A stretch of 58,377 nt of DNA, filler included, from Dimargaris cristalligena (lineage: Eukaryota), in the NCBI GenBank assembly GCA_003614675.1. It is 2 parts of 2 records of this genome, joined end to end, with 100 filler letters (N's around TTAATTAATTAA, not from the genome) between each part and the next. Parts side by side here need not be neighbours in the genome. Positions count along the whole stretch, not along the records: positions 29,284 to 58,377 come from ML002491.1; 1 more part is not named here. One strand, 5' to 3'. A model generated the notes under the pieces. The model made no database searches. It was given only the letters and a program-made list of their open reading frames with translations, and was not told the origin of the DNA. Below, in pieces: positions 1-58,377 of the stretch; positions within the stretch are counted from its first letter, which is position 1, and each line of letters starts with the position of its first letter. A program made the translations under genes and the position numbers.

Positions 1-106
1 CCCATAGTACCAGGGGTGACTATGGGAGGGTTAATATGGTACTATAAGGCCTAATAAGGATGGGTGATTGTTAGATCTGGATTAAGTTAGATTAGGAGGG
101 CTAACA
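1..106 (-). mobile_element. LTR fragment (5' end of a reverse-oriented LTR, truncated by the window edge)
   Basis: Reverse complement begins TGTTAGCCCTCCTAATCT and aligns without gaps to 2883-2988; differences are mostly transitions. Confidence 0.85.
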
Positions 107-246
107 CCATTGTTCCCACATCTTGCCCACCCATATAACATTGTTTCTTAAATTTTACTAGCTGCTTAATAGCCCAGCTGTTAGTATCTGCCCCTCACAT
201 TTGATTTTTTAAATAGCCTCATTTAAAATATCCAGCTTACTCAATC

Positions 247-2126
247 ATGAAGTCCCTTTGGGTTTGCATGATAATCCTCAGCTGGGTTTCCATTAGCCTA
301 TCCCTTACTCTTCAGGTACTGAGTATTCATGCGGCACCCAGCCAGGCTCAAAGTATCTACAGTGCCCTCAAAAATCTCAATGTCAGAGTTCCCTAAGATG
401 GCTATTCAACCAGTTCTACAAGTGAACTCTAATTGGGCCCCACCCCCAACCCAGTGGTTGCCACTTCTGGCCAGCCAGACCAGATGTCCCAGATGCCCAA
501 GGAAATTCTCAAGCAGATCACTACTCTTACTTACCCACTGGCATACACTTCCCTCTTGCTTACTTCCAAGAGACTGAGCAATTTAGTATCCAGTCTCTCC
601 TTTGAGACCCCCAAGGTAAATGTCTGGACTTATTCTTGTTTTTATTTGACCAATGAGAGATAATGCATGGATGTCAGTCAGTATATCAGTTAGTACTCAT
701 TGAAAATATACTGAGTGTATCAATGTCTGAATTGTTATAGCTATAGCATATCCATACTATACATATACTAATACACTTGCCTGGGCCTATATTGTTGCAC
801 CAAAGATGAGTTATCATCCAACCTGTAAGAAATGTGACAAGACAATTTAGTAGTCTCAGAGGAATCTAACCAACTATTATTTTAAACTTCTACCTACCAT
901 GGACACTGTTGCTCACCTCATACTCTTATACACTTGGCCCATCAAATATAACTAGGATGAGAACTCTTCTCTGGCTGATACTCACCGGGCTGTTGAACTA
1001 TGGCAGTGTTTTCTTTCCAATCAGATATTTAGCAGTCTCTACTACTGTGCCCACAATGATTGGAAATCAGTGGCTCAATGGTTCCATTCTGTGATTGATA
1101 GGGACAGTACCCAAATCAATCTCAACAGCCTGCATTGCTACCATGCTTATTTTAAAAAAAAAATAGGCTGAGCCTATGTTCCAGCCTGACACCTGGTGGG
1201 TGGTGAATCCTGCCAACTTGTTGCATGCAATGTTAGAAGCCCAGTTACCCCTTCTGGCCCTCATTAATGACCAACCCAATGGTAAGCAGCTCTTTAGTGT
1301 GTTCCACTGCCTAGTAGCCCATGTCGACCCTCCACCCATCTTCAAAGGCCTGTCAGACCCTGAAAAGCAGTGTTTCACATGGATCTTAGAGGAAGAGCTC
1401 CCTTCCCAACCCAGAAAGGACTGGGAACTCCCCACCCAGTTCTGGGAGAATTTGGTGAACAATGGCATCCTCATTATCATGGCCTGACTGAGTATGACCC
1501 AGAAATTCGACTGGCTCATTGATTTCATTGACAAAGTGGGACCCTGGTATGATGCCAACTTGACCACCAGGGAATACTCCTGGCCTATTATTTTAGAGTT
1601 CACCCATTTCACAATCATCTTGGCTGCTGTGGCCTGCAATAAGTTAGCAATCATTGATCTCCTCTGATTTTATGAATCACGTGATCATCCCTCTGAATCA
1701 GAAGACCATCCCCAAATTGATCTGTGCTGCGTGGCCCATCACATGGCCAGTATGAAACTACCCAGAGCCTCTGACTATCTAGGATCACTCAGGAGATGTC
1801 CTTCACACAGTGTCCCCAGGATGTTACTACCCAGGCAACTGGGTAGTATTCCCTGTGTGAATCAGCTTGTAATTATGGAAGAAAACTAAATGGGGGTGAT
1901 GGTGTTAAAGTCCAACTTTAATGCACAGGAAATGACCCAGATAAGGTCAATGGGCCTTCCGAAATACAACAACCCTAACTTCACCCTTTTTGGGGTTGAT
2001 TTGGGCACTGAAAGATGGGCCCAGATTGAAAATCTTTTGCAGACTGAAGGCTAAGTCGAAGACAGCATCACTACTTCAGTATCTGCTGCCCATCTGCTAC
2101 AAAAGGGTAACAAATTAGACATTTAG
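247..2126 (+). pseudogene. Pseudogene of a secreted F-box-like protein, paralog of 49370-51149
   Basis: ATG247 starts a hydrophobic leader (MKSLWVCMIILSWVSISLSLTL). F-box-like QMPKEILKQITTL..LLLTSKRL is followed by a GT donor at 616. In-frame stops at 394 and 430 (TAA), 1485 and 1665 (TGA), 1887 and 2052 (TAA). Probable frameshift in the A10 run at 1154-1163. Blocks such as EFTHFTIILAAVACNKLAI resemble DFARLVITMAAIKQNRPTI of the intact copy. Confidence 0.7.
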
Positions 2127-2882
2127 AATATAGTTAGGAATTGGGTATATATAATATACCCAACTTTTAGTTGATCCTAAATTTTATCTGAGCTTTGAAT
2201 GCATCTTTGGAAGCAAGGACATTCTACTTATGGAACAATAAAATTGTATTGCATAAGTACTTGGGTGTGTGGCCTTAAAATTGGTACTCTGTCATAAAAT
2301 TGTCTGAAGTAAGTACTCTTCACTCTGAATAAATTTAGAACACTGGAAAAGTTCAGGGTTGGATGCCTGTAATTTAATGAATAGGGGTAAAATTTGGCTC
2401 TGCTGTATATAAATTTAAATGATATGCATATGGAAAACTAAATGGTTTATTCACCTTTAGCCAATAGTAGTTGCCTCATCTAGTGGATTTTTCATGGTAC
2501 AGCCTGGTTGAACCTCTCCCATTTCCACATACAACCAACCTTGCCCCTGTGTTAGATTTTCACTATATTTAGGTCAACTTAAGTTATTATTACCAGTATG
2601 GCCAATTATATATAAACCATTTTCCACTTAAAATGGGTTCTATACATCAATTAAAAAGTGATTTGAGTAATCCTAAGTAAAAAAACAAACATTTTTTTTA
2701 AACTGTCTTTGATGTAGGCTCGATTGGCTGGCTGTGATGACATTGCCCATCACTACAGACTCCCTCCCTATATTTCATACATTCACTAGTTTCATGGATT
2801 TCTTAAAACCTCACCTTTATTACACATCAGTAGGTCACTTTGTTCTCACTACTATGTATGATTTATATATTTCAATAATGCA

Positions 2883-3467
2883 TATTAGCCCTCCTAATCT
2901 ATTTTAATCCAGACTTAATGATCACCTATCCTTATTAGGCCTTATAGTGCCATATTAACCCTCCCATAGTCACCCCTGGTACTATGGGGTCATCATTTAT
3001 TATATAACCCTACCCATTTGATCCCAATACTTCACACCCCAAATACTCAACTTGCTGATCCAAGACTCTTCCAGTTCTCATAAGAGTCTTCCTAATGTGA
3101 AGCCATCTGGTTGGATTCTTTACCTATCCATACCTTAGTCTTAGTAGTATTTCCCTTGGGACCTCCCTCTGGAGCTGTCCTCACATATATATAACTAGGC
3201 CCTCCTGGGATTGGTTCAAGCCTTAGCTTATTCATATCCCCTAGTTTACCTCAATAAACTCTATATATGCTCACCCCCCCCCCTTATACTGACTAGTAAG
3301 TGTGCCTGCTGCACATCCCTGACATTTACCTGCATTTATCCTTTATTAGTTAGTACTATGCCTATCCTAACACTAGTAGCCCATTTAGCCAAGTCTAAGC
3401 CCCACCTACCATTAGAAGCCTATCCTCAGGACTCTTGACAGACTAAGAGTGGTTAACCCAGGTGACA
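2883..3467 (+). mobile_element. Solo LTR (~585 bp)
   Basis: TA(TG)TTAGCC...GGTGACA termini, an internal TATA-like box (~3186) and AATAAA (~3253). Homologous to five other copies in the window. No gag/pol follows. Confidence 0.85.
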
Positions 3468-5110
3468 AATGGGTAGGTTATAATTAAAGGCTGACTGATC
3501 TTATTTATATGTTACCATTCAATTGCTGTAGTACCCTATGGCTCTATTATTAATATTTTGTTGGGAGGGGATTTGGAAAAGGGGAGGGGCCTAAAGTGGA
3601 AAATAGACATAGATGGGTGAATGAATACCCGAATAATCCCAGCTGGTATCTTATTAAATAAAAGCGCTGATACTCGCTCTGCCTAGATCCCTGGAGGCTT
3701 CGCCGGTGCAATCTGCGAAGGCCGGATTTGGAAATAACGTAATACAGATTTAAATGTAGAGCGAACCCTGCTGCTTTAAGGGTCACACCATTGTGGGACA
3801 GTTACCACTTGTAAACCAATCGACATTCACTGTTTTTGCTAGCACCGATTATGCACTCACACTAGTGCTTCACTTGGACAATGGCTCTCCCCTATCCCCG
3901 GCAGGGTGGGCCATTCCTCAAATATAGGATGGCCTTTCGGTGATCTGTACACCCTATGTCTTGCCCCCCCTCCTTTTTTTTTCACCCAACTTGCAATTTT
4001 TTCCGACTATCGGACATTCTTGTCATGGTATTTATCGGTCCAGTACACCTTCGAAAAGCGCAGTTAAGTAATATATGTTGGAGATACTAGAGATATATAT
4101 ATAAAACAGAGTGAGGGGGAAAATAGGCTGGATGACGACAGATGCCTCTAAGTAGTTCGTTTTTTTTTCAATGGTGTAGTTGGTAGGGGGCAATTTAAGT
4201 GGTTAAAATGAGAGGACAAAGAATGCCTAAATAAACTAGCATAATTGGTCATATACGGGATATGGTAATAGACCCGTCAGGACATATTTTTACACGATAT
4301 CTCTATCTCATGGGGGACGTGAAGTTTGGTGCTATTCTCGCCAAGTGAATGATTATGGATAGGGGATCAGTGTAAGTATGGGGAGCAGGCGACTCAACAA
4401 TATACATTTAGATGAGAAATAAACAGGAGGAGAAGTAGACGTAAAGGAGGTGCATACCAAATAATATCAGGGAGCCGACTTTAGATTCCTGGGGAGATGG
4501 AATGGTTGAAGGGAGGGTGATTTAAGTCAATGGTGGCAGCCCAATTCTCATAATCGACGATAGACACTTCGACGAGCGCTGTGTGTGGGCTATTATGATG
4601 GGTGATATGTATTTAGTTTCTGCAACCCACTTGTTTAACCAGGTATTGATTCGCCCTATTATCGCCAGCAATATAATACACGCCTTAGTCCGGCATATAT
4701 CACCCTGTCTAGGTCGTATAGCCGCGTGGTGGCGGTTTATTGATATTTACACTGGTTGATTCGCTAGTTTGATACGTAATCTAACTTAAGTTCGAGTCAG
4801 CAGAAATTCTAATAGTAGGTTAGGGCTAAGATTTGTGAATAAATGTATTTGTATACGGAAAGGTTTTCGAGAAACTGTTATGATTTTTAACAAATCAAGT
4901 GCGATAATACAAAAATAATAAGGGGGAGGGGAGGGTATATCTGTAAAAATACGTAGGCTGTGACAAAAAAATGCGATGGCCGTGATTGGATTTTACGGTG
5001 ACTGAGCGGGCGGAAGGCCAGCCTGAGCAAGACCATGGCAGATGGGGGACTACCCTAATCGATGAACCTGTTTACTGAGTCCGGCGTTTTTACTAGTCGA
5101 TGGTTCATAT

Positions 5111-8100
5111 CTAAATTGTTATTACGAAGTTGCTTGGAAATTGCCCGGTTCTACCGCGCACAGTGCCTGGTGTAGTGTAAATGGATAGAACCTCGTGTGG
5201 GATGGTTAATGCAACGCTTTGGCTATTTGGTGCATGGTGCACTAAATTTAAGGCATTGTATAATATAAATCCCCTTTTGATTTTGCAATGTCCCTTTTCG
5301 TATCAACAGTCTTTAAATATGCATACACTTCGAAGGTCTCAACTTTCCGACCATATGACTAAGGGAATTGAAATGGTATATATAACAACCACCCGCTTCG
5401 TGCATGAAAACCTACGACTATTGACCAGATATTAGGATGAAAAAACTTGTAACCTACCTTCCATCCAACCATCGCTCACAAACGCGTTAGTGACCGTAAT
5501 TTCATCATTGGCCTTTAGGGACAGTTCCTTCGCATCGCGTGCCTCAAAATCGTACAGGGCCTTCACTTTATGGGGGCTAATCGCGGGGGTGTGCATGTTC
5601 ATTCGGGCCGGCAGGGCCGTATTAATCGGCGCGACGGCGGGCATCAATTCGATATAGTTGGAGGGCACTATCCCCCGCTTACCGTTGAATTCAACCTCGG
5701 CCCACCCCGTACCGTCGTCCAACGGGTTCTGGGGGTCAGCCGACACGAGCGTGAAAATAGCCCCCTTTTGGAAGGCCATATCGCGGCCTCCGGGTGAAGT
5801 GGGAGTGTAGTCGTAGAGGGCCCGGGCCTTGCGGGATCTCCCCGGTTGGGTGGTGATGGTTCGGGTGGTTGTAGTGGTGGTGACCCGCGCGGGGGTGGTG
5901 GATGGTGGTTGGGTAACACCTCCCCCTCCAGCCAACGGGGGCAAAGGAATGGTTGGAATGGCATCGGTGGGTACTATGTCCCCCTTCCATTGGGAACTGC
6001 CCGACCGCGAACGCCGTTGGGCTTCCCCAGCTGCGGCCGAGGCTGCCGCTGCAAAAGCATTCCCGTTAATGGCCGGGGTAGTCATGGATGAAGCCGAAGA
6101 CGACGGCGGTGGCGGCGGTGGTTTACGACGGGACAATGGTTTTTCCCCAGCTGAACTAGGATGGTAGGGTGGAGGGGGCGTGGGCTGGGCAATAGAATTT
6201 TGGTTGGCCGGAATTAACGAGGGAATGGCCGCGGTAGTTGATTGACCGGCGGGAGAGTCGTTCCACAGGGATTCGTCCGTTTGGGGATCTAAAGAAGAGG
6301 ACGCAAACCTGCGGGTCGGCGGACCATTCCCATTATTGAGAAGACCAGGGGTCCCGATACCCAGGCCTACTTGAACCACCGAACTCGAGGACGAATTAGA
6401 AGAGGCCGTTTTACCCACCGCCACGGACCGGATCAGCGACCGACGACGGCGGAGCGCGGCGACCGAGCCGGGGCAATCGATGGGTACTTTGAACAAACAT
6501 TTCTTGTGGACATTATACCCGCACACGGCGCAGCTTTGGTCGTTTTTACCCATCACACTCCACAGTTTGCCGTGACAGTAGTCACAGCTAGTCGGAATAG
6601 CGAACGTATGGGGTCTAAACTTGTGGGCATCTTCGGCCTCATCCCCCAGCCCCATAGTACCCGTGGCCTGGGCCATACTGTCAGCTTCAGTCTGGTGCAT
6701 CTGCTGCTTCCAATCCAGGGTCATAAGGTCGTGGCTCATGTCCAAGTATTTGTCGAACAAGTCGTGCCACGGCCCCACGGGATCTTTGGGGTCGGCGGCT
6801 AACATAGATTTTTCCACTTCACCAAAAGGGACCCGGAGTTGCTCCAGGGAGGACTGGAATTCGGACGCTTCGTCCAACTCGCGACTCTGCCAGTTGGCGA
6901 GGAACGTACGGGTATCCTCGTTCACAACGTATTCCCCGCGATCGCTGCTGTGGACAACCGGCACGAACTGGAAATCGAGCGGTTCGGTCCAGGACTCCGG
7001 GTTGCGTGTAATAAAATGAGTCGAGTCGCCGACCGGGTCAATCAGCCGCACCGCCGTGTTCAGTTCGGCCATGTGACCGTGCAGCTTCTGGATAGACTCG
7101 TTTTGCAACTCGATCCAGCGGGTCCAGATAGTGCGGGCCGATAGAATACGCGAGTGGTTGAGCTCTTGGAGTTGCTAGTGATGATGATTACAACGGAAAT
7201 GGGGATAGATAGTCAAATAGTCGGTTAATATAGATATAAAAGGAAACTATGCAACTGTTAGAATCAATCAAACATAGAAATTAGGCCAGACAGTTCTCAA
7301 ATGCCTACCCTATTCTAGTTTGAAGATAAGCTGATGGGCTAGTTGATAATCCAATCACTAAAACTTACGTTCATCAGACAGGGGATGTCCTTGTGGAAAT
7401 AGGTCTTCTTCATTGCATTTGAGGTATCGACCGAGGCAATGTATAAGTTCTGTAGGTTGTTTTTCTCAATCAGCAGCTTTTCGTACTGGCGTCGGGCCTA
7501 TATATTTACAAGGAACGTAAAGATTGTGGGTGATAAATGTGCTCATTTGTATTAGTAAACAATACATTATTACAGTTAGAATCCAGATCCCCCAAATCGA
7601 ATATAGAATGGTAGCTATCGATCAGCAATTTCAACCCGGGTTACCTTGTCGTGGCTCTTGTCCGCAACGGATCGCTCGTATTTAGATTGCAGAGCCTGGG
7701 TCTGACTTGCAATGTCAGTGTATTTGGATTGTCTCTGATGCCAGTGAAAATAAATAGTATGCGATTGATCTCAAGGTTAGATATTTCGGGCATAGAGTAG
7801 GAGATTTGTAGCGTAGATGGTATCACATGACCACTAGTCATCCAAGTAAATATACGCAATTCAAAATTATCTTGGATAGAGTATGGTAGGAGTCATTCGC
7901 AACTTACCTTGTCTTTTTCGGAATATACCTGGTCGCGGAGTTCGAGCAATTGCTGGCAGTAGGCCATATGCTGTCATTGTCACAATAATTTACATATACA
8001 ACCAATGTGATTCAAAATATTAGGACAGATCACCACAGTGATTTTAACATCAACTAATTCGGCACATGAACGTTTCATAACACGAATAAGGTTTTATCAA

Positions 8101-8913
8101 CTCATTTGGTAGCATATACGGGTGGAAGAGTAGGGGGCTATACTATACCTTCTTTCTGGCTTCTTCCTTTTTCTGGCCCAGAAGACGAGCAGGCTCGGCC
8201 AACTCATTTTGGATATTCTCGGCCAGTACCAAGTGCTCTTGCGAAATCATACCCGTGATCTGCAGTAGCTGATTCCACGCCTTTACATAAGATCTAAGAG
8301 TTGGGAGAGCGGGATATAGAAGTAGGGGCCATAGTATTCAAAAATAAGCGCAGGTCCATAAAAAGAATAGAAGTAAAGGAGTATAATTTCAGTATGGGTT
8401 ATTTTGGTGGGGGTCGCGACTTACGAGCTATCGGATTCGGCATTGAAATCGACTAGGGGCCCTGCGGCGGCTGATCCGTTACCCTCTTTGTTGGCGGCAC
8501 TGCCTACCGACATGGAGGTGAGTTTCTTATCCTTGAGCTTTTGGTACTTTTTAACCATACTTTCCAGTTTGAGGCCATAGTCCTTTTCCAGCGAGGTCCA
8601 GTCGCGCATAAATTCCCGCAAATCATTGACGGAACTATTGCCGGCCTGCACCAACTCGTTGATGGTGCCGAGTTGGTTTGGCTACATAGGTTTAGTATCA
8701 ATTTATATTATTAAAAAAAACGGATAATATAAAGGATTATTAGATGGTGCCAACTATTGTTTAACGTTCTACCACATAACTACATTTCTAACATCGCCCC
8801 ATGCAATATGTACTGCGCAACCGAACGAGCTTTCTTAAGGGTGTTCTTACTCATATGTATATGCAAGTCCAATTTCTATATTCACGTACCTTTAAATGGG
8901 AGCCAAAGTCCAT
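5111..8913 (-). CDS. BZZ1: Bzz1-like F-BAR, C1 zinc finger, double SH3 protein (endocytic actin regulator)
   Basis: Eight exons, approximately 8913-8890, 8681-8425, 8293-8149, 7970-7908, 7734-7645, 7497-7369, 7174-5458 and 5166-5111, all GT-AG. MDFGSHLK start; F-BAR (LEKDYGLKLE); C1 motif HKF..CDYC..CAVC..HKKC; two SH3 domains (ALYDY..GIVPSNY; ALYDF..GQFPSNF). Confidence 0.9.
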
Positions 8914-10344
8914 ATCACCAGCTTACTTATATATAGGGCAAGACCAAGCCAGGAGTACTATAAATTTGGACGTAGAGAATAGCCACTGGGCGGGTATATT
9001 GGACAATCAAACTAGAAATATGCTAGTGGCGGGTCAGGCTAGTGATTATTTACCCTGAGTTAGCAAGGAATCGGATATAAAATCAAGAACGTCGGATAAT
9101 ATAATGAGTAAACTACAAGTGGTGAAGAGAGAAAACGAGAAAGAGAAGAAGGGGTCTCTGCCAATACTGATGGACCCGGTTTGAGAAGATAAGCAGATAC
9201 AATAAAATATCGGGGAGTCAGCGCCACAGCGTGGGGGGGGTAGCCCATCAGGAATGTGGGGTGTGGGGGTCTTGCCCAACATCCCCTTAAATGATAGTCA
9301 CCGGGTTACCGACCCATCGGATTTGAGTCCGGGTATCCAGGTGAAACCAATCAAAACCTGAATGCGGCACCAAATAGTACAATAGTATCTCATTAAAACT
9401 GATTGGAACGGCGTATATTATTATCTACTCGCAGGACTAACTAGGGCGACCTGATCCATTGAGAGGATAGGGAGGGTAATTTGAAACTGGCCATTTCTGA
9501 TATAGTATTTTTATTATTATTTTAATAACCCACCCCTTCTTTGCTTGATGAAACCTGTACTAAGTGAAACTTAGAGTGTATCTCAGAAGGGGTACTATTA
9601 TAAAATATGAGAACGCATCACTAAATAGGCCAAATCTGACCAAGGGATCCATAATGGGGATTGGCCAAATAGCGGATGCCGTGAAAACAAGTGAAATAAG
9701 AATTAGGTATCGTAATCGACTTTAGCCTAGACATATAGTAGTAACTAGTTTAAATTTTTATTGAGAACTCTTTTTTTTTCAAATCCTGGTCAGTATAGCA
9801 CTGAACTTTGAGCTGGGGTTATTCAGTGCAAATCATCGATCCTGATGACCAGGGATGAATTGTTAACTTCGGTTGAGTAAAATTAATGACATATAACCCT
9901 CTAAAACTCACCAAATCAACGAACTATAATTAAAGTGTCGCGGGTCTGGATTGGGGAAAGATGGAAGTCAAGCCCAAAAGCCCCAATGGTAAAACGGAAA
10001 ATAGCCAAACTAAATACCAAATACACCCATCAATCATAAATTTTTCAGACATCTGGAGCCCATATACAACCGTGGAAAAATTAGTAAGAAGACGTAGATC
10101 AACTAAAAAGGCGATTTATATATAGGCGTAGGTATATATATATAAATGTATGTATAAGTGTATGTATATTATATTATACGAAAATAAGATGGCAACCACC
10201 ATGAAACAGGTTACTGATGAGCAGGTTAAAAAGCTGAAGGGGATAGCAAATAGAGGAAAGAGGCCTCCGCTGAAGATCAATTACAATGTATAAAGAACTG
10301 GGGCCGAGGAATCCAGACAAGTATCTGATAAAAAGGCGCTTATC

Positions 10345-11565
10345 TTACTGAGCCTTCTTCTCAACTGGTGGGTAAGGGATAGTGAGGCACTTGATGTTGA
10401 GGTAGGTGCAGAAGCGGTCAATGACAAAGAGGGACCAGTGGATGTAGGCGACGGAGGCAAAGACGAAGCTGCCCCACAGGAAGTAGAGTTCGTAGGTGGG
10501 GGTAAGGATGGGGGCCAGGCCCAGCCAACGGGGCACATTGGTCAGGGCGGCCCCGATGAGGACGGGGAAGATTTGCACGGTAAACCAGGGGAACGCGGAC
10601 TGCGTGACGTGGGCCAGGATAATTTTAGTGGCGATTCGACCAAAGGCAATACCGGCGGTAAGGATGAAGAGGGCCACGTGCTGATCGGCGAAGATGGAGG
10701 AGTCGGGGGAAGCGAGCCACAGGTAGGCGCTCCCCAGGAACAGGACCATGGGCAGGAGTTCGCCCAGCGTGCGGAAGTAGCTGATTTGCTTGCGGCGGCA
10801 GGCGCGGAACACGGCCAGGAGGCAGTAAGGGGCGTGGGTAAAAATGGCCCCGGCTAGCAGCAGGAACATACAACAGTCCACGACCTTGTAGTCGGCGGGT
10901 AAGAAGTCCGGGGCCCAGGCGCCTAGAGCCGCGCGGGCATTGAGCTGGTAGATTCCGGGGCCGTAGAGGCCGGAACAAAACATGGCGGTGCATGCCAGGA
11001 TGAGACCTTCGGTGGGGCCGTTGATTATGCCCAAAAAGAGCACGCCGGTGTGGTACTCCTCCCAAGTCGACAGGTAGAAGGTCAGAGAGGTGTTGAAGAC
11101 AATGCCCACGGTTAGCCACGAGTGGCCCATGCCCATGGCCGCGGCCTGGAGCAACCCCCCGATGGAGCAGTTGAGGGCATCACATCCGTGGTCAAAGAGC
11201 TCGCCGAGGGGCGACGACGTTCCCGTACGACGGGCCTGTTTGCCATCCACGTTGTCAAAGGTGGAGTATAGCCATAGGCCGAGGGCGGACGAAAAGTAGA
11301 GCCAGGTTGGGGCGGGACCCACAAGGTCCGGGGTGTAGTAGAGGAACAGAGCCAAGTTCACCACTACGAAGCCAAGGCCCACTAAGGTGATAAGGTTGGG
11401 AGCCATCCATAGGGGGAATAGGGTCACGCACCAGTTCCAGTAGTGGCGAAGGATGTAATGGGTGGTGTAGGACAGATCAACGGCTTGGTAGCGGTAGAAC
11501 TTGAGGTTGGCCAGGGCCTCCTCGCTGACGACCGACGAGCCCGAGGTGAATCGGGACAAGAACAT
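10345..11565 (-). CDS. EPT1: Choline/ethanolamine phosphotransferase (CDP-alcohol phosphatidyltransferase, EPT1/CPT1 family)
   Basis: Single 406-aa ORF with motif DNVDGKQARRTGTSSPLGELFDHGCD, multiple TM segments and a C-terminal KKAQ (KKxx ER retrieval). EPT1 versus CPT1 specificity cannot be resolved. Confidence 0.93.
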   Translation of the reverse strand: MFLSRFTSGSSVVSEEALANLKFYRYQAVDLSYTTHYILRHYWNWCVTLFPLWMAPNLITLVGLGFVVVNLALFLYYTPDLVGPAPTWLYFSSALGLWLYSTFDNVDGKQARRTGTSSPLGELFDHGCDALNCSIGGLLQAAAMGMGHSWLTVGIVFNTSLTFYLSTWEEYHTGVLFLGIINGPTEGLILACTAMFCSGLYGPGIYQLNARAALGAWAPDFLPADYKVVDCCMFLLLAGAIFTHAPYCLLAVFRACRRKQISYFRTLGELLPMVLFLGSAYLWLASPDSSIFADQHVALFILTAGIAFGRIATKIILAHVTQSAFPWFTVQIFPVLIGAALTNVPRWLGLAPILTPTYELYFLWGSFVFASVAYIHWSLFVIDRFCTYLNIKCLTIPYPPVEKKAQ

Positions 11566-13218
11566 GGCGAGAAAAGGGGCAACACGTAGTGAATACTAGG
11601 GATGTGTGGGTTGGGGAATAGCACCCAGGGGACTACTACTATTAAGGCACTCGGGGAGATGGAAGAACACTCGAACAAACGAGGGAATGCACAAGCCAAG
11701 GGAGAAGAAGTTAAGAGAGAAGGAAGGAACACCCTGAGTAGAGGCGGTTTCACTAGTCAGCAGCATACAACATACAATAAACACGCTTCAGTAGCATCTT
11801 TTCAGAGCCGGCTGTAGAAGGAATACATAGAAGAGTAGGCTAGGCTGAAATAGTAATCTATAATCTCGAGGGGCGTCTCCCCGACCCTAGGAACTGGCCA
11901 GGGTCGTACAGTTCCAACCTATTTTCCTCGCCCCGTGTGCTCTCTCTCGACCGCCGCCCGGAAGAAGATGACGCGGTCTTGTACCCCGGATATAATACCT
12001 TAGTGTAACAACAATCCTTTTATAACAAAACAACCCCTCCCTAGTCTCCTGCCCCTCCCACAGTGCCATGGAAGGAAGAAACACCTCGCCCATTGCCTGC
12101 CACCCACAAAGATCATGTGCGGAGGAACTGACCCGGGAACCCTGACTCAATCCCAGCATATTACCCTGACCCTCGGGCAAAATGGCCCCTCATCTTCTCG
12201 GTCGCGGTATTCCTTGCCCAAACCCGCTTAGATTGGAAAAATTAACAGACCTTTAGAAGAAATATTTCATTAGAGATGCTGCTTAACTGCACGGGCGGGG
12301 TAGTTCTGTAATATTTCTCGGGGTTAAGGGGTGGTGGAGATCAGCTATTTCCAGCTAGCTGTGGTTGATTATTTCGCACCCATTATTGACGGGTGAAACA
12401 TCACATACGCTTAACAATGCCCCACCCCCTTCCTCTCCTCCATAACTGTACCGCACTTGGCCGTTATCGAGGTGTTAATTCCCACCGTAGTTGCTTCACC
12501 ATAGTACCTTCACCGTTTTCGATTCATCATCAGATGTGGCTAAAGCACCGGAGATTTCTCCACTTGGCAGTTTCCAATCTACGGGTAGAGGGCCTCTTTG
12601 GCAGTACATACCTGTAATTTGGGGATATCTAGGACTGGCTGGATCAGCGAAGCTGTACCTTAGGCATGATAATAAGAGGAGGATCCCCACCTACCGTCAA
12701 TTCAACCCCCCTACATTGAATTCGCCCAGGAGAATGGCCTGGTGGAGATTAGGGAGTATGGGTTGGTGTGATTTACTTAGCAGGAGAGAATTATATTACC
12801 CACGAGGGAGTCGATTTCCTTCACTCTGAAGGAGAGAATGGCACACAGTAAAGTAGAGAGAGAACTGGTTGGGGACTGCTTCGTAGCTGCGGGTGAAAGG
12901 AATGGGGCAATTAGTTCCCCACCGATCAGAATTAGCGTACCATGATTCATGTGACGAGCGCAATTAAGTCTAACAACTTATTGGCTTTTCTGTAGCTCAC
13001 TAGGCATCTGTGGCCATTATATAGTATTATTAGCAAGGGTGAGGGAAGTTAAGTTGTATGCGTAGTAGAGCTGGTTCCATCATCTCCGTCTCTTGGATCT
13101 CCCGCTTTATAACTCCGCCCCACCAGATTTACCACGTCCTTCTTCCTCCCTTCTTTACATTTCTTTTTCGTTTTCCCCTTCGCCTCCAAGCATCCCATCC
13201 CCACCGCTGTTTAGAAGC

Positions 13219-14247
13219 ATGCTGCCGCGCCTACTTAGCCTCACCGCCTCTTTCGGCCGTCTCGCCATTCGGACCCCGGTCACCCCGCTAATCACCCCCG
13301 TAACCCTGCGCGCATGTCGCCTGCAGGCGAATCCCGGCCGTGGTGTGGCTACCGCCGCTACTGTCGTGGCTGGTCGTAAAGCAAGCCCCGTTGCCGCCAA
13401 GAAGGCCAGCTCCAAACCCAAGACCAAGGCCAAACCTCGTACCAAAACCGGACTCTCGGCCGCCGCTAAATTAGCCTTGAAACCGAAGAAGAAGAAGAAG
13501 AAGGTTGCGGCCAAGGTGCCCAGCCTCAGCCGGGCGGTACTTAAACCCCCCACCACCTACCTTAGCCCCTATTCCGTGTTCATCAAGGAGCACTACACCT
13601 CCTATAGAAACCAGGGCCTGGCCTTTACGGAAATCATGGTCCGCGGTTCTCAGGACTGGAAGCAGCTCTCGCCCGCCCAACACCAGGTAAAAGAACACAC
13701 CTCTCTCTCTTATTGGGGATACTGGATTAGATCACCAGTCATATCTCTACACTGTCCTCACCTCCTTATTAATCAGTTAACCCACAGCCTGCCTAACACC
13801 CCTCTTGCCTATCCTCCACAACCCATCAATCAATCAACCATTCAATAGAAATACACAGATGCCGCTGCTCAGGCTCGGCAAGAACGGTCCCAGGAGCGGG
13901 CCGAATTCCTGCGACGGACTCCCTACAGTCTAATCAAACAGGAAAACTCCCGTCGCCGTAAACTGAACCGTACTGGTAAGAAGAGCCGTAAGCTCTCAAT
14001 GATCCGTCACCCCGACTTCCCCGCCCTGTTGGCCCCCAGCGGCTACTCGCTGTTCATTAGGGATACATGCGCCAAACAAGACATTTCGGCCCTGGCCCGC
14101 GCCCAAAACATACGGCCCATGAACTACGTCGCCCAGCTGTGGAAACAGCTGCCCGAGTCCGAGAAGCAGACTTACCGCCAGAAGGGCAAGGCAAATAGTG
14201 AAGCCAACCGGGCTAAGGTGGAGCAGTTCAACCACCAATACGCTTAA
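13219..14247 (+). CDS. Mitochondrial-type double HMG-box DNA-binding protein (Abf2/TFAM-like)
   Basis: Exons 13219-13686 and 13849-14247 join in frame. Arg-rich presequence lacking acidic residues, Lys/Ala-rich linker, two HMG boxes (SPYSVFIKE..DWKQLS..; SGYSLFIRD..LWKQLPESEKQTY). Confidence 0.8.
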
Positions 14248-15088
14248 GCTGGAGGTGTGCGGAGCCCGCTCTATATATTCACACACACACACTTCCCCGC
14301 TCTGCTTGCCCTTCTCCCTCCTTCACCATTAGAGGGAGGGGAGGGTCCCCGAAACTCGTGACCATATGGCCATGCTAAATCCTCGCCACGGTCGTCCACT
14401 TTGCCCGCCTCTAATCCCTCCCTGTCGTTTATTAGCCATTTATCTCCGTAGTCACTAGTTTCCTTCGGGCTTACCCTACCACCACGCCCTTGCCATATTT
14501 AGCTACTCTTCCCAAACCAATCAATAAATCATAATTACCCGTTTGTCAAATACATCCGCAATGGTCGTTGCTTCCCTTGGCCCTCTTCCAGTCGCGGATA
14601 TCCAGTCTTTTCCGAACCAAATTGGTGTGTCTAAATCGGGACAGCGTTCCTGTCTACCTTTGTTGAGTGATTGTGCTTTTGATCTTGGTGAGTTGGGTTT
14701 GATTACATTCAATTAAACATCGTAGTAATAATTATAATAAAATAGGACTTAACTTAAATCTGTGTTTGGTAAATATATAATATGTATGGATAAGGCAAAA
14801 ACACCATATCGGGTTATCCATCATAGTACGGGATATCCGAAGAGAGGCCCCATTGATTGTTTATTAGAATAGGTGTGCTCTCCTCACTGGCCAGGCTGCT
14901 ATCTGCAATTTTTTTATAAAAGTCCAAAAGCCAATGTGGAATGGGCCCAAATCGCTGCGATTAGATCAAGTAAACCATTCTAATAGGGCGCCCCTAGCTG
15001 TCTTCCTTTTTTCTCATTTTCTTTTTTCAATCCTCTTATACATGCTTAATCCCGTTTGTGTCATTGAAACCCCCCTTTACTATACATC

Positions 15089-16927
15089 ATGCCCAACAAG
15101 AAACGGAGACAAGTCAAGGCGGCTGCGAGGTAGGAACTCGATATTACATACCATTACTCTCCACCTGTAGAATTCCCATGCGGCCACAAGGGACAGGAGC
15201 ATTGGCGGCTTTGTAACTAGCTGCCTAATATATCCCTGACCGGGCCGTCGACCCTTTTCAAGAATATGCCACAGTTCCCTTGAAAAAAATATATAAACTC
15301 ACACCACCTTCGCCCGTTCTTGGGCGCCCCTTTGCTCCTATTTCACACTTGCTTACTCCATATACTTATCCGCAACCCAGTTCCGGTGAAAAAGAGGACA
15401 ATCGGATTCCGGGTAAATCCAGCTTCAATGACACACCGTATGCCTTTCGTATGGCCATGAAGATGGTTGAAAATGGGCCTCGCAAGCGTAAGAGACCGGA
15501 ACCGACGAAACCCGCTCTTGCCACTCATAGTGAAATTATTATGGTAAGTTGTTTTCTCTCACTCGGTCAAGTCCCATCGGACTTGTACTGATTACATATT
15601 ATTATTACCCATAATCGCCTCCCGTCGAAATCTTTCCCGACTTTGCCGGTATAAAACCCCGGCATTTTCACATAACAATCTAGTATATTGTGATTTAGTG
15701 TCCATCCTCGTATTTACCCCCCTCCCCCCTATTTTTGACCTATACTGTGAGATGTTCGTAGAGCAAAAACCTCAAAATCGAGAAGGGCGAATCTCTAAGC
15801 CAGTTTGAAAAGTAAGTGTCCGACTATCGCCGCGCAACAGTTGCTAGTATTCGGTAAACTAAGCATTTAACCGCCCGTCTTCAAAGCCATTGGATGTCTG
15901 GCTAGCTAGCCGACTGTATAGCATACCATTAATACTAACCTTAATATTCGCTGCTTTTGCCCACTATTGTTAATTTTCCAGACGAGTTGATGTGGTTGCT
16001 GAGATTACCCAGGCTGAGGTGAAAGTATTTGACACTAAGAAGGCCCAGAAGCGTCTAGCGTAAGTCCATTTATCTTCGTGAATCTAGGTTTTCGTTTTCT
16101 CTATCATCGATTACATTACGCATCCCCCCAGCCTTATGCTAGATTAATTCAGACACCCATTGCTCCGGCTTCTTAGACTTACTGAGCCCTAAAATTGAAC
16201 TACTCTATTTCAATGCACTCCCTCCCTCACCTTCCCTTTTGCGAAATCTTCTATAGGCATTTCGAGAAGCTCAAGGAAAAGAAGAAGAGCAAGAAAAAGC
16301 CAAGCGGCGATATTGCCGAACCTAAGGATTTCCATCACCTTACGGATAAGGTCAAATTCAACGAAGTGGCCGAGGCTCCGCCCATTTTCCAGAAACTCCC
16401 CCGTCCGATGCGGAAGACCATTATGCCTGGCGAGGTAAGTCCATACCTCAATGCATACCGTTTTTTTATTATATATACGTTACTGCATGTATCCCATTCG
16501 GTTTTTGTAAAACACAATTGACCTTACCAGGACCATTCACGTCGCTGTTAGGGTGGCATATTCTCCAACATGACCTTTCCCTTACCTATCAAACTCTCAC
16601 TATTTTTTTGTAATTGCCGCCGCCTTTTACATAATCATCCTTTAGACGAAACCTACCTTAGTTAAGCCCCGTTCGGCCACCAAGGTCGAGCCTCTTCTTT
16701 TGGAGAGCCAATTGCGACCCGGGGAACAGGAAGTGGCCGACGCTAAGGCCAAGGCGAAGGCCAAGCTTAAGGATATGACGATGGGTCAGAAACGTATCCT
16801 CGAGGAAGAGCGCACGCGGGTCATTGCCAACTACCGGATGCGGAAAGTGGCGGCCTACGAGTCCCACAATCAAGCGAGAGGGGCCGCCGATCCATCGGAT
16901 ACCGCGTTACTAGACGACGGGCTGTGA
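15089..16927 (+). CDS. CCDC137-like basic coiled-coil (probably nucleolar) protein
   Basis: Exons 15089-15129, 15381-15543, 15762-15811, 15982-16059, 16257-16434 and 16646-16927 join in frame. Motifs DTPYAF, GESLSQFEKRV, DKVKFNEVAEAPP, EEERTRVIANYR. Confidence 0.75.
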
Positions 16928-17213
16928 GGGGGCGGTAGTTTAGGCGATTGGGTGCCCCAGGAGTCCGAATCGTCGGGTTGGTCGAATGTCAGCCCCTAAA
17001 ATTATTACAGATGGAGCTTCTTATTATTATTATGGTGTAATAATTAAGCCGCTCGGCCCATTACCCTCGAAAACTAGCCTCATTTGATTCTATTAAAAGT
17101 TATTATATTAGGTCCAATAAATGTGGCAGGTGGTAGAGGATTCTAGTTTGGCTTATACCGTTGTCAGTAAGTCAATATTGTAATGTATCAGGACGTGCTT
17201 CAGCAACGTTGAT

Positions 17214-18972
17214 TTAATGCTGGGCCAATTTCGACTATACCCGTTACATCGAGCACCGTTGTGTTTACAGTATGCATACCAATATAACCAACAAAAATAT
17301 ATTAATTGATTGATTAGTCGTGGCTGGATTAGCCATAATGAAATAGATTGGGCTAATAGTCCGGGAAGTCGAAGCGACACTATATCAGAGCCGCAAATAC
17401 GCTTGGTTTAGGTATACGATCTTCGGTGGACTTACCTCAAAGAAACGCCGAATATCAGCCTCGGTCACCACCTGGCCCGATGATGCAAAAGGAGCTAAAT
17501 AAGACTTCAGCTCGTCCCGCAGTCGGTTGTAGGCTATGATCCCGTCAATGGTTTCCGACTGACCCATGGTGGCCAACGCGCGCATTCCCGAATCGAACAG
17601 GGACACGGAGCTATCCGTGTCTTTTTCCGGCTCATACGGAGCATCGTCGTCCAGAATAAACGTAAGTCCGGCGGCTTGGAGGAGGGGGTAACACGTCGAA
17701 CAGTGGCAAATACTGGTGCGGCGCCAGTCGTCCCGCCCGAATAGGACCAGGGCTTCGTCAGAAGCGGAATGGGGCGGCGGGCCCCGGTGGCAGACTTCCT
17801 CGGTTTCGGTACGGACCCGTTTATGGGGCCGCCGGTCCGCCGCTTGGGAGCCATCGTTGTCGTTGTCGTTGTCGTTGTCATTGTCGGCGTCGATGGAGGT
17901 GAGGGGATCCTTTTCTCCGGGGGAACTCTGTTCATTCACCCCGGTGGCTAAACTGCCGGTTTCGACCTCAGTCGGGGGGTCCAGCAATGTTTCTACTTTG
18001 TGCGTCGCCCGATTGACTACACCCAGCGTCACCTGTTTCGAAGGCCTGATACGCTTGAGTATATCCGCGTGTCGGTCCGTACACCGGGCGCAAACAAATT
18101 CGTCAAAGTCGGCATTCTCAGGCATCTAAATAAATCCGCCCATGACCACGGGAATCGGTTAGATTATGTGCAGATTAGTTAATTGGGCTAAACTGTAAAG
18201 TGGCAAAAGCTACCACTGGGAATAACGTGTGAACTAGTGCAGTAGTGCAATTTCTCTAGGCGGATGCTGGACCCTCTTCCCCTACTCTATCTACTTAACG
18301 GGGTCCCACCATCTAAACCATCGCTCAGGGGATATCAGAATCAATAGGACGCCTTACCTTGCCTATACATGTGCTATGGTACCAGTCGGTACACACTGCA
18401 CACTGAAACATGACCCGATCCTCGTCGTCGGGATCATACAGAGAATTGCACCAGCAATAGCGGCCCAGAAAGTTATGCGAATAAGTGTTTTCCGTATTAA
18501 TAATGTCCGCTTTGGGTTGTAACTGACACGCCCGTTCAGTCGCATTCGGTCCAGCACCCACCATACGCCTGGTCCCGCAGTCGCATCGAAAGTGTCGCTT
18601 ATTGAATAGCTCAATGACTTCGTGACTGGAGTGGCAGGCGATACTGCACGCGTAGCATATTCCCGCTGTACTCGCCAGGTGAAGGCCGGCTAACCAGGGT
18701 TCTAGTCGACTCGTAGAGGGGGTGGTCGTAGTCACCAAAGGGTCCAGTTTGGCTGTGATTAATGGCGACGTGGGAACCGACGGCTCAATAGGCAGGTCCC
18801 CCTGGGCGGCCCGACTACAGGTCAAACAAACGTAGACGGGCTGGTGAATGTAACCCAGGTCGAAGGTGCAGGCGTCGAATTTGCCAGGTAGCACCTCTTC
18901 AGCCTCCTTCTCCAATTGCGTCTGAGTCGCAATGAAATCGGCGGCCGTTAGCGTACTGTCGGAGTGGGCCAT
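17214..18972 (-). CDS. UBR7: UBR7/Mlo2-like UBR-box + PHD E3 ubiquitin ligase
   Basis: Exons 18972-18358, 18125-17436 and a probable 17234-17214. UBR box CTFDLGY..QPVYVCLTC..CYACSIACH..ELFNKRHFRCDCG; PHD YCWC..MFQCAVCTDWYHSTC; C-terminal GQVVTEADIRRFF. Confidence 0.9.
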
Positions 18973-18998
18973 GGCATAGGGAGGAGGGGGGTGGGAGA

Positions 18999-19023
18999 TG
19001 TGTGTGTGTGTGTGTGTGTGTGT
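18999..19023. repeat. (TG)n microsatellite just upstream of the UBR7 start
   Basis: Perfect dinucleotide run read directly. Confidence 0.9.
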
Positions 19024-19444
19024 AAATAGCCGAAATGTAGAGAAGCGCAGGAAGGGAGGGAATATTAACAGAAAAGGGACGAGAAGGACGGAAGAGGGTG
19101 GCGGCTCCAAATTGACAACAATGTCCCGCGGTTGTCGCGTGCGGAGTAAGAATAGTTCTGTGGGGGGGAATTCACCCAGGGTACAAAAACCATAGTTATT
19201 GTAAGCTGGAGAAGTCCGCTCGTAAAGTGGCCCGGAGGGAGCGCGTAGGAGGCAGTTAAGCCCCTCACCCATCGCCTTGGGGAGACGACCCACCATGCTT
19301 CCCAGGCTACTCCAGCCACTTTATCCTCCCATTGCACTCAGTATTCAATCTGGGCATCGTTTCAACTATTGGGCTTTCCTCAATCGACCCCCTTCTGTTC
19401 TTTTTTTAGCGTTTTCTCTATTTTGATTGCAGTTTTTGGTAACC

Positions 19445-20219
19445 ATGGACCAGAACACCGTCTCTAATGTAAGCTCTCTGCAGTTCGACATTCCTCCCAA
19501 GCCCCATCGAGGTGACTCCGACTACCCAGCCCTATAATGCTCGAGACCAGCCTCTATCCCGCTTTCCAATCCACACTCACCATATAAACTATATATATAT
19601 TCCTTCCCCACCGGTGGTTTCGTGGCTACTTTGTTTCTCTCCGTAAACAGATCCTCCGCACGCTGCAAACCAAAATCATCGATGGTCAGAAGCAGCTAGG
19701 CGCCGTCCGGGCCCAGATTCAAGGTCATGAACGCGAGAAGCGTCGCAACGAACTGACCCTCCGGGAAATCGATAGTCTGTCGAATGACGTGACGCTTTAC
19801 AAATCTGTTGGCAAAATGTAAGTTATATGGCTCACTAAACACCAACCGTTTTTGTTCTATTTATGGGTGCTGGTACTAGTCCCCCCCCCATTGTTTCATC
19901 TCCTGTACTCATTTTACCCATAACACTACTGGCAGCATTAGATTAGAAGCCATATTCGTATGCATGGACGTTCATTTAGATTATTAACCCCGCTGGCATC
20001 TTATTGAATCTGTTCTTTCTTACCTTACCATCTATGGGGCTGGTGGGCTCTAGGTTCTTGCAAATGGATCACAGCATTGTTGTGAAGGACCTCAAGAAAG
20101 AAATTAACGAGTCTTCCGAACAGGCCAAAGTTCTTGAGAAGAAGCAAAAATACCTTGAGCGGGATCTGGATAACTGCACCACGAGTCTAAAGGACATCAT
20201 GCACCATTCTCGGGGTTAA
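19445..20219 (+). CDS. PFD1: Prefoldin subunit 1 (beta type)
   Basis: Exons 19445-19468, 19651-19817 and 20054-20219. Coiled coils flank the hairpin YKSVGKMFL; C-terminal LEKKQKYLERDL. Confidence 0.85.
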
Positions 20220-20619
20220 AAATCCACTCATTTTACCCAATGTGTTCACATACAGCCTAACATGTCCACTCTCCCCAACTGATAATAAACTCACTGAGAC
20301 CAATGCCGATTAATCTGGAATATTTATTCGCTCATTTTTTGAACCCGGTGATACTGCGTGCCCTTAGCAGCCCTGGGGGGGTCTATTACTTCGTTGCCAA
20401 GCTGGCAGTGTAAGGCTCCAGTCGAGCCCCATTTGAAATGAGACTGTATAGTTGGACGATATACATATAAAATGGATCATTTATTTGGTATCAAGGTAAG
20501 GTAACAAGCCCGAGAGTCTTCTGGTGACTTCTCCGCCCAGAATACCATATCAAGAGTAAGGCGATAGATCAACCATGTCTTCAAAATATATTTCGCAGAG
20601 AAGGGTATGGGAAGCTGCA

Positions 20620-21889
20620 TCAGAGTTCCAGTGTCTTGCGAACATTGTCCCGTACAATCCGGTTGAATTCCTCGCGGTTGTCACGCCATACCTTGCAAGC
20701 ATCGATATTTGCCCCACTTTCGTCGTTGGGTTCAGCAATCATGCTTACAACGGAAAGTAGAATCTTCTCCACGCTCTGCACGGGGCTCCATCGTTCGGAG
20801 CTACTCTCGTACATGTTGGGGTCATCACCCGGAGGATGCAGAATGGAAATGCAGACCACACCATTTTCATAGACTATTGATTCCCAATGTGAGGGGCAGC
20901 GGGGAACAGGTCCGAGAGAATTAGTGAGCAAGAGGATGAGTGAGTGATAGGTAATATATCACCTTGATGGGGCTACAAAACGGGCTACTCCGCTGCCTCT
21001 TGTTAGTGGTCTAGCTAAAATGCTAGTGCGCGGACCAGAGTATGATTGTATTGCTGGGCTATATATCCCCGTTATAGTACGAAAACTTACCATTAGGGTG
21101 GAACATGGGGCAGGTAAAGCGCATCTCGGGCGGATTGAGCGGATAATCATGGGGGAATGTAATGGTTGCGGTGAAAACTCCGCCCTCGTACGGGGTATCG
21201 TCGGGCCCCCTAGATATGACCAAACATACAAATATTGAGGTGGTGAGTTAGTAATGCATATTTTAAAAATGTCCATCTACGGATTTGGGGTTGGGCCGAC
21301 TGGCCATTGACCTGAACGTGTTCAGCGGAAGCCATTTTGATGTAACGTCGACTAAACTATGCTATGATTTTGACTTACATAATCAGGGCCTCCCATTCGA
21401 AAAAATTATCTTCCGATATAGGACCTAAAAGTAACGTTGACCAAAGAATAGATTCAAATTCGGGTTTCTGGTGAATATCGGGGTACCACTCTGGAAAAGA
21501 GTGTGGTCGCTTCGCTTAATCATTTCCAGGCGAGTGGAACAATAGATTTTAATAGAGTGCGGTGTTAGACGAGACCATAGCTATCGGAAGCTTACCAGCT
21601 GTAATGCCATCGGGTGCATTCACCGTGAGTTCTACCGAGGCCAATGGGCAATGCGCGGAGGAGGTACATGGGCAATTGGGGGCCGTTGGGTGAATAAATG
21701 AGTAATACGGGAGAGGTGAGCAACATAGAGGTTAGTTGTGAAGACCATCGAGTCAACCGTTCGAACTCTTGCCAATGAGACTACCCCAGTTGGCCCATGA
21801 GATGGACCCCAAGGGGCGCGTCTGGACAATTTACCTTTGTACTCCTTCATGAGACGCTTAAGTGCCGTGGCACTGGGTTTGGTGTACAT
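20620..21889 (-). CDS. UBC7: Ubiquitin-conjugating enzyme E2 Ubc7/UBE2G2 (ERAD)
   Basis: Five exons, approximately 21889-21835, 21631-21596, 21424-21379, 21209-21092 and 20874-20620. [56 protein letters not shown] with the Ubc7 acidic-loop insertion. Confidence 0.95.
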
Positions 21890-24800
21890 GGTGTGGGTCG
21901 AAATAATACCGGCTCAATGCGGTAATAGCAAAGTCGGGTGCGGGTCGAGAGTCAGAAACAACTTGGCAGGGGAATCGATAATAGGTCCTGGACGATGGAA
22001 GAATGGTGAATGAGCAGAAGAAAGTAGAACAAAGACCCAGCCCCCGATGCTAATGTGGGGTTGCCTTTATACTTGGGAATACGGTTCCCTAGGGTTTCCA
22101 GTGGTGGGGGGGTTGGGTATCACCCCAGCTGCACTAACCGATAGTGATAACTAGTTAGTCCCGTGAGTACTGCGCATCCAGAAAATTGCGGGGGTGGAAT
22201 ATACAGTGCCTGTAGCTGCGCTTTAGGTACCTCCTACTTCCGCAGTTTTTTTTTAATAATGTTGGTAAAAAAGGAGTAACCGTAGCGGGGTAGATGACAT
22301 TGCTTCTGTTAACTACAAAACATTGGCCATTCCATTCCATCACCTATCAACCAACAATCTAAAAATGGCCCCACTCTTTAATGGTTGAGTGGGCTTGCAA
22401 AGGCTAGGAAGTTGGCCCAACCGAGTTCCCTTGGCACAGCGTAGCTATAATAGTGGCCACAACCCGCGCTCCTTACCCTGAATTGCCCATTACAATTCGT
22501 CCAGCGGAACTCGCTAGTTTGATATAGCCTTGAATGAGAGCCTCTGGCCAATTTCTCAAGCAAAATAGCCTATGGTGACCCAATAGTCGCCACTTTGTAC
22601 TCACCGTATTTAATACTTTGCTACGGAGGTGTTTTAGTGGTAACTTTCTAGGTGCTTCTATTTACATGCCCCACTCCAGAATTTATGAACCGAACACTAC
22701 GGTCTAGGTATATTCCCATCTGGGCCTAACTTAAATGATATAGGTACATACATATTGACTGACATTTCCTCCTATGAATGGAGCAACCGAGTAGGCCCTA
22801 CGTTGGCCTGGTTAAAATATCACATAGCCCTCAGCTTGAATTGATTACCCAATAACATACATCCTTCAACTTTAATACAGAGAGTACCTGACATGCAAGC
22901 CCAGTTTGTGAGGCTGGCCACACTAATATCCCTCCATGATATAGGTGATAGCAATAAAGCCTAAATATTGCCGATTTATAGTCAATCTCCAAAATACATA
23001 GCTCAATTGAAATGTGGTAATGGACTGGTTTTGCAACCGCTCGACGAATCCCCGGCCCGCTCTCCCTCCCCATCACGTGACAGAACTCCGGCCGGTCCCC
23101 CAACGAGCGAAGCAAGCGCGATAAGCGTTGGAACCGAAGAACCGTAATCGAAAGCGTAATTATAAATTAAGCGAAGCTATGCAAAATTGAGGAAAAGTGT
23201 GTTTCAATAAAATATTTAACTTTATTACTAACATTCATAATTCGCCCGAATTACCCTATCCCACCTCGGACTCGAACCCTACTGGTAAAATCCCCCGGTC
23301 CACCTCGACCCCGTTACAGTTTGACATGTTGACTACTTTGGTTAGTTTTGATTTTCCGGTGTATATCTAAACCGTCGGGGCTGGGCTGCGAATGCCACTG
23401 TACGTGGAGATGCCTTAATCATTGAAGAGTTGGGCAATCGTAGCCGGGCTGGCATAAACCGTAATTCCCCATAAGGTACCAGCTGCTAGGGTAACCAACT
23501 GGTGCTAACTGCAGCTGGGACAGAGATGGCCAGGCTAATCATTAGCAGAACGGTCCAGACTGGCATTTATCTAAGAGTCTTACCGAATATAGTGGGAAGA
23601 GCTACAGGTCCGGCCGACGAGTGTGGATTTAAATTAGTGTGGTCAGCCAATCCATAGATGATTGCTTTTATCAACGATCAATGAAAATAAGGCCCAAACT
23701 GGTGGTGGTGATAAGGGGGAGAAAGGATCTATCTAATAAGTTGGTCATTTTACATGGTCCTTCAATTATCTGAGCCATGTATTTTCACTCTTGAAATGGA
23801 CAATCCGAACCGGATTTCTAGGAAGGAATATGGTAGCATCATTGAGATGTCGAGATTGGCCAGCATCTGAGGAAATAGCGGCGTTCCAAACTCCCCCGAT
23901 TAAGGATGGGCTGAGCAAAACACACTCCCCTTAGTCGTAAAGTGGCTATCATGATGTAATTTGACCGGCTGAACCCCACCATATGGCTCTCCATCTGGCA
24001 ATGTAGTACTGTCTTGAGATGCAGTCGAAGGCGAGGCATACATCATTGATCAATAGGCCAAGTTATTTTTAAAATCGGAGTTTGCAGCATAATAACATAA
24101 AGGCGCCATTTGATACCCGCCTGCACTGCATTGGCGTATTAGGTGAAGCTATTTTACTATGTATAAGGGAAGCTCTGCGGAGTAACACTTGAAAATTAAT
24201 ATTCTAATATACCTATGCGCACATATATATACGCGCTGTTTTGATTGTAACGCGCCCAGCGGTTAACTCAGTAACGAAGATTGTTTAGGGTACAGTCTAG
24301 TAGGTGCTAGAGCGGGGAAAGGTCGGAATTTGGCTATTAATAATTCGGACCAATAGTCCACAAGAGGTGAAGTGGAGTGGAGAGTGGATCGACTTATTCT
24401 ACTCCCAAAAGCGGCGGGTCTTTATTGTTGCTCCCACCAAAGATGTCCCCCTTTTCCCCCTTCAACCACCACACCTCTAGACCAAGCATGGGCAACTAAC
24501 TACTGGATAGGGGTGACCGGTACGATGGTATTCCAGTTTCCCTTGAACTATGAGGGGCTGAACATGGTGATAGTAATAACCATCACTGGCTTTTTGGCTG
24601 TATTTCTAAAAATATACCCAACTTCGCCCATCCAAAGACTGAGCAATCCGGCCGACATTCAACATTCGATAATAGATAATCCTGATAAAGGCGATTTTAG
24701 ACCCTCTATTTTGTTTTTACATGGGCTTAAAGAGGTCTACGAGGCATGTAACAAAAAAAAACTATGGGGTGCCAAGTCCGCTGCAGGGCAATAATCTGTT

Positions 24801-26602
24801 CCTCATGACAGCCTATCCCACCCAACCTTAAACTGGCGACCTGCATCGTCGAAAAAATCGACATCGGATATTTATGGCCTCGTTGCTCTTGGGTGGGATT
24901 GCCCCGAGAACAAAGTCAAGGAAGTGCTTTAAATTGGCGATTGGTGTAGTTGAGTAACAGAGAGTAGCTAATAAGGTAAGCCAGGCGGTCGAGGAACACC
25001 CTCAATAGCGAGGGGTATAAATGGCTCAGCAAACGAGGAATAACGCTCGACTATGGCGCTAATCAAATTCCCATCATTATTGGCGGGCCTATCGGGTGGC
25101 TTGCGGGGCATTGGCGACGGAGAGGGGATTGCAGCTCTGGCGCTCCAACGACGCGAACGAGAAGCTGTGGATAAACAAGGCTGACCTGGATCTAAATATA
25201 GCAAAAGGTAGCGGGCGTATACAGTTGAGATGTTGGGGGCTAGAGGGAGAGTGGGGGATTTAGAGTAGATGGTTCAACATAGTTGAACGAGGGAAAAGGG
25301 CGGAACGGAGGGAAGAACATCTTTGGTGGTGGGCGGATTTGGTGAAGGAATGAGGTTTTTGCCTGGCCTTGTGCCTATGTTTCTATTTGGCTATTGTTTA
25401 GCGAGGGCCTACGGTTGATTGACGGTTTGTATTCCCAGCCAAACTGACATGGTATTAGCCCAAGAGTAAACACCAAAAATATCTATAAATATTGCCCACT
25501 AGATTTGGCCGATGGTGCCAGTGTGTTACAAATGAAACCTGGCCACCGTATAACCGATGACCCACACCATCCCCTCCTCCTTATTTTTGATTGCTGACCT
25601 GCTGGAATAAGACAGAAGCTCTTGAACAGCATGCACTATTACTGCATCTAATAATACATTCCACTCATCACTTTTGGTTTGAATTAGTGGACTGGCTGCT
25701 CCTTCACCATCACTCTGGCATGGCTCATTCCGCCTCCTGTTAAGCACGTATGACGTGGTTCACCCGCACAGCCTCTATTGACAATTCTAATCACACTATT
25801 GTGTATTTTTCTGATTTAAATGATTGTCATGGACCAGTGTTAGTTATTTAGACTGGCTTGGCAACAAATGAGTTGGAGGGCAAGGGTGGAAGTTGGTATA
25901 ATTGTGGACAAGCGATCACCCAGTTACTAATAGCCATCACTGGAATAATATTTACCACCAGCTGGAGGAGACGCAAGGTAAGCGTGGTGTGTATTGTGCT
26001 GTTGCTGCTCCCTCTTCCCTTATCCGCTTGACCTGTTATGGGGTGTGTCCACCACTATTTGCCATCCTCCCGGGGGAGTCATTGGATTGCAGGATTTACC
26101 TAACGCAGGTGGGGCCAGTCGTAGGGGAGGAACGACCAACAGCCAAAAGAGAACATGGATGGTGGTGATTTATGGTGATTGGCCATGTCTCCGTGTATCC
26201 ACTCACTATTACCTCCAATAACCACGAACGGAATTCGAAGCATCAACTAACTGGTGGAGATCCTCCTCCTAGGCCACCCGCGCTTCCCTTTCCGTCGGCC
26301 ACTTTTCCTTCCTTCCTACCTATACCGCATTCACTAATAATCAATGGCCTACACATCCCCCTCCGGGTCAAGCTGGCTCGGTCGCCTTGCTTCACCCGCA
26401 ACTGGGTCGAGTCAGTCGTTCATTATTTAAATCGGACAGTTTCCGCTCCCCTAAATCCTCACTACTATTCAGTTTCATTCTCAGACATTGTGCACTAATG
26501 AGTCTTGCCGTCCTATAACTCTCGACATATATCCCTAATCCTACTCCTTACGCCCCCTATTGTTTATTAATCGATCACTCGCATCACATTACCTCTTACG
26601 CC

Positions 26603-27259
26603 ATGTACACCTTCAAGAAGCTCGCTCTCTTCGGCCTGGCCGCCTCTACTTTGGTCGCCCAAAGCATGGCCTACTTCTGGTCTACCCAGCCCATCCAGGC
26701 CACCAACTGGGACCCCCAGCAGACCCACACCGTCCAGTGGCAGCCCCAGTTGGGCGAGGGTGAAGTCGCCCCCAGCGCCGGTTCCACCTACCAGGTGTGG
26801 CTCATGACCGGTGGGGACTTGGAGCAGATCCCCATCATGCTCATCACCCCCGATGCCCTGCCCATCAGCCAGACCAGCTTCGACTTCTACATGCCCAACC
26901 TGAACCCCGGCCTCTACTTCCTCAAGTACGTCGCCAGCGAGGGTCTGGTCAACTGGTCCACCCGCTTCAGCGTCCTGCACGGTTCCGAGTCCTACCCCGC
27001 TCTGATCACCTCGGCCTCCGCCACTGCCACTACTACTAGCGAGACCCCCGCTGAACCCACCGACGAGCCCACCACCACCCCCGAAGTCACCGACTCCGTA
27101 ACCGAGTCCGTTACCGCCACTGACTCCGAGTCCGACTCCGCCGCCCCCACCAGTACCAACACCGAGACCACTACCGAGGAGCTGCCTACCGGTACCACCT
27201 CGTCGGCCGAGCCCACCTCCACCGTCCTGAAGTGCCGTCCCCGTCCCCAGGCCCTCTAA
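26603..27259 (+). CDS. Secreted Ser/Thr-rich cell-surface protein with a Kre9/Knh1-N-like domain and no GPI tail
   Basis: Signal peptide; beta-sandwich-type motifs (TVQW, VWLMTG, YFLKY, WSTRFSV); Thr/Ser/Glu-rich stalk; ends KCRPRPQAL. Strong C-ending codon bias. Confidence 0.85.
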   Translation: MYTFKKLALFGLAASTLVAQSMAYFWSTQPIQATNWDPQQTHTVQWQPQLGEGEVAPSAGSTYQVWLMTGGDLEQIPIMLITPDALPISQTSFDFYMPNLNPGLYFLKYVASEGLVNWSTRFSVLHGSESYPALITSASATATTTSETPAEPTDEPTTTPEVTDSVTESVTATDSESDSAAPTSTNTETTTEELPTGTTSSAEPTSTVLKCRPRPQAL

Positions 27260-27363
27260 ACGGACGACCACCCTCGTGGTTTGAAACCCGGTGGTTCCTC
27301 CAGTCGAATCGGGAAATGCCTTACTTGATTGTAACCGCCAACCCTTCCTTCGCTGGTGAGACT

Positions 27364-27384
27364 TCTCTCTCTCTCTCTCTCTCT
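27364..27384. repeat. (CT)n microsatellite in the 3' flank; a (TG)n run also occurs at ~27573-27595
   Basis: Perfect dinucleotide runs read directly. Confidence 0.85.
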
Positions 27385-29183
27385 TGATCCTGGTGGTCAA
27401 ATTAGTATTGTGCGTTCGCAAGCCCTCGCAGCCCTCTAAGACCTGGGGGCTTGTTAGAGAAGAGATGTAACTCCGTTTCAACCTAGCCGTTTCCTTGCCC
27501 AGTCCATGTTACTCATGTATACGGTCTACAAATTTGCTTGTTGTATTGGTTTAATTCGTAGACTTTCAGCTATGTGTGTGTGTGTGTGTGTGTGTCGGAA
27601 TTAATATTAATGTTCTGGATCCTGGCGCTCTTTTATGAACCCGATGATCCTTCATCATGCCATCCATTATATATCCTTTTATTTGACCCTTCTTTCCTAA
27701 TCGATATCTGCCTAGACTCTTATAAAGCTAAACTATTTACCCATTAATCCGCTGGCCTTGAATACATGACCTACCGTATGGCAATGCCTGTGGGCTGTAA
27801 GGGGGGGGGGTGCACAGTACATTGCTGGCAGTTGCCCTACATAGTTTCAATTGGTCGCTTTCAAAGCTGAGTGTGTTTAGCACTGCTGGACAAGAAATTG
27901 GACTGGTATGGTGAGTGTGTCTTATCACCGATCCCAAGCCTGAATTACATGGGGTGCGTGTATGTGTATGGGTAGGTTGCTCATGGAAAAGCTGGGAGGG
28001 GGGTAGCTAAACCCCCCCTTCCCTTTCACCTTCCCATTGTAATGCGTTAGTTGCCCATAGGCTTGGCTTGGGGAATCAACGTCGATACTGTCCAATGAGA
28101 AGAACAGGATAGGCTGTATTTGGTACCGATTGACTTGACCTTAGCGAACCGGAATAGGGCGGATTGCCGCGTCATTTGGGCGGAAATCATTTGCGGGGCT
28201 AATTCTCACCAATAACCGTCTGATATCCACCTTAGTAGCCCACGGCCGATTTTATTTGCCCTAACTTTAATTTAGTTTAACCGCTTATATACGCCAGCAT
28301 TGGTGGGGGAGGGCAGCGGAGTATTTTGTTTGCTGAGTGCGCCATCTGTCAATAACACTTAGCCATTCTCCGCCATGAATTAATAACCCATTTAGGTCGT
28401 CCTGAGCAGTCGCCGAATCACTACCATCAGTTCTATACAGCAGACCCCAGTGCACCACAGGTTGCACTACACGCCCTCCACTACTTAACCATCGCCTTTG
28501 CTAAAATGGTCTTGGGCATGGCTCTGGGTGTAGGGGAGAGGATGGCTATTCTAGATTATAATTATCATGGGGGGGTGAGATATTGCCACGACTGATTGGG
28601 TAGTTTGGGGCAGCATGGCCTTGTTGTCTGAGGTCAATGCGTTTGGGTGGTTATATTCTGACAAGGGGAGCCGCAGGCCTCCAAAACCAAATAGGCACCG
28701 TACCATTTCTATATTGACCCACTGCCACTGGACGAGTCTTTCTTTTTCAAGTAGCATCAGTCCGCTTTCGGCATTCTTGGGCTTCACAACCTTATGGCTG
28801 TGACGTTGGTGTCTGGACTCCTAGTAGTATGAAGACAATCAGTAAGTTGATCTGGCCTGCTGTCTGACACGCCAAACTCCGCCCATTACTAAACCACCAA
28901 GGCCAAGGGCAATCAGGACGACAATCCCACCAACTGACTTCGGCTACTGCCCTTCTTGGCGTATAATAAAGGCCGCTCTAAAAAGATTCAGTGATAATGG
29001 GGGGTTACAGTCCCCCAACCTAAGTATTGAGCCTGCACATGGGCATTCGTATTTACAATGTATTTATACAGCATATGGGAGAAGTTCATCCAAGCTGCAT
29101 AACGAAAAATCCATTTGATGAGGCAAGTACTACTGGTTGAAAATAAACATCCCACCAATTTTCCCATACACATATCGGTTAAA

Positions 29184-29283
29184 NNNNNNNNNNNNNNNNN
29201 NNNNNNNNNNNNNNNNNNNNNNNNNNNTTAATTAATTAANNNNNNNNNNNNNNNNNNNNNNNNNNNNNNNNNNNNNNNNNNNN
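29184..29283. other. Assembly gap / artificial linker
   Basis: 44 N + TTAATTAATTAA (stops in all six frames) + 44 N = 100 nt. Confidence 0.97.
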
Positions 29284-29455
29284 GGTATAAAATATAATAA
29301 TAAGAAAAACAATATAATAATGAAAATGGAGGGAAAATGACTATACTCATCAGGGGCAGGGGCAGGGGCTCATTCACTCATCAGGGGTGTACTTCTGATA
29401 AGTGCAAAAAATAGATAAAAAATAAAAGTAGGTAAAAAATATGGTGAGTTCACCA

Positions 29456-29671
29456 CACCCCTAATAAACCCTATATATGCTCACTCCTGTTGTACTAACC
29501 AGTAAGTATGCTGCTGCATGTCCCTTACCTATACCTGTGCTTAGCCTTTATTAGCTAGTACCATGCCTGTACCTAACACTTGTAGCCCACTTAGCCAAGC
29601 CTAAGCCCCACCTACCATTAGAAGCCTATCCTCGGGACTCTTAACAGACTAAGAGTGGTTAACCTGGGTGA
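29456..29671 (+). mobile_element. Truncated LTR (3' part) of the same family
   Basis: Aligns to ~3245-3465 (AATAAA..CCCCACCTACCATTAGAAGCCTATCCTC..GACTAAGAGTGGTTAACC); terminal CA missing. Confidence 0.85.
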
Positions 29672-31173
29672 ATTCTACATAGGCAAACTCCTAATAAGTA
29701 TAGTAATAGTAATAATCTTAACTAGTACCTATGTATCAGGACTGGGGGACAATATTTGCAGAGTATTTTGGTAATTATAATCTATTTTTTCAGCAGCCCT
29801 AATCATTGTTTACCATAAGCTCTAAAACCCCCTTATCTACCCAGTATGTAACCTTGGGTAATTATGCACCTACCAGATGGGGACCCTCAGTATTAGCATT
29901 AGAATATCCAGAGTAGGAAGCTGAGCCCATTTCCCAAATTCCTAAGCATAGTACATTAAAGGAAGAGCAACCCAAAACCAATTCACTGTGTTAACTGTAA
30001 GTAGTGGGATATGTTAAACTGCACCTCCCCCAAGTACCAGTTTATTATAAGCAATATTATTTTAGTTGAGATATGTCTGGTAAATATAACCACAGAGAGT
30101 ATATGTTTATCCTTGCAGTTCCTTCTTCTAGTTTATTCAAGTTGGTTAAATTAATTTAATAATATTAGTATAACATATATCAAGAGAATCTGCAATTATA
30201 TGGGAGAAGTTCATCCAAGCTGTATAACAAAAAATCCATTGGATGGGGCCAATACTACTAGTTAAAAATAAATTTCCCATATATTCTCCTGTGCATGTAT
30301 AATGTCAACCTTTATATAGTTGGGCTGAATTTCACCCATATCTAGCCATTCTACCCTAATTAATTATTGTTCCGAGGCCTCCCTTACCTAACATTTGGCT
30401 GGACTGGAAGCCATTGGGTGTTGACTCTATAATTGGGGATTTATGTATGACTGAGATTGCTCAACAGTGGTACATATTGATATCTAGGCTAAAGCTTGCT
30501 CATTGGCATAGTTCTATCAATGGAGGTGAATTTTAAGGAGATCTGAAAGACTGGTGAATAATTCATGAAGACACTGACCATGGGATGTGTTATCCAATGT
30601 CTATCATCTGACCAACCCGGATTACAGGATATTCAGACCTATTAATATTTCACCCTCTCCGAGGTATCTATTCCAAATGCCAACTTTATCAACAGTGATT
30701 GGGAAGGCTTCCCATAGCCCATTGTCAGTTTCCCTGACCAACTGTGCAATAGTATTCCTTCACTTAGCTGTCGGGTTCAATCATTTATTAATTTTGGATT
30801 ACATGAGTAAAACGGTTGGACTGGAGCTGCCCTACACATTTACACTCGTAGTTTGTCCAGAATAAAATATTCAACCCCTCACAAAAAATCCGGTGTATAC
30901 CAAACATAGGGATGCATAAGGTGCAGTATTCCATCCACAATGAATAGCTAGAACAATAGGTAGGTCAGTGATGCAATGAACCAATTCAGTACACTCTAAA
31001 AAGGTATACCTACTTGCCTTTGACACAGCCCAAATGTGATTGAAAGAGTTGGGGATGAGGGCCATGACCAAGGTCAGGTATTTTTGGAAGTTGTATTGAC
31101 TACACACTCCGTCTATTTGCCCCATTCTCTAACCCCACCCCCCCCATACATTACGCTTCTTCTATTGGAGCTA

Positions 31174-34100
31174 TCAAAGTCTAAGGGGTTTCAACCATTG
31201 ATCGGCAGCTTGGAACGCTTCCGCCAACTTAGGGTCAATGCCGGAAGAGTCGGCATTCGCCTTGGCCAGCGTTTTGACGGCGGCCATCACTTCGTCCCAG
31301 AACTGGAAGGCTCGCACCAGGTCCGCCTTGGGGTCATCAAACGACCCCAAGGTCGATCGAACGGTTTCGAGAGCGGCTTCGACAGTTGCCGGGGATGTCG
31401 CTGGAGTGGTGGTAGTGGTCGCAGTCGCAGTCGAAGTAGGGGAAGCTGTTGCCTGTTCCTGCGGCCCCTTCAAGCGTTGTTCCAAATAAGTTAGGGCCAG
31501 CATCCCCATACCGGTATTCACTTCTTTATCGAAGGGTAAGCCCTGACCAATGGTCAAATAGTGGTTACCCTGGGGTTTGGCCACCCGATTCGTCAAAAAC
31601 AGGTGGAGCGTGGCCATTTCGGTCAAATTACGGAGGGTTTTCGTGACAGCCCGGGCGCAACTGTTGAAGGCCAGGAGGTCCCGGCTCAGCGGGGCGGTGC
31701 CCTTCCAACCCGTTGTAGGGGTTTTCGCATTGAAGCGGCCCGGGATGAGACTCACGGCACGAGTAATGAGCGTCAGGTGTCGGCGCACGGAATCGTCGAG
31801 CGATGCCCAAAACGGGTGGGCTTTCGGGGTGTCATATACGACACTGAAGGGTTCGGGCTTCAAAATATGGTACCGGATTAATAACAGACCCACTAGAAGT
31901 TCGGGAAAGAACATGGTGGGGCTGTCCGCACCATTAATGCCAACCGTCAGGGTCCTGGGCTCCTTAATCGTTAGAAAGGTCTGACAACTGGCCAGGAGGG
32001 CACGTCCGTAAGCCGTAGCCTTGTACTGCTTGTCAATAAAGCCCGTTTCAGCCAAAACGGTCAAGTTGACGCTCGCTAAAATCTGACTGGGAGTTTTAAG
32101 GTACGCCGGGGTGTCGCGTGCTTGTAGATGTGGCAGGCTAGGGGTAAGCAGCGCCGATAGGCAATTTTTGAACCCAACAGAGCGGATACCCAGTCTATCT
32201 ACCGCTTCCACGTCAACCATAATGGGTGCCACCGTGGTTTTGGAATGGGCTATAATATGTTCAACTGTGGGCTCGAAATAGTACATGGTAGCCTAAAATT
32301 AGAGTAAAGGCAAGGAGGGGGGGTGCATTATTGAGTCACAAAGTACCATCCAAAGTATCGATCAGTCACAGACATGGTTAGAATTTAGTGACCATGGGAC
32401 TGGTTGCTGCATGAAAATTAGGCGTCTATTGTATTAAATACGCGGATGGAGCCCAGTCCGGTTATAGGATGAAACCTCCCTCAGGTGGCTGAACCTCCCC
32501 CAACTTTAAGCCTATTCAACCATAAATGTCGGTGGACCTATCCAGTATTGAACGGCCACAGGGTAGTAACCGAGACCAGGCAATATATATATATATGAAC
32601 TTCTAATGCTACTTACCACCTTCCGGTTGTGGTAAAACTGGTTCAGGCAGCTCGATAGCAAAGCCAGCGTTTTCGTTCGCAATGGCAAAAGCTCGGTCAG
32701 CAATTTCTTGTACTCACTCGTCTCGCCATTGCAAATGGGTGCCGTTTCGAGGAGGAAGCCGGATACCAGATTGTTGAGGACTTGGGGCCCAATGAGGCCC
32801 TGGGCTAAGTACAGGTAGACGGAGTCGGGGAACCGGTACCCGATGAATTCGTGAATGTCGCTGGGAGCCTGGTCGGCGTTGAGGGGAACGACGTGGCCCT
32901 CGGTATTTAGGATCAAGTGGTACTTGACCGCGCAGCGGGTGCGACAGAAGCTGTCCACGTACTTCACTTTAATGACCTGCGGATTATCGGAGTATTTCTG
33001 CACCGCGTTGAATCCCGTCTTGTGCTGTTTAATCAGTTCCAGTACGTCCTTGAAGGTAAACCCTTTCGTATCCCCTTCGAGAGGGGGAAACGTGATGGAC
33101 CAGTCGAAGCCCGCCAAAATGCATACGTCGAGGAACTGCTCCGGGGAGATGTCCAGGTCCTGTAGAGTTTGGCGTTTGCTCAGCCACGCGAAAGTACCCT
33201 TGTCGAAATCGAGACTGACAATGACCCGGTCTACATCGAAGATGAGCATTTCCGAGCCGGCGTGGATGGTATGGATGGGCGCCTGGGGGTGTTTCTGCAG
33301 GTAAATCAGTTGGCCCCAGGCCGAATAGGGGGCCCGCATGAATTCCACTCCGTGGAGGGCCAGTAGGCGAAACACTTCGGGTAGCATATCCAGGGGGCTG
33401 ATGGAGCCTGAGGAACCCCAGCTGCTCAGGGCGAGATCCAGTTGTTGGTTATCGTACGCTTTCCAGGCATTGGTTCGTTTGTTGGGACGACTGTCCGGTT
33501 TGGAAAAGGGCTTGTCTTTCCGGAGAAGATTGACGCCGCTGAACACAAAGAAGGGGTGTATTTGGTGGCTCTTGAAGGCATTCAGCTCCCGTTCAACGGC
33601 GGCCTCGAGACCGAGGGGGATACCGCCCATGGCCGCCGGGTACGGGTCCCGGACTACCCGCTGAAGTAGTTTACGGAGCCAGTGGTTGCCATCGATGCCA
33701 ACTCGGATTCCATTGAGAACGTTCAGGGGTGACGTTTGAATAAGTTGGCGCTCGGCCGTAAAATCTAATTAAGCGGAGCGGTCGAGGGGAATGGAGGACA
33801 AGTAGATATATTAGAAAATGGCGGGGATTACAGGAAAGGCTATAGCTAATACTAGCTTAGCAGTGATGGCATACAGCGAAGTCCTTCGATTAGGATATCG
33901 TACATATCAGCCTCTGACGAACTATTACTATATTAGGTAACAAGAAGTAGACCATGTAGTTCAGTAGTAGAGTACTGCACCGTTCGCCTCTACAAAGTCG
34001 GGTCTTATACCTAGGGAGGGGATGCTGAACAGCTATAGCTTTAGGTCGAGTAATAGAAGGCGCGGGCCTAATGTAGACTTGCAAGCACGGGTTGAACAAG

Positions 34101-34238
34101 CCTCAAGTCATCAACACTCCTCTAGAATGCAACAATGGACCCGACAACCGCAAGGCTTAAGCGCATTCGGGAATCCGATACTCCACCCTAATCTACTGCC
34201 TTTAAATGGGACTTACAATCGAAATGGCGAACGGGCAT
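31174..34238 (-). CDS. MKT1: Mkt1 (XPG/PIN-like post-transcriptional regulator)
   Basis: Exons 34238-34217, 33764-32617 and 32292-31174. MPVRHFD start; RVGIDGNHWL; PFFVFSG; EFMRAPYSAWGQL; APSDIHEFIGYRFP; PLSRDLLAFNS. Confidence 0.9.
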
Positions 34239-35225
34239 AGTCGAAGGTGATGTTGTGAATAGATAGATGTGGTAGATGATATGATTAACCAAAGGACGGC
34301 CCGAAAGAAATTCAATAAGAATGTATAGTGTCGGAGTACTGTCGCCGGTAAAATGGGATTCCTAAGGCGATCGGGTATAAAGGTAGTCGAATTGAAGTGA
34401 ATTTGAAGATGAGGATGGAGTGAGAAAAGCCCGCCGTAACCCTATAGTGACTGAGTTATAGCCAGCATACAATGAATCTGTGAAGTGTCCGGGTGCCTCG
34501 ATACTACATGCTATGCGGCTGACCGGAGAGTGAAATTGTGGCTTCGATTCATCGCCTCCTACCGTTAAGGGTGTAAGTAGTACACTCCATACTGTAATGA
34601 TTCCAAGTACCATGCTACTGCCTATCTAAACGGCCTCTTAATAGCCCTCATTTTCCACACCCCATAGTTCACCTTTCCATATTAAAAAGCAATGAATAAG
34701 CAGCTCCGTAGCATTTTTTTCCTTAAGGCATTGGCTTTTCACTGGCCTTTAGTGGCGGAATAGCCCTGGTTAATATTCTATAAGCAGCAGTATAGCCCCC
34801 CCCCCATTAATGCGGAACCCGGTTGGAGCATTTATTATCCGCGGAGTAGTCACCTCAAGCAAAGCACTTAGACACGCTTTTGAATACGCCGAGGGATAGT
34901 TGACTATTATATCGCACCCTCGTAGAATGAAGGGGACATCAGGTGGTATACAAAAAGGAGTATTTTGAACATATGGTATTCAAAACGGCCAATTGCACCA
35001 ATACAACTGAGGTATTCACTGTAGGGGGGGGGGGTTCAAATCTACCATTTAATACAAAATCATGTTTAATGCAGTAGGTCTACTGGTCTATTTTCCATTT
35101 CATTGTTCGTCCAACTTATCAAGACCAGAATGCTGGATTTCGCCCATATCTAACTCCTAAACCACCAAAATGAAAGAGGGCTAACAGACAACTCTGGGGA
35201 GTACAAAAAACCTCCAAAATTAATT

Positions 35226-35308
35226 TGCTAACTGTGAGATTCGAACTCACGCCTCTTTCGAGACCGCAACTTGAGTGCGGCGCCTTAGACCAACTCGGCC
35301 AAATTAGC
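35226..35308 (-). tRNA. tRNA-Leu(CAA), intronless, long variable arm
   Basis: Acceptor stem GCTAATT/AGTTAGC; D arm GGCCGAGTTGGTCTAAGGC; anticodon arm CCGCA-CTCAAGT-TGCGG; variable arm; T loop GTTCGAATC; discriminator A. Confidence 0.96.
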
Positions 35309-37623
35309 TTATTGGAAAATTTGAGCGTATTTAAGCTATATTCTATATATACATTGATAGCTAATTCTTATTAGACGATATTTGTTGCTGCCGACTGGGT
35401 ACTTCTCATTTTTACAGTCACAGGTAGCTCTTAAGAGAAGCTGTCAATTCGGTTTATTTTTTCAGTAACAAGGGTCATTAACTGTCCAATGTGTTTACCT
35501 TATTAAATAGGCCGGGGGTAATTTGTACACATTGGATATGTACAGGTTCTGTAGTCAAAGCAGTATTTGGCCATTAAATGACATAATTACCTAGACGGAT
35601 ATTTCTTACCAGGGATACTTTAGACTTTAATAGCGAATGTCTACTCAAATATGCCACTATATCCCACACATTCTCCAGCCTGGAGATTGCTGAATGAAGT
35701 AGTGCGTATTCCTTATGATGATTGTGATGAGGGGACTTGGCAAACATGCTAGGCCATTCCGATTGGTGAGAATCCATTGTCGTGTTCTCAGGCCCCAGAT
35801 GTAATTCGAAGAGAGGGATCCTTTTCCAACGTTTTACTGCTTACGTTTTTTACTCTATTGTTCTACCGGGGGATGTTTTTTCTGTTACCTTCCCAAGCTG
35901 AAAGGTTGTTTATTCTATATCTTCATCTGGATTTGCTAAAAATGCCATACGCTGCGAAGACCCAACCCCCCCTTTACACTCGCCAATTGTGCCATGCCCG
36001 CCCACATATTAGAGCTTCAATAATAGCCAGGGTTAATAACCTATTTATAATGCACTGGTTTGTGGTGCCGGTGACCTGCTGGCGTGTGGTCCAGACGACT
36101 TATTCATAGTAAGAAAATCAGGTGAGCGGTTGACAGTGAAGTGATTTATGCAACGAAAGCCATTGGGGTTGGCAATGTGAGAATTCTCCTACGTAATCTT
36201 AATACACCATATAAAAAAGAAGGGGGTGAAGTATTAGAGACAATCGGCTTAATAGGGTTGAAAGCGGAACTTGAATGAGTGGGAGTGATCCTAAATCTGG
36301 ACTCATTTTAGTTGATCAAAAGCCGAACCTATTTCATTGAATAAGGAAGAGCCAAGGACTGCTGAGCCGGTAGATTTCAATGGCAGCGTAAGAGTGGCGG
36401 CAATGAATGGGAAGGAGTGTTGGAGTTAGCCACCATTCACTTCACCAGGGGAGGAAGGAAATGAACTGATACCCTCTAGCCACCAGCAACTTCCCCTTCC
36501 CCATATAGTTTGGTGTCTCTGTCGGAGGATTATCGAGAGCCACCACCAGGAGAATGGAGAGAGGGAGGGGCAGGTATAGACAGACAGACAGCGAGAGGGA
36601 AGAAGGGAGAGGATGTATAATACATTCAGAGTGATACTAGAAGAGCTGTAAGTGGTTTGCCCAGGGCCAATGGGGAAACAGGTATGCTGCAAATTCCGGT
36701 GACCAGCAAACCACAAAGCAGATAGAGAGAGGGAGGGGGCCTGCAAGTCGGGGAATGCTGGCTGTTGGTGAATGTGCATGGGTAATATATATGAAAAGAC
36801 CCACAGTAAAAGGCACCTGGACGCAGGGCAAAAGAACCGATAGAGACAGGACGAACCTCTTCCACTCTTCCCGCAATAGAGTGGCGGAAGAGCAAGAGTG
36901 GACATTAACAATGCGACCGGGTAGGAATTCTGCGATCGGGGCATTGGCGGCTGTACCAGTGAACATTGAGGGGCGGAATAAATAGGCGAACGGGGGCAAT
37001 GGTAAAGCCAAACGAGAAGCCCCGAAGAAGGGTTTGTGGGTGTTATGTCCATTCATTCATTCATCCATTTGGTGGCAGAGTGGATTCCAAGGCTGTATAG
37101 TAAGTAGTAGTAGCCAGCCTTCTTAATCATCCGCCTCTCTTCCCCTTAGTTCCGCCTACGTCTCCCTCTCCGCAACAATCAACCATCGATAATTGTTTAT
37201 AAGTATATAAATCGCCCTGCTCGCGGTCCACCTCCTACTTTTTGTATTGTTCTCTCCATTCGTCATTTCAGTGTCTCCACACTGTTTCTTCATGATTGGC
37301 ACTGCCCATTCACATCAGCAAGCGTCCCACTGGTCCTCCGTTTAACGTGCCCTCCGCCTTCTTACTGAGTATCTTTTATTTATTCCTTCTTTTGACTTAC
37401 GCTTTATTTCTCCTTCTTTTCTTTTATCGAAAATATTCTGTAATCCACCCGCCTTGGAGACCTGGCAAGACTTGACCTTTTTGTCCTCGGTTGTTTAGAG
37501 CTGTTCTATACCTTGCTTGACTTACCTTGATTATCTATTAATTGTTCTCAGTTGTAACACACCCACAACCCCATATATATTCTTTCTCACTTATCAGAGA
37601 TTTACATATCATCATTTTTCTCC

Positions 37624-38769
37624 ATGAAGCTATCCCACTTGTCACTTGGTCTTTTTGCTTCGGGGGCGTGGGCCTACCCCGACTCCACCCTGCTGCGCCG
37701 AGCCTCCTCCGACGCCTGTAACGGATATGCGGAGCTGTGCGATCGTCCCTACTCGGCGGTTGTCTACCCTACGACGCACAACTCCTACGCGAGCTATGCG
37801 GGAATTGCCGGTAACCAAAATAAAGATATCAGCATCCAGCTCCAAGACGGTATCCGGGCTCTTCAACTCGACTTTTTACCCAGCTCGAATGATACTAATG
37901 TCGTTGAGCTCTGTCATACACAGTGTCTGTTTTTGGATGCCGGTCCGGCCACGCTGGCCCTACGGAACATTACCACGTTCCTCAATAACAATCCCCGGGA
38001 GGTGGTGACTATTCTCATCGAGAATGCCGGGCGATTGGGCGTCCAGCAAATGGCGTCGGCATTTGAGGAGGTGGGCCTCGACAAATACGCCTGGACTCAG
38101 TCGAGTTCCGGTAGCAATAGCACATCTAATGGCAGTAGCGGGGCCCTTGACTGGCCGACCCTCCAAACCATGATCGACCAGAACAAGCGCCTGGTGGTAT
38201 TCACCGATACGGGCGCCGATGCCAATACCGTGAGTTGGATACACGCCGAGTACACCTACGCCTGGGAGACTCCCTGGCAAACCATCTTAGGCGAGCAGTT
38301 CTCGTGCGTCGTCGATCGGCCCTCTACCTCCGCCCAGCCCGCCCTCGGTTCCCTCCAGGTGTTCAACCACTTCGTGTACCAGAACCAGCAGTTCCTCAGT
38401 GCCCAGTACCAAATCTCGGTACCCGCTAGTGCGAACACGACCAACTCCCTCGAATCCCTACAGAACCATTACGACTCCTGCCAAGCGGTGTACGCTACTC
38501 TACCGGGCCCGACCAGCGGGGGAAGTGGCAACAGCACGAATTCGACCGTCCTGCCCCGGGTGCCCAATTTCGTGGCCGTAGACTATTATAATGTAGGCGA
38601 CCTGTTCCGGTTTGTGGCTGAAGTCAACAATGTTACTTACAAGGCAGCCCCATCCTCCGACTCGTCATCATCTTCGGGTGCTTCCGCCTTGACCGGGGGT
38701 ATGGTACTGGTCCAGCTGTTCGCCCCACTTATGTTAACCGCGTTGTGGTTTACCGCTTTTGCACTATAG
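37624..38769 (+). CDS. Secreted PLC-like phosphodiesterase (PI-PLC X domain), probably GPI-anchored
   Basis: Signal peptide; CNGYAELCDRPYS; THNSYA; NQ..QLQDGIRALQLD; LCHT; NPREVVTI; WPTLQTMIDQNKRLVVF; PNFVAVDYY; Ser-rich spacer and hydrophobic C-terminus. Confidence 0.9.
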   Translation: MKLSHLSLGLFASGAWAYPDSTLLRRASSDACNGYAELCDRPYSAVVYPTTHNSYASYAGIAGNQNKDISIQLQDGIRALQLDFLPSSNDTNVVELCHTQCLFLDAGPATLALRNITTFLNNNPREVVTILIENAGRLGVQQMASAFEEVGLDKYAWTQSSSGSNSTSNGSSGALDWPTLQTMIDQNKRLVVFTDTGADANTVSWIHAEYTYAWETPWQTILGEQFSCVVDRPSTSAQPALGSLQVFNHFVYQNQQFLSAQYQISVPASANTTNSLESLQNHYDSCQAVYATLPGPTSGGSGNSTNSTVLPRVPNFVAVDYYNVGDLFRFVAEVNNVTYKAAPSSDSSSSSGASALTGGMVLVQLFAPLMLTALWFTAFAL

Positions 38770-39265
38770 TTAATTCATATTATTCTACCAACGAGACCAC
38801 ATTCATATTCTCTCAATAAACCCGTAATAATAGACATGTCTTATTTATATAAAAAGAGGGTTAGAATTGGTTTATCCTTCGTGCGAGGCAAATGTTATCC
38901 GTAGCGGGCGTTTGGCTGGTAGACGGGGGATCTCATTTTATAGTAAAGTATCGTCGCGCGGAGCGGAGCACTAGTGATATGCGTGGTTCCCTTTGATAGG
39001 TGGATGATGGTGTCCTCTTTATCCTATGTGTATGTGGTGTGTCTATCCAACCTGGTCGAGCATTTCCTCCTCCACTCTCACCTGTCAGCTTAGCTTGGAA
39101 TTCCGACCCATTGAGTAGAGCTCATCTTTGCTTCTTCGTGCTTTCCATTTCCTTACATATCCAGCTCCGCCTCGTTCATTCCCCCCCTCTTTTCCTCTAT
39201 AGGTTTCTTTTGACGCAGCGTCTTTTCTTGTAGTTTCCCCACTTTACCCACTTACTACAAATACC

Positions 39266-40605
39266 ATGTCCGATACCAAGGTCGAGCAAGTTACTGGTAA
39301 GGGGTCAACCGTCGCGTCCTTAGCCCGAGCCATTGCATAGCAGCAGTAGCAGTGGCGAAGCTCCATGACTAGCGCCTTTACCCTCTATTGACCTGGTATG
39401 ACACATTGACTAATGCATCCTTTCCCTCCTCCTCATCTCCACCCGGGCCCCAATTTTACAGATGAAGTGCCCGTCACCGCGACCAAGTACAACCTCAACG
39501 AGATGAAAATCGTGTGCGACGAGGCTCTACAAAAGGTAAAGGTTTCTTCCTCACTCTCCTCGGTGGGTATCCGGCGCTTCCTCCACATTGGCACTTGGCA
39601 TACTTACTGTAAAGCCCAGGGATACTCTCTTGCAAAGCACCTCCTCTCCCCTACTTCCCTCACACATTTGTTGTATACCCTTTGTCTACCTTTTACTGGA
39701 CTCCCCCCCTCTCCACCCCACAGTTTTTTGTCGACAAAAGGGGCTACAAGCAGTACCATACCCACACCGACGTCAAGCTCATCCTCGGTTACTCCGCCTG
39801 TTTATTGGCCGCATTCGATTTCGGCTACACATGGAAGAAGCCGTTCGAGGAAGTTCGCTACACCACTTTCATTTGCACGATTGGGTAAGTAACCATAGTC
39901 CCGGTTTTCTCTAGTCATAACTGTAAAATAGTAGGGAAAATGCGAATGGCTATATTTATAAAAAATGAAGCAGTAGTGCAATTTCGAACACCTCGGGCGA
40001 ATGTCTATACATCACCAACTTGCAATTGCATACTAATCTATCCCTTCAACTCACCCGTTATTTTACATTATAATGAATGACGTTAGCTTTGTCATTCTGA
40101 GCGTATTGGCGTCTGCATATGCCTACCTGGTCCAGAAGAACACCATTTTTGTCGGCTCCAAATCAATTGACGTAAGTGTTGGATTTCTAAGGCTGATTTC
40201 TCGACTTCCCCAGCTGTCATTGCTGACTTACTGTAATGTATTTTAAATCGTCCGGTCTGTAAACTCATTCCAACGTTGGCTTAATAGTGCGAATCGACTT
40301 CATCTAACGTGTTATCTTTTCACCCATTATTTACATTATCCAATTTCGTTGGGTACCTACAGGGAAAGGATGTCGTTCTTTCGGTGGCTTCCGAGGCCCA
40401 GCCCAACACGGGCGAGTATAAACTGAACTTCTCCGTTCGGCCACTTAAGGGGGACGAGGGCTCCGCTACCGCCAATGTGACCACCCAGTCCATGAGCAAG
40501 AGTGTCGGCAACTGGTTCTATGAGTCGGGCAAACTCGAACGGGCCGCTATTGAGAAGGACCTGGGCGAATTTCTCGATACCATGGAAAATAAGAAGACCG
40601 ACTAA
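39266..40605 (+). CDS. SPC2: Signal peptidase complex subunit 2 (SPC25 family)
   Basis: Exons 39266-39296, 39462-39535, 39724-39884, 40087-40171 and 40363-40605. KYNLNEMKIVCDEAL; HTDVKLILGY; two TM segments; SVGNWFYESG; C-terminal KKTD. Confidence 0.88.
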
Positions 40606-41127
40606 TTTTCAAACTAGATTAGGGTGTCGGTATAAACACATCTCCCCTCCCACACCCACACGTGTATGTATGGGATAGGGGGTTTGATGCCCCCTCCGTG
40701 TGCTTTTGCAATCTGACAATTTTAAGCCCCACCCACACCCGTCACTCCCACTTTCTTCTCCGGTTCAACCCGGATTTCTTTGGACTTTACTGTATCCTAT
40801 GCTGCTGTATTCACCATGTGCCATTTTTAAAATATGCAACCTTCCAAATAAATTCCGCCACACGCCCTTGCGACCTTCCTTATGATGGATCAGTGTATAG
40901 TATAGACTTTAGTGCTAAAATTATGGATTATGGGGTGCGGCTGCTGAAGTGTTATATAGGCAAACCATATTAACGATCTTAATGATCGCCTTTCGGGGTT
41001 TAACTCACCCCCCTTTAATAGCTGCCGTGTGTGGGGACTACAGGGGTTGCAAAAACTCGAGCAGTCCCATGTCAGCTGACCGGCGATTAGGATGCACTTG
41101 CTGGGGAGTGTTCATGTCCACTCATAT

Positions 41128-42374
41128 CTAGTACTTGTAGAAGCCCTCGCCCGATTTGCGGCCTAACTTGCCAGCCTTGACCAGTTCATCCAGCGTCTTG
41201 GAGGGGCTGACCAGCTCTTTGCCCGCGAGACCCTCGCCTTCTTTGAACCAACCGTCGTTGATGAATTTCATGGTGTCCAGACCCACGTAATCAGCGAGCT
41301 GGAAGGGGCCCATGGGGTAACCAGCACCCAGTTTCATGGCCGTATCGACATCCTCGGGAGTGGCTTCGCCGCGCTCAACGAGACGCATGGCTTCCATCAT
41401 GTAGGGGACCAGCAGACGGTTGACGATAAATCTAAATGCGTGGATTTTAAACAGAATAGGCATAACCGTTATAGAAGAGGGTGTTAATATTATCCGACAG
41501 TCGGGACCGAGGCGGTTATTTAGCGGAGATGGGACAGAGTCTCCATTTCATTCGTCCATAGATCAGAGTCGGCTATTTTCAAATAAATAAATAATACGAA
41601 CAGCAAAGATGGTTAGTAGTTATTCCTTCTCGTATCCGAAATAACACTAAGCCACCACTACACTTACCCAGGGGTGTCCTTGCAGCGCACGGGCGATTTC
41701 TTGAGGGCCAAACAGAAGTTGACCAGGTCATCGACCACGACTGCGTCGACCTGAGGGGTCTGGACCACCTCGACCAGTTTCATCTGCGGCACGGGGTTAA
41801 AGAAGTGCAGACCGGCGAAACGGCTGACCCGCTCCGGAGCCGTAGCCTCGGCCAGTCTAGCAATAGGCAGCGAACTGGTATTGGAGGTAAAGATAGTGTG
41901 ACGGGGGGCCACCGCGTCGAGACTGCTGAAGAGATTACGCTTGGTCTGGACGTTTTCCACAATGGCCTCAATGACCAAGTCGGCGGATTCAGCAGGGGCC
42001 ATGGGGTCGGTGGAAGTCTTGACGCGGGTCATGATTTCGTCAATGAACTGCTGCTGCTGGGTTTCGCTGTCGGCAAACTTCTTGCGGGCCACCCGCTGGA
42101 GGGAGGACTGAATGTAGCCCTGACCCTTGTTGAGCATTTCGGGGCTCAAGTCGACCATGGTGACTTGGAAGTTGTTTTGGGCGGCAACTTGGACGATGCC
42201 CGAGCCCATCAGGCCGGAGCCGTAGACAACGACATTCTTAATGGGGGTGGAGGCGGCCGGGGCGGTGGTGTGGAGCAGAGCGGCCGAGGCAGCGGTCTTG
42301 CCCAGCTGGGCGGTCAGGGGCCGGGCCACGGCGGGCTGAAGGTGGCGAAGGATTTGGGACTGACGGGCGTACAT
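41128..42374 (-). CDS. HADH: Short-chain 3-hydroxyacyl-CoA dehydrogenase (HADH/SCHAD-like)
   Basis: Exons 42374-41668 and 41431-41128. Rossmann [53 protein letters not shown]. Confidence 0.95.
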
Positions 42375-43633
42375 GGTGGAGAGGAAGTATAGGTGAGGTA
42401 AAGGGGGAAGAAATAGGCTAGGTATGTACAAAAGCTACAAAACCCGTGAAATAGATAGCAAATATAAAAGGTCAGGGAGAAGAGAAGAGGTAGGGATGGT
42501 AGGGAATTATAGAGCAGAAGTAAAAGTCCCTCTGTTCACTGGTGTGAATACGCGCATATAGAAGAGAGGCCAGGGTGCATGCATGACTAGGAAATATAGT
42601 GTGAGTGAGTGACATCTCCTAGTTCAGGGATTTCACAGGCCACTTTCTGGGATTGGTTTCGTATTTGTCGCACCCCAACCGTCGGCGTATTGCCCTAATC
42701 TCTGGTTGCCACTAACCACACTGGATCAAGCAGTCCAGCTCAGCCGGGCCTGGTTGGCTTGGGGACTCAGTCTAGCCGCGCCAATGATGGATAGGTAGGT
42801 AGAGTAGTAGTACCATTAGATAAAGGGCGCTTTAGCAATTCCTCCTACTTGCTCGAATGTATACCAGTTTCACCTAATGAAACGCGAGGATAATAGCCCC
42901 CCGCTGAAGGTTTCCTCTTTATAAACCGTTTCTCGCATATGACTGCTGCCAAAAGGATAGTAAGTATATCCTTTAACTACAGTGTCATAATAATATATAC
43001 ATTCCCCCATTGTCTCAAGCTATTGGAAGTACACGTGACACCGCTGACCAACTTCCAATGTCTGGCTACCATGGAGAAGGCGGGATAAGAAGAGTGTGAT
43101 AATATCACTTACTTACTTACTACTCAGCCCTACTACATATTATCAGCGATACCAGAGAACTCAGCCCTCCAAAGAGGCTGGCGTGGAAGAACAGCACACT
43201 TCTACCAGATTCATTAATCACACCCTATCCCTTCTGTAATGGATTCCCTGTTCACATGGGAGAAAAGGTCGCTTATTCCGCCAACCTCGGTTTTAAATAT
43301 CCAAGACCTTCCTTTCCCTTTGCACCCAAATCCTAAAGAAGTAATCCCACGACCAACCCATTAAAAACCTCCCATACAGTGACTATTCCCGTCTACCTGG
43401 CTCTGCTGCACCAACCACCACTACTACAATACCAGTTACCTCTATTCACTATCCCCCCGGACCGGTGGCAGCGTACACCGTCGTCGTTCCTTGCCCCCTC
43501 TCCCCAGACTCGCTAGACCGCAGGCCCGAAAACCCCTTTTTCAATTCCATTCGTTAGTCTATTTATATACTCTCCATTTAGCCCTTTCAACATTCCCATT
43601 CCCGTTGCAATACACCGCATTCCCTTTTCGAAC

Positions 43634-46600
43634 ATGGCCGCGGTCCATTGTCGGAGCCCCTTTACCCCACGGGTAAGCCAGCAGGTCCGTCTGCATGTTA
43701 TCCAGGCCACCGACCTGCATTCCCTCTTAGACCAGTCGGCCCACGCGAATGAGCACTCGGTCTTACGTCCGATCGTGGAAGGAGAGGGGAAGCAGGGCCC
43801 GCTAGCCTGCTTCGTGTCCCGCCCCTTCTACGAGGCCCTCCAGCCACAGCAGCAGGATACAGCCCCTGAGGCTTTGGCGGTCCATTTGGACCCCGCCCTA
43901 AAACGCCTCTTGCGACTCGCTCTCGACCCTAGCGAACAGTCCTGCTCACCACCACGACTTTCTGCGACAGCCGCTCTCAGTACTATACTGGCCCTGCCTT
44001 CCATCCTCTACTCAATGTATATCATCGACGATTATCCCGGGCTGGAGCAGGCCCTCGCCAACTTAGTCTCGTCCGTGCCACCAATGGCCCCCAACGAGCA
44101 GCTGCCCGAGTGCTGTCTCGTGCACTCCGAACTGGCCCGGCTGCGGGACTCTCAGTCGACTATACTGGCCAATCTATTCACCGGATCCGTAGAGTGGGTA
44201 CTCCCTCCGATCTTGAACCAGGTCGTTTTAACTACCACTAATGAAGCCGGCTACCGGTACCATATTGACCACCCGGGTCATTTCGTCGACTGCATTAAAC
44301 GGCAAGCCCCGCTATTCCACCGGGGTGATTCACTCATACTACCTTCTGGCCATCCCGCCACTGGCCGAGACGACCAACCCGAAGGGACACAATCCGCCGG
44401 TGATTCCATTTCTTCCGGAACCCAATTCTATGTAGTCGATAGTCAGCCCACCCTGCAAGGTATAGTTGCCCCTGACACTCAAATTATCCTGGCGCGGTAC
44501 GCCCCTACTACGACCAGTACCAGTCCGGATGATGCATGGGCTGCAGAGGTGCCTATGCTCGAGCGGGATTTGGGCTCCATTCAGATTGGGAGCGAGTACC
44601 TTCGTCGGTTGGCCGGAGTCCCCCATGATCCGTTTGTAATAGACAGCGATACGTCGAGTACCGATACCGACGACGATGAAGATACCAGTAATAATAACCA
44701 GGATACCCACAGTCCTACCCCACCTACTCCCGCCGGTTCTAATGGGGACATAGGTATCAATGCCGATGCTCCTACCGCGGGTCTATCACCGAAAACCAAC
44801 CCCCTGACCAGCCCATCCGGGGAAATTGATTGGCCCTCGGTTAATTTGCGTATTCTACCCAATTTAGAAGAATACGCAGCAGTGCCAAATCCGATAGCCA
44901 ATGCCTATTCGGCCCTCGATGATGATTCGGCTGCCACACTCATTCCCTCCTCCGCCCCCTCTATTCATACCGCCACCCTGGCTTACACTGACGGGGTTAG
45001 CGTGGATTCAGCCGTCTTTACCACCTTCTCAACGCTTGGGCGCTTAGGGGTCCAACACGGTGATTGGATTCAACTCCGCTGCTCCACTGAATCGGCCCGG
45101 CCCTGTCGTATTTTTGCCCTACCTCTGCCGAAATTATTGACCAGTGGGCTGGATTCCCCCGGGGCGCCTACGTTATGGACCACGCCCATTTTGGCCTACA
45201 ATTTGGGCCTGGACCTACCCACCATTAGCGAATTGACGTATTCGTCCGAAGGAACAGCGTCGGTATCACCCAACCTGGGCTCCGGGCTAGTCAAAGCTCG
45301 TGGATATCATTCGCACCCGTCGGGCCACCACCATCCCAATTCCTCCTCCCCTTCGGAACCCTCTTCATCCCATGATAATTCATCACCTACGCTTCAAGCC
45401 GCTCGTATTATATTGGCTCGAGTGGCGTCACCCCAGTCAGAAAACAAACAGCTCTACGAAGGTCTCTTGGCCGTCCTGCAACATCGTATCCAAACAGTCG
45501 GCGAGTTGGTATTAACGGAGGGGGATATTTTCCCCGTTTTGGTGGACGAAAATGTGGCAGCGACCAAGGATCGGCTACTTGAAGGCGGTGATCTCGGCTG
45601 GCTTGATTTGGTGGTGGGGGCGGCTAGTCACCCCGCCCGCACTGGCCAGGTTGCCTTCTTTCAAGTGACCAACGTGCTGTCCAAGTCCGAACCTGAATCG
45701 GATGTCAGTCGTCGTCGAAGCTCCCCCCGTTACTGGCGGGTTCACCCTGACTATACCGAAATTGTCCAAACCGGCCTGACCCACGGCTCCGTACCTTATT
45801 GTTGGGGCCCTTACGTTACGGGACTAAGTCAGGCGGGCGTGACCGTACCTCCCGTGGGTAGTACTGCCCACCTATTCCCCACCTTCCGCCAACTACGGGA
45901 TATATTGCTGGCTTTCCAAATGCCCACCACCCAGGCCCTTCACATTCCCTCGACGGTCCTGCTTCACGGACCCCCCGGTGTGGGTAAGCGCGCCACTGTG
46001 GCATGGGCGGCGGACTACCTGGGTTTCCACCGTTACACCGTTACCGCTTCTGAACTCCTGGAAGGCAATCCTTCCGATGTGCAACTACGGGGGGCCCTAG
46101 CTACCCACCTGGAGCAGGCCGCCAAATACACGCCGGGTCTATTCATCATTGAACATTTGGATGCCCTCGTTCATTCACAGGCGGGACTGGAACGTCAGGA
46201 AGAGCCGCCCATCGTACATACCCTCATGGGACTGTTTCAGGAGGTATCCGCCGCCATTCGGCAGCGTAGTACCGTCCCGGGCAATAGCCGGCCCCAGTTG
46301 CACTACCCGTTGATCATGGTGGGCCTCTGTTCCGACGCCTCTAAGCTACCTGCCTCGTTGAGCCAGTGGTTCCAACAGGAATTGGAAATCGGGGCCCCCG
46401 CCGAAAAAACCCGCCAGACTATTTTGCAATCGCTCATGGGTCGACACCTCACCAGCCCGGATGTGACATTACACACGGTGGCCTTGGAAACAGCGTCCTT
46501 CTTGCCCAGTGATTTGGTCCAGTTGACCACGCGGGCCTGTTTGGCGGCCTGGTCGCAGGCCCGTCGGGCGGGCGGAATCGATACCGGCCCTACCACTACT

Positions 46601-47836
46601 ACTGGTACGCAGTCCACATCTACATCCCCAGGGAGCTCGCTTCGACCCCTGCTGGCCGCGGGGGTGGCGGTCGGTGCCGACCACTGGACCCAAGCCCTCG
46701 CCGAAACGCGCACCGAAGTATCTGACAGTCTAGGGGTTCCCAAGATTCCCAACGTGACCTGGGACGACGTGGGCGGTCTCCAATCGGTCAAACAGGACAT
46801 TCTCGACACCGTCCAACTGCCCCTCGAACATCCCGAGCTGTTTGCCCAGGGGGTCAAAAAACGCTCAGGCATTCTCCTCTACGGTCCGCCGGGTACGGGC
46901 AAAACCCTGCTGGCCAAGGCGGTGGCCACCTCCTGCTCCCTGAACTTCTTCTCGGTCAAGGGTCCCGAACTGCTCAACATGTACATTGGCGAATCCGAAG
47001 CTAACGTCCGTAGGGTGTTCCAGAAGGCCCGGGATGCCCGGCCGTGTGTGATTTTCTTCGATGAACTGGACTCGCTGGCCCCCAAACGGGGGCAGCAGGG
47101 CGATTCCGGAGGTGTGATGGATCGGATTGTCAGCCAGCTCTTGGCCGAATTGGACGGCATGTCCGGCGGGGGTAGTGGTGGGGGAGACTTCGATAACGGA
47201 AGTGGGAACGAGGACACTCAGCCTTCCTCGTCCTCGGCCGGTGCCGCCGATATTTTCGTCATTGGGGCCACCAACCGACCCGACCTCCTCGACCCGGCCC
47301 TTCTACGCCCGGGTCGCTTCGACAAGCTGGTGTACCTGGGTATCAGTGAAAACCACACCAGCCAACTCAGTATCCTTGAAGCCCTGACCCGTAAATTCAA
47401 CCTCGCCCCGGATTGGCATTTGGCCGACGTGGCCAATAGGTGTCCGTTTAATTATACGGGGGCGGACTTTTACGCGCTGTGTTCGGATGCGATGCTAAAG
47501 GCTATGATTCGGCAGGTGGACCAAGTGAACGAGTACGTACGGGCCATGAACGAAGATAATAGAGGAGAAGGCGATATAGAAGAGGGTGGTGAAGCGGAGG
47601 CTGGAAACCGGCGGTTGCCCCGAATTCATCCCATCACGGGCAAACCCCTACCCCGGCCCATGACCGCGCAGTACTTTCTGGAGCATTTGGCCAGTGAGGA
47701 TGATACGAATATTTTGGTCCAAGAGGACGATTTCATACGGGCGTTGGATGAGCTGGTGCCCTCAGTGCCCATGGAAGAAATCCGTCGGTACAAGCAGATT
47801 CAAAGTAAATTTAACCAGGGCGTGGCTGAAAATTAG
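43634..47836 (+). CDS. PEX6: Peroxisomal AAA ATPase Pex6
   Basis: 1400-aa ORF. Degenerate D1 (GPPGVGKR). Canonical D2: IPNVTWDDVGGL, GPPGTGKT, SVKGPELLNMYIGESEANVR, FFDELDS, GDSGGVMDRIVSQLLAELDG, ADFYALCSDA. Confidence 0.96.
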   Translation: MAAVHCRSPFTPRVSQQVRLHVIQATDLHSLLDQSAHANEHSVLRPIVEGEGKQGPLACFVSRPFYEALQPQQQDTAPEALAVHLDPALKRLLRLALDPSEQSCSPPRLSATAALSTILALPSILYSMYIIDDYPGLEQALANLVSSVPPMAPNEQLPECCLVHSELARLRDSQSTILANLFTGSVEWVLPPILNQVVLTTTNEAGYRYHIDHPGHFVDCIKRQAPLFHRGDSLILPSGHPATGRDDQPEGTQSAGDSISSGTQFYVVDSQPTLQGIVAPDTQIILARYAPTTTSTSPDDAWAAEVPMLERDLGSIQIGSEYLRRLAGVPHDPFVIDSDTSSTDTDDDEDTSNNNQDTHSPTPPTPAGSNGDIGINADAPTAGLSPKTNPLTSPSGEIDWPSVNLRILPNLEEYAAVPNPIANAYSALDDDSAATLIPSSAPSIHTATLAYTDGVSVDSAVFTTFSTLGRLGVQHGDWIQLRCSTESARPCRIFALPLPKLLTSGLDSPGAPTLWTTPILAYNLGLDLPTISELTYSSEGTASVSPNLGSGLVKARGYHSHPSGHHHPNSSSPSEPSSSHDNSSPTLQAARIILARVASPQSENKQLYEGLLAVLQHRIQTVGELVLTEGDIFPVLVDENVAATKDRLLEGGDLGWLDLVVGAASHPARTGQVAFFQVTNVLSKSEPESDVSRRRSSPRYWRVHPDYTEIVQTGLTHGSVPYCWGPYVTGLSQAGVTVPPVGSTAHLFPTFRQLRDILLAFQMPTTQALHIPSTVLLHGPPGVGKRATVAWAADYLGFHRYTVTASELLEGNPSDVQLRGALATHLEQAAKYTPGLFIIEHLDALVHSQAGLERQEEPPIVHTLMGLFQEVSAAIRQRSTVPGNSRPQLHYPLIMVGLCSDASKLPASLSQWFQQELEIGAPAEKTRQTILQSLMGRHLTSPDVTLHTVALETASFLPSDLVQLTTRACLAAWSQARRAGGIDTGPTTTTGTQSTSTSPGSSLRPLLAAGVAVGADHWTQALAETRTEVSDSLGVPKIPNVTWDDVGGLQSVKQDILDTVQLPLEHPELFAQGVKKRSGILLYGPPGTGKTLLAKAVATSCSLNFFSVKGPELLNMYIGESEANVRRVFQKARDARPCVIFFDELDSLAPKRGQQGDSGGVMDRIVSQLLAELDGMSGGGSGGGDFDNGSGNEDTQPSSSSAGAADIFVIGATNRPDLLDPALLRPGRFDKLVYLGISENHTSQLSILEALTRKFNLAPDWHLADVANRCPFNYTGADFYALCSDAMLKAMIRQVDQVNEYVRAMNEDNRGEGDIEEGGEAEAGNRRLPRIHPITGKPLPRPMTAQYFLEHLASEDDTNILVQEDDFIRALDELVPSVPMEEIRRYKQIQSKFNQGVAEN

Positions 47837-49369
47837 ATGGCCTACCCTGGCTTTTCCCCCTGATGTTTCACTATTACTGTACGCCGCCCAGATAGATGGT
47901 ATACATAGCGCGCCTACATGGGGCAGATGGACTTGTCTCTAGACACATTGTGCATTCCGAGATCTTGTCCGTTTTGTTAATTTGGTTTTTTTAAAAAGAA
48001 ATAAAAGTAATATTTAAATTAAGGTGATTAGTCAACCTAGGCAATCGGGCATCGGATATACAGTCACAATGGCTATAAATTTGCCGAATTCCCCATGAAG
48101 TCGACACCATAATGTATTCATGCTGAATATGGGTGAGGTTCAACCAGGTAATATAACGAAAAACTCATGGATAAGGCAAATACTATTGGTTATATTAAAA
48201 TCACGCAACTATTTAATCATGCCTTTACCGTTTAAAGCCTTACACGGTTACATTAAACTTCTCCCATATGCCCTAATGAGACCCCCCCCCACCCCGAGAA
48301 GCACCATCAATCGCGCATCACCTTTCTCGTTGGTCCCATTCAGGCCATTGTCGGTGTGATTTTTAGACCGCTTCAAGAGCTGGCGGATGGTGTAGAGTAT
48401 GGTTATACATGGTGTATTTCAGACTGGGGTTATTGTCTCCGCACCAGAAATCCCTGGGGGACTGTAGTCCGCATTATCCCTTTCCTGATATTATAGGGTA
48501 TAGGTCGGCAATATTATGAGACCGGTATAATTGCACCTAGTTCTTCGTTGAATTAAGTGATTTTAGCGTCTTACTGGTAGTTGGTATCTCTCCTAGACCA
48601 GCGACGGATTCCCATTATAATAATTGAAGCCCAATAGTTCTATCCGAATGACTTGTGCGCGAGTCGACTGAGAGGTCTCCAATGTTATTATTTTCAGTCA
48701 GCAGGACCATAGTATCTTATGGTCCCTTGACCACTAGCGATTAACCCCTAGCGTGCCTACTATCTCCGGCAGGTTGGCTTACATATATAGACGAATGCAA
48801 TCTCTTTGCCTAATTTTATGAGCACCGACGAAGCCACCCATGTGCATTATTTGGTCGAAAATGGCACAACTAGAGAAAAGAGTCTGCTTGGCCTGACGCT
48901 AGTCTGTCCAAACGGACACAATTTTAGAGGAAAGTTACTCAAGTTGTAACCGTAGTACCAAGGTGGTGAGGTGGGAGGGAAGGCGGGGAACACAGTCGAT
49001 ATACTGGGAACGCCTGGAACCAAGATAGGGGCTCTAGTGGTCAAGTGAGTAGCGAACGGCTGGTGCAACGCTAGGCGTTAGCCCGTGATTACGGGGGCTT
49101 ATTATGGCACACCGCCCTATGTGGCCAGGCCGAAATACAGAGGCCGGTTCAGCGCTGGGGACCTGATTTTTTATCTAGAAGTTTGGGAGGGTTTATAAAA
49201 AAGGGTAGGTTTGGCAATCGGACTGTTTGATATTTATTTATAAGTAAATGTATGGTATTTCACTATCAATGGGCTCTTTTTCCCTAACACAAGTATATAT
49301 CTCTACCCTACTGAAACTTAATTCCATTTAACCAACTGGCCCTCATCGCTTCATCTCCCAGGTACCAAG

Positions 49370-51149
49370 ATGCACCTACTTGTTTTCACATTCCTGAGTC
49401 TTGCGGTAACCCTAAAGTCGACCACCCGAGCCACCAATAGCGCCAATACACCCAAATCGATAGGAAGCACTAGTATAGAATTTCGTCGCTTGCCACCGGA
49501 AATTCACTCAAAGATTTTCTCGTACATTGGCGAGGATAGTGATGAGGCCCTGGATATCTTAGCCCTGGAAGGCCATTTTATGGGCAACTACGCTCGTGGT
49601 ATTTTGGTAACTAAAGTAGGCTATACACGTTGTTGGTAGAGTGGATTTGCGTATGTTAACTAAACTCGGGTAGCTAAACTATTACTTACGTGCACCACGA
49701 AGCTGGCCGTTTGAAACAATGAATCGTCGACTATTAACTGGGGTCCAAAATGTCTATTTGCCGGTATTTCATTATTCTCACATATTTGGCACGGATTCAC
49801 TGAACCTATACCTCCACTGATAGGCATTAGACCAATTCCCCAAAATAATGGTCCAGGCCAAAGACATGTTTTTCAGACGCTACAAATGGCGCAGTATATC
49901 CGTTAGTTGGTTTGCCTTGACTCCTGTTGAATCATGGGATGTCCTCCTCAGTAGTATAGATCACCGTTGGGCCGAGGCTTACCGGCAATGCCTAGACACT
50001 GCATCTCGGCATCAACATCAAGTCAACTACCGGGCACTTTACCGTGGCCAGTACTACGACCAATTTCTTGAGAAAAACCAACATAGCCATTTATTAACCA
50101 ACAACCGCCGGGCCATCTTGTCCATGCGTCTTCTATCAGAAGCCGACCTGAGTATTCACTTCCCACTAGTTTTTTATGCGGATTTTGCAATGGTAGCGGG
50201 TTTATTGGATCTGTTGATTGCGGCCCAAGTGGTCGAGGGTAAGACAAGGATTTTCAATATCGAAGCCCGCCTCGGCTTGGTTGACCACCGCCACCAGATG
50301 CTCCACGATGAGCAGCTGGGTTTAGGCGATTTTGTTCCCGCCGTGGTACACCGAGTACTGACAGGTATTCTATGGCGGTGGTGTCACCGGAAAGAGTGGA
50401 GTCAAGTTGAAGCAGTGTTCCAAGGTTTCATCCACACCACCAATCAGGCCAATGCGGACCATCACATTAACCTACGCAAGCCGGGAGTAATGCATCAGAT
50501 TTGGGACTTCGCCCGACTGGTCATTACTATGGCCGCCATAAAACAGAACCGCCCTACTATCCAGACCGTAACTGATGTTATGGCCCAACTGGACGAAGTT
50601 CTGGAACGAACAGGACCAGATGCCTTTCTAGCTACTCGACCGGCCCTACTTCTTCGCCTCCAATCTGAACACCTGATCGGGGCGGCCCAATTCCTGTCCC
50701 AAGTATGGCTGGATCTGGGTGAACTTCCGGGCACTACTCATAAAGACCACCCGAAATGCCCGCACTTTCTGGATACTAAATACCTTTTTCTAACCGACGA
50801 CGGCGATTTACTTCAGGCTATTCCTTCGGCGGTGATTCGACTTAACCAGGTACTCAAATACGCCGAGTATACGCAGTCCCCGACAAGCCTACACTCTCCC
50901 TCTTTCTCACCTTACTTGTTTCCCGCTTACCATCAAGCCCGCATGGATCGAATTACCGCAGCTACTACTGATGGTGTCATTAGCCCGGCCGGTGATCAAT
51001 CGTCAGAAGACAAGGTACTCCAAAACCTCTGGGACCCTAGTAGCGATCCCTTATTTGCCGATTTCCAGCCTAAATATGACTTAAAATATCGACTTATCCA
51101 AGCAAGGTTTAAATTGGGCCTTTTCTTTTTCTCGCATTTATTTTTTTGA
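49370..51149 (+). CDS. Putative secreted protein with an N-terminal F-box-like motif (candidate effector)
   Basis: Exon 49370-49615 (hydrophobic leader MHLLVFTFLSLAVTL; FRRLPPEIHSKIFSYIG) joins through a phase-0 GT-AG intron (49616-49823) to an open frame 49824-51149, giving ~523 aa. A short extra 3' intron near 51107-51154 is possible. Confidence 0.75.
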
Positions 51150-51397
51150 TCTAGCAAAAAGAAGTAAGAATCAAAGTGCGTAGTGTATCATTAAATACTC
51201 ACATTTTCTGGAAATACTTCAATTGGCTTTATGTATACAGTCAAATGCAGTTTAGAGTGCCTTTATTTTATTGAGGGTATCATAATTATTTTAGTATGAA
51301 TACAATATTCAGTATACTTAAGAGAAAATGAAGACCTTCCTGAAATACTTGGGGTGAGGAGCTCACTTTAAAGTAATCTATATTGAGTTTTACAGTG

Positions 51398-51983
51398 TGT
51401 TACCTAGGCTAACCACTCTTAGTCTGACAAGAGTCATGAGGATAAGCTTCTAACAGTAGGTTGGTCTTAGACTTAGCTAAGCAGGCTTCCAGCATCAGGT
51501 ACAGACACAGTAATCACCAAATCAAGGCTACTAGAATGCAGGTGTAAGCTAGAGATGTGCAGTAAGTATACTTACTAGTTAATACAAGGGGGCTGAGTGT
51601 ATCTATGGTTTATTGGGATAAACCAGGGGGTAAGAAAAAGCTAAGGAATTGAACCAGTCCTAATGGGGCCTAGTTATATATATACAGGGGTGACCCCAGA
51701 GGGAGGTCCCTAGAGAAGGATACTACTAAGACTAGGGTAAGATAAATAGGCTAACCGGACAGCTATGCGTACTTGGAAGACTCTGATGGTAGCTGGAAGA
51801 GTCTTTAGATCAGCACCAGAGTAATTAGTGCAAACCAAGGAGTCCAGAAGGAAAACAATTTTGTAATATAGGATAATCCCATAGTGCCAGGGGTGGCCAT
51901 AGGAAGGTTAATATGGCACTATAAGGTTTAATAGGGATGGATAATTGCTATGTCCAGATTAACTCAGATTAGATAGTTCAATA
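51398..51983 (-). mobile_element. Solo LTR, same family
   Basis: Starts TGTTACCTAGGCTAACCACTCTTAGTC (reverse complement of the family 3' end) and ends ..GATTAGATAGTTCAATA. Flanks CAGTG and CTGAT do not form a TSD. Confidence 0.85.
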
Positions 51984-53299
51984 CTGATGATTAGTAAAAT
52001 ATTATATATAATGTATATTAAAAGATGTTCATGAGCATGTATTTTTGAGGTCACTTTGGCAAGTTTGCCATTGGTAGCCAATGCTGTAGTGGGCTTATAT
52101 GATTTAAAACCCATTTTCTTTATCCCACAAATTCTATAACTCAGAGGCCGGCCAATCCCCCATTAGAGCTACCCTCAATTTCTGCTATCTGTTATATAAT
52201 GATGATTTAGTAAGCCACATATACCAACTGGCCAATGACGTCACCACTAGTGGAAAAATTATCAGGCCGATCCCTCTAGAGAAAACCAGACACTCTACTT
52301 ATCTGCCCCAGTCACACATTAAATGGCCAATGACTCTACAGCTTTTAAAGTTTGCAAAAATAAAACCTCTCATTGTAATACCAAATTAGTTCATCCTATT
52401 GCATCAACTGGGGTCAGGCTGGGGTATTCAAAATGAGTTACACTCTGAAAATCACTTTGTGCTATTTTCAGAATTGGTTAAGGGGGTCAAGTAACTACAC
52501 AGGAACTATAGCAACCCCCCAAACTGGCTATCAAAGCCTATAAAATAGCCATACTTTTTATTGAAACAGCTCACCTTAAAGTAAATAATCTATTTTGACC
52601 TGAAATAGCTATTATACTAGATTTGGTGCATGTGGTCAGTTGGCAACAGGGATATCATTTGCCAATGGTTAAAGCAGCAAATGATTTTTCAAAACTGAAA
52701 TCAATTGGTAATATCATTATATACCTCTGGTTGAAGAACAACATACCTAATTGAAGCTGGTCCTATTGCATTTGGTGATACCTAATTGGGTTTGAGTTTA
52801 TTATAGGAATCATATACCAGCTATCCCAGTTGATACTTGAAGGCCTACTCTACACACCTTCACTACTGGCCCGAGACTCTCTTAAATCACATTGGGGTCT
52901 TCTGAAATCATTAAATTGATATTAATGAATGGGTCAATGAGTGAATAAACAAATAATAAATAGTAAGTATCTAACATGACGTTTTACTGAAGTATATAAT
53001 ACTAGAGAATAGTATGTATTTGGTAATTGGGCAAATAGTAGTAAGCCAGTAGGACCGTAGTCATCTAGGGCTACTAGAATGTCAACCAGCCCTTCCTTTT
53101 CCAGTAAAGTATTAAGTACCCAGGCAAAGAGGAGTGTGAGTAGATGTTCCTTATAATGATTTGAGAGTAAAGAGAAAATCACACTTTGTTCAGGATCAAT
53201 GTTGGTGTTAATATGAATATTTATTTGAGGTGTGTAAATAAAATATATAAAAATAAGTAAGCAATTGGAAAAACTAGAAAGGTGATGGTGCGAGTTGTT

Positions 53300-54531
53300 C
53301 AAGATGGCAATGATTGTTATTTTTCCACGTCCACCAAGGACATTCATTTATAAGGAATCAGCCTAGTTACTGAAACCAAGATGTGATTATGGCGTGTTGT
53401 GGTAAAGCCGGGAGAGCCCGGAAGAATGCAAGGCAGTGATGGCTTGAACTGCCAAGTAATAGTTAAAGGGACGCAGAGAGACACATCAATATTAATATGT
53501 GCACTAGACAAGGGAAGTAAGATGTCACACTCCGGGCATATATGTGGAGGCTCTTTACCCTGGTCCAGGCTGGGGGTAAGGCCAAATATCACTCTATGGA
53601 TGGCCTGTGTAAAAGCACAACACGGCAGTTTTTGTGTGGGCATGGCAGGGTTGGCCCTGGTAGTATCTCCGGACTATCTTTCATTGGAGAGCTGTTTGCC
53701 TACAGAAAGCTCTACCCCATTTGTAGGTCTATCCCTCTGGACTGCTTGGTTGATGTCAGGTACCTTTGTTGGTCCAGTAGTAACAGCAGTAAGAAGGTGG
53801 TGATTTCCAATCACTTGATGGTAATGGTGGTTGGCAGTTGGAGGTGTTGAATGGAAAGGTGGCTTTTGTAGCTGGATGTGGAAAAGTGACAAAGCAGCGG
53901 CCAATGATAGAAATGTGAGTAGTGGTAAAGAATGGTGGGAGGTGTGCTCAGGGAACCTATGGTAATGGTACCTGGTCCAGGAGAGCATAGAACTAGGAAG
54001 GTGAGGCGTAGTTCTTGCACTATTAGGTCAGCTACTTGCGAGACCTTAGAACGTTCTTAATCTAAATAGAGAGGGACATATAACATAAAAAATAGTAGAA
54101 GTCAAGATATAATTGTTAGAATCCAGTATGTAATAGAATGGAACTGCTGCATTTTAGTGATAAACTCATCGGAAGTCTGTGCATGGCTGCAGTAGTAGTG
54201 GGAGAAAGAACCAGAATAACAAGTTTGAAGAAAAAAGCCACCGCTCCAGTTCCCCTTTCATCCACTCTTTCACCAACTGTAGTGTTGGCATTAGTTATTT
54301 CAACTGCCTAATATCAGTGTAATGGTTACTGATGGAGTAGTATAAAAAGGGTACATGTCCGCGCTAGTAGTAAAAATATAAATAATAAAAATATAAAAAA
54401 ATTAAAAAAAAACTTACTTTTTGCAAAACCCAGTAGATGGGCTTTACAATGGGGGCCTTGGGGTCGGCCGTAGGGTAATCCCTACTGGGCCGATCTTGGC
54501 CCCTGGCTATGAATAATTCTTTTAAAGTCAT
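53300..54531 (-). pseudogene. Degraded spliced gene of unknown function (left copy of the inverted duplication)
   Basis: ATG54531 MTLKELFIARGQDRPSRDYPTADPKAPIVKPIYWVLQK, GTAAGT donor at 54417, acceptor at 54364. Downstream frames are broken by stops and shifts. The 3' boundary is uncertain. Confidence 0.4.
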
Positions 54532-55867
54532 ATTAAATAGATCAACGACTTTAAGCTTATATTCAAACACTTTGGGGGAGGGGGATAGGTGTTTTTATAT
54601 TAAGCCAGGGAATACCCCGCCTGGTCCATTGAAAAAGGGGTATTGGCTTGGGAATAGCGATATCCCTTACAAGAAAAAAAAACAGTTTATGAATTGTTGA
54701 AGTGTGCCTATAACAATATCCAGTAAAACGTAATTTTCAAGTTAGTTTTTCTCTGAATTATGTCCTCCCTTCCAATTTCAATTTAATACAATGGTAAAGA
54801 CTGCTGACATGGTAGTTCTACGCATCCCAATGACAGGTCCTAATCTTTTCCATAAAGGTGGCGACTCTTTTGCCAACAATGATACTTCCCACCCATTTGG
54901 AGAAGAATTCATTCCGTGAATAATAACGCCTTTCCCTGTAGTAGACAATAATAATTCAGCTATTCCCACTGATTTTTCCAACTAAATAAAAACAAGGTGC
55001 AGCAGTAGTATCATCTTTTTTCTTTTGCTAACCTGGTCTTTTATTCCCAATTATTGACCTTTCCATCCATGCATCCTATGCTTACATTGTTTAGCTAAAT
55101 GCAATATACTTGTTTCCCACCCCCCCAAGTCTTGCCAATGTCTAAGTATAATGTCAATAATATTATTTCTTCTAGGAATGGCCTAGACAGGCCCAGTTTA
55201 GGAAGATCAGGTGTCACCACAGGTAATAAGAATGTGTCATGAAATCAAAGAGCATTGATTAATCATGGAAATTAGAATATTCCCTAGCATAAATATCTGG
55301 GAATGGTTTATTTTTCTTTTTTGTATAACCAGACAATAGTTTTAAGAGCCCCCCTCCAAATTGACTGGAGATGCCACAATAGATTCTACATTCCCCATTT
55401 AAAAAGTATTTCTAGTTTTTCAAAAATTATAATTAGAATAGTTAAATGTAGGCCCTTGTATGTTGATGCATTGAATAATATAGAAGATATATTGCAAGAT
55501 TATGATATCAATAGGTGGTTTAATTGACCCTGATACACACAACCTGGTCTTAGAAGTACTTAACAGTTACTGTTAAAATAGCTGGCCATACTATTGATAC
55601 CAATGGCTTATATATGTTATTGTAGCAGGCTGGGGTTTTTAGTATGGAATTTTTTAAGATTTCCATTATGAGTTGTATTAAGAGTACATATGGAATATTA
55701 TAAAATCTGGGTGTAGTTAGAGCATCTGATATAACTATTTATACTTAGGATATATGCCTATGTTATTGAATGTTCCCAATAAATGAAAGAGGCTACAGGT
55801 ACTCCAACATTATGGTGGGCCTAAATTACCTAACCACTAGGATATATCAAAATTTGGCTATAATAGC

Positions 55868-56411
55868 TGTCACCCAAGCCAACAACTCTTAGTCCGTCAA
55901 GAGTCTCAGGGATAGGCTTCTAACAGTAGGCAGGCTACTAGTGTTAGGGTGTCTGCACTAACTAAATAAAGCAAGTGTCACTGCATATGTGGGGGACGTG
56001 TACTGATGCACACCTACTTAGTCAGTACAACAGGGTGAGTGTATATAGAGTTTATTGAGGTAAACTAGGGGGTAAGAATAAGCTGCCAAGCAACCGGTCC
56101 CAATGGGGGCCCGGTTATATATACATGGGGGACTACTCTAAGAGGAGGTCCCATAGGGGAAAACTACATAACTAAAGTAACAATAGAAAGGGCCAGGTGG
56201 TCCCTGTATGAGCAAGGGCTTCTATGGGAACTGGAAGACACTAGGATCACCTAAAGAGTGAGTAGTGCAAACTCCAAGGGGTCCAGCCAGTGAGGTGATA
56301 TATATAATATTCAGCACCCAGATAGGACCGGGGTGTTCAGTATGGTGCTATATGGCCTGCTATGATGGTGATCATTAGTGGATGGATTAGGTCAGATTAG
56401 GAGGAGCAACA
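55868..56411 (-). mobile_element. Solo LTR with an intact 5-bp target-site duplication
   Basis: TGTCACCC...GCAACA termini flanked by ATAGC at both 55863-55867 and 56412-56416. Confidence 0.92.
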
Positions 56412-56479
56412 ATAGCTTTTATGTCTTTCAATAATAGGCATAGCTACACTTCTAATAATAGGAATATAAACTAATATAC

Positions 56480-57060
56480 TATTAGACTATCAAATCTGTC
56501 TTAATCTCATTGGCTTAAATGTTAAACCTGATTAGGTCTTCTGGTACTATAGTAACCTTCACATAGTCTCACCTAATACTATGGGATCATCACATCATAT
56601 AACCTTCCCCCTGGTCTGTGTCACTAGTTATTATTACTCACTCCCAATACTAACCCATTAGCCTATTCCAGCTACTATTATAGTCTTTTGGATATTAGCT
56701 ACTAGACCAGCTGGCCCATTTACCTATTCCATAGTCTTGGCAGTATCCTTCCCTTAGGGCCTCTCTCAGAAGTTATCCCTATATATTTAATTAGGCCCCA
56801 TTGGGATTAGTTAGGTTCCTTGGCTTATTCTTACACATTATTTATCTAATAAGCCCTTTATATACTCACTCCCCCATACTGGCTAGTAAGTGTACTTACT
56901 GTATATCCCTTATATATACCTGTACTTGTAGCCTTATTTAGTTAGTTCTATACTTGTGCCTAATTCTAGTAGCCTTCTTAGCCAAGTCTAAACCTAAATT
57001 ACTGTTAGAAGCCTATCCTCAGAACTCTTGATAAATTAAGAGTGGTTAACCTGGGTAACT
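56480..57060 (+). mobile_element. Solo LTR, more degraded
   Basis: TATTAGAC.. start and ..TAAGAGTGGTTAACCTGGGTAAC end; aligns with 2883-3467; no TSD. Confidence 0.8.
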
Positions 57061-58281
57061 GCATATATCCCAACTATATATAGTTATATCAGATGCTCTA
57101 ACTGTATCCAAAATATATAATATTCTATATGTATTCTTTATCCAGCTTATCATGGAAATCTTAAAAAACTCTCTACTAAAAATCCCAGCCAGCTACAATA
57201 ACATATATAGGCTATTGGTATAAGTAGCATGGCCAACTATTTCAATAGTAATTGTTAAGTACTACTAAGACCAGGGTGTGTACATTGGAGTTAATTAAAC
57301 TGCCTATGGATATCATAATATTGCAATATATCTTCTATATTATTCAATTCATCAACGTACAAGGGCCTACATTTAACTATTCCAATTATAATATTTAAAA
57401 TGCTTGAAGCACTTTTTAATGGGGAATGTAGAATTAATTGTGGCATCTCACATCAATCTGGATGGGGGCTCTTAAAAAAATTGTCTGGCTATAAAAATGT
57501 AAAAAATAAACCATTCCCAGATATTTATGCTAGGGAACATTCTAGTTTCCATGATAAAAAAATGTCCTTTGGTTTCATGACACATTCTTATTACCTGTGG
57601 TGGCCCCTAGTCCGCCTATACTGGGCCTATTGGGGCCATTACTAGAAGGAATAATGGTATTGCCATTGTACTTAGACATTGACAAGACTCGGGGGGTGGG
57701 AAACGAGTATACTGTATTTAGCTAAACAATGTAAGCATAGGATACATGAATGGAGGGGTCAATAATTGCGAATAAAAGACCATGTTAGCAAAAGCATGAA
57801 GAGGTTACTACTGTTGTACCCTGTTTTTAATTAGTTGGAAAAATAAATGGGAATAATTCAATTGATATTGACTATTACAAGGAAAGTCATTAGTATTCAT
57901 GGAATTCATGCTTCTCCTAATGGGAGGGGAAGTATCATTATTGGCAAAAGAGTCACTAGCTTTAGGGCAAAGAGTGGGACCTGCCATTAGGATGTAAAGA
58001 ACCACCGTGTCAGCAGTTATTGCCATTGTATTAAATTGAAATTGGAAGGGAGGATACAATTCAAGGAAAAACCAACTAGAAAATCATGTTCTATCGGGCA
58101 TTGTTAAAGGTTAACTTCATCAATTCACCCACTGATGGTTTTTTCTTGCAAGGGAAACCCCTATTCCCCTGCCAATACACCTTTTCCATGGACCAGGCGG
58201 GGTGTCCCCTGGAACAATATAAATACACCTATCCCCCTCCCCCAAAGTGTTTGAATATACTTATAATCATACCTGTTAGAT

Positions 58282-58377
58282 ATGACTTTGAAAGCATTAT
58301 TGATAACCAGGGGCAAGGATCGGCCCAGTAGGGATTACCCTACGGCCGATCCCAAGGCCCCAATTGTGAAACCCATC
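58282..58377 (+). CDS. 5' part of the paralog of the 54531 gene (truncated by the window edge; intactness unknown)
   Basis: MTLKALLITRGKDRPSRDYPTADPKAPIVKPI. Over 32 codons it differs from the left copy at 5 synonymous and 4 nonsynonymous codons. Confidence 0.4.
   Translation, partial: MTLKALLITRGKDRPSRDYPTADPKAPIVKPI

Follow-up and report, generated by a model that had tools for sequence, protein, structure and literature searches.

Agrobacterium VirF is a translocated F-box effector, and the SSGP-71 effectors of the Hessian fly (Mayetiola destructor) carry a signal peptide. Legionella AnkB is likewise an F-box effector that acts in a foreign cell and recruits the host SCF ligase. PMC4617103 describes an F-box that recruits the foreign host's SCF for Ralstonia RipG7, and depicts SSGP-71 as a family with an F-box and LRRs that binds host Skp proteins, some members being F-box-less. 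[quoted passage not shown] LPxE motifs with weak PRANC/F-box likeness also mark other fungal families, which are reported to lack a secretion signal (PMC3914424).

Here, we describe a gene of the haustorial mycoparasite Dimargaris cristalligena, a fungus that lives on other fungi, that invites comparison with all of these. It lies in a window of 58,377 nt, by which we mean the whole stretch of DNA that was analyzed. New here are a family of 18 paralogs, leaders in 14 of them, an F-box-like motif in six, and an all-alpha domain modeled by AlphaFold2 without a clear structural relative. The genes probably constitute a family of exported, effector-like proteins that is specific to the lineage and has an F-box-like module at the N-terminus, and a role in hijacking the host protein-degradation machinery is possible.

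The gene and its surroundings

A sequence-only reading had placed the gene at 49370..51149 and described a hydrophobic leader, an F-box-like motif (L41-P42, E44-I45), a splice from exon 1 to 49824, about 440 residues without a recognized domain, and a solo LTR some 250 bp away at the edge of a repeat island. The public D. cristalligena model RKP37466.1 (510 aa; P0002 in our set) corresponds to this gene and spans 49370..51167 on the plus strand, with exons at 49370-49606, 49824-51106, and 51155-51167. The features of the locus are as follows.

49370..49432, plus strand: hydrophobic leader, candidate signal peptide, residues 1-21, MHLLVFTFLSLAVTL then KSTTRA; possible cleavage after A21
49481..49531, plus strand: F-box-like helix-1 motif, residues 38-54, FRRLPPEIHSKIFSYIG; from Pfam PF12937 and the paralog motif
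49532..49606, plus strand: rest of exon 1, putative F-box helices 2 and 3, residues 55-79
49607..49823, plus strand: intron 1, 217 nt, GTAACT...GATAG, phase 0; junction identical in the public model
49824..51106, plus strand: exon 2, residues 80-507; the conserved family domain, predicted to be all-alpha, occupies roughly residues 95-430 (49869-50876)
51107..51154, plus strand: second intron, spliced out in the public model, 48 nt, GTTTAA...TCTAG; from comparison with RKP37466.1
51155..51167, plus strand: exon 3 of the public model, which finishes a Ser codon, then KKK and a TAA stop
51398..51972, no strand assigned: dispersed LTR-like repeat, 575 nt, begins TGTTACC; outside the gene, bordering a repeat island of low GC

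The ATG at 49370 opens an 89-aa reading frame, and since the same frame is closed by a stop 16 codons before it, M1 is the earliest possible start of exon 1. RKP37466.1 maps to the window with 100% agreement in exon 1 and 99.5% in exon 2, and has the same junction between them ('...NYARGIL|ALDQFPK...'). Intron 1 is bounded by GT at 49607 and AG at 49822-23, and reading through it in frame leads to a stop at 49637-49639. The splice that had been proposed matches the public junction and is in phase and canonical, the predicted join 49606|49824 resting on the gene model. The proposed end at 51149 is the stop (51147-51149) of the frame that continues when intron 2 is retained, giving a product that finishes ...RFKLGLFFFSHLFF, but the public model splices out 51107-51154 and ends at 51167 with ...QASKKK. 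A search with exon 2 matched KAJ1980676.1 (280 of 283 residues identical), with RKP37466.1 in the same cluster.

The repeat at 51398-51972 starts 249 nt beyond 51149. By self-BLASTN the window contains four more full or partial copies, at 2894-3467 (minus strand, 73%), 55868-56249, 56660-57059 (minus strand), and 29460-29671, and homology in the alignment of copies begins at TGT. From the repeat to the end of the window, GC content falls to 36-40% and further repeats occur, and the 10 ORFs of at least 80 aa found at 52108-58328 have no Pfam match at E<=1e-4. The distance and the repeat-island edge were described correctly, and the solo-LTR label is plausible. No Skp1 sequence was found in the window.

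A leader-bearing family with a predicted helical domain

Residues 1-15, MHLLVFTFLSLAVTL, are hydrophobic, and the protein-wide maximum of a 13-aa Kyte-Doolittle window (2.51) starts at residue 3. Heuristically, residues 2-15 form a putative signal-peptide core, a hydrophobic stretch within the usual 7-15 residues that is followed by small residues at -3/-1, with sites fitting the -3/-1 rule after residues 17, 19, 21, and 24. Comparable leaders, each with a 10-aa hydropathy window of at least 1.87 near the N-terminus, are found in 14 of 18 family members (13 of 17 apart from RKP37466.1), which bears out the leader of the sequence-only reading. Most are of the M-(K/R)-hydrophobic-small-residue type, 10 paralogs beginning M-K or M-R, and one of the four leaderless members is an N-terminally partial model. 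RKP37466.1 itself begins M-H, with no K/R ahead of the core and with K16 and R20 behind it. Several motif-less members have S/T/P-rich stretches behind the leader. A second hydrophobic stretch, at residues 194-212 (19-aa hydropathy 1.99), is probably not a membrane span because it contains Asp residues and lies inside a helix that AlphaFold2 folds confidently. The three cysteines and zero N-glycosylation sequons in the 510 aa of RKP37466.1 are neutral to mildly against extracellular life. We infer that the leader-bearing protein is cleaved and secreted, and the 18-protein family is probably exported.

A phmmer search of 1,835,955,588 library representatives (about 1.84 billion) at E<=1e-3 returned 18 proteins, one being the same gene in another strain and 17 being paralogs with 22-31% identity (E 1e-35 to 5.5e-4). 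The resulting family has 18 paralogs, every member is named D. cristalligena, and within these representatives the family is restricted to that species. It is in this sense a lineage-specific, expanded parasite family with an export signal, the leaders in 14 of 18 being heuristic calls. In tblastn, all 17 paralogs match the window solely in exon 2, where the family domain lies, and the phmmer alignments to P0004 (query 39-429) and P0019 (35-210) cross the junction at residues 79/80. The family alignment contains no conserved cysteines and no invariant His or Cys; cytoplasm-acting effectors often lack conserved cysteines. A word-indexed search with exon 2 returned the other strain's copy alone, as did one with the 18-row profile, which scored the top 8000 word-sharing candidates and missed known paralogs too, and is thus uninformative.

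The sequence-only reading saw no domain in the long C-terminal part, and this stands: the 441-aa product of exon 2 has no Pfam match better than E 0.21 and no PDB sequence match, and the ~430 aa after the motif match neither database. Using the 18-row alignment, AlphaFold2 predicts with confidence an all-alpha domain (pTM 0.76; pLDDT mostly 80-97 over residues 80-470). Sequence searches of PDB gave zero matches at E<=10 for the protein and the family profile alike, and Foldseek found none in PDB at E<=1e-3, its best match being the eIF3a PCI domain at E 0.2. In a wide VIA-align search the highest score, Z 9.0, covered 71 residues and fell on the Vtc complex and BAG domains. Helical repeats of the karyopherin and CNOT1 type aligned over a longer stretch (157-194 residues) at only Z 6.3-7.7, and because this is the tool's background for helical models we assign no fold. 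ESM Atlas matches to the whole protein, at 0.80-0.83, are at chance level, and the Atlas's own model has a pLDDT of 0.35.

Two other UniRef labels in the family were set aside. For 'MpaB/rubber oxygenase', given to two paralogs, PF09995 was absent at E<=1 in all 18 members and at E<=10 in P0022 and P0029, and Lcp chains were absent among the rows listed by Foldseek and VIA-align. The label 'alginate lyase', on one paralog, was not reproduced by Pfam.

The F-box-like motif and its possible meanings

Residues 41-53, LPPEIHSKIFSYI, fit the F-box helix-1 signature L-P-x-E-[IL]-x3-[IL]-x-x-x-L, and L41-P42, E44, and I45 are present in FRRLPPEIHSKIFSYIG as had been described. The sequence-only reading had proposed a check with the Pfam F-box models (PF00646/PF12937), and here the result did not support an F-box: with PF12937 (F-box-like), exon 1 reaches 15.9 bits (E 0.011, covering positions 2-17 of the 47 in the profile) and the full-length protein 12.8 bits, below the gathering cut-off of 24.3 bits, and helix 1 alone matches. 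It had also proposed counting paralogs that pair a leader with an F-box. With the pattern [LIFVM][PA]xE[ILV]xxx[ILVM]x[SC]x scored in all 18 members, the LPxEI...S.L motif is present in six, five of them with a leader and one leaderless. As isolated segments, two of the six match PF12937 (E 0.006-0.011) and two match PF00646 (best E 0.031), and PRANC is matched at E 0.013. When the other five motif-bearing paralogs are scanned whole, F-box families are absent from the matches at E<=10, and the sole related match is PRANC in P0019 (E 0.072). A profile of the six segments aligns with the F-box starts of FBXL5 (residues 3-27) and FBXO4 (residues 2-29) in PDB, at E 0.5-0.7, which is below significance and ranks under an unrelated BAG5 chain. 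UniRef applies the name 'F-box domain-containing protein' to four of the 18 members. A word-indexed search with residues 1-95 scored 48 candidates, none of them at E<=1.

Conservation across the module is uneven. E44 and L61, the latter in helix 2, are invariant in the six motif-bearing paralogs, and residues 55-94 show 16.4% identity with a mean BLOSUM62 score of -0.06 per position, a likeness no better than chance. By sequence, helix 1 alone appears conserved and the helix 2/3 region does not, and the module has neither a conserved Trp nor a conserved helix 3. The motif window ranks 107th of 400 windows in conservation. AlphaFold2 places helices at 43-51, 57-67, and 69-95 with pLDDT below 50 in both runs (28-52 over residues 1-70/75), and the N-terminus was no surer when the six were modeled alone (28-41). 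For residues 22-100, the three best ESM Atlas feature matches are fungal F-box clusters (0.88, 0.86, 0.86), all below the 0.9 under which matches are leads only, about a third of shuffled proteins scoring at least 0.8; in the structure search, F-box clusters account for six of the ten rows (TM 0.43-0.57), none of which reaches the tool's threshold. The F-box identity of the module is not established. A PEXEL/RxLR-type reading of 'RRLPPE' was set aside, the spacing being unlike RxLxE and the paralog-conserved positions being those of an F-box.

The six motif-bearing members are dispersed across the family: on the domain tree the motif needs five changes, and well-supported branches force at least three. 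Given this scatter, the F-box module is most simply ancestral, in which case the family would derive from an F-box adaptor that gained an export signal. When a decayed motif was sought in the 12 other paralogs, scores fell within or near the range of 900 shuffled sequences, and no remnant was found in their N-terminal region at the motif's position, so the ancestral module is a matter of parsimony only. First-exon swapping or wrong gene models could yield the same scattered pattern.

The explanation we tentatively prefer, at somewhat short of an even chance, is an expanded, Dimargaris-restricted family of 18 genes with an F-box-derived module and export to the host interface. Each protein would begin with an ER signal peptide, behind which lie a variable segment and an all-alpha domain of ~335 residues with no recognized fold, and in six members the variable segment would be the F-box-derived module (LPxEI...S.L, then a conserved Leu). 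By way of its leader the protein would enter the secretory pathway and leave the hypha, presumably where the haustorium meets the host, and its helical domain would bind a host component. That RKP37466.1 has no basic residue before the leader core, and K16 and R20 after it, is a point against this explanation. Within it, the module may be a relic or have been re-used, which taken by itself is rather unlikely. A bolder version, within the same explanation and unlikely in its own right, would have a Dimargaris F-box adaptor give rise to exported effectors. After host uptake, members that keep the F-box would bind host Skp1 and join host Skp1-Cul1, with the helical domain picking host proteins to be destroyed and presenting them for ubiquitination, and members that lost the F-box would be binders or decoys. 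A fungus that parasitizes fungi would need no mimicry for this, Skp1 being almost identical across the fungi. The co-occurrence of leader and motif in five of 18 paralogs favors this version, as does the invariance of the F-box signature positions E44 and L61 in six paralogs that are only ~25% identical elsewhere. An F-box behind an export signal would be useless to its producer, so its retention suggests use in the host, and there are precedents in Ralstonia RipG/GALA and in Hessian fly SSGP-71, where some members are F-box-less (PMC4617103). Weighing on the other side are the sub-threshold F-box tests, the low-confidence folds, the unconserved helices 2 and 3, and a literature search in which no paper paired Dimargaris with an F-box. 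The SCF-hijacking effector put forward by the sequence-only reading thus emerges in mixed condition, strengthened by the leaders, the species-restricted 18-gene family, the lack of conserved Cys, and the UniRef F-box names, and weakened by F-box tests that stay below threshold and reach helix 1 only.

Other explanations dispense with one or another part of this picture. The protein could be exported and its LPxEI segment be no F-box homolog, being instead an amphipathic helix of the family behind the signal peptide (for example a pro-region, a motif for sorting or uptake, or part of the cap at the helical domain's N-terminus) that resembles an F-box through short-motif coincidence. We consider this somewhat unlikely: the profile matches span only ~16 residues (positions 2-17 of 47), conservation is lacking elsewhere in the module, AlphaFold2 recognizes no fold there, and about a third of shuffled proteins reach 0.8 in ESM Atlas, yet Pfam, the PDB profile search, and ESM Atlas all indicate an F-box and not scattered families, the conserved positions are the signature ones, including L61 in helix 2, and UniRef independently gives four members an F-box name. 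Under the positive-inside rule, the charged side of a hydrophobic core indicates topology, and K16 and R20 behind the core, with none ahead, favor a cytosolic C-terminal side. This would suit an endogenous, non-secreted F-box adaptor, its leader an uncleaved anchor (or gene-calling artifact), its domains in the parasite's own cytosol, and its family a lineage-specific F-box expansion of the kind common in eukaryotes. Few cysteines and no sequons fit as well, but the core, at 13-15 residues, is shorter than expected of a membrane span, most paralogs show the M-K/M-R start and small residues after the core that mark a signal peptide with a luminal C-terminal side, and the absence of the motif from 12 of 18 paralogs would be odd for an F-box adaptor family, making this distinctly unlikely. 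The similar LPxE motifs of other fungal families, reported without a secretion signal (PMC3914424), support the coincidental helix and count against the F-box-module reading. The lineage-specific expansion of fungal F-box families (PMC8146833) supports the endogenous adaptor. A gene-model error, with exon 1 foreign and a product that starts at M88 (49848) and has 433 aa (423 aa spliced) with no leader or motif, is very unlikely. It would accord with a genome paper whose main text, on a term search, has no word beginning 'transcriptom', with the second strain's annotation being a partial 283-aa model only, and with a 5' site of GTAACT, against GTAAGT in a neighboring gene, and no evident TACTAAC-type branch site. 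It is opposed by the P0004 and P0019 alignments across junction 79/80, by the in-phase GT/AG junction, and by the five other motif-bearing models, which keep the same order of parts with hand-counted spacings of 52-62 residues from motif to first conserved Trp, against 60 here.

The effectors of haustorial mycoparasites among early-diverging fungi are essentially unknown so far. The 18 genes offer a concrete candidate set for host-interaction studies because they are species-restricted, expanded, and leader-bearing, and share a confidently predicted new helical fold. If the F-box-like module works, a eukaryotic parasite of a close relative would be re-aiming its own ubiquitin-ligase adaptors at the host without molecular mimicry. 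Such a strategy has been documented so far for bacteria and one insect, and no fungal SCF-hijacking effector family, nor one used by a fungus against a fungus, would precede this one. Should the module prove non-functional, the 18 genes would still record an F-box-like module decaying behind a newly gained export signal.

Comparison with known systems

The sequence-only reading knew of no characterized example of such an effector. For fungi this holds in the literature searched, but among eukaryotes the Hessian fly provides one (SSGP-71; PMC4617103). Like SSGP-71, the Dimargaris family is an expanded family of a eukaryotic parasite with an N-terminal F-box-like part followed by a putative target-binding domain. 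SSGP-71 has a recognizable cyclin-like F-box, LRRs, and demonstrated Skp binding, whereas the family described here has a sub-threshold F-box and an unclassified all-alpha fold and is known from sequence alone; its producer is a fungus attacking fungi. With RipG/GALA, VirF, and AnkB it would share the use of an F-box for host SCF recruitment in a foreign cell. Those bacterial effectors, however, are injected by type III/IV machines and do not pass through a eukaryotic ER, they have LRR or ankyrin target domains, and they bear no sequence relation to the Dimargaris family.

Among canonical F-box proteins, the resemblance lies in a helix 1 (LPxEI-x3-I-x-S-Y-L) that aligns with the F-box starts of FBXL5 and FBXO4, and in the arrangement of SCF adaptors, with an N-terminal module and a larger binding domain behind it. 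The family departs from them in its sub-cut-off score, its lack of a conserved Trp or helix 3, and the export-type leader in front. The fungal LPxE(R) families (2EXR / DUF7730-type; Fusarium and other Ascomycota) also combine an N-terminal L-P-x-E with weak F-box/PRANC likeness but are reported to lack secretion signals (PMC3914424). DUF7730 and 2EXR clusters appear among the near-chance ESM Atlas feature matches, and neither PF20150 nor PF24864 is matched in RKP37466.1 at E<=10. With microsporidian NemLGF1/5 (PMC5423893), the Dimargaris family shares restriction, expansion, divergent paralogs, signal peptides (predicted here), and no known domains. The two are unrelated in sequence, with 18 members here against 18-169 there, and the host exposure demonstrated for the Nematocida families is what we propose for the Dimargaris proteins.

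Gene model and genomic surroundings

Two public protein models correspond to the gene. KAJ1980676.1 (NCBI, D. cristalligena) is identical to exon 2 at 280 of 283 residues, and its 90% cluster also contains RKP37466.1 (here P0002; 510 aa, locus tag BJ085DRAFT_31079), which UniRef names 'F-box domain-containing protein'. Mapped back onto the window, P0002 matches 49370-49606 at 100% and 49824-51113 at 99.5%, and the exon/intron structure was derived by reading the window DNA against it.

Structure of the gene and genes upstream of it
49370-49606, + strand: exon 1 (P0002 against window DNA)
49607-49823, + strand: intron 1, GT..AG, phase 0
49824-51106, + strand: exon 2 (P0002 against window DNA)
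48 nt between exon 2 and exon 3, + strand: intron 2 (public model)
51155-51167, + strand: exon 3 (P0002 against window DNA)
43517-47836: PEX6, upstream of the gene
Also upstream: 3-hydroxyacyl-CoA dehydrogenase and SPC25, like PEX6 ordinary genes

The observation of the sequence-only reading, a gene with a hydrophobic leader, an F-box-like motif and a splice to 49824, is confirmed, and its splice is the same junction as in P0002. Its gene end, 51149, is where translation would stop if intron 2 were kept; the public model removes these 48 nt and ends at 51167. Read unspliced, the C-terminus is a hydrophobic tail, ...RFKLGLFFFSHLFF (window 51107-51167); spliced, it is ...QASKKK, and basic tails also end several paralogs. 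A stop codon lies 16 codons 5' of the ATG, and therefore M1 is the earliest start in exon 1. Intron 1 opens with GTAACT and has no clear TACTAAC box; an intron of the 3-hydroxyacyl-CoA dehydrogenase gene (41547-41667, minus strand) is yeast-like, GTAAGT ... TACTAAC ... ATAG. The three residue differences between strains all fall inside 12 residues (G/W, S/Y, L/P; window 50905-50941, P0002 ~365-376), with the Pro of the other strain restoring a family-conserved 'WP'; either a local polymorphism or an error in sequencing may account for this cluster.

A dispersed repeat of 575 nt, opening with TGTTACC, starts 249 nt past 51149 and has four further copies or fragments in the window. The label 'solo LTR' given to it by the sequence-only reading is reasonable but not demonstrated. 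From this repeat to the window end the DNA is low-GC and rich in repeats, including an inverted pair of 1.3 kb at 84% identity (54436-55757 and 57061-58377), and 10 ORFs of at least 80 aa in 52108-58328 gave no Pfam match at E<=1e-4. Short dispersed repeats of ~80 nt (77-88% identity) occur at 48111-48192, 29057-29154, 30198-30279 and 2458-2522; one is 1.2 kb upstream of the gene, and thus repeats flank it on both sides. Genes for a UBR-box protein (18325-19320, minus strand; zf-UBR, E 1.5e-10) and an E2 ubiquitin-conjugating enzyme fragment (20623-20958, minus strand; UQ_con, E 9.6e-18) lie 28-31 kb away, with no link to the finding.

A family with leaders and a helical domain

Word-indexed homolog searches recovered the other strain's copy only. 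An exhaustive phmmer search over 1.84 billion representatives (E<=1e-3) returned 18 proteins, namely that copy and 17 paralogs at 22-31% identity; by exact look-ups all 17 belong to D. cristalligena, and 15 occur in both sequenced strains. No second family copy was found within the window. In an alignment of the 18-member family, for which the fuller model of each member was chosen, the common region spans ~335 residues (P0002 95-430), with W101, F192 and P193 invariant, E115, D118, R175, W263, W374, G406 and P413 nearly so, and no conserved Cys or His.

The long C-terminal part was indeed without a recognised domain: over ~430 residues the best Pfam match has E 0.21, and a sequence search of the PDB returned nothing at E<=10. 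For the paralogs P0022, P0029 and P0031, current Pfam at E<=10 does not bear out the domains that UniRef assigns ('ER-bound oxygenase mpaB/rubber oxygenase catalytic domain', 'alginate lyase domain'); these names look like marginal automatic labels. AlphaFold2 with the 18-row alignment (pTM 0.76, mean pLDDT 73.8, mostly >80 over residues 80-470) predicts an all-alpha domain with one small hairpin. Foldseek found no match to it at E<=1e-3, and the best VIA-align rows cover 71 residues at Z 9.0; its longer rows (157-194 residues, Z ~6.3-7.7), to helical repeats of the karyopherin and CNOT1 type, score at VIA-align's stated background for helical models. Neither comparison of the predicted model allows a fold to be assigned.

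A strongly hydrophobic 10-residue window lies near the N-terminus of 14 of the 18 members, and one of the four leaderless proteins is an N-terminally partial model. Judged by eye and simple rules, these leaders (MKITITILALATSVFLATGATIASP, MRLSTIVLALAAHLHSAINTCGASP and MRALISVFALVGLHLSQVTSQPP are typical starts) appear to be cleavable signal peptides, and S/T/P-rich stretches follow them in several members. In P0002 no other stretch of 13-15 residues is as hydrophobic as the leader, residues 1-15. This leader is also the family's least typical, with no K/R ahead of the core and K16 and R20 behind it, and quite likely directs the protein into the secretory pathway. We read the gene as encoding an exported, effector-like protein, in which the leader would carry out export and the helical domain would bind a host component, because the family is species-restricted, expanded and divergent, has export leaders, lacks conserved cysteines and belongs to a haustorial parasite, a combination that matches the microsporidian host-exposed pattern.

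Origin and history of the F-box-like module

The F-box-like motif is present as proposed (LPPEIHSKIFSYI, residues 41-53). Its helix-1 signature, LPxEI...S.L, occurs in six of the 18 members, five of them with a leader, and E44 and L61, two F-box signature positions, are invariant among the six. Pfam matches to the six isolated segments are weak (F-box-like in two, F-box in two, PRANC in one; best E 0.006, 0.031 and 0.013), and on exon 1 F-box-like scores 15.9 bits against a bar of 24.3, so that the Pfam check proposed for the motif falls under the cut-off. In the PDB, a six-segment profile pairs with the opening residues of the FBXL5 and FBXO4 F-boxes (E 0.5-0.7), ranked after a BAG5 match that is unrelated. 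In the ESM Atlas, the top three feature matches of residues 22-100 are fungal F-box clusters (scores <0.9) and 6 of 10 structure rows are F-box clusters, and UniRef gives an F-box label to four of the 18. Scanned whole at E<=10, the five other motif-bearing paralogs show no F-box family in Pfam. Every F-box score is sub-threshold, and all rest on the same ~16 residues.

Two AlphaFold2 runs (18 and 6 aligned sequences) draw three helices (~43-51, 57-67, 68-95), in a region of low confidence (residues 1-70/75 at pLDDT 28-52). Among the six, the motif is about as well conserved as the core domain; over residues 55-94, where helices 2 and 3 would be expected, similarity does not exceed chance. From its sequence, the N-terminal segment is probably F-box-derived, by a slim measure; that it is competent to bind Skp1 is, overall, doubtful.

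In a maximum-likelihood tree built from the shared domain, the motif-bearing six do not cluster. The motif label needs five changes, at least three being forced by well-supported branches, and of 500 shuffles of the label 262 do equally well; no remnant is detectable in the other 12 members. The simplest account would be an ancestral gene of leader, F-box and helical domain, followed by repeated loss. In this gene at least, however, the module has an exon to itself, and the scattered motif could also come from exchange of first exons or from wrong first exons in gene models.

The proposal of a secreted, SCF-hijacking F-box effector is partly supported and is made more concrete by the family context; at its centre stands a putative working F-box delivered to the host, and all computational tests of the F-box fall below threshold. 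An exported protein with an F-box-derived module is quite possible; this reading divides into a module that would still recruit Skp1 in the host and, slightly more probable, a relic or re-used module, each unlikely when taken by itself. An exported protein whose motif is no F-box homolog is somewhat unlikely, and here L-P-x-E motifs with remote F-box likeness in ascomycete families without secretion signals, described in PMC3914424, caution against over-reading the motif. An endogenous F-box adaptor, membrane-anchored or mis-modelled, is improbable, and a first exon foreign to the gene highly so.

Comparison with known systems

The finding is a worthwhile candidate, with no demonstrated novelty. 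Bacteria have well-established translocated F-box effectors (RipG/GALA, AnkB). Members of the Hessian fly SSGP-71 family reportedly also carry a signal peptide. As described in PMC4617103, these proteins combine an F-box with LRRs and bind host Skp proteins, some members being without the F-box, and this one insect is an established eukaryotic precedent. The literature searched yielded no characterised fungal translocated F-box effector and no publication combining Dimargaris and F-box; among the matches listed for F-box effectors or secreted F-box proteins, titles and abstracts concerned bacterial effectors, reviews or unrelated topics. A fungal comparative study calls the link of the F-box domain to eukaryotic pathogenicity unclear (PMC8146833). 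In microsporidia, according to PMC5423893, three properties marked proteins that were experimentally host-exposed, and the D. cristalligena family matches those three.
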